From Amoebophrya sp. A120 (lineage: Eukaryota > Protista > Dinoflagellata): 64,000 nt of DNA. The notes beneath the pieces were generated by a model, which worked only from the letters and a program-made list of their open reading frames with translations, had not been told where the DNA came from and made no database searches. The translations under genes and the position numbers were made by a program. Below are positions 1-64,000 of the stretch, piece after piece; positions within the stretch are counted from its first letter, which is position 1; each line of letters opens with the position of its first letter. The DNA lies in the NCBI GenBank assembly GCA_905178155.1, contig CAJINV010000009.1, positions 3,466,768 to 3,530,767 of the forward strand, written 5' to 3'.

Positions 1-1496
1 TGGGAGGCAATGCAGAGCATTTCCAAAAAGGGTGTGCTTGCAGATTTGGGGCAAGCAGGGTCTGCGCAGGACGCGACGGACCGAGCGCCCGATGAAACCA
101 CGAACAGGGGTCTGTCATTTTTCCAAACATTTCTCCTTGCGTAGGAGATCATCTTCACGAAGCTTGCGTGGAGGTGGCCTGCGACTCGCGTCGAATCTAA
201 AGTGTTGTCGTGGTGGCCCGTTCATTGTTGAATACAAATAGAACTACTTCCACTTCGGGCGTATTGGCGTTTTTTTCGATATTCTGAGCCCCCTGCAGTG
301 TCGGATGTTCAGGCACATGTCTAGAGTGACTAAATAATAGGTCTGCTGTTCTTGTTCTATGTAGGATTACTTAGTTTGTTTTTTACATTGAATTTCAATT
401 TTTTTGTACCTAGACCTACTTCACCAACTTCTCTTCAGCCTCCATCAGCCACTGCTACCCTATTATACACTTACGCATCCATGTTTTGAATTAAGTATTC
501 GATGAGGTCTCGTTTTGATTTCGTACCAACGCTTGCTGTTCGGGCTCTAAAAGCAAAACCGATCCTATTTTTATGAAACCTCCCACCCTACACCAGACGA
601 CTTTTACCAGACCAGGACCAACCAGAGAAAGAGCCCAAAGCCCCGCTGCAATCTGGATGAGGGACGATGAAACCTCCATACAGGGCAGGGCAGTTGCTCT
701 ACATTGATGTAAGCGGGGCGGTGTTGCTGCTGGTGATGATGTAGATGCTCGCGTTGATTGACAAGTAAAACGAAAAGGAAGAGCATATTTGTGCTTGTCC
801 GGTTGCGATCGGTGTCGTACAGAAGTACTCAGTTACAACTTCATTGAATCTTTCCTCGCTCCCTGCTTGTCGATGTCGTTCTAACGCATACGAGATCTTC
901 AAGATAGAGATATGAAAAGACAAAGAAAAGGTTAAAATAAAGCACGTGCGAAACAAAATCGTAATCTTTCTTCGTTTTTCTCTTTTGCTTGGTCGCAATC
1001 GTCACGACCCAGTGAAAGTCGTCTTTCGTCCCTGTGTCAAAATCACTTCAGCTTCGTTCAACTGCAACAACTTCTCGTTCCACAGCAACACAGAGCTCGC
1101 TCAGGAGCTTCACCTTTCTATCTTGATCGTCCCACCTTCGTCGGCTCTTGTGCTGGGCAACAATTTTTTTTTGCGTTTTTTCCGGCTTGGTATGTTTTTT
1201 GTCTATGAGTCACTCTCAATTAAGAAGTTCACAGGGTCTCAGCGATATTCAACTAAGACGAGTTTACCCTGACTCATTTTGCGGTTTTATTTGTGTAAAG
1301 AAAAAGAGATTTGAACTTCTAGTATTCCCATTTCGTCACGACGGTCGCTACCGAAAGGACCATACTTTCAGCCTTACTTTACACGACGACTTGGAGTTTT
1401 CATTCTTGCGCTTAGATCCTCTTGTCTTTCTGCTTCTGGACTGTCCTACGTATTATTTTTCGCCAACACAACCCTTCGAAGTCTTTGTCTTAAACA

Positions 1497-4400
1497 ATGT
1501 CGTCCATGATCCAGCCCCCCGTGATGGCGGCGAGCCTGCTGGAGCACGCGCAGCGCGAGATTGTATCAAATGCAAAAATGTCTGGCTCTGAGAGATTGCG
1601 AGACTTGTCATGCTTGTGTGGCATGACCAAAAAGTTTGTAATGCGTGGCCAAGAAGAGACCCTTTTGCTTGTCATGCAGCAACGCAGTTTGTCATGCGAA
1701 AAACGCAACACAAAGAAGCGCAGATATTTCTCGTCATGCTTGGCTGTGCATTACAGAGCATTCACTATTCCCAACGCAGCATTACAAGTTTCCAGACCCA
1801 GACACTTTTGCATTTGATAGATTGAGCTTTTCGCCGATGAAGCTGTGGCGAAGATCAACGACGACATGGTCCAGAAGGAGGGCATATGGATTGCAAAAGT
1901 ATCGTACTCGTATAAATGCATTACAAATTTCCTCACCATGAGAAATAAAATTTGTAATGCAGATTTGCCTTGGGAACAAGATTTGTAATGCAAGACTTGC
2001 ATTTGTACGAGTGCGATACTTTTGCACAGGATAGGGCAAGAAAACGGTGGACACGCTCAACAAGGCGATTCCAGCGTAAGAATTTTTGTTTTTTCTTTTC
2101 TAACCACAACTAGGATACTATGGCATTGTCGTGCATGACGAATGCTTTGCTTTATGCCATGCATGCATGACAAAGCGTAAGCGAATTCATAATCATATTT
2201 CGTAATTCAAAATCTCCAGCTGGCTCGCCATGCTGCTGAAGGAACAGTACGACATTCTGACGACCCGCATGACGCAGGCCTTCTCGCACATGCTACAAGG
2301 GTTGCAGGCGGATCTGCTCGAGTCGGCCAAAGCGGACGACAAACGCATGCGGGATTACGTGCAGAACTTTTTCCAGAAACTTTCCATCGCGGCCGACGTA
2401 CGGCGGCTGAAGACCCAGATGGAACAGGCGCAGTTGGACATCTATGAGAATCTCAGATCGGTTACCTTCTCAACTGTTGCATGAATTTGTCATGCAAAAC
2501 TACCATGATACATCATGAACATGATCATCCACACGATCAAGCTGCTTCGCATGACAAATTTGCAAAGGGCTAAACAGCACCTAAATGATCTGTGCGGAAT
2601 TTGTAATGCTACAGGGGCAGCAACCTCCCCCCTTTGACTTTTGCTATTTTTGCATTACAAATTCGCGTAACTGTTGAGAATCTAAACTGATTTGGGAACG
2701 CCATAACATCCGGAGACTCCAGCAGGACTACGAATCCAATATCAAGAACGGACTGCAGCCCGATGTGGAGAAGGCGGAAATCCAGATTGCGGACTTGATT
2801 TCCATATTCTGAGTAAAAACGTCCCCACCACAGAGTCAAGATGGGGATTTTGCAACACAAACCTTGAAGTTTTGGGAACCACGCATGACAAATTGCAGGC
2901 TGTAGTGTAGTGCAGTTTAGCAAGGGAAGCCGCATCACAAATTCATCTCCTTATCCTGTTTATAGCATTACAAGTTCCAAAACACGATTGGAAATTCTTC
3001 TCGTGGGGATGCGCATGACAAGCGCTCTGGTGCTTGCAGATCTGCATTACAACTCTGGGGTGGGTACGTTTTTACATAGGATATTCCAACGTGAATCGCA
3101 TCGAAAACGACAAGATGGTGGAGGAGGTGCACATATGCATTGCAAAAGTCTGCTCGTACAACTAGTATAAATCGCATGACAAATTGGCTCAGCATTACAA
3201 ATGTAATTTGTAATGCGGATTTCCCTTTATTACTAGATTTGTAATGCATGACTGCGATTACAACTACGAGTGCGATGCTTTTGCATTGGATAGCACAAAT
3301 TGGAGGACAAAATCCTTCTAGAGGGGGAGAAGGTGTTAGACATTGTCGAAACAAAAACGGTCGCTCTGAAAGCGTGGCAACGAGACAAAATGAAGGAGTT
3401 CCAGGACCAAACCACCGACAAAGTGGACAAGTTCGAGGAGAAAGTCGACGTGAAATTGAAAACGTACGAAACTTCGAACAAAAACCAGTGGCTCTGGAAC
3501 GTGCACCAGCACTGCTACGCGGAAGCAGACGCGGAGAAAGACGACCCGGCGAACCTGATCCTGGACTACAGTACCGCCTCGATCAATTCCGCCGGTCCGC
3601 ACCCGCCGCGCTTGGTCCCGAAAACGGTGTTGGCAAAGAAGCAGCAGTATGAGCTCCCAACCGAAACAGTGGCGTTGAAGGAGCACAACGTGTTAACTGA
3701 CACGGGAATCACCCCCACCGAGTTGAACAAACAGCAAGTCCTCTATTCGCAAGATTTCTTCTTCTGCATGGTGCCCAATTGCTACTTGAAACTGATCATC
3801 GGGGAGGAAGTTTGTCACGCGACCGTGGAGGAAAAAAGACAGGCGAGCGCTACGACCTCCACTTCGCAGCCGCGCCGGGTCGTGGGGTGTTACCTGGTCT
3901 TGCAGTTTCCGATATGCATTGCAAATATGTCTGGGTCTGGAAACTTGTGATGCAAGTCCGTGAACAATAAATGCTCTGTAATGCGCCGCCAACCATGACA
4001 AGTTTTTTCGTGCTTGTGTGCTGCGTATTTCGCATGAGAAACTGCGCTTTTGCATCACAGGCAAGCGGGCCTCTTGGTGGCCACGCAATACAGAGTGCAG
4101 AGTCATGCCAGACTAGCATGACAAATCTCGCGATATTCCAGACCCAGACATACTTGCATTTGATATCCGAAGGAGGTGGATTACGAAAGGTCCACGATCC
4201 GTGTCGAGATGAACATGAACGGGCTGCTATCTTGAGTAAAAGCGTCCCTACACCAGAGTCAAGATGCGAAATCCACTATACAAATCCACCAGCTTTGGTT
4301 GTTTCGCATGACAAGTTTGTCATCATAGTGTAATCCTGTTTAGCTAGTTCAGAAGCATCACAGATCCAGCATATCCTGCTGATTCTAGCATCACAACTTC

Positions 4401-7400
4401 CAAAACACGAATAGAAAACGCTTCTCATGGGGATGCGCATTACAAACGTTCTTGTGCTTGCAGATCTGCATGACAACTCTGGGGTGGCGACGTTTTTACA
4501 CAGGATAACTCCCTGCGATTTCGGACGGCCGCGGGCCGCGGTTCGTGCAGCAGTTGAACCGCGTGACGGAAATCGGGTTTCCGAATCTCGTATGAACTGC
4601 AAATACGTCTGGGTCTGGGAGAATGCGAGATTTGTCATGCTAGTCTGGCATGACTCTAAACTCTGTATTGCGTGAGCGCGAAGAGCTCTCCTTGTCTGTC
4701 ATGCAAAAACTAAAACGCAGTTTCTCATGCGGAGCACGCAACTCTGAACCACGGAAAGACTTGTCATGCTGGGCAGGGCATTAAGTTGCGCTCACTCTTC
4801 CCTTTCTTGCATCACAAGTTTCCAGACCCAGACATATTTGCGATTGATAGCACGGTGTGGCGAACGTCTTGCGGAAGGGGAAGATTGCGATCGAACTGTT
4901 GACGTTGGAGTTGGATTTTATCCAAGAAAAAAACGTTGTTAGTGTAAATTTGTGATGCGCAACACGCAAGATGATTGCGTCTGTCATGCTTGGCATGCGT
5001 CATAGGTTCCATCAAAGGGCATTTTCCCGTACTATCTGCGCATGACAGGTTTTTGCTGTCATGCCAGACAAATTTGTAATGCTGTTCCTCCAGAAAAGTT
5101 ACACCTACAATGTTTTTTTCTTGGATAGATTTGAAATGGAGACTACTACCCGGTTTAAACGAGACGCAAAGGCAAGTCGACGCGCGTTCGACGTTGAACC
5201 AGGAGATTATGGAAGTGTCAGAATCGAAATTGACAAAATCGAAATGATTTGCCATGCATAAAATGGATTCCAGCTCGAACCCAGTTTCTAAGTTGCGCAT
5301 CACAAATTCTGGTGGTGCCTAAGTCCACTTTGTAATGCTGTTTAGGCAAAGAAGACAGGAGATTCTCTCATGCTGCTTTAGCAGCTCGAGCTATTACCCC
5401 AAACACGCTTACAATCGGCCTCACTTGCCTGCTCTGCAACACACGTATTTCGCGTCATGCATCTTATGCATCACAAATTTTTCGATTTTGTCAATTTCGA
5501 TCCTGACAGTTCCATAGAAATTGAGATCATGAGGGGGCGGAACGTGAAGTCGGTTTCCTGGCAGATTCCCAACATCCTGAACATTTTAGATTCCCCGGAC
5601 GAGGAAGTGAGGACGGCACCCATTATCTCCCCCTCGTTCACCTTAGCCGGGATCGACCAAGTCCAGTTCATTTTCTACCCGAACGGCTACCAACCGGCGT
5701 ACCAGGACGCGTGTGGGTTGTTTCTCTGCTGTCCGCGCGGGGGGTGCTACTTGAAGGCCGAGGTGTCCATTGGGGGACTGGCGAAAAACACGAGATTGTA
5801 CCAACACGAATACACGAACAAAGAGTTGACTTACGGCAGGGGGTCCTTCTGCAACGTGTACGACGGGATAGACAAAGTGACAAACACAATTGAAATCACG
5901 GCGAAGGTGTTGGACGGGTACCAGTACAAAACGAAGTTAGGGGAGGCGGACAAGAGTATCAAAAGGAAAAATCCCCCCTCCTCCCCATAATCAAAACGAA
6001 GTTTCTGATGCTGGATTTGCGTACACAAATCCGATTTGTCTTGCAGTAAGGCACTGCGGCCAGATGATCCGCAGTCTAGGTGGGAGCGTTTGGGTATAGT
6101 TGTTCAGCATTGCAAACAGCTACCCTCTAGGACCAGCAGCATGCCAAATCGTTTCCGCAATTGGTCGGATGCCTCTGCGCTTGTCTTCTTGCAAGACAAA
6201 CCTGATTTGTGGTCGCAAATCAGCAACGCAAATTTTCGGAAATATACCTGTTCAATATGGGGAGGGGGGATTTTTCCTCTCGATAAAGAGTCTTTTGAAA
6301 GTCTGCCTCCACCCGTCCGTGGACGGAATTCAGGAGATCAAGGCGTTATTTGGTGCGGAAACCGACGATGTGGAAAAAGCTCGGGCACGGCAGGCGTTCC
6401 GGAACACCAGTCTAGCGTCCAAAGGGATCATATCGAATGCAAAAACATCTGGGTCTGGAAGGTTGGAACCTGTGATGCTAACTCTGGACTCTAAAAAAAT
6501 CTGTAGTGCATGACCAGCGATGGGAGTCTAGCTTCTGCTACGCGGAGAGGGCGTTTGCCATGCGGAATAGGCATCAGGAAGCCCTCTAAAAATCTGTGAT
6601 GCTAGGTCGTGCATTACAGACATCCTGGGTCATGCAAAACATGCATGACAAGTGCAAGTCTCAGAACCTTCCAGACCCAGACATTTTTGCATTTGATAGA
6701 TCAACAACGTCGGGTCAAGTCCGCGGTTGGGCCAAGAACGTATGGCGTTCTCAAACGTTACATTCTCAACTGTTACGGATTTGGCACGGATTTGGATGCT
6801 GTTTAGCCCTTCGGAGATTTGTCATGCCAAGCAGCTTGATCATCTACCGGCTCAAGGTAGTTTTGCATGACAAATTCATGTAACAGGTCAGAATGTAACG
6901 TTTGAGAACGCCATAGAACGGGGACCGTCGCCGGACTCTGAAACACGGAAGATGAAAAAGTCGCAGTCCGGTTCCCCGCTCGGCTTCGGCGGTCATTTGT
7001 CCATCGGGAAAACGGCAAAGAACGAGAAATTCCACCTCTCCCCAAACCAGTTGGAAAAAACCTCGAAGATCAACAACCAACTGCCCCCGATTGTCACGCC
7101 CGGTGGGCAGTCGTCGCCTGTGAATCAGAAAAGAGCGAGGATTTTGAACAACAAACTCGAGCAGAGTCCCATTCTCGCGAAGGAGCTGAAGCGCCAGCAG
7201 TTGGAGCAGAAGGAGAAGGAGTTGGAGAGAAGGAAAATGGAGCGGAAACAGGAGCAAACGAATCGGGCGATGCTGAATTGGAAAAAGGTGAAAAAGATCG
7301 TGGAGAAGATGTCCTTATCAAATGCAAATATGTCTGGGTCCGTCTGGGAGATTGCGAGCTTTGTCATGCTAGTCTTGCATGACTCCGAACATTGATTGTA

Positions 7401-10400
7401 TTGCGTGGCCGCAAAGAGCTCCTCTGGGCTGTCATGCAAAAACGCAGCTTCTCATGCGGCGATCGCAACTCAGAAGCTCACCGGAAAACTTGTCATGCTC
7501 GGCAGCGCATTACAGTGATGTGCTCACTATTCGCTTCCTTGCATCACAGGTTTCCAGACCCAGACACATTTGCAATGCATAGTCCTACGTCAGACGGATG
7601 AAAACACGGGAGATGCTGGATCGGGATAGAGAACGGGGGGAATTCCGCTGGATGAACCAATATTGGGAAGAAGTTTTCGGCAACGATGACGAGTGGCAAT
7701 TTGACCCGGTCGCGAATAAGAAGCGGAAACAGCAGCAGATGCTTGCGGAAACCTTGGAAGCCGGATTGTCGTCCCTATTGACCGCGATCGGCGAGGTGAA
7801 GGCGGAACCGGATAAACTGCCGTTATTGTTAAAAATATCAAATGTAAAAATGTCTGGGTCTGGAAGATTGCCAGGTTTGTCATGCACGTTTTGCATGACT
7901 CCTGATGTCTGTGATGCATGCCCTAGCATCACAGATTTTTTGAGGGCCTCGCGATGCCTATTCCGCATGACAAATGCCCTCTCCGCGTAGCAAAAATTGC
8001 ACTCCCTTTGCTGCTCATGCAATACAGATTTTTTTGGAATCCAAACTCAGCATCACAAGTTGCATTCTTCCAGACCCAGACACTTTTACATTTGATAAAA
8101 AACTGTCGGGGACGATTTGAAGGGGGTGATGGGAGAGGTGGCGGAAGTAATGGTGGCGATCGAGAATCCTGAGAATGTAGTCGTGGACGAGGAGGGAGAG
8201 GTTCGGGTGGAAAAGAAGCCGGGAGATTTGAAGAAAAAGAAGAGGAAAAAACAGACACGGGTTGCAGCTGCTGGCAACGAAGATGTCATCAACTGTGAGA
8301 TCTTAGGCGAAGAGGAGGAGGATGAAGAGCAAGACTCTGATGCGGAGGACGACATTGCGGAGGCGCTTTTCGAAATCGAAACAAAGGACTTTGAGGTCGA
8401 ACATAACGAAAAGTTGAGAAGGCGGAGCCGAAGCCCCAAAGCAGGAACAAATGCGAGTAGCAAAGCCAACAGTCGAAAGCAGTCGCCGGGGTCGCCGCAC
8501 AGTGCTTCCAAATCCCCGCATGGGGGCTTCCGCGACAACAATTCATCTACAAGGCCAGCACCAGGGATGAAAAGTAAATCACCGAAAGCTAGTACCTCTG
8601 GGAACAAGAAACCAGTCCCAACCGGCGGCGTCGCCATTCCCGCACAGAAGAAACCGGCAACTACGACATCCCAAACCGACACGTGGCCAAACCCGCTTCC
8701 ACCCAAACCGGAAAATGAAAACAAGCCGAACATCGACGGGCCGGTCCCACCGCCGGTCAACATCTACCCGCCGAACGAACCGCAGGAGGCGACGGTTTTG
8801 TACCACCCGCATGGCTATGCATTGCAAATATGTCTGGGTCTGCAAGATTGCAAGTACGTCTGCATCCTGCAAAAATCTGTGTTGCATGATTACCAAACGT
8901 TGTCCACTTTTGCCTAAGTCCAGAGGCAGTTTCTCATGCAGGAGCGGCATGATAGAGATCTCACAGGGCGGTCTGTCATGCTGGGTCCAGTATGCCAGAC
9001 CTCAGGGGTCATGGATTTTCTGCATGACAAGTCTTGCATTCTTCCCGACCAAGACAGATTTGCAATGCATAATGGCGAAGAGCACTACCGGGACGAGTTG
9101 TATTGGGAATCGAAGTATCACATGTAAAAATGTCTGGGTCTGGAAGGGTACGCCGTTTGTCGTGCACATTTTGCATGATCCGTGATGTCTGTGGTGCATG
9201 CCCTAGCGTCACAGATTTTGTCACGGCTTTCTGATGCTCATACTGCATGAAAAATGCCCACTCCGCGTAGGAAATAGTGGGCCTCTTTTGCGGTTCATGC
9301 AACACAGATTTTACGTGTAATCCGTAGGCAGCATCACAAGTTGCCATCTTCCAGACCCAGACATTTTTGCATTTGATACGAAGGGCGAAGTCTTCCCCAT
9401 CAACCGGTTCGCCGAGTATTCCCGGCCCTACAACGAGAAAGCGCGACAGGCGGATGTGGATTGGAAGGAACGGGTGAGGGAAAAGGAGGAAAAGCTCGGG
9501 CGGAAATCGTTCCAAATGTCGGATAGAGACCGTGACATTGCGGTTACGACGGAAGAAAAGTTTTACGACAAGGATGGGAAGGAGATCATCGAGATGAACA
9601 AGGAAAGCCAGCACGAAGAGATGGCCCGGACGTTCAACACAACGTCTGTCGATTTAGAGGGTAGTTCGGAAAATAATCCTTTGAACCAACTCCCGACGGA
9701 GGTCCAGCAATTAACTTACCCGGAAGACAATTCCCAATTTTTGAACACGACCTATTTTGAATACGATCCGACCATGGGTTTTGTGTACCAATTCGACCCG
9801 AACCGGTCCGACGGGTTTCCGATAGCACGGTTGACGGCGGAGAAATACCGGGAGTTTTACTACGAGGAGATGGAGAAGGGGATGATTAGCTCCGAGAACG
9901 AGAAGTCCTTCCCTCTCCCGCCGGCACATTTGCTAGACACGATTGAGGAGAAAGAGGAGGAAATAAGCGGTGCTCAACTACAGCAGACGGCAGAAGGTGG
10001 TGATGGTACTTCTAGTGGAGGTCAAGATCATGCACCGGAGGCAATTGACGCCCCAGCAGCCGGTGCAGCTGCAGCTGCTGGTGCACCTGCGCTGTACTAC
10101 CCATCCCCGTTTGCGTCGGATTCGGATGGGGAACAGGAGCACGTTGTTGAGCCTTCTGCTTCACTCGGTCAACCAGTCGTCGCAGCCACGATCTCCGGCG
10201 ACGCCAGTCCGCGGATTTGGCGGGACATCCCTGTACCGATTACGTCGATGGAGGAGTTACAAAACGCGACCTTCTCCAACACGTTCACCACGAGCGGGCA
10301 GCGCTCCTCCCGGAACACAAACACCTTCACGCTGACGAATACAAACACCTTCACGTTCTGCTCAAATGCCGATCAAGAGTGTGCTCAGGATGATGACCTT

Positions 10401-13087
10401 GAAGAGAACCCCCAACGCACGACGTTTGATGAGGAGGAAGCCTGCGCCAATTTTCCTTCCCTCCTCCTTTCCCCCACCGACGAAGCAGGGAAGGAAATCA
10501 TTGAGGGCGAGCATAGCGAGGTCCTGAAACTCCCAAATTCTATTCTCCAGAAACCGGCGAAGCGGGTGAGAACGCGGCAAATTTCGACTGGGGAGGTTTT
10601 AATTTACGATGAGTCGCAGTTGAAAAAACTGGTCGAACAGAAATTTCAAGCGAACGACGGTAGGAATTACTGTGGAGAGATGGCGACCAGCATGATTGAG
10701 GTGGACGACTTCTACCCGCGAGACGACAGTCATATACTAGTGTCTGACAAAGCAACCGGGCAAACCAGTTTGAAGAGACAAGACCAGGCGGGTGTCTTGC
10801 GCGGGAAATTGTTCAGTGCGAAAGTGTTGCGGTCCGCCTCACCGAAAGCAGACTCGTTTACGACGATGAATTCCCCCAGGATGTTGAATTACGTGCCTGA
10901 AAAATCCACCGCGTTGTCACAGTCGCCCAAATGTTCTTCACCTGGCAGGACTAAATCCCTCTCCGCCTCCCCGTTGAGCCCGATCAGCTTGATGTCCGAG
11001 AGAATCGTGGAAAAGACGCGGCTACAGGCGATGGAGGAATTGGATATCGAACAGCCGGAGATGGCGTTGAAAAAGGAGCAAAATCTGCTGATGAAACCAA
11101 ACAGATTGATTCACGACGCCAGAATAAATACAAGTTCGAACAAGCTTCATCATCTCCGCGGCACCGCTTCCGCCACTTTTTCCTCCTCCGCAGCGAGCAC
11201 CATGCTGGGAGGTTCGCCTTCTTCCCGCGCCACACGGATTCTCTACGACGATCACTTGAGAAAAACCCTCGACCAGCAATCCGACCCGCGGTTTTACGAC
11301 ACGTTTTTCCCAAAATCCTACAAAAGGTCCGAGCAGGCGGAGAAGTTTGATAGAGCCGTGAAGAAAATCTTGGGGTTGACCGTGAAACAGTTGGTGGAAA
11401 GAGCGGCTGTGAAAAATAACATCCGGGTTGGGAAAGCGGGCCAGATTGAGGAGTTTGATCAGCATTTGCACTGTGAAGTGGAGGAGGACAGGTTTATTCA
11501 GCAACTACCACTAACAAAAGAGAACCGGGGGCTGTTCATGAACGAAAAGCAGAAGCAGATGGAGAAGAAGAATCCGTTTTTTTCCAGTAAATGGAATTTC
11601 GGCAGTGAGGACAAATTAGACGTCAATTTGGTTAAAGAGGAGGAACGAATGCGGGCGAACAGGGAGAAGTATGAAAAAGACGAGGAGGGGACAGTAGATG
11701 CTGGTAAAGAACAAGATCAGGACATCATCGACGCGTTGAAAAAGGCGGTTTTGCTAGGGACAATCGACGACGAGGATACTGTGGGCAAAGAACAAGCTGC
11801 TGACAAAGCGGATCATCCGGACGCCGCAACAGAAGTTTTTCCATCCTCGGGTGCTTTCGTACGATCTGCATCCAAGCCAAAACAACCGGTCCCGCTTCGC
11901 GACGGGACGCTTCGCATGATGCACGGTATCGGCATGCCGGTCCCCGAGGCGATCGGGCACCGCTATCGGGATAGAAACTACAGCCTGCGCAAGCAGAAAA
12001 AATCCGCTGAAGAAGTTCTAGCGGAAGCGGGAACGAAGTTTGACCTTACGACGGCGAAGAGTAAAGTGGAAAGAGATGAAACACACCAGGAGCAAGAATT
12101 ACCTCATCATACTGGTGATCACCCAGGTGACAGCAGCAGTGCGTCGACTTCTGCGAAGAAAAGGGCGTTTTTGAAGAATCCAAAACGGTCGAATTCCTTC
12201 GAGTTCCCGCGGTCCGGGAATGATAGAAAGGAAAAGTTGAAAGACGTGAAGAAATTCGAAAAGGAGTACGATCTAGCCAGGAAGGGGGACTACCCTTTTC
12301 TGCGCGCCCCGGCGAAGGACGAGGAGTTTTTAGCGCATAAGTTGGAACTAGAATTAGACGAGGCCGGAGATCGAGCGGTGACGCCGGAAGCAACGCGGGC
12401 TAGTATGGACAAGAAGGTGGAGCGAGAGATTCTGGAGAAAATCAACGGCAACGGCTCGCACTACAAGAGGTCGCCGTATGGGATAAGTCAGGTGAATTAC
12501 AACAGCTATTTGGGGGAATTACGGAAGAAGGAAATGGAGCAAATGTTTCACCAGGACAAATTGTTCTCGCTGCACCCGAATAAAGGCGCTGGGGGAACTG
12601 GTAGTAAAACAAGTGGTGGGCGTGTAGTCGTGAAGGAGCAAAGCATGACAAAGTCGGCTAGTACAGGGACAATAGCAACACAAAGCTCACCTAGAAGTAG
12701 TACACAGCGCAAGAGGTTAACGGAACAGAGTTTGAAGGAAGATCGGAGTCTTTTTCTCCAGTTCCAATATCAACTGTAAAAATGTCTGGGTCTGGAAGAA
12801 TCCAACTTGTCATGCTGATTTTGGATTCTAAAAAAATCTGTATTGCATGAGCAGCAAAGAAAGTCAAGCTTTGCTACACGGAAAGGGCATTTGTCATGCG
12901 GTATAGGCATCAGGAAGCCCTCACAAAATCAGTGATGCTAGGGCATGCATCACAGACATCAGGAGTCATGCAAAATGTGCATGACAAACCTGACAATCTT
13001 CCAAACCCAGACATTTTTACATTTGATATCCAAGCCGACGATATGATGTTGAAGGACCGGGGGGACAGTGGGAAGGCGAAATATTAG
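1497..13087 (+). CDS. Large (~2286 aa) protein with coiled-coil N-terminus, MATH/TRAF-like domain (~5522-5956) and long low-complexity C-terminus; 18 introner introns plus 1 GT-AG intron (2076-2219)
   Basis: Removing each TAT..ATA element plus one 5-bp DR gives one continuous frame from ATG 1497 to TAG 13087 (6861 nt, divisible by 3). SVSWQIPN..SPSFTLAG..FIFYPNG..CGLFL resembles a MATH domain. Confidence 0.75.
1564..1819. mobile_element. Introner family A (TIR TATCAAATGCAAAAATGTCTGGGTCTGGAA type)
   Basis: TAT..ATA; DR gattg; removal gives QREI/ELFADE. Confidence 0.9.
1885..2033. mobile_element. Introner family B (TIR ..TGCAAAAGTATCGTACT)
   Basis: DR gggca; frame restored. Confidence 0.9.
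2443..2705. mobile_element. Introner family C (TIR TATGGCGTTCTCAAA type)
   Basis: DR acatc; frame restored. Confidence 0.85.
2805..3083. mobile_element. Introner family D (TIR ..GTAAAAACGTACCCACCCCAGAG)
   Basis: DR ttcca; frame restored. Confidence 0.9.
3134..3292. mobile_element. Introner family B
   Basis: DR gcaca; frame restored. Confidence 0.9.
3913..4165. mobile_element. Introner family A
   Basis: DR tccga; frame restored. Confidence 0.9.
4228..4507. mobile_element. Introner family D
   Basis: DR gctgc/actcc (both differences synonymous); frame restored. Confidence 0.85.
4591..4849. mobile_element. Introner family A
   Basis: DR diverged, tctcg/gcacg; frame restored. Confidence 0.85.
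4919..5127. mobile_element. Introner family E (TIR TATCCAAGAAAAAAAC)
   Basis: DR gattt; frame restored. Confidence 0.88.
5208..5516. mobile_element. Introner family F (TIR TATGGAAGTGTCAGAATCGAAATTGACAAAATCG)
   Basis: DR gagat/gaaat; frame restored. Confidence 0.88.
5957..6285. mobile_element. Introner family G (TIR TATCAAAAGGAAAAATCCCCCCTCC)
   Basis: DR aagag; frame restored. Confidence 0.9.
6431..6698. mobile_element. Introner family A
   Basis: DR gatca; frame restored. Confidence 0.9.
6741..6915. mobile_element. Introner family C
   Basis: Long perfect TIR; DR gaacg; frame restored. Confidence 0.9.
7316..7581. mobile_element. Introner family A
   Basis: DR gtcct; frame restored. Confidence 0.9.
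7836..8097. mobile_element. Introner family A (opposite orientation to 6431)
   Basis: DR aaaaa, so no GT or AG is obtainable by sliding the junction; frame restored. Confidence 0.9.
8816..9071. mobile_element. Introner family A
   Basis: DR atggc; frame restored. Confidence 0.9.
9116..9378. mobile_element. Introner family A
   Basis: DR cgaag; joins to the 1107-aa ORF. Confidence 0.9.
12768..13028. mobile_element. Introner family A
   Basis: DR tccaa; last intron of gene 1. Confidence 0.9.
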
Positions 13088-13881
13088 GAAAAGAGAAAGA
13101 CATGGAGGACAGATTTTATTTAAAGTTTACACATAGAACTAGAAGAAAAGCTGTGTCGTTTCTGGCATCTGGCATGCATACCAAATTTACGTTTTTCAAG
13201 TATGGTTTCTTTTTTCAAGCAATACAGCATTTCTGCAGCCTACTTTTTAGCTACCCCTCTAGTTTGAAAATTCTTTCTGTATAATTTTTTGTGTTGCAAG
13301 AAGTCCAAGCGCAAGTCCAAGTTGTCCATGCCTCCCAAAGGTACTGCGTAATTTGGAAAATGCACGAGCCTATGACCCATTCCCAGTTTTTGCCAAGAGC
13401 TTGCCGAAGATCAGAAGCATGCAGCAGACCAGATGGTCGTGTTGACTATCATGATTCATTGTCATGTTCTTTGGCTAGAAGTTCTCGAAAAGCGAAGGAA
13501 GGTCCGGATCAAATTCCCACCGATCATGAACACGACAACCTGATCTTCCAACCGCTCAGTTCTGAATTTGTTCTCGGATCGAAATTCACGATCATGTATC
13601 AGATTTGAATCGTTGATTGAAGCTCCTACATGCAGATCATCGTCAGAGTAGCACCCACCTCAAATGATCGCGATTCATTCAAACACGATCGCAAAGTCTG
13701 TGAACAAGTAGTCCTCTTTTCTGCTACTTCAACCAGCGACCTCCAGGCGATATGCTCGATGTGGCGACTTTTGTTTGTTGAGTTTGAGCAGTAGTGTTGT
13801 TTGTTTTTGTATTCAGATTTTCAACTCCACAAGAAGGTGTAGCGGCTACGTCTGTTCTTGCTCTCAGCTGAAAAAATAACC

Positions 13882-15189
13882 ATGTACGGCTCTAAGAACC
13901 CTTTCGCCGCCCTTGCGGCGGACGAGGACTCCACTTGTTCTAGCGACATTGAACAGAATGAGCAGCGCGTGGTGTGTCAAGAACATCAAACCTCGTCCCC
14001 ACAAAATCCAGCATCGAAGAAGAACAAGAAGAAGGTCGTCCGCAAAAAAGGCACGAAAATAAAGCAGAGAGCTGCTGCAGCCCTCAAGAAGCTGAAATCC
14101 ATGCTGGAGACAGACGGCGAGAAGCAAGATATTACGCAGGACAAAGCTTCCGGCTCCTCGTCAGCATCAGTGCCCGCCCACGCCGCTTCTGTGAGGAAGA
14201 ACAGCAAGGAAATAAATGGCGAGGCATCTTCACACACGCAGTCTTCAAATGCGGTGACACAAGGAGGAGCCAATGGCAAGCGCGGTTCGACTTCGAGTTC
14301 TTCAAGTCCCGGCTCATCATCTGCTGGAGACAAGACGAATGCAGCTGATTGTCCTCCTGCAACACAACTACCTGCGGAGATAGTTCCCACCTCTAGCAGT
14401 ACAACTTCTAGATTTTTCTACCGCCCCGGCGGCGTGGAGGTGCAAGTAGTGGATAACCGCGACCCGGCTCTTTTGACCCTCTTCAAAAACATTCCCAGCG
14501 AAAAGAACCATAGTTGTACTAGCCGCGCGGATCATGCAGGAGTAGGAACAAAACCAAAAGCTTCCTGTGGCTCCAACACAGCACAACTCAGCGAGACGAA
14601 GACCGCGAAACCCGGCGAGGTGATTGAGGTACGGTACAAGCTGTGGCTGTACGAAAAACTGCAGAAGGCTTTGGAAAGGTCGACAAAATTCGGACCAGGG
14701 GCTCCTGTGAGCTCAACACCTGCAGCTGCTGAGCAAACACGATCTGAAAAATCTAGTACCGCTGCGGCCACTTCTACCTCCGCGACCACTGGTTCTACTC
14801 CTTCGAAGACAAAGAACCACCTTGACAGCCTCACTCTCGAGTTCCTGGAAAATCAGAAACCGGTAGATAAAGGCGAGATGGACTGGGTCTTGGGTGTCCC
14901 CAACCTGGTCATAGCCGGATTCGACCAGGGCTGCCGAACCATGAAATGCAAAGAGGTTCGGAAACTGTTTATCCCCTCTAAATCCGGCTACGGGAAGAAA
15001 GGCGCGTCGCAGGGGAAAATCCCGAAAAACGCGGACTTGGTTTTTCTCGTCGAGTGTGTGAAGATCGGAATAGATTGGGAGGGGGAGAACGCGTTGCTGT
15101 CCAGTACGAAAGACGGCCGGAAGCGGAAGTACACCGCGAAGGAAAGGGATGTCAGGAATCGAAGGGCGAAGAAAGCAAAGAAGACTTGA
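13882..15189 (+). CDS. FKBP-type peptidyl-prolyl isomerase with basic/low-complexity N-terminus (nuclear/nucleolar type)
   Basis: GEVIEVRY..LG..VIAGFDQGCRTMKCKEVRKLFIPSKSGYGKKG..IPKNADLVFLVE matches the FKBP fold; intronless; Lys-rich NLS-like tracts; first ATG 13882. Confidence 0.85.
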   Translation: MYGSKNPFAALAADEDSTCSSDIEQNEQRVVCQEHQTSSPQNPASKKNKKKVVRKKGTKIKQRAAAALKKLKSMLETDGEKQDITQDKASGSSSASVPAHAASVRKNSKEINGEASSHTQSSNAVTQGGANGKRGSTSSSSSPGSSSAGDKTNAADCPPATQLPAEIVPTSSSTTSRFFYRPGGVEVQVVDNRDPALLTLFKNIPSEKNHSCTSRADHAGVGTKPKASCGSNTAQLSETKTAKPGEVIEVRYKLWLYEKLQKALERSTKFGPGAPVSSTPAAAEQTRSEKSSTAAATSTSATTGSTPSKTKNHLDSLTLEFLENQKPVDKGEMDWVLGVPNLVIAGFDQGCRTMKCKEVRKLFIPSKSGYGKKGASQGKIPKNADLVFLVECVKIGIDWEGENALLSSTKDGRKRKYTAKERDVRNRRAKKAKKT

Positions 15190-15790
15190 TCATTGATCGC
15201 AGACAAGCTCTTCGAGTTGTATCATCTTGAACACGAACTTCAAATGGGCTTTGGCTCTTGCAAACTTGGAACAAATAAAATTCTGCTTATTTCCACAACG
15301 GGATAGAAAATGTGATTGTGATAAAATGAATTGCAAGTACGGACGCGAAACAGCAGCAGGGCGCACGAAAGGCACTCCCGAGTTCACATGATGTTCCTCC
15401 TGCGTTTCAACTTGGCGGGAAGTGAGCTTTTGTTCTTCACGGAGTTTTATCGCTGATCAGTTCGTTCATTTGCAAGTTTTGTAGTAGTGCCGGTGCGGGA
15501 GCGGATGCCGCCCATGCCGCGCAGGCACAAGATCGAGATCCTGTCTACATTCCGATTTTTCTCAGTGGTAGAACTCGTTTTGGAGGCAGCTCTTTGGCAC
15601 AGTGTTTCTAGCTACTTCTCACGCTTGAACTTCACAGTGAAATACTTTAAAAATTTACTGCAATAGGCTCGGTAGTTGTGCCAAAGTCAAAGTCGGCCGG
15701 TAGAATTCTCGATCGTGTAAACTTTTCACCTGAACAATAAAAAAGGGCAAGCTTGTCTCATCAAAGACAAAGAATCCACATCACGTCGAA

Positions 15791-16543
15791 ATGGCCTCAT
15801 CTTCCGCTCCGACTCTTTTGGCCGACGGAACGGCCTCTTCAAATCTGGCCGCCTCCCCAGCCACGCTCATCACCACGACCGCAGAAGACTGGCTTTCCTC
15901 CAACGATTTCACTTTGACCACCCGGTCTGTCTACGAAAAACTGATCCACGGGCAGGGCACTTCCGACCGGAACATCGCACAACATATCTTCGTCGACACA
16001 ATTATCGGACTGCACAAGGAGCTGTTGTTGAAAGATTCCATGATTGTGGACGGGAACAACGCGGTTATCGATTACGACACAGGGAATGTTACTAACTGTT
16101 TGAGTTTACTCCCGTTACAGCAGTACCTCCCGGAGCCCGACGAAGAATTCATCAAAAACTGCTGCGACACGCTGCACGAAAGCACGAAGTTAATGGAGAA
16201 AAATCCGCAGCTGCAAGCCGGAATGAATAGTAATCACGAAATCGAGATTTTCCCCACCTGGTTTGAGATGCAGAAGCAGGGAATTGCGGACTACGAGCAG
16301 TTTTTGGAAATGATTCAGGCGGTTTTTGTCCAAATTGCGCATTGCGCGGAACTATTGCAGCAGCAATTGATGCAGTCGGATTTTGGGAAATTATCCCGGA
16401 AGTTGAATGGCGGACTGATTGACCCAGGGACCATTGTCGCAGATGTGCTGAACAACGCGGGATCGGCGGGGCAGGGCGGTTTAGCAGCGACGAGTCTGCT
16501 GCGGCATCCCAGTGTGCACGGGGTCCAGGGAAGGAACTGCTAA
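15791..16543 (+). CDS. Hypothetical protein, 250 aa
   Basis: Intact ATG-initiated ORF with globular composition; no recognised motif. Confidence 0.6.
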   Translation: MASSSAPTLLADGTASSNLAASPATLITTTAEDWLSSNDFTLTTRSVYEKLIHGQGTSDRNIAQHIFVDTIIGLHKELLLKDSMIVDGNNAVIDYDTGNVTNCLSLLPLQQYLPEPDEEFIKNCCDTLHESTKLMEKNPQLQAGMNSNHEIEIFPTWFEMQKQGIADYEQFLEMIQAVFVQIAHCAELLQQQLMQSDFGKLSRKLNGGLIDPGTIVADVLNNAGSAGQGGLAATSLLRHPSVHGVQGRNC

Positions 16544-17272
16544 GATAGGTTGCTTTCTGTTGTCGTTTCATGGCACCAGACGGATTGAAACAACGATGAT
16601 GAAGTCACTACCTCACCGAGACAAAGTTTTGGCTCAGAGAACTACGTAGACGTGAAACAGAAACAGAGAAATGGAATGTTTTGCTCTACTCTCCAGAGCC
16701 GGTCGTCGCGCTGGCAGCGACATTCATAAAAAGTGCTTTTATTTCTCATTGTCAGCAGTGGTGTGCAACTTGTTAGGTCCATGTCTAATGTGCCGACGGT
16801 CATGATTAACATCATGAAGAACCTCGGCTTGAAAGCCGGCTCATTTCCTTGTGAACAGATGAGATCCTCGCTGCAAGACAAACCAGATCTGATCTAAAAA
16901 ATCTACGATCTGGTTCTGAGTCTTTCACTTTGATCAAGAGAATTTCACTAGTGATCTCAGTCCTGCTCTGTGCTTGCGATCAAATTGGAGGATCAAAATT
17001 AGTTCGTAATTCCGGTCGAAGGAGAAATTGTTGATTTGTCGTGTGATGAAGACAAGCAACATAACGACCGGCTTCATCATTTCTTGCACCAACACAACAG
17101 CGACACTGAAACTGGATCTGGATCGTAGGATGTTGATTTGGCATTTGTTCGTCCAACTCCGCTTCACGAAAAATTCCTTGATTTAAACGTCTTGAGACAC
17201 CACGAATCTTCGTAGTTATTTCATCCCATCTTCTACATCTTCTTCAGTTGATTTCAAGACAAAGAATCAATC

Positions 17273-18790
17273 ATGACCACCTCCCTGAACGACCTGGATG
17301 CGCAGCTGGCTGCGCTAGCGACCGCCAACGACAGCGACAAAGAGGATTCAAGCGACAACGAAAACGAGTCTTCTTCGAGTTCCGATGTCGTTTTCTCTTC
17401 CGATAGTGAAGCTGCTGAAGCCACTGCGAAAAAGAAGAAGAAGACGTCGTCACCGAAAAAGAAATTGACGAGTAAAAAGAGAAAACGAGGAGGGGAGAAG
17501 CCGGCGGATGGTGACACCAAGGGCGGCGATAAAACGACTGCAAAGAACGACGCTGACGCAGAAGCTGATGCTAAAGCTGTTGACAACACCACAGAACCAC
17601 CTGCAGATGGTGCTGATCAGGCGGACCCTGCAACTACACAAGCCAAGACTGAGGAGCAAGACCGCAAGGAGCGGAAAAAGCTGGCCAGGAAACACGCCAG
17701 TAAGGGACTGTCGAAACTCTGCTTCGCTTTTCTCAGAGACGGCGAAGAGGGCTGCAAACACGGCGGGAGGAACAATTGCGTGTTTGAGCACAAACATTTG
17801 TCGCAATTAACCGACCAGGAGCTGATTGCGTTGCGGAAGGATTTGTTCTACAAGCCGTTTGACGAGAAATTATCCTTGAAAATCCAAAATCTCAACATCC
17901 CGACCTGCAAGTCCTTCAACAAAACGGGGTATTGTCCAAAGGGGGGAAACGATTTCTGCCGGTATTGGCACTTAACCGACGCGCACATCGCAAAGTGGGC
18001 GGGGTTCGGGTATTTCTGCGAGGTTTGCACGAAACCGCTGACGAGCAAGGACGCGTATGAGGAGCATCTGGCGTCGAAAAAACACTTGCAGAAGGTGAAT
18101 GAGCAAAAGAATGGGACAACAAATGACGGTTCTGGTTGTGCAGAAGCAGAAGATGGAAATAAAGGTGCCGATGCGGCAGGAGGCAGCTCTGGCGGAAAAA
18201 AGGGAGGGAAAGGCAAGAAAGGTGGCAAGAAAGGCAGCGGCAAGGACCACTACGTCGCATCAAAAAGCGGTAAAACAAGCAGCAGTTTTAGTAGCGACAG
18301 TGGCAAGGGTGGGAATGGTAAAAAGGGGAAGAAGGGCAAAGGGAAAGGAAAACCCACTGGAAAAAGTACTTGGAACGAGGATGGGGCCGCTGGTACAACA
18401 TCCTGGAATTCGAATTCCTGGTCAACATCTTGGTCTAGTAATTCATGGAACAATTCATCAACAAGTGCAGAAGAAAAAAGCAGCGACATCAAAGCGACAC
18501 CCGCAGCAGACGATGCAGCTGCAGCTGCAAGCTCGACCTCCTCACATAAGCGAAAGAGGGAAGAGAGAGATGCCGGCGCTGATGAAAAGCATGGTGATCA
18601 AAAAACAAATGTAGCTGCTGATAACGGGGACGGAATGAAAACAAAAGACACAACAAACGATGCGACAGCTGCCACAGAAGAACAACCTGCTCCGAAAAAA
18701 AAGAAAAAGCGAGGCGTTGATCCGAGAAAACAGAAACGAGAAGAGAAGTGGAACACTGCTGCTGGTGAAGAGGCAGGCGCCTGGTGGTGA
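17273..18790 (+). CDS. Zinc-finger protein with two CCCH fingers and one C2H2 (U1/matrin-like) finger; probable RNA binding
   Basis: CFAFLRDGEEGCKHGGRNNCVFEH, CKSFNKTGYCPKGGNDFCRYWH, CEVCTKPLTSKDAYEEHLASKKH; GK-rich tracts; intronless. Confidence 0.8.
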   Translation: MTTSLNDLDAQLAALATANDSDKEDSSDNENESSSSSDVVFSSDSEAAEATAKKKKKTSSPKKKLTSKKRKRGGEKPADGDTKGGDKTTAKNDADAEADAKAVDNTTEPPADGADQADPATTQAKTEEQDRKERKKLARKHASKGLSKLCFAFLRDGEEGCKHGGRNNCVFEHKHLSQLTDQELIALRKDLFYKPFDEKLSLKIQNLNIPTCKSFNKTGYCPKGGNDFCRYWHLTDAHIAKWAGFGYFCEVCTKPLTSKDAYEEHLASKKHLQKVNEQKNGTTNDGSGCAEAEDGNKGADAAGGSSGGKKGGKGKKGGKKGSGKDHYVASKSGKTSSSFSSDSGKGGNGKKGKKGKGKGKPTGKSTWNEDGAAGTTSWNSNSWSTSWSSNSWNNSSTSAEEKSSDIKATPAADDAAAAASSTSSHKRKREERDAGADEKHGDQKTNVAADNGDGMKTKDTTNDATAATEEQPAPKKKKKRGVDPRKQKREEKWNTAAGEEAGAWW

Positions 18791-19531
18791 TACTATGTGT
18801 TTTTGTTATCATCGATTCGAACTGTTGAGGCTGGTACTGAATTCATTCGTTGTAAACCAACACAACTCAATCTCAAGTCATCAAAAAAGTTTAAGAACAA
18901 GGGAGCTGCTGTTGCTACGCAGCATGCGACGCAAGAAGTTGGGCCGGAGTGTCATTGTTCACAAATCCCGTCTGCTGATTTTTGGTTTTTGTGGCTCATC
19001 GTGCATTGTTTTCGAAAGTCGGTTTTCTATTCGGACACAGTAGTTTCAACATCCGATGCCCATGCCTCTTCCGTTCGGTCTTCTTAGTTCCATTCGTCCA
19101 CTCGGTCGTCAACGTCCTGTGTCGTACAAACAATTTTTTCAACAAATCGTCGTGCTGATTTGATGGGTGTTTCCTAATTCGTAATGTCGTACCTTCTTCA
19201 ACATCCTCGTAAGAAGTTTCGGTTGTGCAGAAAGTTTGGCATATCTCGGTTTCCTCGTAAGTACTGGTTTTATTCGTGCGATTTCGTCGTCGTTGTCTTT
19301 TCCTGCTTGTCGCGCACTTTTTACTTTGAAAACGATTTGAAAAAACGAAAACCAATTCGATCAGGAACCTCAAACTCCAACCTAATTCCCATGTAGGTTT
19401 CTACTCATCGCCCCTTAGATATTCAAGTTCTACAAAAGTTTCGTTACTCATAGTCACATCCAAAAATCCTTGAGCCTATACTACCACTAGAAATTTCCAA
19501 CTGCCTTTGCCAACTAAGATACACGCAAAAC

Positions 19532-21943
19532 ATGTCACACCCCCGAGGACATCAACGACGACCAAGCTCTTTCCTGAGCTCTATGAGGAACAAATGGTGG
19601 CTATTCGGGTGGGAATTTTTCGTCTTGTTCCGAAATCATCTCCAAACCAGCATATTAATTGTTCCGCCAACTGCTGCCTTCAGGCTCGTTTCAAAGGAAA
19701 ATAACGGAGGCGGGCTACAAAAGACCGTATCATCTTTGCCCGCACTTTCATCTTCAAAGAGGAATGGCCTTCACAAGAACAGAAGCAGGACGAGGAGCAC
19801 CAGTAGCTTGATTGATCGAACAAAACCAAAAGAAAAATCGAAGCGAAGACAAAGAAGACCGACTACACTGGTGCCGAAAACCGCAGCATGGGGCGAGCAC
19901 ACGGTTGGAAGTGAACAAGTACAGGACAAGGCTGGCAGCAGTGCCAGCGGTAAAAGTAAAGCTAAAGCCAAACCAACCGTGCTTGAACCATCCGTAGTTG
20001 TGGAACCAGCACCGCACCAACCTGCTCCAGGAAAAGACACCGAAACGGACAAGATCAAGACAGAAGGAGCAGACAAGGAACCAGATGACACATCTTCACC
20101 GAGTCTTCCTGTTGTTGAAAAAACTCAGGACGACAAGAATGTGGACGAACTGAAGCTGCACACAGAGGAACATAACAAGAAAGTGAAAGACGTATTAAAA
20201 GCTCCAGCTTCACGACCAGCAAAAATAACCCCAGAAGATCCTGATAGTCCTCCCAGTCCGCAAGATGAAGCCGATGACTCTGGTGATGTTGATGCTTCAC
20301 CTACCCCGGCTGCACCCCCAGCAGCCCCACTACGCGAGGACGAGACCTCGGAGAGCAACGATCTCGCCGAGCTAATAAATGGGATGAGTTATCTCCCAGT
20401 ACCGGAGCAGCAGGATTCCGCTACGATTGTTTTTAACCCGCCTCCACCAGCTCCAGCACAAGGAGATGGAACTACATCAAGTTCCGTGTCAGCATCACAG
20501 CGAAAACTTTTAAGTGACGAGGTTCACGCGCCGGCGGGAGGCGGAGGGGCCGGAACGGTTCCAGCAGTGTTGTCGTCCGCCGAAGTCGTAAATGGAACCT
20601 CCACGAGCAGCAGCAGCACTACACCGGCGCCCGAAAAAGTCGTCTCGTCGCCGAGCGACAGTAATAACGCCGTCAGGACCGTGATGGTCGCCGTCGTCGG
20701 TTCCATCGTGGTCATCCTCGTGCTCACCGTGCTCGCCGTCAAGTGTGGCGGCATGACCTGCGGCCGGGGAGGTTCCCGGAAGCGCAGCAGCAGCGACATC
20801 TCCGCGTCCGATGTTTCGCGGTCCGCGAGCGAACAAGGTGATCGTAAAGACGACCACAAACACCACAGGAAACAAGACTCGATTGGCAGTCAAGTTCCGT
20901 CCAGCTTCGACTATGGAAAAGCCGCGAAAAAGGACAAGAAGCACAAGCACCGGAGCAGCGACACACATGGGGCCAGCTCGGTCGAAGACCCCCCGACCAT
21001 GGAGAGTTATGTCCCGCCAGAGTCGGACGTAACCTCCTTTGCGCCGCCGAAACAGGGCGGTGGTGGTGGCCAACAGCGCGACAGCCGCGAGGAGAAGAAG
21101 AAAAAGATATGAATTGCAAATATGTCTGGATCTGGAAGGATACCAACTTGTGATGCTGCCTTTGGATTTTACACGGAATTTGTGTTGCATGAACAGCAAA
21201 AGAGGTCAAGTGTCTACTACGCCGCGGAGACGACATTTCTCATGCAGTATGGGCATCTGAAACCCCTCAAAAAATCTGTGCTGCGAGGCGATGCATCACA
21301 GACGCCATGGGGTATGTCAAGTGTGCATGACAAACATTTGCATTCATCCAGACCCAGACATATTTGCAACGCATAAAAGAAAAAACACTACGACGACGAT
21401 GACGACGATGAAGAAAGCGAGCGCGAACGGGACAAAAAAGAGAAAAAGCGGCTGAAGAAAGAGAAACGGACCGAGAGCTTTGATAAAGGAGGTATATGCA
21501 CTGCAAAAGTATCGTACCCGTAGTAATCGCATGCATGCATGATAAATCTCTTTTTGTTTTTCAAGGTAAATCAGCATGAGAAATTCCATTTGTCATGCTG
21601 AGCAAATTTGTGATGCGATTACTACTTAGTACGATGCTTTTGCAAGTCATAAGGTAACCACAGCTACGACAAAAAGAAGGGGAGTTTCGACAAGGAAAAC
21701 TCCTTTGACAGCAAGAAAAAGAGAAAACACGACTACGACGAGGACGACGACGATGAGGAAACTCAGAATATCCGCAGCGATTATGACTACGATAAACCCC
21801 CAGCTGACACACGGAAATCCCTGTTGTTCCAAGTCGCACGAGAGGCGAGCGTGCGCGTCAGTGCGATCGGAGATGCGCATCCAGAACCGGCGCGGGCAAC
21901 CATGACCGCGCCGGACGATGGGACGCCGATATCATTCTCATAG
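19532..21943 (+). CDS. Single-pass membrane protein with Pro/Ser-rich ectodomain and charged cytoplasmic tail; 2 introner introns
   Basis: Hydrophobic N-terminus; TM VMVAVVGSIVVILVLTVLAV; frame continues through elements 21108 and 21495 to TAG 21943. Confidence 0.7.
21108..21375. mobile_element. Introner family A
   Basis: DR aaaga; frame restored. Confidence 0.9.
21495..21651. mobile_element. Introner family B
   Basis: DR aggta; frame restored. Confidence 0.9.
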
Positions 21944-23247
21944 AATCGACATGTGAATGATGTATCGATATCAGACAGAAACAGAGGTTATGTTACCATG
22001 ACCCAGTAGAGTGAGTGCTCCATCATAAAGTTATACTAGCTTGATGAGGTAGTTGTATGGGTGTGCGCAGCCTTTTATGCTCTTTCGTCACACCAGTCTA
22101 CAAAGCCAGCGTCGTCAAAAATACGAGAGTAAGCTACCAGGAACTAGGAGCTCCGATCACAAACTCGGTAGCAGCAGTACGTATGTGCTGAAGCACATAC
22201 CAAGATAGGATAGAAGTTTCTTACTTTTTTTTTGAACTTCCAAAATGTGTAATCTTCCTCCCTGACACGACATCAAATTTGTACTTATGTGTAAGCATCA
22301 GAAAAGCCCCACCCTACTGTCAATCCAGAAGCAAAACTGCAAAATCTCAGATAGAAACAATGTAAACCCTGCTCCCCTCATGTTGCTCAATACATTACGC
22401 CGGAAAATGTTTTGTTTCGCAAAGCGGCTTTTTCCGCTGCTATGGTCTTTCTCCTGTTCTTTTTCTGCGTACTTAAAATGTAAACCAGAAAGGTAAACAC
22501 GCTGGTAACGTCGGTCTCGGTCGTCTGCTATGCCTATGCCCTGTGTGCCTTTCTTTGCTTGTCTGCTACTCCGTACGGTTACATGCTTACTTCGTCGTCC
22601 CGGTGCCACATCGGTTTGTCACAACTTTGTATTGCTTCGGATCGGTTCATATCGTCGCATACCTGGTCGGTTCCAGTTGTCGTACAAATTCTTGTCATCT
22701 TCGGTTAAGAAAAATATTTCGTCCGATCGTTTTATGACTGCTCGTGCATTCGCAGCGGAAGAACAGATACGTTGCTTCGTCCTGGTCCAACAAGAAGTTG
22801 TTATTTTCGTACTCTTCGCATTGTCTACATGTACATCTATTTCGACTTTGTGTCATTTCAAGAGTGATGTCTTAAATCAGACTGTATATTTTTGCACAAG
22901 GAGCTGCATGATCAACATTTTCCCACCAACCAACACCAGCACAGCTTGAATTACACCCCTTGAAAATAACCCAAAAGTCAATCTACATTTCTTGTTGTTT
23001 ATACCCGTACTAGGTCGGTGTTGTCTTTTACCTCCCTAAAAATTTGTGGTTTATTAGCCCATTGTTCTCGTGGTTTCGCTGTCGTCCGACACCTCTGCAC
23101 AATTACGCATGTCTGGAAGAATGTTTTCTAATTTCTTACGTGCAATAGACTTACAGTGGAAGGGTTTTTTGTACGGCTGAAGTCCGTGTCCGTGTCGTCG
23201 CAACCCGACCAAGCAGAGCGCGCGGACCAAGAGGATCAGCAATTCCC

Positions 23248-26158
23248 ATGGACGAACAAAATCTTCACCGCGCTGTCAGTCTTACCAGCAGCACGACCTC
23301 CCCGAAGATGAGAAGAACTACATCAAAGCGGACTACCCCAGGACCAGCGACGGGGGTCGTGCAACAGCTTCTGCGACTGGCTGTCGCCAGTACTACAGCA
23401 ACAACATCATGCGGAGGTCCGTGGCCCTGGTCGTTTCTAGTACAACTCCAAGACGCTGGTTGTCCTGGCACCAGCTGCAACGATATAGCATCATCGACTA
23501 CAGTAAAAAATATGGGAGCAGGAGTTTTATTAGTTTCGGCGTTTCAGGTTCGTCTGCAACAGCAAAAGAAAGCGACCACGATGAAAAAGCGCGTAATACA
23601 GACAAAGCGTGGACGAGGCGGACAAAATGCGCCTGCTCAAAAGATACCGAAGAACCAAAGTGCGCGGCCTGCTATAAAGGCATTACCTAAAAAAGTAAAT
23701 GACCATGACGGACAGAGAGCAAAAGGTCGTAATGGTAGAGTTGCTCCGCCCGTGGTCGTGGATCCCGCAGTTGTCACAGAAGATGTAGTAGATCCTGGTG
23801 TTGCTGACGACCCTGCAAATGGTAGAACAATCACGACGACGGATCATGCTACTAGTACAGTGACAGTAAAGGACGACGATAGAAGCACTGAGCAAGCAAC
23901 AAATACTAACCGGGGAGTCGTGGAGGAAGACGAAGATAATGCAAGCGTTTTGAGTTTGACATCAACTTCTTTTGCGACGTCATCTCCCACTACCAGAAGA
24001 ACCAGCAAAGACCTAGTATCTGCGGAAAAATCCGAATCAGCCAAGGATTACGATTACCTCACAAAAGTCCACGATAGTTCCCTCGCAGCAACTTCTACAT
24101 CTCTACTCAGCACACAATCCTCGTCCTCCCACCTCGACGTTTGTGCTTCGGAGACTGCCACCTGTGCCCAGGGCAAGTACCGCGAACCGGTAAACCCGCT
24201 CTGCAAGTGCCCGCATACCAAGCCGCTGTGTCTCATGCTGGGTCACTTTGACGGACGCTGTTTCGAGAGCAAGGAGGCGTGTCAGAAAGATGAGACACTA
24301 CTAGTTGATGAGCAATATCCGGAATGCCTCACTGTTGGTGAGCACATGCGCTGCCCGGAGTGCTTGGAAAATGCTAATGTGAAACGGGCGGTGACAGAAG
24401 AACTGTGTGTAGCGCACGATGCGTGTGTAGCCGCCGTCTGGGACACGGAGAAAATGGGAGAACCTCCTATTTTATCCCATACAGGCCTGCCTTTCCTGGA
24501 AGACGAAGAGCCACCTTTGCTGGAAGCGCTGGGCGTGCAGCAGGGAAAAAACACAGTTGCGGAAGCGATTTGTTGTCCGAGCGATAAAAGCACGACCACC
24601 TCCGGTGAACAATCCTCGGAGATTGTACTTACGAAAACGAAAAAGAGCTACACGTTGTATGACTATCAGCTGCCTCTGTCTTCTAGTCCGCTTGATAAGT
24701 GATAGTTGCGCAAAGTGAAGTTCATCATCTGCATAAGGAACTCAAAACAGCAACTTTCAAGAACATCGACTGCGTTATGTTTCTTATCAGGGCACGGGCA
24801 CGACCCAAAAAACCCACTGATAGCTGTACAACTGCAAAAGTTCTCTTTTCCTTCCCATACTTCGTTCCCAAGCGTGCTGCCTCAGCCACCCGGACCTGAA
24901 TGTGAAGCCTTTCAAATCTTTCCTGGGCACGAGCGCATCTGCAGGATCATCAGCAGCCGCAGACCTTTCGCTTTCCTCCACCAACAACACTTCTAGTCCA
25001 GAACAGGGACTAGGCGGGAACGGCTATAGTCCAGGAGGTGCGGTGCAGTTCCTTCCAAATACCTCAGCGCAAAGCCAAACGGCCGCTGTACCACCAGCAT
25101 CTGGAGAAGAAGCGGCTCCAAAAACGGGAAGTAGCGGCACGACGGCCGAAGGAGGTGCCGGCGCAGTAGATACCAGTGGCGCGGTCTGCGACACCGGGTT
25201 GGTGATTTCGATCCTGGTATCCATCATCGTCACGGTCATCGTGGTCACCTCCGCCGTCGTATCAAATGTAGAAGTGTCTGGGTCTGGAAGGATGCGCGAT
25301 TTGTCATGCAGCTCTTCCATGACCCGTGAACGTGAAGCCTGGAACGCAGGACCTAGCATGACAGATTCTGCGCGATCTCTCTCATGCCTATCCTGCATGA
25401 GAGCCTCCGTCCCGACTTGGTCAAAACTGGACGACTTTTGGTAATCATGCAACACAGATTTTTGCATGCTTCAGATTTAGCATGACAAGTTGCATTCTTC
25501 CAGACCCGGACATCTTTACATTTGATACGTCGCACTCTACTGCTACTTCTGCGTGATGGGGAAAGACGGGTATCTCAGCATGCCCGGCGTGGCGGACAAG
25601 AAGAAGAAAAACAAGAAGAACAAAAATGTATCCTGTGAAAAAACGTCCACTAGTACAACACCCCAGAGTTGTCATGCAGATGTTCAATGACAGGAGCACT
25701 TGTAATGGGCATCAGCAAGGGCAACGACAAGGGAGGCATGTCCATTCGCGTTTTGGTATTTGTAATGCTGCGAACAGCAACATGATGTCATGTGGAAATG
25801 GCTTTGTGAAGATCCACGTCTGCTGTCCTTACTTCTCACGTGCACTACAAAACAGCGAGAAAGAACTTTTCATGCGTGATTCCCAAAATAAGTTGTGGAT
25901 TTGTGTTGCAGAGGCCCAGGCCCCAACAACTTGGTTTCGTTGTGAGGACGTTTTTATCCAGGATAAAACGCCATCGGGAAGAAGTCCACCCGCGCTACGC
26001 TGGCCGACCTGGTCCGCAGCGAAATCTCGAAGTCCGGCGTCTTCGACGCAGACGTTGCGGACGATCCGAACGCGAGCCGGAAAAAATCCATTACCGTGCC
26101 AGACCGGCCACCCACCATCGCGCTCGACCCGGAACGCCCCGTGTCGTTTGCGGATTGA
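23248..26158 (+). CDS. Cys-rich single-pass membrane protein; 3 introner-type introns
   Basis: ORFs 23248 and 24902 join in frame after removing the degenerate element at ~24630-24859. TM LVISILVSIIVTVIVVTSAVALYCYFCV is rebuilt across element 25260; stop TGA 26158. Confidence 0.6.
24630..24859. mobile_element. Degenerate (aged) introner
   Basis: Imperfect TIR tacgaaaacgaaaaagagc..gttgtatgactatcag / ctgatagctgtacaac..ctcttttccttcccata; removal restores frame; exact ends ambiguous. Confidence 0.55.
25260..25527. mobile_element. Introner family A
   Basis: DR cgtcg; sits inside a TM helix. Confidence 0.9.
25629..25965. mobile_element. Introner, D-like short TIR
   Basis: DR aaatg/aaacg; frame restored. 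Confidence 0.8.
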
Positions 26159-26961
26159 GCTCAGATAGAAGAGGAGGTCTTTTTTTATACAGAAGTGTTT
26201 CTCAACCTCAACATCGACGCAGCGGGAGAATGTTGACGTTGACGTGTGAAAAACCAATAGAGCGGTGCATTTTTTGCACTTTGTTTCATCATACTGCACT
26301 CACTAATATCATTATCACGTCGTATTTCTATGTACCAAATTTCAATTTCTGTCTTTAGTTCCCCACTTTCTTTTTTGTAGGTTCGAATCGTGCTATCGTC
26401 CCCAACTGATTTTGATAACTACAAGAACGTCTTCCTCAGTTGTACCAGTTGCAGTTTTGAGTTTTCTGGCTGTAGATTTTATTGAACTTTAAGTGTAAAA
26501 CTAAAAATCGCGCTCCTGTTGTATTTAGAATTCCCTCATCGGCATCGTAACACGACACATTTTAAACAGTTCAAATCATACACACTGCATTCATCTCGTC
26601 TATTGTCCAATAAGACTCTGTGTACGGGTTCGTGCAGAGCGATTGATGCGACCTTTGCAGATGACAGGTCTGGATCCCTTGTTTTGTTTGTTCGCTTTGT
26701 TCGAGCGTGCCATCAGCAGCTGCAGATTGATATTTCGAGAGCAGACGAGACGACGAAGGTTTTTGCATTGAGCTTGTTGTTGTGTTTTTAGTTGCGAGGG
26801 CAAAGCAGTTGAGAGTAAGCCTGCGTTTTTCAGAAGAGCGAAGATGTGAAGATTGCGAGGACAAAGGCGAGAAGATAGGTGGAGCGCCTTTGGGCGTAGC
26901 CTTCAACAACGCAATTTCCTGTCTCAGATTCAGCCAAAAGAAAACCTACGCTACGTGTGGC

Positions 26962-28066
26962 TGTTAACCATGTGCGTAGGCATCGATCGGGCGCTGAGGT
27001 AGGGTCGCGCAGAGGGGCAATTCCCCCGCCGCACCTCGTGGGGCGCAGAGAGACGCGGCGCGCCTGTTGTCTGGCAGGCTAAAGAAGAGCAGCACGACCC
27101 GGGAACGGGGCTCGCCTCGCCGGGCCCGAACGCGCGGGCCAGAAACACAGTGGCGGCCTCCTGTGTCCGCCTGCTGTCGGTGTGTCTCCCCACCCCGCTG
27201 AGGATGCAACCCGCGAGCGGCCGACCAAGAACGACCACGCCAAGGCCTCTGCTGGTGCGGCTGCCTCGTCCGGCGAACGCCACTCCGCATCCGGCCCAGG
27301 CCCCCCGCGGCCTTCCAGGCCGGCGCAGGAGTCAGCGAAACGGCCACGGCGCCCACAATCGGGCCGGCGCGGTTTCCGGGTTGTGTATTTTATTGCACAG
27401 GGCAGCGCCGCCACGTGCTCACGCAGTCAGTCACTGCGGGGGCCTGCCGGTCCTGTATGTTCGGCAGCCCCAGCGTCGGCCCTGGCGCCGTCGCCCGGCG
27501 GGCAGAGACCTGCGTCCGCCCTTGCTGGTTCTGCTGGTCCGTTGGCCGTCGGCCCTTTCGTGCGTGCCCCCGTCTTCCGTATGTGTGGCGCGCGCCTGCT
27601 TGCCAGCGAGCGCTGGGCCCGCCCGTCGCGGGAGCGCACCCGCCCTGGCGCCCGCTGTGGTAGGCTGCTGTGAATGGCCCCAGTGGTCGGGGATAGTGCT
27701 CCGAGCGCATGGCCGGAGCAAATAGCGGATTGGCGCGCTCCTTTAGCGCCAACTTTCCACTCATATTCTGCTCTCCGGCTCTGACAGATTTCAGTATTCT
27801 GTCTTCTCGAGTTCCTTGTCATACAGCACTTCTGCACGGCGATCAGCGAGCGATGAGGGCAGAGGTCGTCGACGAGGGTAGAGCCGGATGGAAAATAGGA
27901 GAAATGTGATTGAGAGTGAATAGATTGCCCCTCTGGTTCTTGGTGCGTGCTGCTCTCGTCATCTTCTCGCGCCAAAAGGAAAAGGTGCTGAGGGTAAGAT
28001 TTTGTTCAATACAAGCGCGCCACAGGAAATAAGCAGAAGCACTTCAAAGCATTTACTTCATGTTCA
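26962..28066. mobile_element. Candidate solo LTR (1.1 kb, GC-rich)
   Basis: Starts TGTTAA and ends TGTTCA; perfect 6-bp flanking duplication TGTGGC (26956-26961 and 28067-28072); composition differs from flanks; no credible ORF. Confidence 0.55.
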
Positions 28067-28208
28067 TGTGGCCGCAGGCTGAGACGGCCGCGTGAAAGTC
28101 GCAAAGCCTTATACCTCTCTTCTTCTTCTTCTTCTTCACCACTTTCTTTCCGTCGAATCTAGCAAGCACTCAAACGCACACCAGCAAAAAGAAAAACCAA
28201 ACTTAAAG

Positions 28209-29742
28209 ATGGCGTCTGCAACCGCCCACGCCAAGCGCGAGATGCTTGACCAGCTGCAGCAGGCGATGTGGTGGCCGGTGTCTTCGTCCGCAACTACGGG
28301 AAAAATCACCACTACGAAAAGGTCCATCGGTGGAGGTTCCTCTGCTTCATCATCTTCCTATTCTACCAGCTTTTTGTCTTCGGAGAACGACCCAGCAACG
28401 TCTGGTCAATTGACGTCCTCGCGCAACACTTCTAGGGATTTTGCTTTTTCTCCAGCATCGCCATTTTCTCCTACTTCAGACCGATCTCGTACATCAAGAA
28501 CAAACACGGTCGTCCACATGAAGACCAAAGCCAGACACTTGCCAAGCAAATCTGGCACGACGAGCTTCTACGCCCAGATTCCGAAAGTGCCCCTCTGCGA
28601 AGATTTAGACGACCAAGTGTTGCGGAAGGGAGAAGCCTGCTTTTCGGACTGCGGAAAAAGTATTTGTTTCTTTGTCATGCAGTTTCCGCTTTCGGGATTT
28701 CTTGTTCTTCGGATGAAGTTAGTGTTGCATGATCTGCATGACAGGTAAACACATCTCCATTACGATTACCCAATCTTCCACAACAGCTCGCGGCAAACAA
28801 AAATGCCCTCAGCGGGTTTTGGAGCACGGCTTGGGTTTCTCCAAGGACGAGGAGTGCAAATCTACGGTCGAATGCGTGGCGGAGGACCGGGTTTTGTGTC
28901 AAGCGAATAAAGGCGGCGTCGCGGAGGCGGGATTTGATTTCTTCGCCGCTGCACCAGCAGCTTTTGCGGCAGCTACGACGACTTCGACTACACTCGTCGA
29001 AGCTGCATCAAGTACTAGTAGCGCAGCAGCTGCAACAACAGCCGCAACCTCGGCGTCTGGTGTGCAAACTACCTTCTCCGCGGGTCTCGGATTGCTCTCG
29101 CTGTTTTTGTCCGCCTTACCGGAATTCGGGGTCGCGGTGCAACAGCAGCAACAGACAGCTGCGAGTTCTACTTCGGTAGTAACCTCCGGAACCACGACTA
29201 CGGATGCCACCAATCCCCTCACTGCAACGACAACGTCTATTACCGGAATAGACAGTCAGTATTTCGACGAGGGAACGTTAACAGCGGGAAGTGAGGAGTA
29301 CGACGAACCAGAACCTTATTTCGAGCCATTACCAGAACCGGAGCAGGACGAGGTGACGAGCAAAGAGGATGAAGACCAGAAGAACACTACTGGGGGGACC
29401 GCCGCGTCTTCTACTACGTCCAACGCAGCCGCCTCTTTCCCTGACAAGCACAACCGCCCCAAGAACTCGTGTCAGCAAAACCAAATCAACCAATTCAAAC
29501 AACCGAAGAACAACTTGGATTTGGAAAGCCTGTGTCACGGGCTAGCTGGTCCGGGAAGTGGGAAAAATTCGGCTTCTACCACGTCCTCGTCATCGTCGTT
29601 CAGAGCGACAGGTGGAAACAAGATGAATCCAATCCGAGACCACGGCAAGAACTCCGGAAGATCAGGAACAACCGGGCGAGAAAGAGATCGGGACCACAGA
29701 CAACTTCTGGAATTTGATGCGGATGGAGAGGTGATTTTTTGA
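28209..29742 (+). CDS. Ser/Thr-rich protein with small Cys-rich domain; GT-AG intron 28660-28786
   Basis: Phase-compatible GT-AG intron joins ..CFSDCGK to TRGKQKCP..; start codon uncertain. Confidence 0.55.
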
Positions 29743-30108
29743 AATTTTGGTAAAAGCGGGGCACACGACGTTTCTGACTGTACGTTTCCTAGAACTAATA
29801 ACGCAGAACTTTACTTCAACTTTTTAGCTTGGATATACAAAGACTATTGTGTTTAAGACGGAATTGGAAGAGGAACCCCATTGCCACTGATTTTCCGTCT
29901 CAAATCTAGCGATATGCAGACGTTTGCGTAGAAATGTTTGTATGATATTCAGGATAACAAGGTTGTAATGTTTGCTCGACCAGAACAGCCTCGCAATGGC
30001 TTCTCGAAGGAGAGAAAATCCTAACTGAGTCGACGCGTTTGCCACGACGTGGTAGTTGAAGTCGACCCTGCAATGCTCGGCGCAGGTGTATAATTCGCTG
30101 TCTTGTTG

Positions 30109-31375
30109 GAGCGAGGTAACAAACCCAAACGAGAACTTCGCGGTTGAGTTCTCATCCGGCCGGCCGGCCGGATGAGAACTCAACCACATCAGCGGCGGAA
30201 ATCGACCGGCTGGTCGTCCTGGTCAATTGGCCCGCCATTCGCTCGGGCGAAAGGGGGGGGGGGCGGCCTGCTGGAGACCGACGCTTCCCTCACTCCACTT
30301 TCGCCGGGGGCCGTGTGCAACACAAAAACGCTACGCGCGCCTGCTGTGAATACAGAGAAGCTACGCTATGCAGCGGGGCAGAAGTTGGAAAATTTTAAAG
30401 GTGGCGCATTGTGCGCGCCCGCCGCGGGCGCGCTTTCATAGTTGGACTGCGCTATGCCTTTTGGCTTCTGGGTGGAATTCGAAAGAATTGAATGCAAAAA
30501 CATTCGCGGGGCTCGCAAACGCAATAGGCAAAATTTCGCGGGGCGCGCAACGCGCGCCCGCTATACGTTGCAATCGCCGGCCCAGAAAGCGCGTCCGCGC
30601 GCCTCTCCGCTGGCTCATGCTTGCTTCGGCGCAACAGTTGGCAGATGCGCCGGATCCGGGTCGGACGCGCTTCGCGCGTCCACCGACTTGCGTGATGGGA
30701 GGCGGGGCCTCGCTCGGCGCGCCGGGCAACCAATCTCCGACGCGCCGCGCGCGCTGCCCTTTGTTTCTGCCGGCGCCCGAATCCTGCGGCGCGTCGGGCT
30801 CCAAAGCTGCCCCCACCCGATAGCAGGGACAATGCAAATGGCCTGGGCCGCGCTTATGTGTGCCTCCGCCGGGCTACTGGCGCCCTAGCAATCTTTATCG
30901 TTTCCCACACGCGAAGGCGGCGCAGCAGGATGGCCCGCGCGCGCAAGTTGTACGCTGTTGCTTTGCTTCCTGGTGGGGTTCGTCGGCGCCCGGCCGCAGC
31001 CGGCATGGTCACTCAGCCAGCGCTGCGCGCCCGCGTTGGGCTGTGCCCCCATCCTCTGGGCCCCCAGGCTTATCGTCTTTTCCGGCGACTCGCAGTAGAA
31101 GTAGCAAACAACGCAGCTTCTGCTTCTTGGCTTTAGGCACTTGCCGCAGCTTTTGCATGACAAAGCTCGGGCTTTTTGCGTAGAAGTGAAACTGCGCAGC
31201 TGGGGGGTGACAATCAAGAAGAAGAGTGAGGCCGTCGACCAGGAGGGAAGAAGGGGACCCGGACGACCGGCCGGCCGATTTCAATCCGCCACAGATGTGG
31301 TTGAGTTCTCATCCGGCCGGCCGGCCGGATGAGAACTCAACCGCGAAGTTCTCGTTTGGGTTTGTTACCTCGCTC
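30109..31375. mobile_element. Non-autonomous DNA transposon with ~82-bp perfect TIRs and 3-bp TSD (TTG)
   Basis: GAGCGAGGTAACAAACCCAAAC.. at left and its exact reverse complement at right; TTG on both sides; each TIR contains a 44-bp palindrome; no transposase motif seen. Confidence 0.85.
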
Positions 31376-31402
31376 TTGGTGTTTTTTCGTCTAACCCGAG
31401 GT

Positions 31403-32490
31403 TGTTAGAGAGCGCTGAGGGGCTTGAGAGATGGTACGTGAGAGTCGCTGTGAAAGTGGTTCGTCGGCGACAGCGATTGCGTGTCAGCTCGAAGCACAAG
31501 AAAGCCGTCCGGACGTGGCGCGCTGTTGTGGTGGCTGGGGCTGGGTGGGGCCTGCGTGTTCGCATCCTTCAGGGAAGTGCTGGCGTGCCGGACCCCCGCC
31601 CACCGGCGCGGCTCATTGCGGGGCCGACAGGCTGGCGAGCCCCGTGGCCTGTGCAGTCCCTGCGCAGATTAAGTATACATAGGCGCGGCCCGGGCTTGGC
31701 CGTATTGTCCATCTCCAACGGCGCAAGACGAAACGAATGCGTGGGCCAGCGTCGGGCGCTGCCAGCCGCGCGATTGTTGTGATCACGCCCCACCTCCGCG
31801 GGCCCGCGCCACCTCGTCCAACTTGTGCGCCGCCCTGGGCCCGCCTTCCCCCGGGCGTCAGCGCTCGGCCCCGGGCCCCGTTTTTTTTTGCGCGGCGCGT
31901 TGATACGCCCCCGACAATGAATCCCCCGCGCCGCCCGGCCCTGCGCGGCCGGCGTGGCCTTTGATTGGGCCTGGCGGACGCCTTGCCCCCCCGCGCCCCC
32001 TTTCATTCCCTGGCGTTTGTTCGGGCCCCCGCGGCCTGCCGCTGGCAGGGATCGATGGCTTGTCCGCGGCGGCCGTTCGGTGTTTCGCCGTGTTCTCGCG
32101 CAGGTAGATTGCTTCATTTCTAGTGCGCGCGCCTGCTGAACCGCTGGGCGCCGCGCTAGTTCGGCCTGGCTGGACGTTATATCAATTGTTGTGTCGCGGG
32201 CCATCGACGTAGGTAAGCATGGAAGCTATGATATTGCTCCGCAATGTACACGTGCCCGTGCGGAAATTGTGGTGGCGCTAGTGCCATGCCCGTCCCGTAG
32301 TGGAGGGCGAGCATGACGGTCCGTATGTGTTGCGCAAGTAGGAGAGACAGGAGTGGAGCAGAGTTGGAAAATGCCGTGTGCTCTTGCGAGCAGATCGAGC
32401 TCGAGTGTGAGAGCAAGCCGATATTGGTTTCAATTTGATGTTTCTGGCTCATTTCCGGAGAGAAGACGCTTCTTCCAGAGAGACTCAACA
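31403..32490. mobile_element. Candidate solo LTR (1.09 kb, GC-rich)
   Basis: Ends TGTTAGAG and CTCAACA; flanks CGAGGT and CGAGAT (6 bp, one mismatch). Confidence 0.5.
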
Positions 32491-32619
32491 CGAGATGAAG
32501 CTTGGTAATGCAGATAATGCTCGCGCTTCGTCGTGATCGTGAAGACCTCGAGATGTGTCTGCTCTGGTTAAATTCTTGATGAAGAAACTCATACCGAGTA
32601 GAAAGAGCGGAGCAGGTGC

Positions 32620-33400
32620 CGGCGTTGTGTTGTCATAAAGGCCGGCGCCGTTCCGCTTCCGGTCCGGCCGCCCGGCGGGCAACTGGCGCCCAAGCGTCCT
32701 CCTTTGGCCCGCCGGAAGTAGCGACGAAGGAAAACGCGACGCCGGCACAGTTTCCGCGTTGTGGGGATCGCCCAGCGCAGCTGCGCACTGCTGCGAAGAT
32801 TCGGAGCGCGGCGCCACGCGGGAAATCATGCCGCGAAATGATAGACCACCAAGGCCGGCCCCGAGCATCTTCCAGGTCGGCCCCGGGGATCTTCCAGCGC
32901 CCCGGCCATTTGCCCCGCCCGCGTGGCGTAATGGTCCGCCTGTCAGAGTGCTCCGCGCGCGCTGAGGGGGGGGGGCGCGCCCGTGATTTGTGCGTTTGCG
33001 CCCCTGTGCATGGCCCGGGCGGCCGAGACACGCGGGCCGGCCTTTCGGGCGGCCGGTCGGCCCCTGGCGCGCCATACTCTTCGAAACGCCCCGACGCTTT
33101 TACTCAGGAGCCTGGCCGCCCCCCCCTTGTGGCCGTTGGTTCGCACACATTGCCGGCCTGGGGGGGCTCTTGTATGTGCTTTTGTGGGGTAGGGTGCCGG
33201 GCGCCGTGTCCTACGCACGCTCGCACGCTGCCAAGGCTCTACTCTGTGTGTAGGCCCGCGGCAGACGCGGATGGCGGCCGCGCGATGACGTATGCTTGCG
33301 CAAGAGCGCCGCCACATGGTGCAGGTAGTGTCATTGAGTCTTGAGTGCCATGTGGGACGGCAGCCCGGAGACATGGCCGTGTCTCCACGAAGTTTCCGTG
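32620..33400. repeat. GC-rich island, probably another transposon fragment; ends unresolved
   Basis: Composition like the neighbouring elements; only spurious overlapping Arg/Pro/Gly ORFs; no TSD found. Confidence 0.35.
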
Positions 33401-33881
33401 TGTATCAGCATGCAGAGGTGAGCTCTTGCACTACTAATTAGAAGTGGAATAGAGGCGGCAAAGCGAGGACAGCAGCTAGCTTTCGGAAACAATATAAACA
33501 ATAAAAGGACGTCGAGGAAAACTACTACAGTAGCGCGAGAGTGAGACATGTGGAAGGCTACTCGTTGACCACTTGAGTGGTTCGCGCAGACGAGACCAAC
33601 AGGCTTGATCATCATTATGAGAGCACTCGCCATTTTCGTCGTTGTCGTTGTTTCATTCCTTCGTGGCACAGGTCAGAACATCAGTCATGTTGGTTGATCA
33701 TGCTCAAATAGCGATCACATCGCTCGGATACTCTTGGCGCAACTGACCGCCTTTTCGTGGGTGCTTCAATTTGTGAGGTAAATCTAAAGCACGACTAGCG
33801 GAACAAACGCACTATATCTTCCATAAAAAAGCAAGACGTTTTTCGCAGCGCCCCTGCGATCGAAGAAAGCGTCAAACTAAA

Positions 33882-35341
33882 ATGTACACGACCGCACTCA
33901 ATCTCCAAGCAGCAAGAAGCTCAAGTTCATCTTTCGACCCTTCCCCAGCGGTTCTTCTTCCGACGAGCGAACTTCTGAACATTTCCTCCACTAAAAACAA
34001 CGACTACTTCTGCGAATTCTGTCTGTTCCACCTGGTGATCTTGTCGATTCTCGCCCGTGTGTACCTCACGAAGGAGTTCTCGACGAAGGGACTTTCGTTT
34101 TTGACCAGGATGCTCTTGTAAAGTAAGACTCGATAGTACACTCTAATACGACCCCCTCCTCGACAGTGTGTACAACAACTCATTTGATTTCTCATCCGCA
34201 CTTGCAAGCAGCTTCACTGAAGACGCGGGTTTTCTGGCATTGGCATTGCTGGTCGACCAGGGGCAGCGCAACAAATCTACTTCGTCCAGCAACAGCTGCA
34301 AGAAGATGCAGCGCAAAGTGTACACCTCCGCGAAAACCACCAGTGCTGCGCACAGCACGAATTCCCCGAAAAGAACCGTGCCAACGGCCGGAGGGAAAAA
34401 GGTGGAGCAGAATTTGGCCGCGGAAGCAGAGGCAAAGGTACTACTGTAACTGTTGTTTGTGTTGCAGATTATGCAAGAAAATGAAAAGGAATAAGTCAAT
34501 AAACTGTACTAGTCTGTCCTCGTTGAAAATATGTCGATTATTGCAAGAACCGCAATGCAAAGCCAAAGTTCACTTCTCTCAAAAAATATCAAAACAGAAA
34601 CTCGCCCTTCTGAAGCAAGAGCATGAGAAGTTGTTGGGAAATATCACAGGAAAAAGTGTAAACGTATAACGGAATTTGTGATGCAGCAATGCATCACTAA
34701 ACGTGCTAAAATTTGTCATGCATAACATGCATACTGGACTACATTTGTGATGCATGAGTGCAATCTGTGAAAACCGTTCACGTCAACACTTTTGCTTGTG
34801 ATAGGAAAACGAGAACAGCTGGCGTACCAGATCGAAAGCGCACAACAGAGGAGCAAGGAGATGCAGTATTGGATTGTTTTTCGTACATGATGTATTGTGT
34901 GTGTGGTTTGTGCATGACAAAATACCCTTACAACGCACCTTCCGCATGACAAAGTGCCACCACGTCGAAAATATTTAAAAACAGCGAAGAAAAGGCCTTT
35001 CTCGAGGGGGAGCTGAACCGGGTGCAGCAGCAGGGGGAGCAGCAAGAGAAGCAAGTGGAGGAGGAGTTATCCTGTGCAAAAGTATCGTACTCGTAGGAAT
35101 TGCAGTCATGCATTACAAATCTCGTTCTTAAGGCAAATCAGCATGACAAATTCCATTTGTCATGCTGAGCGAATTTGTATTGCATTTACTATTAGTACGA
35201 TGCTTTTGCAATTCATAGGAATTAAAGACTTGCAAAGCGGAACTCGAGACCTCGATCCATAAACTGCACTACTCGGCGACCGAAAACGAGGTGCAACTCG
35301 GGAACTACGTGGGCTCGGTGTTTGAGAAAACGAAGTCGTAG
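33882..35341 (+). CDS. Coiled-coil hypothetical protein; several short introns plus introners at 34642 and 35068; 5' structure uncertain
   Basis: KLALLKQEHEKLLGK/REQLAYQIESAQQRSKEM and EKQVEEE/LKTCKAELETSIHKL are rebuilt across the elements; stop TAG 35341. Confidence 0.5.
34642..34803. mobile_element. Introner family J (TIR TATCACAGGAAAAAGTGT)
   Basis: DR ggaaa; frame restored. Confidence 0.82.
35068..35217. mobile_element. Introner family B
   Basis: DR ggagt/ggaat; frame restored. Confidence 0.88.
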
Positions 35342-36161
35342 GACTCGGTGGTGCCGCACAAGGAAGAACATACTACCGCTGTGAAGTGCTATGATTGTAT
35401 GAAGAGCTACTTCTCAATTTAACTTGTACAAACGAAACCTCTCTGCTGGTAGTGGTAGAGCAAATTAGATGAAAACTAACCTGACCCACCTATGAATGTA
35501 TTGTGTAAGATGATGGAACTACTGTATGATTATGATACCAAGTACCCCCCAAAAGAAACTTGTAGTAAACGTGGATCTTGTAGATGAAGTTTCTGCACCA
35601 GCAGTGGCGCATTCTGTCGAGAGCCTTTGGTTCTTGTTTCGGTTTTGCAATCATTGACAGGACTTTTGACGAGAACATAACTCTCAGTAAAGAACTTTTC
35701 TGCGACTCAACTTGTAACAAGTCCTGATGACCCCCTACACTGGAAAAAAAAAGCAGCATCGTCTTCACGGAAGCTAGGAGGCAGGTAAAAAGTGTTCAAC
35801 ATCCGGGATTTTCGCGTCTGCAGTTGAACCGGGCGTGTGAGTGTGGAAGAGATATTGAGGGAGGATTTAGTAAGTAAAACGATGACGAGAGCTGCCCCAG
35901 GTTGGACGATCTTCTACTTCTGCCTGGCCCATCTAAAACATCAGGCCACCGTTAATATCGTGATCTATTTGAAGAAGAAAGAGAGCAAGAAAACGAAAAG
36001 ATCAAATCGTTTTTCAAGTCGTGAACAAGCGCGATCCTTGCTTACCAATGTTGAGCTTGTAACAAACATGGCTCTTCTGATTCTCTCCTGACCGTCAAGG
36101 ACTGGACTTCCGACGGCCAGTAATATCTTGTTCACACCTACTCTACAACCGGCCGGCAATC

Positions 36162-37940
36162 ATGGGTAACCACTACGGTTTCTGCAGTTGCATCCAGCAG
36201 GATGAGGTTGGCGCAAAGGAAAAATTCGGGGAATTTATCGGTTTCGCGGAGCCGGGGTTCCACTGCTTCCCCGTGCCATGTGTCTGTGGTTTGAACGACA
36301 TGGTGGCATCAAAACGGGTGCAATTCGACACGGTCAGGTGCGAAACAAAGACGAAGGACCACGTATACGAAGTTGTGCTGTATTTTTAACCTGCATTCTT
36401 TTTTCCGACAATCTAAATCTCTGTTGCGTGATGTGTATGCAACGTAGCAGCATGACTTTCTTATGCATGCCGGTATTTCATCTTCTTCTGCATCACAAAA
36501 AATGAAAATCCTAGGTCTTCGTCGAGGTTTCTATCCAGGTTCAATTTGAGGTGGACTACTCAAATCTCGACACGCTCTATAACGTGTTCTACAAAGTGGA
36601 CTCCTTCACGACCAGGATAGACCGGTATGTCAAGGACATCATCCGGGCGAAGATACCGTTGTTAACTCTCGACGAATTGTTCCTCGACACGGCGTCGATT
36701 AAAGAAGATATGTACGACCGCATGAAGGAAGTTATGGCCGTTTTCGGGTACCGGCTGCTTGACACTTTGCTCGTCGACATCGAGCCGAACAAAATGGTTG
36801 CCGGGGCCATGAACGAGATAGAAAAGGTATCAAAAGGAAAAATCCCCCCACCCCACATTAAAAAGAAGTGTCTGATGCTGGATTTCAGTAGTACACAAAT
36901 CGGACTTGTCATGCAGTAGAGGACTGCAGGCACATGCCAAGCCTGAGCCGGGATGTTTTGGCGTAGGCTCCTTGCATGAAAAACGTCGATGGTGTAGGCC
37001 CAACAGCATCACAAACCGCCTGCATGATACGGCGGATTCTCTGGATTTGCCTGCATGCAAGACAGACAGGATTTGTGGCGACAAATCCGCATCACAGATT
37101 TTCAGAAGGATGCGCTTTGAATATGGGGAGGGGGGATTTTTCCTCATAATAAAAGGAGAAAAGATTAAGACTAGCGGCTTTCAACCGGGCGGAAGCGGAC
37201 AAAATCGCGATTGTCAAGCACGGAGAGGCCACGGCGGAAGAAAAGTATACAATCGTAGTTGTTGTGATGTTTTTTTCAAAAGAGTTTGTGATGCAGAGTC
37301 AGCATTGTCATCTCTAGGTTTGTGTACTTACTTAATTCCTTATACGTGACGCAACATTCCATAAATTGAAATCTATCAGGCGTCTCAATGGTGAGGGGCT
37401 CGCGTATGGCGTTCTCAAACGTTACATTCTCAACTGTTGCATGATTTGTGATGCAAGAATGGCAACAGGGAAAGGCCGGATCTTGTAACTCTTGCATTAC
37501 AAATTCGGCACAGATTCCCATGCTGTTTAGCCCTTCCAAAATTTGTCATGCGAGGTAGCTTCACTGTGTGGACGTTAATGCTCATTCTGCATGACAAATC
37601 ATGTAACAGTTGAGACTGTAACAGTTGAGAACGCCATATCGCGAAGATGCGCAACGCGATCATCGACGGCCTTTCAGAATCGCTCGATATCTTCGAATCT
37701 TCCACCGCCGCTACGGGCGAAGGGGGGAAGGAGGGGAAAATCAATCGGCACGAGGTTCTCGACTTGCTGTTAATAGCGCAGTACTTCGACTACTTAGGGG
37801 AAGTCGGCGGGGGGAAGTTTTCGCTGAAGAGGAAAACCGAATTTAACACGGAAACAAATTTCTTGCAACATAATCCGGGGGCTATGAAAACGGTTCGGGA
37901 AATCATCAAACAAAGTATTGCCAGCCCGGAACTCGGGTGA
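36162..37940 (+). CDS. SPFH/band-7 protein, hypersensitive-induced-response (HIR)-like, paralogue 1
   Basis: CETKTKDH/VFV, TLDELF, LLVDIEP, AMNEI, GEGLAKMRNAIIDGL, LLLIAQYFD, HNPG; GT-AG introns 36363-36514 and 37245-37379; introners 36828 and 37405. Confidence 0.9.
36828..37151. mobile_element. Introner family G
   Basis: DR aaagg; MNEIEK/EKRLRLAA restored. Confidence 0.9.
37405..37638. mobile_element. Introner family C
   Basis: DR tcgcg; GEGLA/KMRNAI restored. Confidence 0.9.
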
Positions 37941-38355
37941 CGGTGAAGCAGTGGAGGATGCTAGTACCGCTTGACAGTACATACAAACAAAGACTACCCA
38001 AAAACACAATGTACTGCTCTCGCCGAATAAACTACACTTCAACTGATCATGAAATGCTGGCTTCGCGCGGTGTGCCATGTGCGGAGCCACACATTGCACC
38101 GCCGGGGCAAGATGGACGCTCGGCTGCGTTGCGCATCCCAAGATAGAACAATATTGAAACGCTTGTCCCCAGTTGTTGAACATAGAAGACACGTCTGAGT
38201 GCTTCCACGAGTGATGTGTTTCTTCCGACACTGACGGGGCCGGCTCGAGCTCGACTAGTTTCAGTTTGTTCATTGTGCACTGCTGGTTTGTTAGTAGATT
38301 GATAAAGAACTGAAGCAGGGGCACCTTCTTGTACTCCCTCTACTAGTAACTCAAG

Positions 38356-40315
38356 ATGCTCGGTAACTCGAACCAAGCGGGATGGAACGACTGCGGGTGC
38401 TGCATCTGCATCCCGCAGGATTCTGTTGCCATCATCGAAAATTTTGGTAAGTTTGACCAAGCTATCCTGTGCAAAAGTATCGTACTCGTAGTAATTGCTG
38501 CTATGCATGACAAATCTCTCTCTTAAGGGAAAACAGCATTACAAGTTTCATTTGTAACGCTGAGCGAGTTTGTAATGCAATTTATACTAGTACGATGGGA
38601 TGCTTTTGCATTCGATACAAGCCGCCCCCGCCGGGTTCTTCTGCCTCAAATGCCCCGCTATGCATTGCAAATATGTTGTCTGGGTCCGGAAACACGTATA
38701 AAACTTCTGATCTGCATTTGAGACCAGAACAAAATCTGTCATGCATGGACCGCAAAAGGTGCTCATTTCTTGTGACCAAAAGAGGGAGCTTGTCATGCGG
38801 ATTGCGCATCGCCTAACCTGCTCAAAACCTGTGTTGCTAGGACTTGCATGCCAGATCTTCTGTGTCATGCACAAGCAACATTACATTCTTCCAGACCCAG
38901 ACATGTTTTTTGCATTTGATACCCGGGATCTGGGTGATGCGCGACTTGGTGACGCTCCGGGTCCAGCAAAAGACGGTGGAGGTGGAGACAAAGACGAAGG
39001 ATAACGTGTTTGTGCAGATTATGGTGGCGGTGCAGTTTGAGGTGATTCCTAGTCGGGTGGAAGACGCGTACTACAAATTGGCGAACCCGAGTGTGCAGAT
39101 CCACGCTTACGTTTACGATGCGGTAAGGACAAGAACTACTTTGGTTTTATTAATTTCGATTTTTCTTGAATATGAATATCTATGTCATCTGTAGTTTTGC
39201 ATGTGACCTCGGATTTCTCATGCGAAAATGGAAACCGAAACCAAATCCAAACTCACTCAGGTCCGCTCCACCATCCCAAACCTCACCCTGGATGAGGTTT
39301 TTGAGGGCAAGAACGAAGTGTCTGTCGAAGTGGAGAAGCAATTGACGGAGCACATGACAAATTTCGGCTACCAAATCCACGGAGCACTGATTGTCGACGT
39401 ACAGATTATTGCATTTGTGCAGTTCCTTTCGAAACGGAAACGTCAACGTGTGTTGTTGCGGATTTCCTGCAGGAGAAAACTTTTTGTACTACAGAAACAA
39501 ACCATAACCAGGTATCACCCGCCGCGGCTGTGAAAAACTCAATGAACGAAATCAACGCGAACAAACGAATATCACATGTAAATATGTCTGCTGGGTCTGG
39601 AAAGTTGTGATGCTAATAGCCGAATGATACGCAGGAGCATGTATTAGGTGGCCGCGCATGACAAGTTTCTGAGCGGCTGTGTCTAGCGCGCATGACAAAT
39701 GGCCTTTTTGCATGACAAACAATTGGCACTGTAGCGCACCAAGCATGACAGACTTTTCTGTCTTGTCGCTCAAGCGCGACAGACTTGCATTCTTCCAGAC
39801 CCGCCTGCCAGACATATTTGCATTTGATAACGAAAACGCATTGCCGCGGCGGAAGTTGCGGAGGCACAAAAAATCTTCGCTATCAAGCGAGCAGAGGCGG
39901 AGGCAGAGTCGAAATACCTGCAGGGTAAAGATTTCTTGAAGATGCGCTTTGCACTCTTCCTCTTGCAGCATGACAGAATGCTTCCTCGTTAGGGACGATC
40001 GTAACCGTAGGTACGCATGAGTACTTGTAATTAATTTTTTCCGCCAACTAAAACAAAAGCAACCCACGACCAGGTGAGGGCATCGCCCGGCAGAGGAGGG
40101 CAATCGTGGAAGGGCTGCGGGATTCTGTCAACGAATTTTCGGAAAAGATCGAGGGCATGAAGGCCAAAGATGTGCTGGAGTTGGTGTTGATTACGCAGTA
40201 CTTTGACACCTTGAAGGATATCGGAGAAAAGACGGGGACAAGTACGGTTTTTGTGCCGCACAATCCTGGAGCACTGGGGGCGTACTCGCAGCAGATTCGG
40301 GGGACGTTTAAGTAG
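38356..40315 (+). CDS. SPFH/band-7 protein, HIR-like, paralogue 2
   Basis: [74 protein letters not shown]; GT-AG introns 39123-39260, 39399-39511, 39925-40073; introners 38463, 38659, 39570. Confidence 0.92.
38463..38617. mobile_element. Introner family B
   Basis: DR caagc; frame restored. Confidence 0.9.
38659..38921. mobile_element. Introner family A
   Basis: DR cccgc/cccgg; frame restored. Confidence 0.88.
39570..39829. mobile_element. Introner family A
   Basis: DR acgaa; EINANKR/KRIAA restored. Confidence 0.9.
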
Positions 40316-41435
40316 GCGGTGATAGGATTAGGAAAGATGAGCGTGTTGCTTATTTCACTGCGCCAGGGTTTTTTCAAACCAGATACCGCTTTGACTCTAT
40401 TCTATGTTTTGCAATTATAGACAAGTCGTTCTGTTGGTGGTAACCTTACGTTGGTAGGACCACGGAAATTTATTTCTACTGGAACAACATATTCGCCGAA
40501 AACAGAAACTGCAGTCACATGATGTTGCGAACCCTGCGTGGCGGCACTACAATCGATGTATTCGCATGGAGCATGATCATGGTGGGTCGTTGTAAATCTA
40601 TGACTACGTCGTAGCCAGTTCGTATCGTAATCGTTCGCCAGACAACGTGCAGTGTCAACACAGATCCGTCGTTCATGAATCGTTTTGGCAAAGATCATCC
40701 GTGGAAAATTGCGCCTTCTAGTGGTACCTGTACCGTTCGACTTCGAGTTCGTGCCGTCCTCGTCTGCGTGGACCTTCTCTCGTGAAGCTCGTCTGGTTGA
40801 GATCGTGATCGTATAGTGTGCCTGCATGGAAAGTTCCTCTTATTGCAGATCATCTTTCTATCGTGACAAAGTCGTTTTTCGCACCAGACAGACGCAGTTC
40901 TATTCGCTTCCCTGTCTCCCCGAATCCCTTCCTAGATGCTCCTGGAGAAGTAGTACTTCTGTGCCAAGGATATCATACTTATTTGTTTCAAATCTCCCAC
41001 ACCCTCGTGAAAATGCGTTTCGCGTCACTAGCCGCACGGCATTTATTCACTACCCTGTACTCCCACATCGTCGCCTCAAGTTACTACATAGTACGCCTAA
41101 ACATGCAAAATTCCACTCCAAAATTACCTGTCCTAACGCGTAGGCCCTGTTTTTTCATTGCGATTCGTAAAGTGTGCGAACAATTTCTGAACAGTACAAC
41201 GTTATCGTGGTTGTTGAACTCATTACAGCTTGTGCTGTTGCTATAAACTTCTGAAAAAAAACTTCCTTACGATGCGTTCTTCGCAAGTCGCCTTGTGCTT
41301 GCGCAGTCGACCACAGCGGTCGACCACCACCCGAGGAGCACACTGAGGCTGAGATAAGAGAGCACACAGCAGCTGCTGCTGCTGCATAACGGTTCGTAAA
41401 CAAGCAGAAAGACTTTCTGCTCGTCGTCAAAAGTT

Positions 41436-44400
41436 ATGGTGGACAACTCGGTGCTGTTTACTACTTTAGACGATGATCTGCAGGATCAGTTGCGGACCAT
41501 TAAAGCGAAGGGATGGAAGAACACGAAGTTCAGAGGTACACTTTTTGCTCTTGGATATGTGTCATGCATGATTTGCAGCATGACCTGCATTTGCTACACA
41601 GGAGCATGAAAAACAATTCCAAAATCAATAAATCAAAACAGACAATCACACCCTGGTCCACTGGGCGTGTTTCCACAACCGCATCGACGTTCTGCATCTG
41701 CTCCTGGAGTCCAACTTCCGTGATGACATTGACTTGGAGATTCGCGACACGGCCGGCCACCGCGCGGTGGACTACGCGACCCGACCCGAAATCCGCCGCT
41801 ACATGGACAACGCGCGGATGGCGCAACAGGCGAGACGGAAGTTCCAGAAGTTGAATAACCATAGTTGGATGAGCAGCCCTGGGGGGCAGTTGTCTGGTAC
41901 TTCTGCGACCACGTCTTCGCGGCTGCAACATGGAGGTGTGTCCTCCCACATGAATAATTCCACCACCAGTAGCCCGATGAACCACTACCCGAGCAACACT
42001 CTATCATCTTCGCAGCACCTCACCCTTGACGACTTTTCCGCGCCGATGTCCATCACGAGACGATCAGAGTCAAATTCCTCCACGAGTCGGCAAGGGGATT
42101 ACTCTGCCTCCCTAGTCGATTTGACAAAACTCCCCGCGGTGAACGAGGAGGAAGAATTGCAGCAAGAGGGATCTTTTTTCTGGAATAAACTGCTCGGGGG
42201 ATCGATGTTTTCCGGGATGGGTGGTAGTAGCAACGCCTTGTCCCAGCACGATGACAGGTCTACCGGCGTAAGTACATCAACGGCGACGGGCGGCGGGCAG
42301 ACGAGTAGCAGCTCGTTTTACAATACCAGCTCGGGTAGCTCCGCATCGGGGGACGATGGAATGTTTGGGACGACGAGTTATGGAGGCGGGAACTCGAGCT
42401 CGAGTAGTAGCCCGGCCCAGACGGTTGTGCACAACGGACAGAGGGCGATTGACATATTACCGGGTAGCAGACCTAGTGCAGCGGAGCAACAGCAAGGAGG
42501 AGGAGGTGATGGGATAAACAATGAACAGCCAACAAGTTCTTCTATCGGCGGGTTTATTAGTGGATTAATGTGGGGAAGCAGCGGTACTAGCAGCAGCTCT
42601 AGTACCTCATCACCAACTGCTAATCCGGGAGGTCGTGGTAACACGGGGGCCCAATACCATCAGCAGCAACACCAGCAGCACAAAAAACCACCTCCTCCGA
42701 CCAAAAAACCCAAGAACCGCTTAGGCAACGCGGAGGAGCTGTCCGATTTAGCTGCGTTTTCCCACCGCCAGCAGATGAAAGTGCAGGACAAATTGGATCG
42801 ATCCTCAAGAGCCGCTGGTGCAAACGAGCCCTCCTGCCCCGCCGCCTGCCCCAAGCCCTGTTGCGCTCCGGGCCAGGCGAATTTCCCCGGAAGTAACCGA
42901 CTGTCGCCCATGGCGGGGAGGATCGGTTTAGGAGCGTTAAACAGCAATTTTGACGGTTGTCAGGAGATCGCGCACAGCAACACCAGTCGGGGGAGTTCGT
43001 GGGTGAATCCAAAAGCGCCGTTCTCCCAGCGGGGACTCTCGCCAAACGGAACAACGGGTACTAGGGGTGGCAGTTACGACGATGATAGGGACAAAGCGAC
43101 AAATCTGATGGACATGCTACAGTCGTTAGACCCGAGAAGCGAGGATACTATGAAACAACCGGGGCACCATCAGAAAGCTTCTTCCTCTGCGCATCACCAT
43201 CATACTCATAGTGGCAACACCACAACGTACGGCTCTGTCACTTCCAACTCCGACCGGTTCCGAGATCTGCAAGCGCAATACGCACCCTCACCCGGATTCG
43301 AGAGGCAAGACCATCATCAAAACGATATCCTGAGTAAAAACGTACCCACACCAGAGTCAAGATGGCAAATCTGCTAGACAAATCAGCCAGCTTTGGTCGT
43401 TTGGCATGACAAGTTCGTCTTCGTAGTGTAATCCTGTTTAGGTAGTTCAGCAGCATCACAGATCTAGTATATCATGCTGATTGTAGCATCACAAATCCCA
43501 AAACACGACTAGACAATGCCTCTCATGGCGCTCCGCATGACAAACCTTTTTGGCATGCAGATTTGCATGACAACTCTGGTGTGGGTACGTTTTTACTCAG
43601 GATAAACGAGGACTGGTCGGACGATGATGACGAGGATGCGGATATCCTGAGCAAAAATGTACCCACCCCAGAGTTGTCATGCAGATTTGCAGCTACAGGA
43701 AGATTTGTAATGCGCATCCACACGAGAGGCGTTTCCAATCGCGTTTTGCGCTTTGTAATGCTGTCGACAGGATGAGTAGATGGATTTGTGTTGCGGCTGT
43801 GCTTGCTAAACTGCACTACAATACAGAGACGAACTTGTCATGCTGGACCCCCAAAACTTCTCGATTTGTGTTGCAAAATCCCCATCCTGACTCTGGTGTG
43901 GGTACGTTTTTACTCAGGATAGCGGAGTTTAAGAAGGTGAAAAAGCGTCTGAATGCGCGGAAAAAGAAGAAAAAGGGGACGGTCTGCTACTGCCCCACCC
44001 CTTGGGGCCACGAAATACCGTTGAATTGCTGTCAGTGCGTGGTCTGCACCTTAGTGTCCACGGGGGTGAGCAGTGTGGTGTTTTTCGTGCTGATTTACTT
44101 CGTGATGGTTTTGTTCGGCTTGATGGAAGCGGGAGAAATCAAAACGTTGTGGACGATGAACGCCGGTAAAAATCACCATAGTAATACCGGGAGCCCAGCG
44201 TCTTCACGCCATTCGAGTAACGGAGGGAGGAACAACAACCGGAGAAATCGGCGAAGTAGTAGATCATCCTCTAACGCCCGGTCTTCTTGGCAACATGAGG
44301 ACGACGAGGGTAGGGGGAGAAATGCAAATGACGCACAGGATGGTGGTGGTTCTGTTACAACCCGAGCAGGAAATTACAATGGGCAAGACAACGGTATTAA

Positions 44401-45514
44401 AAACAATCGGTTCGCCATCAGCGATGCGGATAACGCGCTCGAGCAGGAGGAACTAGTCAGGCAATTTGACACGACAAGGGCGAATGAAGAAAACGGCAAT
44501 TATGATCCCAACGCAGGCGAAGACGACGAAGAAAACATCAATGGAGATGGCAGTCAGGATCAGGACCCGCCCGAAGACAACGGGTATGATTATAACGGAG
44601 ATGACAGAGGACCAAGTACTAGAGAGGACCAGGCCGAACAACAGGATCAGAACCAAAGTACACAAGAACAGCAGGATGGGAATCTTCAAGAGCAAGACCA
44701 GCGGCAAGAAGAGCGATCAGGAGCGGCCTCGTCCAACAGCAGGAACAATAAGCCGGCGCACAAGAGCAAAAAAGCCCGAAGGAGAATAAACCACAATAAC
44801 GGCAACAGCGATGGTACTAACGGCCAAGCCACGCACCATAGTTCCCAACACCACGCGACCACGCACAGTATGACCACCAGCAGCTTTGGGGAGTTTGTTG
44901 GAGGTGCGGACGGGAGTAGTGATAGCATTGCTCCTGCACTGTTCAACGACAATCTGCAAGATCGGACTGTGAACCTAAACCTTTCGGGAACATCATCAAG
45001 CAGCAGCAATACAAGGAACACCTACGTTGCGCTGAGGGGATCTTCAACAAACACGGGGAAAACGCCACAGGCGCTTCTGGCAAGATCTGGCTCGACGTCG
45101 TCTACCGAGGAACCAGATGATCGGCTATTCAATGAGGACGGGGAAGAGGATTCTGCTGAGTACAATTCTCGCCTCGCTGTCGCGGAAGGCGGTGTGCAAG
45201 AACCAGCGACGAAAGGAGAATTGACCGTGCCCTCGTACGGAAGTAGCTCGTTTCTTGCTACGGTTGCGGAGAAGTACAACTACCCGGGACACGATGAGAT
45301 TGACGAGAATGGCGGCATGGAAGATAATGCGGACGGTGGTCTGACTCTGAACTACGAGCTCTACGCGGAGCAACAAAGTCAGAAGGGCGGTGGAACGAGC
45401 CACTTACGGGGGGTAGTAGTGCGACAAGATACAACGCCACCTCGGGAGGTTCAGGGGAAAAATGCGGAAGAAGTAGCACGAACCGCGTTTGAAGCCACCG
45501 TTTTCTATGCGTAG
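41436..45514 (+). CDS. Ankyrin-repeat protein with long low-complexity regions and one central TM helix
   Basis: DNHTLVHWACFHNRIDVLHLLL..DLEIRDTAGHRAVDYA after GT-AG intron 41536-41641; ORFs 41734 and 43679 join across introners 43326 and 43643; TM VSSVVFFVLIYFVMVLFGL. Confidence 0.75.
43326..43604. mobile_element. Introner family D
   Basis: Long perfect TIR; DR aacga. Confidence 0.92.
43643..43921. mobile_element. Introner family D, inverted relative to 43326
   Basis: DR gcgga; frame restored. Confidence 0.92.
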
Positions 45515-46494
45515 GAACAAAGAAAGCGTGGTGATAAATTCTGTATAGAAGTGCAAACGAAAGTTGTCATACCAAACTATTACATGCGCCTATCCTCCGT
45601 AGTATGGCAACGGAAGCGAAAACGAAAATTAACGGATGTCTCAAGCACGAAAACCTCCTGTAAAAATTTCCTGAAGCGATTCTGTACAAATTTGTTGTCC
45701 ACCTTGTCTGAAACAACAGAGAATGCCATGCAAATTCGTGTACAATTGGAATTGATTGTCGAAGTGTCGTACTAGTCCAAAATGAGAACAAACAAGAAGG
45801 AGAAGCTGCGTTTCAGCCGGATTTGATTTCCGTATTCACAGGATACGCGAAAGAGCAACAGCCGCATAATCCGATATGTTCCTGAAGAATAACCTATCGG
45901 TTTCTTTTTTTCATGCCTTACGACCGCGAAGCAGATATGGAGTGGAGATGGAAATCTTTTTTTTTTCACCTGAGAGAAAAGGAAACAGCAACAAAGACGT
46001 CTCCGTTTTTTTTCCAACACCCCAAATCCAGCTTTTTCGTTGGAGGTCGATTGGTGTGCCCTGGTTCCTGTTTTGCTCACGATCTTGTTTTGTTGCTTCA
46101 GTTTTGTTTACTGAAGTTGAGTCGGTTCTTCAAGTACACTGCGATCCACCGGTCCGACGTGCTACTGCATTCGAAGACGATCACATTTCTCATGGAAGTT
46201 GAAGAGGTCGTCTGTCGTCAGTAGGCCTTGCTATGATCATTTCTTTCAACCGAGCCTCTGGCTCATCATCATCTTATCGTTCTGATTGTCCGTCGATACA
46301 AACACAATCCCTCTCTTTTTTTCCAGTCTTGAGTGAGAAAAATTTGTGTCCGTTGGAATCGACATCGAATCCACGGTTTCTAAGTTCTGGTAAAAAATAC
46401 CTGTTCTCTCTCTTAAGTTAAGTATAAGTTGTGCTGTCGTTTTCTGAAAATAAAGCGTCTGCTTTCGTCGCGAAAAACAGCGTTGTTGCTTCTG

Positions 46495-46688
46495 TATCCC
46501 GTGCAAAAGTATCCTAGTACTCCCACAAGAAATTATTGCAATCGGGTCGTATGATAGATCCTAATCCTATTTCTCGGCCAAGCTGCATGACGAGTAAGTT
46601 TGATGATTTTTCCTGTGGTAAGAATTGGCATGCGAAGATTCTTGTCCATGCGAGATGACAGTGGGATAGGATATTTTTGCAATGCATA
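46495..46688. mobile_element. Degenerate B-like element, probably in a 5' UTR
   Basis: tatcccgtgcaaaagtatcct..aggatatttttgcaatgcata; DR decayed (ttctg/gtcgg). Confidence 0.65.
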
Positions 46689-46788
46689 GTCGGTTGACCA
46701 CTCTGTGAACATCCTGGACCCTCACCGCTTTGCTTCCACCGCGAACCGTTCGACTCTGTGATCGATACCATCATCGCGAACCATCAAC

Positions 46789-48419
46789 ATGTCGACCTCC
46801 AACCAGATGAACCAAGAATGCACTCCGCTGCCGACGTCCTACCGTCATCCGACCGCAGATCACGAGAAGCAGCACCGGGAAATCATCGAGTCCTACTGCG
46901 TATCCAATGCTAAAGGAGCATCGGGCAAGAAGAACATCGCCAGCCCTCAATTATAGGCTAATTGCGATTATGCATGACTACAGATCTGCCAATATGTTAT
47001 ATGTTAAGTATAAATGATTGTGATACCACGCGGCTCCAAGCCCCATCTTTCTTCATTTGTTCAAGTTGTCATGCAGCGACATGTACATGTATCAGTGCAC
47101 GATGCTTCTGCAATGCATACCGTGCCCGCAAAGGACTGAAGTGTGCGGATGAGGTGCTGTTCGCCAAGGTCGTCGTCAAGGGTCACGGTACTTACCGCGT
47201 CAGTATGCATTGGAAATATAATGCCTGGGTCTGGACAGGTGAAACTTGTGTTGCATGTCCTGCGTTTTTCCTGAAAAATCTGTATTGCACAGCCACCAGC
47301 ACGAAGCGCATGGCTCTTCTGTGATGCAAAAATGCACGTTGTCATGCGTGCTACGCATCAGACCACGGCGCCAACGAAACTTGTCATGCTTGGCTGCACT
47401 TGTCGAAGGCACCAGACGCATCCATGCTCTAGCATCACAAGTTTCCAGAGATCCAGGGTGGATATTTGCAATGCATAGTCAGCTGGACTGTGCGAAACCA
47501 GGTCGGTGACGTGAAAACGATGATCACAGCGAAGACCGGAATCTCCCACGAGCAACTGAGTGGCGCGGGTTGCGAGTTCCAAATCTCCGAGCACCGTACT
47601 GACCAGCCGATGGAATACTGTTTCGGTTCCGAGAGTGATGACACCCCGCTGCTCTGCTTGATCAGCTCTGGTATAGTCTGACACTTTATAGCACCGCCTA
47701 ACACGACCGGAGGTGCCTACCCCAACTTTTCTAACTGAGAGAATGCATAGTAACCATGAGCATGCGCTTGTATGTTTCGCTCGTCCCTTATTTCGTATGT
47801 ACCGCATCGAAGAGATGGAGCTCTGCGTCGCTGCTGACAGCCAGAACGTATAGAAAACTGGTCGTGCCCCAGCATACGCTGTTTGAAAAAAACCCGCACG
47901 GAGAGTTGTGTCAAGATCTATTCTTATTTCGCGAGTCTTTGAAATTCTTCGACTGGGGGCAAGAACATCTTGAAATTGTATTGTCGAAAAACAAGAATCA
48001 GAATGTCTATGTCAATGTCAAAAAAAAATTGAAACACAGGTGGGATTATCAGCGTGAATTTTGTCGGCCACAAGAAAGGAGACGGCGACTCTGGTGTAGT
48101 TGCGCCGCACGATATGACAGTGCACAACTCCCCCACCCCTCATTTGTCATGCAAAATCCCAAATCTACCTTCTGCCTGTGACCACTCTTTGTATGACAGA
48201 TTCCGAAATCCAAAACAGCACTACCATCGCCTAGGAATTTGCCATGCAAAAGCTGCATCTTTTTCTTTGCGCCGGCGCTTGTGTAGTTGTTGTTCTTGCA
48301 ACACAAATGAGGGGAAGGGAGAGTTGTGCACTGGCATAGACGAGGATCACGACGACTCCACCGCGTCCACCGGCGTGAGCGGTGTCTCTGGTGTGAGCGA
48401 TAGCGAATCTGATTGCTGA
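46789..48419 (+). CDS. Small protein with possible ubiquitin-like domain; 3' exon structure uncertain
   Basis: VLFAKVVVKGHGTYRVS/WTVRNQVGDVKTMITAKTGISHEQL is rebuilt across elements 46901 and 47204; the fold call is by eye only. Confidence 0.45.
46901..47119. mobile_element. Degenerate B-like introner
   Basis: DR ctgcg/ccgtg; frame restored. Confidence 0.7.
47204..47477. mobile_element. Introner family A
   Basis: DR gtcag; frame restored. Confidence 0.85.
48113..48338. mobile_element. Introner family H (TIR TATGACAGTGCACAACTCCCC)
   Basis: DR cacga/gacga. Confidence 0.85.
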
Positions 48420-48563
48420 GTTCATGATCTACTTGAAGGAGCTTTCAGTTGTAGGGAGACCACCTGAGCACCGGTAGCACTACCAGTGGCGTTCTGGTAT
48501 TTGATACTGATAAGATTCTTGCATTTTGATTTTTTGTTGTAGGTAGACGTAAAAATATCGCGC

Positions 48564-49162
48564 ATGCCCAAGCGCGGAATCATGCACCTTTATTTCAAAC
48601 ATTACCTACCATTGGAGGTAATGGCTTCACAGGGTAGTTCCCGGAAGATTTTCCGGCCCAATGATGCAACTTGTCATGCAAAAGTTGGAGCAGCAAAGGA
48701 GAGTTCTTTGAGTTTCTTTTCGGTATCTCATGTAAAGTGTAGGTCGGGATAAGTAGTAAACGTAAATCTTCAGGGCATATATTACATCGCTTCGCTGTTC
48801 TACTCCCCAGCCGGTTTATTGACTGCAAAAATGAAATCAGGTACACTCGTCGCGTCACCAGCAAGCATCAAGGAAGATAATTCAATGTTTCTGGACATCA
48901 TCATAGTAAACCATCCATGCCGTAAGTCCGTTTGTTCGCTCACGCGTGTGAGACGTTAGTTTTCGACGACTTTACAGCACGACCTCAATCGCCTATACTA
49001 GTTCAACTTGATGGAGTTCCAGATGACCAAGCAGTTTTCATCGCCGCTAACCGAATTTTCGAATTGCCCCCGGTAAACTTCGGCGTCGCTCCTGCCACGC
49101 CACAACCCTTCACTAGTACGCCGCTTCCACCGCTCGACAGACGACCTTTCATTCCTTGGTAG
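48564..49162 (+). CDS. Small four-exon hypothetical gene (~110 aa) not visible in the ORF track
   Basis: Three phase-compatible GT-AG introns (48618-48742, 48762-48840, 48922-48977) give an open frame from ATG 48564 to TAG 49162. Confidence 0.45.
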
Positions 49163-51518
49163 ATTTGGATTGAGTGTGATTCTTTCGTTTATCTCCTTGC
49201 ATGGTACTGTATGGTGTCGAGGTCAACATGCGTGGGTATCAATTTTTGATGTAGTTGAGGATCCTCGTCCTAGGACCAATTCTAGTATCCCTCTCTTTTC
49301 GTGATTTCCTGCCTACTTTGGTAATGGCACTGTTACAACTTACAATGAAAAACAAAAACAGGTTAACTTACACGCAAGCCAACGATATCACCTTGCTGGG
49401 GAAACTGGCTTATTGCCCGCACAACTCGAGATGTGGACAAGGCGGCTAGGCAAACGCGGCATCGCTGGCGGCGAAAAGTTTTTCGCAATTTTTGGATTTT
49501 TTTGTAGTATTAGCATTATTTAAGTTCCAGTTCTTGGTAGTTCTTCAGTTTTTCATCTTCATTCAAGTTTTTTTTTAAATATTTTCCGTTTCGCTATAGA
49601 GTATTGATTTTCCAAGATGCAGCTGGTTTACAGGATTACTGTCCCTGCATCGAGTTCGAAAAAAGTCTCACTGACATCAGTAGTTCGAGTCTCATCTTTC
49701 CTCCTCCCCCTGCTGGTCTTTTCTCTTCATTCTGATGTCTCTGACCAGCGGTTGACATTAAAAGTTCATTGTTGAACGAGAACCACTGCCTTATATGAAC
49801 AAGCGGTCCCCGCCTTCGGCTTTCTACCGAAATTCCGAAGGGATTGAGACAGCTCGCGAATGCGGCGAGCAGTACTCGATCAAAGTCCTAGCTATCTCTT
49901 CATAAGTTGTAGCCTTGCTCCTGGTAAATTGTCTCTTGTAGTGAAGACTACACTTGCGTTCCTATTCCTTGCGGAAGTATCCGTGAGCGTGATTCTCATC
50001 TCTAACCCCGGGGTTTCACCGTGCTTCATTGTGGCTTTAGGAGTTACGACGCTGGTATAAAACATAATTGCAATAGCCTGCGAAAGGCAAAGTCAAGTTT
50101 GAGTTGATCGCTTTCGTCTTGTCACTCCGTATATTGCGTTTTGTGATACACAGCAGTTTGTGGCATTTTGATTGTATTTTTATGCAGCATTGGATTGCTT
50201 CTGCTTGTGCTTTTCCCGTAAGGTTTACTAGGCTTTCAGAGCAATTTTGTGTTTTTCAAGCCACGCATGTGTGCAGCAGAGAAGTCGTGTGTGTAGAGAA
50301 GTCGTGTAGTATTTCTGCTCATCTTATTTCCGAAGCGTCGGCATCCTCACCTTCTCTTCTCGAGTGTTTGTAGTTTGTGTCCGAAATAAGAGACGCGCCA
50401 ATTTTGCTAAGATGAAACAAATCTATCATGTGTTTTATCAATTCTTCATTAGTGGTCGATCCACTTCATCTCGCTCGAGAGATTACTTTTCCTTGTAGTT
50501 CGAGTTGCAACTTGAAGAGATTTTTTGGACTTTTTTTACCCTTCCGCCCGAGATTCGTAGTACTAGATGTCTTGTGACAAGATACACTCCCGATAGATTC
50601 ACAGTTCTTGAAGCACCAAAAGAGTAATTTTCTTTTATTTTTTTTTGTATCTGTTGCTAGCGAATGACGTATTGCAGCTAGCAAGGGATGATTGTAATTG
50701 TCCCTATGCTCGCAAGATGATTACTTCTCGACATGAACTGCTTTTGCAAACCTCACTACGTCTATTTGTACCCAAATATTCTTATTCTGTCCCCACAGGA
50801 CCAAAACTTGATCTCGAAGCCGAAAAATGAAAAAAAGCATCCTGCTCGACCACGATAGATCTGGCAGCTTTTCTTGTGTCGCGAACAGCTGCGCGTGTTC
50901 GGGCCCCTAGTGTTGTCGGATTGCTCCTGCTGGGCGAGCAGAAATCTGAATAGAATTAAATTGTCGTAGATCCGCTGTGCTTGAAGACGTTGGCGATAGT
51001 TTATTTGATGCAGAACTACAGGGTAGAGCAGAGATACAAAATGCAGACTCATCTCATCCTTGTTCGGTCGGTGATAGCACACGAAGTGATGGCACAAGGT
51101 TTAATCATGACATCAAATTCGTCCTGTCATCGTGATGTTTGTTGAAGCAGTATCTCGGTAAGGCGTGCTAGATAAAAAAAAAAAACGTCGGAGATAGACA
51201 CAAAATACAATTCGTGCTAAAATGCAGCGTGTGAGTAAGTCTAAGGTGTAAGATTCTGTCGAGTTCGCGTTATTTGGGGTTCTCGATATTGGTAAGCTCT
51301 TGTTTTGTTTTTGCCTATCAAGAACTTGAAGCGGCCCGTTGGTTGCTGAGAACTAGAAGCTCATGTTCTACACGAGTAGTAATCGGCAATCACGACCTCC
51401 AGGCCATTTCGCGGGGGCACGCTAACCTCTGCCGGCCAGGCTCCGCCTAACGTGGCCGTTCGATAGTTGCTTTTCCCGTCGGTAGCAATCGATACCGTCT
51501 CCGACGACGATCTCCCGC

Positions 51519-52956
51519 ATGACTAGACTTACGGCCGGGCGGCGGGCGATCGCAACTAGATTCCCTCCGTCTTTCGCGATATGTTGCAGAAGTACTCTAC
51601 TTACCACGTACCGCACCGAGAGAGAATTCACGCATGTGGTGGCACGCGGCCGGGACGTTGCGAAAACACGTAGTCTGACCACGACCTGTGGGACAGCAGG
51701 CGATTCATGTGGATATCATCATCTGCGCAACACGGCGGTGGAGCATCAGGGCGAGCACTTACTCGAGAAGAACGCCGGGAGTACTAGTGGCGCAAAAATG
51801 CTGCTGCTGTCACTGGAGCGCATGATGCGCATTAGCCGGAAATTAGGCGGAGGACGTGGATGTGGATATACCAGTCTCACTCGGTTGCCACCAAATCTCT
51901 CATGGCTCACCACGATCGCTTGCACCAGTGCCATGGGCCCTCGTGCGACGATGGGAGGATATTTAAGAGGTCTTCACGTGATATCATCAACCAACAATGC
52001 CGCAAGACCAGTACAACGACTGCGGGAACAACATCAATCTCGCCGCCACATCAACACGCAGCGGCGCAGGAAAATCGCGATCCGGAAATACCACTACCGG
52101 TTCCACTTCAAAAATGCGCAGTTTCGGCTGATATCAAAGAAAAAAAGTTCGTCGCGATCACTCATGCGCATTTTTGCAATGCAAAACTGTTTGTCATGCG
52201 TAAAAATGCATCACAGCCAAACTTCATTAGGGATTTCCCTAGTGTTTCCGCAATACAAGGAAAGTTTGTGACGCTGAGAAAATTTGTAATGCAAAGCCTG
52301 CAAGTTAGTGACTGTGACAAGCTTTTTTCTCTCCATAGCTGAAAATTCCGATTTACTACGGGCCGATAGCACTGCGACCGACCAACGCAAATGATAAAAG
52401 AAGAAGTGCACAGAGGAACTATTATCGGACGCCCAAATTGAAGGTCTTCAAACGACAGAGGTAGATAAAGTGTGATGGCAGTTCTACTCTTTGTGCGAGG
52501 CAGCAGCTCCGCACGGCGAGAACTTGCATTTGATGTTGTACATCAACAGCTCACAATATTGCGATTCTTGCACTGTTCAGAAGGAGAGCCTAGAAAAGCG
52601 TGACAACGAACAAACGTGGCAGCGCCGACTGCAGAAACAGATGAAAATCGCAAAAATGATGAAACAGCGTATTGTAAAATTTTCGATCAGAAGATCCAAG
52701 AAAGAGGCAAATGAAATAAAGCCATGCCCTTCCGATCTTGTTGAGAGAGCAGAAAAATCAATTACTGAAAAACAGAAGATTTCGGCCGACGGGCGACGGC
52801 ATTGATACAGATCCGCTGGAGATGAAGTTGAAAATGTATGTGACCATGCCTTCCACCTGGGCAGACGTGCGGGTGTCGCTACAGCCACTGTATGAGTCAA
52901 CTTTTGTGTGGTCCTTTTCCCAACAATTTTCAGGCAGGACCCCCATTATTTTCTAG
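51519..52956 (+). CDS. Basic hypothetical protein with Arg/Thr-rich, possibly mitochondrial-targeting N-terminus; 3' end uncertain
   Basis: Frame continues across introner 52132 (NAQFRL/KIPIYYGP) and GT-AG intron 52461-52549. Confidence 0.4.
52132..52337. mobile_element. Introner, E-like
   Basis: tatcaaagaaaaaaag..cttttttctctccata; DR gctga; frame restored. Confidence 0.82.
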
Positions 52957-53164
52957 GCTACGAGAGGACCTCAGGAATTTGTTTTGATGCTTAGTTGCTG
53001 CACTTTCATTTTTCGCATCTCTTCTTCTCCTTCCTGCATTCGTTGAGTAGTAGAGCCTTCGTGTTACTGGTAGACAGAAATATTACAAGACTCTGTCGCT
53101 AGACCATGCACCACATCAAAGAGTGGCCCAATTCTCCTTTTTCTGACATTTTTGAAGAAGTAGA

Positions 53165-53186
53165 TCCGTAGCATTTTTAATACAAG
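53165..53186 (+). other. Probable degenerate dinoflagellate spliced-leader relic
   Basis: TCCGTAGCATTTTTAATACAAG vs DinoSL DCCGTAGCCATTTTGGCTCAAG: 16/22 identical, same length, ~90 bp upstream of the kinase ATG. Confidence 0.5.
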
Positions 53187-53274
53187 AATCAATTTCATCG
53201 CTGCTGCTCCTGTGACTGATTGTGTTGATCGTAGAGCAGGGAAGTTGTAGATCCAACATCGCCTACAACTAACC

Positions 53275-56200
53275 ATGGTTGCGCCCGATACTGGTACACA
53301 GCACCAACAGCAGCACAAAATGGCACAGCAGCAGCAGCAGCAACATACGAACAATATCCCGCCGCAGGGTTCCATGCTCGCCATGCACCAACAGCTAAAA
53401 GTCCAGACCTTCGGGGATCCGAACGACCCGTATGTGATTATCCAGGAGCTCGGTGGCGGCATGCAGGCCCGGGTGTACAAGTGCAGGAAACAGAACCCGA
53501 ACCCCGACGGAACGCCAAACACGCAGGAATTTTTCGCCGTGAAGGTGGTGGAGCACAAGAGGACGCTGAACGACACGGAACGGGAGACGCAGGTCGCGCA
53601 CCTGCTGAAGGAGGCGGAGATCTTGAAAAACTTACACCATCCGAAGATCGTGAACTTAAAGCAAGTTCTTAGGGATGACGAACACGTGTACTTGGTGATG
53701 GAATACGTGTCAAACGGCGATCTGTTCGACAAAATCGCGGAACGAAAAGGGTTGTCGGAGCCAGAGGCGAAATACGTTTTTCAACAGATTTTGGAGGCGC
53801 TGGGGTACATGCACGGGCAGAATGTGGTATAATAGAAAATTTTTTGTTGGTTTTTGTCATTTATTTATAGCGTTTGATACAATTGCACACTTAAGTATGG
53901 CAGAACCAAAACAGCAACAGTATGCTGGTACACATTAGTGCAGCTGAAGATTCGCGATGATTTTTGTGATGTGGAGTCTCGCATGATTTTTGAAATAATT
54001 CCTGTTTGTCATGCGAAAATCAAAGAATAACAAGAAGCGCAAATGTATTTGGATCTACATCTCCTATCGCAACAAGAACCCCTACATCAATCACAGATCC
54101 ACCGCGATTTGAAGCCGGAAAACATTTTGGTTGGCAAGGAGGTGTCCGTGAAGGAGAACGACCAATCTTTCACCTATTTCGACGTCAAAGTCGCAGACTT
54201 CGGCTTGTCCAAAATTGTTTCCGAAGACTCCGTGGCGAAAACCCACGTGGGGACGCCCTACTACTGGGCCCCGGAGCTGCTCCGGGCATCCCAGAGCCAG
54301 CACAGGAAAAGGAACGAGGATAACCCGCAGGGCGGCGGTCAGACGAATAACGCGAGCCCGCGGACTGGTGCCGGGAATAAAACGAATAACTCCCCGAGGA
54401 CCAAGCAGGAAATAGAGAAGGAGCATATGCACTGCAAAAGTATCGTACTAGTACAAATCGCAATACAAACTGGCTCAGCATTACAAATTAAATTTGTAAT
54501 GCGGATTTACCTAACCAACTAGATTTGTAATGCATAACTGCGATTACTACGAGTGCGATGCTTTTGCACAGGATAGAGCAAAAGCAGAAGCAAAAAATCC
54601 AGAACGCGATCAACGGGAACAACTATCAAATGTAAAAGTGTCTGGGTCTGGAAATTTGTGATGCTAAAATGTGCAAGAGGAGGCCACTTGCTTATGCAGG
54701 AAAGCATGACAAGGTTGCAGCACGCTTTCTCATACGAACTCCGCATGAGAAACTGCGTTTTTGTATGACAGAAGAGGCTACCACTGTTCTTGGTCATGCA
54801 ATACAGATTTCACAGGAATGCAAGACCAGCATTACAAGTTCCAACTTTCCAGACCCAGACATTTTTACATTTGATAACAATTCGGGGAATACCAATGGCG
54901 CGGGAAATGAGGACACAAAAACGGACTTTGCGATCATCAGCACGGCGTCGGAGGACCAGGATAAAGACGAGGACGAAAACAACTCAAAATGGGAGGACGA
55001 AAATAAGTACGACTCCCGCGTGGATTTGTGGTCTTTATCCCGTGTAAAAACGTCCCCACCCCAGAGTCAAGATCGGGATTTTGCAACACAAACCTAGACC
55101 TTTTGGGAGTCACGCATGACAAGTTGCAGGCTGTACTGTAGTGCAGCTTAGCGAGGGAAGCCGCATAACAAATCCGTCTCCTGATCCTGCTCACAGTATT
55201 ACAAGTTCCAAAACACGATGAAAAATGCCTCTTATGGGGATGCGCATTACAAATGCTCTTGTGCTTGCAAATCTGCATGACAACTCTGGGGTGGGGATGT
55301 TTTTACATAGGATAGTCTTTGGGCGTGGTTTTGTACGTGATGCTGATGTATCAAATGTAAAAGTGTCTGGGTCTGGAAGATTGCCAGGTTTGTCATGCAC
55401 ATTTTGCATGACTCCTGATAGTACCTGTGATGCATGCCCTAGCACCATCGCAGATTTTGCGAGGGCTTCCTGATGCCGATACCGCATGACAAACGCTCTT
55501 TCCGTGTAGCGAAACTCGGACTCTCTTTGCTGCTCGTGCAATACAGATTTTTTTAAGATCCAATATCAGGATGACAAATTGGATTCTTCCAGACCCAGAC
55601 ACTTTTACAGTTGATATGATGGGGCACTACCCGTTCAACAAGAAGCGCGCGATGCCGTTGCTATTAAAAGGAAAAGTCCCCCCTCCCTATATCGAAAAGG
55701 TATCTTTCCGAAAATTTGTGTTGCTGATTTGAGGTCACAAATCACATTTCTCTTGCAAGAAGACAAGGGCAGAAGCTTCCGGCCCATTATGGAAGCGATT
55801 TGTCATGCTGTTGGGCCTAAAGGTCAGCCGTTTGCACTGCTGAGCAACTAGACCCATACGCCCCTACCTGAATGAGGATCGATCTGGCCGCAATGCCTTC
55901 CTGCAATACAAATCTGATTTGTGTACGCAAATCCAGCATCACAGATTTCCTTTTTGATATGGGGAGGGGGGGTTTTTCCTTTTCATAGTTGCACGACCAG
56001 ATTCTGGCGGGGTTGTCGTTGACGAAGCTGCAATATGAACTGCAAAAGTATCGTACTAGTATAAATCGCAATACAAATTGGCTCAGCATTACAAATTGAA
56101 TTTCTCATGCGGATTTCCCTTAACACGCAGATTTGTAATGCATAATTGCAATTACTACGAGTACGATACTTTTGCACTGGATATGCAATCGGATAAAAAG

Positions 56201-59200
56201 ACGAAACACCTGAGCGGTGAGGTGCAGCACCTGATCGCATCTTTACTAATATGCATTGCAAATATGTCTAGATCTGGAAGGTTGAAACTTGTCATGCTAA
56301 ATCCGAATCAAGCAACAATCTGTGTTGCATGACTGCCAAAAGCTGTCCACTTTCGACCAAGTTGGAGGGGAGTTTCTCATGCAGGATGGGCATGACAGAG
56401 ACCTCGCAGACTCTGTCATGCTAGATCCCGCATTCCAGACCTCATGGCTAATGGAAAACCTGCATTACAAGTTTAGACTCTTCCAGACCTCCCAGACACC
56501 TTTGCAGTTGATAACTAACCGCCGACGCGGATAAAAGGATGACCTTGGAGGAAATCTTCCGGCACCCGTGGTGCCACATGGGCTCGGAGTATTTGGCGAA
56601 GCGAAAACATCCGGTGACCACACACATCCCGCACAGAATACCGATCAGATTCGAGAAAATCCCGGAGGAGCGGTCAATTACGCTAGGCGCAACCGACGAG
56701 GTCTTTGCGGACGCGAATGAAGGCGACGGTGTAGGTGGAGTAGCTCCGGGAGGTTCTTCTTCGACGAAAGAACAGAAATCTACTGCGACGAGTCCGAAAG
56801 GGACGACAAATGACGCCGGAAATAATGTTGGAAAGGAAAAGAAGTTCGACCCGCCGGAACGAGGGCAAGAACCGATCATACAACCGACTACGGCACCAGC
56901 TGCAACTCTGGAATCTGCCGCGGTCAAAGAGACCAGTACTGTAGTAGTCCAAGGTAGTTCGAAAGACGAAATTGAGCTCGTTGATAAGTCGGTGAAGTCC
57001 GACAGCTACGATGAAGTTATTTCCGCGCCGTTCCAGAAACGGTCAGACCAACCTCTGGACACTAACTCGCCAAGAAGCTGCAATCGACAAGGCAACGCGA
57101 CGCATCACAGTTCATCTGTGTCTCCGTCGAAAGGAGCTGCTGTGAGAGGCGGACATCAGTTCATCCGCCCGGGGGCCGGAAATGTCGTTGCGCCGACGGA
57201 GATTCAGATCAACGAGGCCACTTCGACAGCGGTCTTAGCCGCCGCCGGTGGGGAGAAGCGACTGTCGCCCACGATGAATTCGCGTGGGGGAAACAACAAC
57301 TCGCCCAACAAACTACACAACACCATGCAGCCAGTGACGGTGCATACCACAACCTACCCCATGTCTGCTGGTACTATCACTGGAGCGGCGGTTGTGGCTG
57401 GAGGGCCGCACGACTCGCAGTTATCAAATGCAAAAATGTCTGGCTCTGGGTCTGGAAGAGTCATGCTGTTTTTGCATGACACAGAAGGTCTGGCATGGAA
57501 GATCTAGCATTACAGGTTTCGAGAAGCTTCCGCGATGCCGAATTTGCATGACAAATCCTCCATTTTCATGGGAGAAAGTGGGCAGCTTTTGCTACCTATG
57601 CATGAGAGATTTTTCTGTCTTCTGAAATGCGCATCACAAGTTTGTATGTCGGTGCGGTTGTTTTAGCAATGTCGGTGCGGTTGTTTTAGCATCACAAGTT
57701 TGTATTCTTCCAGACCCAGACATATTTGCAATCCATAGCAGTACGCAAACGACTATTACTTCCAAGAACTACTCCATTTACAGGCGACGATTGCGAAGTG
57801 TCTCGAGTCGGCCTATTTGGCGTACAGGGGGGCGAACCTGTCCGATGAATCTTCCATCGTGACAACGACAACAAATTCGACCTCCAATGTGCCCACCATC
57901 AACACGGTGGTGTCCACCGACACTTCGGACGTTTTACTCTCCAAGCACCTCCAGACGCAAAACACGGGCACCACGGGGGCAACAGCAACTACATCTGCAG
58001 TTTCCGCGACGGAGTCTCTTCTCGTCCAGCCGGCTTCTTCCGCCCAGCATCATCAAGTCGCAACTACGGGACCCGCCACAACGTCTATGAACCAGACCCA
58101 AGCTAATATGGTGACAACCTCTATCCTGTGCAAAAGTATCGTACTCGTACTAATTGCTATCATGCATGACAAACATCCATTTTTAGGTGAATCAGCATTA
58201 CAAACAAGGTCCGAGCACGGGGACAGAGTCCCCGTGCGGCGACCTTCCGGCATTTGTCTGCGCGGTGGCACTGGGCAGGCAGGTCGCTCGCAGCTAGGTA
58301 ATTCGTTGCGCTTTGCATTCAATGACCCGCGACGGGGGGGCCTCCTGCGGACGCGGCTCCCCTGCTTGCGCGCACTAGATTCATTAGCCTGCCGCGCGCA
58401 AAGATAAAAAGAAAAGAAGAAACTGACGCCGGGTCTGCAGCCGGCCCCCAGGTTATGGCGCTGCGACAGAGTCCCCACATTGCCCTAGGGCTTTTCTCTG
58501 CCCCCTCCTTGGCCGCGCGGTGTGGTTAACGGGGAGCGCTAACAGCTGGCCCCTAGGCCATGACGCGGGGACCGAGTCCCCGCGCTGGCCTAGGGCTTTC
58601 GCCCCTCGGCCGCACGGTGTCCGGGAAGCGCCCACAGCTGGCCCCTAGGCCATGACGCGGGGACCGAGTCCCCGCGCTGGCCTAGGGCTTTCACGCCTCG
58701 GCCGCACGGTGTCCGGGAAGCGCTCACTGCTGGCCCCTAGGCCATGACGCGGGGACCGAGTCCCCGCGCTGGCCTAGGGCTTTCGCCCCTTGGCCGCACG
58801 GTGTCCGCGAGCGAAGCGCTCACAGCTGGCCCCTAGGCCATGACGCGGGGACCGAGTCCCCGCGCTGGCCCAGGGCCTTCGCCCCTTGGCCGCACGGTGT
58901 CCGGGAAGCGCCTGCAGCTGGCCCCTAGGCCATGACGCGGGGACCGAGTCCCCGCGCTGGCCTAGGGCCTTCGCCCCCTGGCCGCACGGTGTCCGGGAAG
59001 CGCGCAAAGCTGGCCCCTAGGCCATGACGCGGGGACCGAGTCCCCGCGCTGGCCTAGGGCCCTCGCCCCTTGGCCACACGTTGACCGGGGAGCGCGCACA
59101 GCTGGCCCCTAGGCCATGACGCGGGGACCGAGTCCCCGCGCTGGCCGAGGGCTTTCGCCCCTTGGCCACACGTTGACCGGGGAGCGCGCACAGCTGGCCC

Positions 59201-62200
59201 CTAGGCCATGACGCGGGGACCGAGTCCCCGCGCTGGCCTAGGGCTTTCGCCCCTTGGCCACACGTTGACCGGGGAGCGCGCACAGCTGGCCCCTAGGCCA
59301 TGACGCGGGGACCGAGTCCCCGCGCTGGCCTAGGGCTTTCGCCCCTTGGCCACACGTTGACCGGGGAGCGCGCACAGCTGGCCCCTAGGCCATGACGCGG
59401 GGACCGAGTCCCCGCGCTGGCCTAGGGCTTTCGCCCCTTGGCCGCACGTTGGCCGGGGAGCGCTCACAGCTGGCCCCTAGGCCATGACGCGGGGACCGAG
59501 TCCCCGCGCTGGCCCAGGGCTTTCGCCCCTTGACCGCACGGCGTCCGGGACGGAAATGGTCACAGTTGGCACCTAGGTCATGGCGCGGGGACATAGTCCC
59601 CGCGCTCACCTAGGGCTTTCGATCGCCCCTCGGCCGCACCGTCTCGCGTGACAGCTTGGGCTTTGGGTCCAAACCCCACATAGCAAAGTCCGAAAGTTTG
59701 GCTGGGGTGTGTCCGAGAGTCTGCCCGGGGTGTGTCCAAAAGTCTGCCCTGGGTGTGTCCGGGGTGTGTCTGGGGTATGTTCGGACTTTTTGCCTGGGGT
59801 ATGTTCGGGGGTCTGTCTGGGGTATGTCTGGGGTGTGTCTGGGGTGTGTCTGGGGTATGTTTATACCCCACCTGTTGGCTTTTCGGCAAAAAATTGTAGT
59901 CCGCCCGTGATTGAGGAGCATTTGCATACCCCTGACACACCCCCGAACATACCCCCGAACATACCCCTCGCATGCATTTTTGACCAGCTGCTGCAGTTTA
60001 GATAGTAATTGCATTTTATTTCCTTTTGAAAAAATTTGTGATGCAATTTATACTAGTACGATATTTTTGCAATGCATAACCTCGGAAAGACAGCAAATTC
60101 TGACGAAGCTGCGGAATTTGTCGCAAAAGTGCTTCCAGGTGACGGCCCACCAGGCTTATGACTGCGTGGCGCAGTTTGGTGCGACGGCGAGGCGTATCAA
60201 ATGCAAATATGTTGGGGTCTGGAAGGTCGCAACTTGTCATGCTGTGTTTGTATTCTAGGGAAATTTGTATTACATGACCAGAACTACAAAGAGGGGTCCA
60301 GTTTGTGTTGCAACGCGGACAGGGCATTTCTCATGCAAAAGGCGCATCATTCAGGAAAGGTCCTAAGATAAATCTGTGATGCTAGAGCATACATCACAGA
60401 CAACCATGGGTCATGAGAAATATGCATGACAAGTCTTGCATTCATCTTCCAGACCCTGACACATTTGCAGTTCATAAGGCGGGTACGGGAAGACGTGTTG
60501 CCCGACATGCAGCTCGCGATCGAAGAGGACGCGCCGGAGCTCGCGCAGGGCTTTCTGGAGACGATAAACCAGTGGGTGTCGGAGATGAAGGACATGAACA
60601 CGAACATCGAGGACAGCTACAAGATGATCAGCGAAGAAATCCGAATTTTAATCGACTCGACTTCCGTTTTAAAAAAAGCGGTGGACGAGGAGATTTCGCA
60701 AGCGAACTTGAATTTGAAGCAAATTGCGGCGAGTTCCGGCGCTGTGGTACCAGCGAGTATCACGACGCTGAAGGCTGGAGCGGTTGTAGCAACGAGTGGT
60801 GGCGCGAGCGGGTCTAGTACTGCTTTGGCGCGGACCAGTTCGATCCCGGGTGCGACGACGACGACTTTAACGGCCGCGACCACGCCGACGGTGAATAATG
60901 CCACTTCAAGTAGCGCCATGTCTACTTCAAACAAGAATCATGGAAGTAGATCATCGTCGAACAACTGCTCGCCTGCCGACCACATTCCGGATTTGCAGGA
61001 CGCGAGGGCCGTGGTGCCGGTGACAAGGATATGAACTGCAAATATGTTTGGGTCTGGAATAAACTTGTGATGCTAGTTTCTGAATGGTGGGCGCACTGCG
61101 TTACGCAGCCACGCATGATAAGTTTCTGAGCTTCTATGTCTTTCGCTTCCCGCATGACAAACTGCGTTTTTGCATGACAGGTAAGCGGCTGGTTTCCTGC
61201 TCATGCATTACAGATTCAAGAGCCATGTGAGACAAGCATGACAAACCTGCATTCTTCCATACCCAGACATATTTGCACTTGATAGAGGACGCTCTCGCCC
61301 ACGACCACCGCGCTGATCGCGAACGGGGCAGCAGCAGCGGCGATCGACATATCAAATGCAAATATGTCTGGGTCTGGAAAGGTGGAACTTGTAATGCGTG
61401 TCTTGCTTACCTGAAAAATCTGTGTTGCATGAGCAGAAAACGGGCTGCTTCCCTTTTCATGCAAAAAGAAATAACACAGCTTGTAATGCTTGTTACGCAT
61501 CAGAAGGCGCTTCGGAAGCTTGTCATGCCTCGCTGCCATTGCAAGCGTTGCAATCATGCGCAATTCAGCATCACAGATTTCCAGACCCAAACATATTTGC
61601 ATTTGATACGACACCGAGGTTTACAAGAACTTGTACCAGAAAATCCTGCGCGTAGTGAATATGGACCAGAACATATGAGCGTGCACAACTCCCCGTCCCC
61701 CTCATTTGTCATGCATTTTACCCAAGCCACCCCTTACCTCTTGGCACTGTGTGCATGGCAAGTTCTGGTAGCCCAAATAGCACTATACTCCAATAAAAAT
61801 TTGTCATGCAGAACCGGCATTCTTGCTGATGCTTGTGTTGCTGTTCATGCAACACAAATGAAGATGGGGAGGGGGAGTTGTGAACTGTTATAGAACAGCT
61901 ACGGTGTCGTAAATAACAGCGGTGTCGTCGGCCCGAATTCGGTTACAGGTGTATCAAATGCAAAAATGTCTGGGTCTGGAAGAATGCGCGATTTGTCATG
62001 CTGCTTTTCCATGACCCATGGGGTCTGGAATGCAGGACCTAGCATGACAGATTCTATGCGATGATCTCTCTCAAGCCTATCCTGCATGAGAAAGTCCCTC
62101 CCGACTTGTTCAAAACTGGACGACTTTTGGTAATCATGCAACACAGATTTTTGCATGCTTCAGATTTAGCATGACAAGTTGCAATCTTTTCAGACCCAGA

Positions 62201-64000
62201 CATTTTTACATTTTATAAGGTGCTCAGATGAACCACCAGCAACTGATCGAGCAGTACGAGCAGGTAGACGCGCAGGTGATTGACTTGCTATTTTTCACGC
62301 CCAACAACATCATTTCTTCCTCCCAGTTCTCGAGCAGTGGCGGGGGGAACAGCAATGCTGGGAGCAGCAGCTCCGAGGAAGACAGTGTGGCTCATCACCA
62401 CGGGACGACCACAGCCACGAGGTGCCTGTTTCATCATCACCAGGGCAGTACGAGTAGCGGGCCGCTTCGGTATCAAATGCAAAAGTGTCTGGGTCTGGAA
62501 GGCTGCAAGTTTGTCATGCACATTTTGAATGACTCTTGACGTCTGTGATGCATGCTCTAGCATCACAGATTTTGTGAGGGCTTCCTGATGCCTATACCGC
62601 ATGATAAATGCCCTCTCGTCGTGGCAAAAACTGGACCTCTTTTGCTGTTCATGCAATACAGATTTTTCTAGTGTCCAAATGCAGCATCACAAGTTACATC
62701 CTTCCAGACATCCAGGGATATTTGCAATCCATATTCGGGGAACCATGACGATTGAAGAAGTGAAATCCAATACGGGGATCGCGAGCTCCTTCGGAACCAG
62801 CACTGGGGTATCAAATGTAAAAATGTCTGGGTCTGGAAGAGTCCGAACTTGTGATGCTACCTTTGGACTCTACATAAAATCTGTATTGCACGAACAGCAA
62901 AAGAGGTATAATTTGTGCTACGCGGAGAGGGCATTTCTCATGCGGTATGAGCATCAGATTCAGAAAGCCCTCGCAAAATCTCTGATGCTAGGGCATGCAT
63001 CACAGACCTCCTGGGGCATGCAAAATATGCATGACAAACTCCTGCACTCTTCCAGACCCAGACACTTTTGCAATCCATAACGGGGTGGGATGAATAACAA
63101 TGGAGTTGGAACAAGTGCCTCCTCCACGCACGACAGCTCGGCAACCACTTCTGGGAACGAAGATCTTCACGAGAACAAAGAAGTGGACCACGATCAGCAT
63201 GAGCCGTCGCCAACGAGCAACACAAAAATTGCGGTCTACATGGGAGGCAATAGTACTACACAGAATATTACTACTGGCACCACCACTGTAACTACAGGAG
63301 CCACTGCGTCCTCCTCCCGAGGAGGGGTCGGCTCCTGTGCTGTCAACCCGAGTAGTACCAGCAAGCATTTGTTTCAAACCACGCACCAACAGCGTATCCG
63401 GCACCAATCCGCCATTGCCCTGATGCGGGCGGTTTCTGCGCTGCGCAAAGTGGACGAAATTCTGCAGAAGTCGACCATGTTTTGGTCTCATTTAGGCCTG
63501 ACCACGGGACAAGTGTCTCAAATGAAAGACACGCTCACGCTGTGGATCAAGTACGCCAGCAGCATATGAAATGCAAATATGGCTGGGTCTGGAAACTTGT
63601 GATGCTGGTTGGCGAATCAAGAGAACGCCAGAAATGACGGCTCAGCATGACAGGTTTTTGAGTCGCTTGGTGTTGCCTATTCTGCATGAGAAACTGGGTT
63701 TTCGCATGACACAAAAGTCGTGGCGCTTTTGGCTACCTGGCATGACAGAATTGACAGTCATGCTAGCAGAGCATGACAAACCCGGCATTTTTCCAGACCC
63801 AGACATATTTGCAATGCATACAGCAACGAAAAGCTCCGGAAACGACTGCACGAGCGGCTGGAACAGTATCGCATGTTCTGGCTCGATATCCTGTGCAAAG
63901 GTATCGTACTCGTATAGATGCAAGTCTTGCATTACAAATCTTGTTCCCAAGGCAAATCCGCATTACAAATTTTAGTTCTCATGCGGAGGAAATTTGTAAT
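53275..64000 (+). CDS. Ser/Thr protein kinase (CAMK-group-like) with long C-terminal extension; 1 GT-AG intron (53827-54096) plus at least 18 introners; 3'-partial
   Basis: [50 protein letters not shown]; [19 protein letters not shown] and [20 protein letters not shown] appear only after element removal. Confidence 0.93.
54426..54575. mobile_element. Introner family B
   Basis: DR gagca. Confidence 0.9.
54624..54876. mobile_element. Introner family A
   Basis: DR acaac/acaat. Confidence 0.9.
55036..55314. mobile_element. Introner family D
   Basis: DR gtctt; splits kinase DLWSLG motif. Confidence 0.93.
55349..55616. mobile_element. Introner family A
   Basis: DR tgatg; splits MLM/GHYPF. Confidence 0.93.
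55662..55987. mobile_element. Introner family G
   Basis: DR gttgc. Confidence 0.9.
56034..56183. mobile_element. Introner family B
   Basis: DR tgcaa. Confidence 0.9.
56250..56513. mobile_element. Introner family A
   Basis: DR actaa; splits kinase subdomain XI. Confidence 0.92.
57422..57737. mobile_element. Introner family A with internal ~23-bp tandem duplication
   Basis: DR gcagt; atgtcggtgcggttgttttagca occurs twice. Confidence 0.88.
58436..59645. repeat. GC-rich minisatellite, ~92-bp unit, about 13 copies, each with a strong hairpin
   Basis: CCTAGGCCATGACGCGGGGACCGAGTCCCCGCGCTGGCCTAGG recurs at 58552, 58644, 58736, 58832, 58924, 59016, 59108, 59200, 59292, 59384, 59476; degenerate edge copies. 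Confidence 0.95.
59702..59967. repeat. 11-bp GGGGTRTGTYY tandem repeats followed by three inverted copies
   Basis: ggggtgtgtct/ggggtatgttc array at 59702-59860; gacacacccccgaacatacccccgaacatacccc at 59934-59967. Confidence 0.85.
60195..60476. mobile_element. Introner family A
   Basis: DR aggcg. Confidence 0.9.
61030..61284. mobile_element. Introner family A
   Basis: DR aagga/gagga. Confidence 0.88.
61350..61608. mobile_element. Introner family A
   Basis: DR cgaca. Confidence 0.9.
61674..61892. mobile_element. Introner family H
   Basis: DR gaaca. Confidence 0.88.
61952..62217. mobile_element. Introner family A, close relative of the 25260 copy
   Basis: DR aggtg; internal sequence very similar to 25260-25527. 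Confidence 0.9.
62471..62733. mobile_element. Introner family A
   Basis: DR ttcgg. Confidence 0.9.
62809..63079. mobile_element. Introner family A
   Basis: DR tgggg/acggg; frame restored. Confidence 0.87.
63565..63820. mobile_element. Introner family A
   Basis: DR cagca. Confidence 0.9.
63887..64000. mobile_element. Introner family B, truncated by the window end
   Basis: Left end tatcctgtgcaaaggtatcgtactc. Confidence 0.8.

Follow-up and report, generated by a model that had tools for sequence, protein, structure and literature searches.

Inverted MITE-like introners around a micro-exon in Amoebophrya sp. A120 and their likely removal by a directional splicing machine

Described introners and the locus under study

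In Amoebophrya A120, introner elements have been described as carrying an inverted repeat composed of TAT, seven variable nucleotides and at least three A, together with a direct repeat of 3-5 nt that overlaps the exon/intron boundary (PMC7789003). In the Fig. 3 legend of the same paper their splice sites are termed variable and the border position unknown, and its text reports 83 of 89 spliceosomal proteins in this organism, U1 not being detected (PMC7789003). Furthermore, a family with terminal inverted repeats (TIRs) and Copia/Gypsy-like ORFs has been described in A120 (PMC12130899). Beyond this genus, TIR introners in algae have been reported in both orientations (PMC10228655, a review on Huff 2016), and a structure-guided route of intron removal has been proposed for euglenid nonconventional introns (PMC12501133, PMC11282704). 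For Amoebophrya, we found no statement on a fixed cut register, or on how introners are oriented in their host genes, in the literature, including the text and supplement of PMC7789003, figures aside.

In this context, we analysed a 64-kb stretch of A120 DNA (hereafter the window), in which two neighbouring elements, E1 and E2, interrupt a single gene:

41436..45514, plus strand: host gene CDS, 1134 aa after splicing; spliced contig 41149-45795
41536..41641, plus strand: GT-AG intron of 106 nt, removed in the same contig as E1 and E2
43321..43325, plus strand: left target-site duplicate of E1, AACGA
43326..43604, plus strand: E1, 279-bp family D TIR element with TAT-N7-AAA ends, TIR 30/30
43605..43609, plus strand: right target-site duplicate of E1, AACGA
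43605..43642, plus strand: spacer between E1 and E2, 38 bp, of which 33 nt are retained in mRNA as the micro-exon
43638..43642, plus strand: left target-site duplicate of E2, GCGGA
43643..43921, minus strand: E2, family D TIR element of 279 bp in the orientation opposite to E1, TIR 27/30
43922..43926, plus strand: right target-site duplicate of E2, GCGGA

The initial annotation of this DNA had recognized two 279-bp family D copies, 38 bp apart and mutually inverted, and both coordinates and alignment agree with it. Global identity between E1 and E2 is 214/281 with E2 reversed vs. 181/296 forward; the interiors without TIRs score 221 reversed and 66 forward (200 shuffles, 34.7 +/- 8.7, maximum 58), and the internal GCAT.ACA motif occurs five times in one direction in E1 and six times in the opposite direction in E2. 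In both elements the TIRs begin with TAT and end with ATA, and the flanking 5-bp duplication is perfect. The family A copies at 6431 and 7836, also described as lying both ways, are likewise identical at 219/268 positions reversed vs. 170/289 forward.

The host gene has an open frame of 1146 codons when three introns are removed in silico, and encodes a protein with an N-terminal ankyrin-like stretch (Ank_3 match with E 0.0024, below the curated cut-off), a Cys-rich and hydrophobic segment after the micro-exon, and long low-complexity regions; Pfam matches were obtained in 3 of 15 ORFs. Among 244 candidates, the sole match to the host N-terminus was protein P0001 of Amoebophrya sp. AT5 (E 2.3e-31), to which the host gene is, on sequence comparison, orthologous. 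The micro-exon peptide (EDWSDDDDEDA) is conserved in AT5, and the alignment of the host translation with P0001 runs through both junctions; the micro-exon thus derives from a once continuous ancestral exon that was split by two insertions. P0001 itself comprises 2286 aa and carries a kinase domain beyond the shared region, whereas the window gene stops at 1134 aa and shows no match to a kinase; it may be that two genes are joined in the AT5 model, or that the tails are different.

Two loci of a related assembly, L013 and L022, represent the ortholog of the host gene at ~90% identity, and the first letters of L022 are the last part of an element that occupies the E2 site. Comparison of L022 positions 1-50 with window positions 43889-43921 revealed a family D end in the same orientation, with ~5 of the last 33 letters different. 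The right end of E2 is identical to that of E1, unlike its L022 counterpart, which may mean that neighbouring TIRs underwent conversion or that end variants were exchanged. Moreover, the canonical intron at 41536-41641 carries two GCATGA motifs like those of introner interiors and is perhaps a decayed element. The five GT-AG introns seen (window 37245-41641) have A/C-rich 3' ends without a polypyrimidine tract, which would fit a changed U2AF.

Elements of this kind abound in the window. A scan for TIRs and target-site duplications (TSDs) recovered 45 of them, against 0-2 in each of five shuffles, and hand-checked ones raised the total to 53, with perfect duplicates in 41; in the related loci, perfect 5-bp duplicates flank 112 of 131 elements. 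At end positions 11-13, A is present in 46-51 of the 53 ends on each side, positions 1-3 (TAT) being fixed by the scan itself. Family D has five copies of 279-280 bp, and both orientations are present in every window family of more than one member. The E1 end sequence was found in 55 loci of the related assembly (L001-L055), in which family D shows 16 E1-like and 8 E2-like copies (24 of 48 with a strand decidable, by ORF only), or 15 vs. 8 after L013 and L022 are merged. Ten of 52 neighbouring pairs in the window lie no more than 60 bp apart, so that micro-exons are ordinary here. Where the window has a single 5-mer, at 44039-44043 and at 44513-44517 (one letter different at the second), L022 has two elements; consequently, the duplication arises on insertion.

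Other observations concern the make-up of the elements and of the window. End variants TATCAAATG, TATGCATTG, TATCCTGTG and TATGAACTG occur at left as well as right ends and in different window families, and the GCAT.ACA motif recurs in all window families; both are likely transposase binding sites. At 58122-60078 lies a TAT..ATA element of 1957 bp with the perfect 5-bp duplicate ACCTC and a GC-rich array of 92-bp repeats (58443-59666), apparently a very long introner or an introner with a nested insert. In L013, at ~2012-3032 on the minus strand, a poly(A)-tailed insert of ~920 bp with a ~23-nt duplication sits within a family A introner and is absent from the same site in L022; it looks like a piece of a non-LTR retroelement, polymorphic inside one assembly. 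Finally, a GC-rich stretch holds an inverted repeat of 108 nt (30109-30216 and 31268-31375; 91% complementary, 1051 nt apart), which is not of the TAT..ATA type picked up by the scan.

Removal from transcripts and position of the cut

Removal was read from contigs of runs X3 and X4, which come from one study and were taken as RNA by guess and content, not by record. In an X3 contig of 3973 nt (depth 112), 284 nt are missing at each of E1 and E2, as is the GT-AG intron, and the micro-exon is present. Since the GT-AG intron is missing from it, this contig represents spliced RNA and the host gene lies on the plus strand. Its coordinates match, at 5 of 5 places checked, a model in which the element and one duplicate are removed. 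The micro-exon that the initial annotation had placed between the copies is indeed kept in mRNA, but it contributes 33 nt and not 38, because 284 nt (the 279-bp element plus one 5-bp duplicate) leave the RNA each time.

Between 37000 and 49000, a joint is listed for 9 of the 10 wholly enclosed elements, none being listed for the element at 48113. Over 2300-9500, an X4 contig of 6935 nt fits the loss of 15/15 elements at 15/15 places checked, with three junctions seen directly and 12 given by the exact length of unlisted pieces. Altogether, 24 of the 25 elements checked in transcript contigs are removed. By family, the removed copies in plus and minus orientation number 3 and 1 in D, 3 and 2 in A (including 6431 and 7836), 2 and 2 in B, 1 and 1 in C, and 1 and 1 in a two-member family, three of these assignments resting on weak similarity scores (0.27-0.35). 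The genes concerned are all on the plus strand, as indicated by GT-AG introns and by open frames of 6,708 nt and others. The 6,708-nt frame belongs to one gene at 2200-13100 with 16 introners and no canonical intron, which becomes open over this length when all 16 are removed, and whose largest exon has no Pfam match. In DNA-run contigs (X1), which cover the 2300-9500 region and not the focal pair, exons pass into elements without letter differences at depth 37-47; the elements are therefore present in DNA.

Taken together, we regard removal from RNA in both orientations as very likely. The earlier claim of strand-independent removal thus held, both focal copies being gone from one spliced contig and five families losing copies of both orientations; removal of a single orientation only, the outcome that had been set against that claim, was not seen.

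Because the duplicates of E1 and E2 are perfect, the focal cut position can slide, and registers of -1 to 5 fit at E1 and of 0 to 5 at E2. The register, defined as the number of letters of the left duplicate left in the exon, was read from elements with diverged duplicates:

5208..5516, no strand assigned: duplicates GAGAT/GAAAT; register at least 3; contig piece resumes at 5520
38659..38921, no strand assigned: duplicates CCCGC/CCCGG; register 0-4; joint 38653-38922 in one contig, depth 120.9
46495..46688, no strand assigned: duplicates TTCTG/GTCGG; register 4-6; joint 46493-46693 in one contig, depth 5.7
46901..47119, no strand assigned: duplicates CTGCG/CCGTG; register 4-5; joint 46899-47124 in one contig, depth 5.7; plus frame open

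The sole register common to these four elements, each read from one contig and two of them at depth 5.7, is 4, corresponding to a cut 1 nt before TAT and 4 nt after ATA. We consider it probable that this 1/4 register is fixed. When register 4 is set against its mirror image (1), the cut follows transcript direction in 3 of 3 separating cases, so removal is likely directional despite the symmetry of the element. A register of 1, with a TAG-type acceptor directly after the TIR, was ruled out by 46495, 46901 and 5208. The intron at 46495 starts with GT and ends with CG, bypassing a TAG that lies 3 nt short of the cut and would give GT-AG. Carried over to the focal pair, register 4 places the borders as follows:

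43325..43608, plus strand: intron 1 as cut, AT..CG; register taken from other elements, not readable at E1
43609-43641, plus strand: micro-exon, 33 nt under the register so taken
43642..43925, plus strand: intron 2 as cut, AT..GG; register taken from other elements, not readable at E2

All nine predominant A120 splice pairs of Table S4 start with NT (PMC7789003), as register 4 predicts, although the positions in that table may reflect how the authors' pipeline placed ambiguous borders. Under register 4, we observed no end preference among the 53 elements (+1 G in 17/53, p 0.77; -2 A in 18/53, p 0.29; -1 G in 16/53, p 1.0), and target sites showed no residual GT/AG preference. Neither focal intron has a GT/GC-AG reading at any shift, and such a reading is available, at any shift, in only 4 of the 41 elements with perfect duplicates. 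This absence of donor and acceptor preference is hard to accommodate in the active site of a normal spliceosome. When position 1 differs between the diverged duplicates of an element (window and L001-L055), the right copy, whose first base directly follows ATA, has a purine there in 9 of 9 cases; when position 3 differs, it has A there in 3 of 4 strand-oriented cases. These skews, small in number and spotted post hoc, may hint at weak 3' signals.

What the machinery may read, and rival explanations

From removal in both orientations, the initial annotation had concluded that directional signals are not used, which does not follow, since a TIR of at least 30 bp gives the same ends either way and the cut looks lopsided. 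Donor, branch and acceptor signals normally lie within the span that a TIR of ~30 bp covers, and for this reason removal both ways is compatible with a spliceosome. No conserved branch-point motif was identified. The related proposal that recognition depends on the symmetric ends is plausible as a model.

Among 109 elements oriented to genes, end positions 11-13 pair in 106, and positions 4-7 in only 53-78. Over positions 4-20 of the same elements we detected no transcript-strand bias of the kind expected for RNA pairing (G-U 74 vs. A-C 66, p 0.55). A motif that is kept, a stem that is loose beside the cut and no sign of selection for pairing favour motif reading over pure hairpin recognition, and this only mildly, because a transposase could impose the same pattern; the transposase, and not splicing, may account for the conservation of TAT-N7-AAA.

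Our main reading, to which we give a probability of about 0.55, is that the focal elements are MITE-like Amoebophrya introners in opposite orientations, and that what removes them is likely a splicing machine that acts directionally, probably a spliceosome in modified form; that a spliceosome rather than another enzyme is at work we hold to be slightly favoured. In this model, DNA transposition would have created the 5-bp duplication, and the machine would read the TAT-N7-AAA motif at both ends and make its cuts 1 nt ahead of the first TIR and 4 nt beyond the second. With an identical motif at its two ends, an element would offer the same first and last ~30 nt in either orientation, and the fixed 1/4 register, extrapolated from four elements, would restore the exon exactly at any target sequence. 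Pairing of the nearest ends during RNA synthesis would keep the micro-exon, despite the greater stability of a longer duplex between the copies. More tentatively, and with the odds somewhat against it, we suggest a splicing route that ignores GU/AG and measures from the transposon end motif, with its cuts placed 1 nt ahead of UAU and 4 nt beyond AUA. If this were true, the offset would undo the 5-bp target duplication, any insertion, at any site and either way round, would be a harmless intron, and a host machine would be tuned to the footprint of one transposase.

A different possibility, which we rate as rather doubtful and below a modified spliceosome, is removal outside the spliceosome, guided by structure, in which the TIR hairpin would be cut at a fixed distance from the base of its stem by a dedicated nuclease and ligase or by a second splicing machine, as proposed for the separate route of euglenids. 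For each focal copy, in either orientation, folding is predicted to close the ends (-100.8 to -122.1 kcal/mol), which would suit such a route, as would end dinucleotides without preference, the bypassed TAG at 46495 and the failure to detect U1 in A120 (PMC7789003). Nonconventional introns of Euglena moreover have offset motifs (CAG at +3, CTG at -8), and inverted repeats were reported to be important in knock-ins (PMC12501133). However, G-U mismatches are not in excess over A-C ones, the stem is frequently open at positions 4-7 next to the cut, and the stablest predicted fold joins the left end of E1 to the right end of E2, yet the micro-exon is kept. Excision from DNA in the transcribing life stage, leaving an element-free template as with the internal eliminated sequences of ciliates, appears least likely of all. 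By analogy, TA-type symmetric ends and orientation independence would be expected of it, and the DNA and RNA runs are different samples; against it, X1 contigs retain the elements in place at depth 37-47, although joined forms may also occur in that DNA, RNA-like runs also have contigs that link element ends to flanking sequence (loose ends), and the cut follows transcript direction in all three cases that separate register 4 from 1.

The pair could also be functional as a pair, with a duplex between E1 and E2 looping out the micro-exon and leading to regulated in-frame skipping or to RNA editing; we judge this improbable. The ~280-bp duplex that the initial annotation envisaged does agree with the predicted minimum-energy fold of 43321-43926, in which 226 inter-copy pairs give -331.7 kcal/mol vs. 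-225.4 for two separate hairpins, and skipping would keep the frame because the micro-exon has 33 nt. Its looping-out of the micro-exon fared less well, since the depth-112 contig includes this exon and no skipping joint is present among the joints listed (15 of 17, the weakest at depth 5.7), contigs being prone to drop rare forms. No letter difference is listed within the micro-exon in these contigs; the evidence on skipping and editing comes from contigs, as raw-read runs X11-X13 gave 1, 0 and 56 reads, none of them on exons, and the 56 belong to the end of an element at another locus. Conservation of the micro-exon peptide in AT5, the frequency of close neighbours and a further inverted pair (3913/4591), whose copies are predicted to form 203 pairs with each other and are also spliced separately, argue in the same direction. 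During synthesis, E1 is predicted to stay in its own hairpin up to the point at which ~30-60 nt of E2 have been transcribed. Two A-to-G differences in E2 (43875 and 43877) were considered as editing and rejected, as they occur in one contig of depth 7.5 together with a T-to-G change and most likely mark a paralogous copy.

Comparison with known systems

If the fixed 1/4 register is true, ambiguous borders become a rule that is testable genome-wide, with which gene finders could annotate such genomes, and the tolerance of tens of thousands of insertions in coding sequence would be explained. Indeed, a lopsided cut beside mirror-image ends would narrow how introners are removed, and since orientation is irrelevant, the splicing signal is limited to the terminal ~30 nt. 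The focal locus is further a natural test of end pairing, in that a stabler outer duplex is available and the 33-nt exon is still kept.

The focal elements belong to a published class, the Amoebophrya A120-type introner elements (Farhat et al. 2021, PMC7789003), as they lie in an Amoebophrya gene, have TAT-N7-AAA ends and a direct repeat, are removed without GT-AG and form a repeated family. They share with the introners described in the text of that paper the genus, these ends, 5-bp repeats, non-canonical borders and the presence of many families, and also the mixture with GT-AG introns, a length near the 240-nt average and co-oriented genes (PMC7789003); the TIRs are given there as 8-20 nt vs. 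~30 bp here, which is no difference in kind (PMC7789003). Their MITE nature accords with the single-copy 5-mer at the empty sites of two other elements (L022 vs. window), no such site in DNA having turned up for E1 or E2. To this description our analysis adds orientation independence, which is well supported, and a lopsided fixed register, for which the data are suggestive.

Among more distant systems, the TIR introners of Aureococcus and Micromonas (Huff et al. 2016 via PMC10228655, PMC9860276) are, as described in these two sources, likewise non-autonomous TIR/TSD DNA transposons that became introns in both orientations, with splice sites partly derived from the TSD as here. They keep canonical splice motifs co-opted from the target, in contrast to the elements of the window, where a GT/GC-AG reading is the exception (PMC10228655, PMC9860276); GT/GC..AG ends as in U2 spliceosomal introns are absent from the focal pair. 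Nonconventional introns of euglenids resemble those described here in their variable borders, direct repeats and inverted repeats that close the ends, and in motifs set at a greater distance from the 3' cut than from the 5' one (PMC12501133, PMC11282704). They differ in being excised as circles and in their CAG and CTG motifs, and in these sources are mostly not described as recent multi-copy families, unlike the elements here (PMC12501133, PMC11282704); the focal introns have TAT/ATA ends and lack the CAG and CTG that euglenid introns carry close to their 5' and 3' ends, respectively. Introns of Fritillaria borealis are similarly MITE-derived, with TIR and TSD and non-GT/AG borders (PMC11282704, bioRxiv 2025.08.15.670264, PMC13326754). 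Their preferred ends are AG-AC and AG-AT and their U1 is modified, whereas in A120 U1 was not detected and only the T at +2 appears fixed (PMC11282704, PMC7789003). In that species an adapted U2 spliceosome is described as removing the non-canonical introns (PMC11282704), which is the model that we prefer for the inverted pair of Amoebophrya.

Follow-up and report, generated by a model that had tools for sequence, protein, structure and literature searches.

We describe a protein kinase gene of the dinoflagellate Amoebophrya sp. A120 in which the stretch coding for kinase subdomains IX-XI is interrupted by five short inserts, which are almost certainly known A120 introners removed from the RNA. 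The locus is a case of the already published A120 introner system (Farhat et al. 2021, PMC7789003) and not a new system. Imperfect copies of the flanking direct repeat further reveal that the cut lies inside this repeat and not at the element ends, at three elements by RNA and at one by a deposited protein. Overall, the explanation that we favor as the probable one is that these introners are removed via a predicted end-to-end hairpin rather than by means of GT-AG signals. The window analyzed comprises 64,000 nucleotides of contig CAJINV010000009.1 (positions 3,466,768 to 3,530,767), and its features are collected in Table 1.

Table 1. Features of the kinase locus and of other elements in the window (window coordinates).
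Feature	Coordinates	Strand	Evidence
Introner in another gene, imperfect repeat TCTCG/GCACG	4591..4849		Deposited A120 protein
Kinase coding exon 1 (ATG at 53275, N-lobe)	53275..53826	+	Pfam Pkinase, E 1.7e-26
Canonical GT-AG intron, starts GTAT	53827..54096	+	Absent from X3 contig; present in X1 contig and L001
Introner, family B, repeat GAGCA	54426..54575		Inverted-repeat scan; L001 site empty
Introner, imperfect repeat ACAAC/ACAAT	54624..54876		RNA retains right-copy position 5; L001 site empty
Exon, 3' end is subdomain IX (DLWS)	54877..55030	+	X3 contig, spliced model
Focal element 1, family D, repeat GTCTT, 279 nt	55036..55314		Terminal inverted repeat (TIR) scan; L001 site empty
Micro-exon, 29 nt (right repeat copy counted in)	55315..55343	+	Spliced model, A25 orthologue; L001
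Focal element 2, family A, repeat TGATG, 268 nt	55349..55616		TIR scan, family comparison
Micro-exon, 40 nt	55617..55656	+	Spliced model, A25 orthologue
Focal element 3, family G, repeat GTTGC, 326 nt	55662..55987		TIR scan, family comparison
Micro-exon, 41 nt	55988..56028	+	Spliced model, A25 orthologue
Focal element 4, family B, repeat TGCAA, 150 nt	56034..56183		TIR scan, family comparison
Micro-exon, 61 nt	56184..56244	+	Spliced model, A25 orthologue
Focal element 5, family A, reversed relative to element 2, repeat ACTAA, 264 nt	56250..56513		TIR scan
Exon, subdomain XI and start of low-complexity tail	56514..57416	+	X contigs, spliced model, A25 orthologue
Introner, 1957 nt, family-B ends, repeat ACCTC	58122..60078		Absent from RNA
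Introner, imperfect repeat AAGGA/GAGGA	61030..61284		Joint 61025->61286 in X3-X6
Introner, imperfect repeat TGGGG/ACGGG	62809..63079		Joint 62805->63082 in X3-X6

The top match of the first kinase exon is the A25 protein P0001 (Amoebophrya-lineage; 77%), which maps as far as position 63887, and the gene extends beyond the window end; a protein search with the kinase returned no deposited A120 protein for the kinase itself. A scan by terminal inverted repeats alone recovered all five focal elements, with 15-19 of the first 20 nucleotides of their ends complementary (most weakly in the fifth, whose right junction is spanned by a contig of the DNA-type run X1), and each is flanked by a perfect 5-bp direct repeat. 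Interior similarity assigns them to families D, A, G, B and A, the two A copies being oppositely oriented, and each has relatives within the window with best matches of 84-88%; the original prediction of five elements of four families separating micro-exons of 29-61 nt is thereby confirmed. Once each element is taken out with one repeat copy, the inner exons measure 29, 40, 41 and 61 nt and lie in an open frame, in which the subdomain IX-XI motifs and the peptide previously predicted reassemble, while retention of any single element brings in a stop codon. Among 13 removal-length offsets tried, the frame was open at 0, -3, +3 and +6, and the motifs were intact only at 0. The A25 orthologue is gapless across the five junctions and identical at 45 of the 57 micro-exon residues. 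Comparison with the relative L001, the sole locus used of 13 from a metagenome scan (the other 12 match at 27-39%), gave a dN/dS of 0.039 for 321 codons that lie before the first micro-exon and run a short way into it; the first 20 nt of this micro-exon directly adjoin the upstream exon in L001. The gapless orthologue and the upstream dN/dS bear out the earlier claim that the gene is under selection.

The X3 contig lacks the canonical intron of the gene and therefore represents spliced RNA. This contig (contig 10) agrees with the spliced model at each piece boundary displayed, reaches a total length of 4286 at position 63886, and holds 171 nt across the five focal elements, exactly as predicted, a match of end points and total length. 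Together with the gapless A25 orthologue, this match upholds the predicted base-precise removal, by length only at the four inner joints. All eight downstream elements are skipped, each as element plus 5 nt, in all four runs X3-X6, which are two samples of one study labeled RNA by a tool's guess; family A is skipped in both orientations (60195 and 62809 versus 61952 and 62471). At the 1957-nt element, which carries a tandem array (92 bp x 11.8), the loose end at 60078 consists of upstream exon sequence in 4/4 runs. No exon skipping was seen among the joints listed (15 of 1152, all from X1) in the assembled contigs that alone cover the locus and that drop rare forms, so that skipping may nevertheless occur; for the raw-read runs X11 and X12, the 19 and 4 reads placed fall on element ends throughout, and the exons received no read. 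In another gene, residues 380-900 of the window exon 9381-12761 are 100% identical to the Amoebophrya sp. A120 protein CAD7960568.1, which the spliced model reproduces over 2228 aa once 16 elements are taken out.

Across the window, 41 of the 53 elements have a perfect 5-mer repeat, a count that is somewhat inflated because repeat identity was part of the score by which the set was chosen; 10,000 shuffled pairings gave 0.78 on average and never more than 6. The bias does not affect the five focal calls. From this set one satellite false call had been removed, and one 1957-nt element was added by hand. The repeat is perfect at 5 bp in 40/52 and at 6 bp in 0/52. The motif TAT-N7-AAA occurs at all ten focal ends and, in the window set, at 45/53 left and 45/53 right ends. 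A GT-AG register is possible for three of the 53 elements, and none of the five focal elements allows GT-AG, GC-AG, GA-AG or AT-AC at any register; the focal elements thus lack the GT (GC)...AG ends of canonical U2 introns. A search of the window against Rfam gave no match, and the exon at 5517-5954 had no orthologue among proteins of 257-2000 aa. In L001, the sites at 52132, 54426, 54624 and 55036 are empty with a single repeat copy, and this relative has an element of its own, with the repeat AGTTC, at window positions 53664-53668. The elements are hence typical of MITEs: short, non-coding, with inverted ends, a target duplication of fixed length, and presence or absence between relatives. 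Their TA..TA termini are those of IS3EU/GingerRoot transposons (PMC10045372), but membership of that group was rejected on the length of the duplication, usually 6 bp there and 5 bp here.

The position of the cut within the repeat (the register, with 0 and 5 at the element ends) can be bounded at four elements with imperfect repeats. At 54624, an RNA piece covering 54876-55030 with 0 other letters keeps position 5 of the right copy, giving a register of at most 4, and the RNA retains left position 1 at 61030 (at least 1) and left positions 1-2 at 62809 (at least 2); cuts exactly at the element ends are contradicted at all three. The deposited A120 protein spanning the element at 4591 is compatible only with a register of at least 3. 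Thus, the RNA places the register at 2-4 and the RNA with the deposited protein at 3-4, if one register holds, with 4 the likeliest; these bounds rest on four elements, and the deposited gene model may not be independent of X3-X6. Our own advance prediction of register 1, in which the acceptor ATA+G supplies an AG, fits 61030 taken alone and was refuted as a general rule by the joint at 62809. A bias of the repeat towards purines or G is unconvincing as a splicing cue, being weak and not significant across the ten positions tested (position 5 is a purine in 39/53; p 0.025, uncorrected). In Table S4 of PMC7789003, all nine 'predominant' A120 site rows have N-T donors, which fits register 4, while seven of the same nine have A-N as their last two letters, as register 1 would give, in positions that are aligner-dependent. 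The border position is left unknown in the account of PMC7789003, and our search of published texts found no paper mapping the A120 cut from imperfect repeats, which suggests that its placement inside the repeat is unreported, though novelty is not proven.

The predicted fold of 54990-56560 gives 19.8-28.9 expected pairs between the two ends of the same element and at most 0.2 across elements, supporting the earlier proposal that each element pairs its own ends despite nearby ends of the same family. For isolated ends, the cognate duplex is not always favored, as the left end at 56250 has a predicted energy of -36.9 with the right end at 57737 versus -28.1 with its own. The filled and empty sites of A120 and L001 show that elements inserted into exons that had been uninterrupted, duplicating 5 bp of target, and a DNA transposase acting in trans would mobilize them; section 16 of PMC7789003 reports no cognate autonomous transposase in A120, and an ORF-bearing family, 38, is reported in PMC12130899. 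In the transcript, the ends would pair into a stem of 20-29 bp, each end preferring its closest cognate partner whatever the orientation of the element, and exactly the element and 5 nt are removed, as seen at the eight downstream joints and, by length, at the focal five. The cut falls within the repeat at the four elements bounded above; at register 4 the first intron base would lie just ahead of the stem and the last one four bases past it, with a relaxed, GT-like donor N-TAT. We think it probable that the cut is set by a fixed ruler, that is, at a set distance from the hairpin rather than at normal splice signals. The catalyst reading this hairpin-guided ruler is probably a spliceosome, itself probably divergent, in which U2, U5 and U6 would act with the stem substituting for U1: PMC7789003 reports a near-complete A120 spliceosome (83/89 proteins; U2, U4, U5 and U6) and U1 as undetected in Amoebophrya.

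The same elements and stem could instead be handled by a spliceosome-independent endonuclease-ligase, as suggested for the nonconventional introns of euglenids, which we judge unlikely. No terminal dinucleotides are conserved at any register, removal in both orientations leaves scant space for a strand-specific branch point, and the euglenid hairpin introns are released as full-length circles and not lariats (review PMC11282704), all of which would suit such an enzyme; yet the reported spliceosome is near-complete, canonical introns lie in the same transcript, the inverted AAA run provides a U tract near each 3' end, register 4 yields the GT-like donor, and no such enzyme was identified here. 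We give still less weight to a stem that joins the ends while the cut slides within the direct repeat, element by element, according to the best local dinucleotides or repeat matching. According to the Fig. 3 legend of PMC7789003, splice sites vary in position with respect to the hairpin, and our four bounds come from different elements and so remain compatible with an element-specific register; nevertheless, all four overlap at 3-4. Nine of the 15 coding repeat mismatches are synonymous, as a sliding cut might predict, but this share is not above the expectation of 0.42 with one copy free (p 0.12; one frame was set by hand, and three elements whose frame was not reliable were omitted), and coding constraint on both copies is thus unsupported. 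Also against repeat matching, the element at 62809 was removed with 5 nt although removal with 6 offers a longer repeat (5 nt versus 3), a choice confounded because the latter would shift the frame and its product could be degraded. Moreover, no mixed letters were listed at the imperfect repeats in the RNA-type contigs, which hide minor forms.

Programmed DNA elimination in the transcribing life stage appears very improbable. In the excision of ciliate IESs, ends beginning with TA are removed and one repeat copy is lost seamlessly, a resemblance to our elements, and the runs carry no statement of life stage. On the other side, X1 contigs run unbroken across the exon-element junctions with 0 differences, at a depth of 22-27, about that of the exons (filled junctions only, from one DNA-type run whose contigs drop rare forms); the summed X1 depth over the elements is very high, in keeping with repeated families. 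The RNA-type runs also hold element ends joined to the flanks of other genes, as expected of unspliced RNA or DNA, and PMC7789003 treats the elements as introns supported by RNA-seq. That the gene is a dead, transposon-riddled kinase or an assembly artefact draws on the stop codons noted above, and is already refuted by the spliced contigs in four runs, the gapless orthologue, the low dN/dS, and X1 contigs identical at the junctions.

In host, ends, direct repeat, families, removal from transcripts and non-canonical borders, the elements agree with the introners that PMC7789003 describes from the same organism, with TAT-N7-AAA inverted ends (section 11), a direct repeat in the 3-5 nt range (5 bp in the Fig. 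S19 legend), repeated families, lengths near the 240-nt mean, a hairpin model and co-oriented genes. The differences are of degree and not of kind: inverted repeats of ~25-30 nt here against 8-20, a repeat uniformly of 5 bp in this window, and a border bounded, if fixed, to register 3-4, for which that account gives none. In A25, by comparison, the ends begin with TTA. Among the A120 TIR-DNA families of Gozashti et al. 2025 (PMC12130899, Supplement 8), those of 149, 252-261, 278-279 and 319-349 bp correspond to our families B, A, D and G, an identity by size only (21 of 58 A120 rows). Their sites are likewise mostly or partly non-canonical, but the types of site called there vary (gt, at, ag, ac, NC) and the repeat lengths are 2-5; a text search of 14 supplement files of that paper for three end motifs gave no match. 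The nonconventional introns of euglenids and those of Fritillaria borealis (PMC11282704) share inverted ends, duplication-like repeats, non-canonical borders and a MITE origin. However, euglenid introns have CAG/CTG ends and a pyrimidine-purine border and Fritillaria uses AG-AC and AG-AT, whereas here no dinucleotide is fixed, except for the T of N-TAT at register 4.

PMC7789003 counts ~29,850 introners in A120 and leaves the question of where and how these introns can be excised when GT-AG signals are lacking and no U1 is detected. Where the two copies of a target duplication differ, they naturally mark the position of the cut, and the four such cases found here place it inside the repeat; applied to thousands of elements in RNA data already available, this read-out would decide between a fixed ruler and a sliding cut. 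More tentatively, and with rather less confidence than in the ruler itself, we consider that most Amoebophrya introns may be spliced by geometry alone, one base upstream and four downstream of the stem base, whatever the letters or orientation, by a catalyst that might not be the spliceosome. As one and four add up to the 5-bp duplication, every new insertion by a transposon of this class would on this geometry be a seamless intron from the start. If true, this would explain both the introner invasion and how U1 could have become dispensable.

We observed five introners, hairpin-ended MITE-like introns, in the kinase gene between 55036 and 56513, each starting with TAT, ending with ATA, bearing inverted ends and flanked by a perfect 5-bp direct repeat (5/5). 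Their families, grouped by interior similarity, recur in the order of the original prediction (D, A, G, B, A), the two family A copies lying in opposite orientation. Excision of each element with one repeat copy leaves micro-exons of 29, 40, 41 and 61 nt and restores an open frame with the motifs of kinase subdomains IX-XI, as had been claimed; retention of any single element introduces a stop codon. A canonical splice register was found at none of the five. This element system is already known: Farhat et al. 2021 (PMC7789003) describe 29,850 copies in A120, with TAT-N7-AAA ends, likewise found at 10/10 focal ends, 3-5-nt repeats and a hairpin model in which the border is left open, and the A120 TIR families of Gozashti et al. 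2025 (PMC12130899) include sizes that match the window families (comparison with 21 of the 58 A120 supplement rows).

Features of the window, with one introner of L001, a metagenome locus of a close relative
Feature	Position	Observation
Focal introner	55036-55314	family D
Focal introner	55349-55616	family A
Focal introner	55662-55987	family G
Focal introner	56034-56183	family B
Focal introner	56250-56513	family A
Imperfect repeat	4591 (start)	TCTCG/GCACG
Imperfect repeat	54624 (start)	ACAAC/ACAAT
Imperfect repeat	61030 (start)	AAGGA/GAGGA
Imperfect repeat	62809 (start)	TGGGG/ACGGG
Long introner	58122-60078	1957 nt; family-B ends; intact 5-bp repeat; interior with GC-rich tandem array (92 bp x 11.8) plus short satellites
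Element	52132-52337	in another ORF upstream of kinase; site empty in L001
Element	46495-46688	no surrounding open frame; apparently in untranslated leader
Possible decayed introner	34860-34990	between coding stretches; two GCAT[GTC]ACA[AG] copies; intact inverted ends absent
GC-rich stretches	27-28 kb, 30-33 kb	
Kinase exon 1	53275-53826	Pfam protein kinase
Canonical intron, kinase	53827-54096	GT-AG
Second gene	1498-13084	CAD7960568.1, 2286 aa; 18 introners, one canonical intron
Canonical intron, second gene	2076-2219	
Exon, second gene	5517-5954	presumably MATH-like; Pfam search without hit
Introner in L001 kinase exon 1	L001 6269-6559	family D; repeat AGTTC

Contig 10 of X3, a run that the tool guessed to be RNA, aligns to the kinase exons without their canonical intron and has 171 letters from 55030 to 56514, the predicted sum. 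Every displayed piece boundary agrees with the spliced model, the evidence for the focal five being end points and total length, with the four inner joints outside the displayed boundaries. Across 59990-64000, 8/8 complete elements are skipped as element plus 5 nt in 4/4 RNA-type runs (two samples of one study), and the model length to 63886, 4286, equals the contig coordinate there. The focal length match and these skips support base-precise removal. Contigs of the DNA-type run X1 cross exon-element junctions with zero differences; hence the elements sit in DNA, and their removal is real and occurs at the RNA level. Family A copies of both orientations are skipped, so removal signals must be symmetric; the long introner is also absent from RNA, and removal thus tolerates a 13-fold longer interior. 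X11 and X12, sharing the species label of X1, match element ends at 90-99% and exon sequence nowhere at 90% (23 reads), which suggests a different lineage with related introners.

Elements of this type number 53 in the window (23% of its bases; one satellite false call discarded, one long element inserted by hand). A perfect 5-mer repeat flanks 41 of them, against 0.78 expected, in a list partly selected on repeat identity; the focal five were selected without it. The 9-nt motif GCAT[GTC]ACA[AG] has 169 copies in 12.8 kb of elements versus 2 copies in coding sequence (11 kb); present in 50/52 elements and common to several families, it is often mirror-placed 31-45 nt inward from each end, and occurs once in both canonical introns examined (2165, 54006). 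The motif might act as a site for the transposase or as a signal in splicing, or it might be left over from decayed introners.

Kinase exon 1 has, among 309 candidates, a sole match at E <= 1e-10, a protein of Amoebophrya sp. A25 (77% identity); the gene extends from 53275 beyond the window end. A long exon of the second gene is 100% identical to the A120 protein CAD7960568.1, for which no Pfam hit is listed. This protein equals the element-free gene model across 2228 residues with 16 elements removed (16/18 introners lie in the part compared residue by residue), so the window belongs to A120, the public annotation of which already treats these elements as introns. Long open frames spanning elements lie on the + strand, in agreement with the co-oriented gene blocks reported for Amoebophrya (PMC7789003).

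The A25 protein aligns gaplessly over all five junctions, with 45/57 micro-exon residues identical. Against L001, dS is 0.31, dN 0.012 and their ratio 0.039 (321 codons, from an alignment that stops 20 nt into the first micro-exon, short of the other three). The predicted selection on the gene is thereby upheld, and a dead gene is unlikely. In L001 the elements at 52132, 54426, 54624 and 55036 are absent, with a single target copy at inspected empty sites; its own family-D introner occupies a site at which AGTTC stands as one copy in the window. Hence, the direct repeat is a target-site duplication in a formerly continuous exon, and shared families have spread separately in each of the sister lineages.

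Given the intact junctions in contigs of the DNA-type run X1, DNA elimination is unlikely. Most likely, the terminal stem would define the intron and a divergent spliceosome, a catalyst that we infer, would cut at a set offset from it; the main rival is removal by a non-spliceosomal endonuclease-ligase. For the genus, PMC7789003 reports U1 as not detected and 83/89 spliceosomal proteins as found. The original prediction held that each element pairs its own ends despite same-family neighbours. A predicted global fold of 54990-56560 agrees (19.8-28.9 expected pairs between own ends, <=0.2 across elements), whereas isolated ends can prefer a neighbour's; own-end fidelity thus likely rests on local folding.

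At a perfect 5-bp repeat six cut positions yield identical mRNA, whereas imperfect repeats discriminate the register k, the number of left-copy letters kept in mRNA. RNA retains the right copy's fifth letter at 54624 (k <= 4), the left first letter at 61030 (k >= 1) and the left first two at 62809 (k >= 2); at 4591 the deposited protein, a gene model rather than reads, is compatible only with k >= 3. A register of k = 1 (AG acceptor from ATA+G), predicted beforehand, is refuted as a general rule by 62809. A single common register would have to be 3 or 4; alternatively, the register may vary per element. In Table S4 of PMC7789003 the nine commonest A120 site pairs all begin N-T (the k = 4 signature), yet 7/9 close with A-N, as expected under k = 1, and aligners are arbitrary in where they put joints of this kind. 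At 62809 element+5 is removed although element+6 has a longer repeat, which speaks for a ruler rather than repeat matching, although decay of a frameshifted +6 product is a confounder. The boldest reading, in which splicing follows a ruler of 1+4 bases measured from the stem, has in our view somewhat less than an even chance. Cut mapping from imperfect repeats in A120 was not found in the literature covered, to which Roy et al. 2023, the supplement figures and bioRxiv supplements may add; such repeats offer a cheap route to the cut position.
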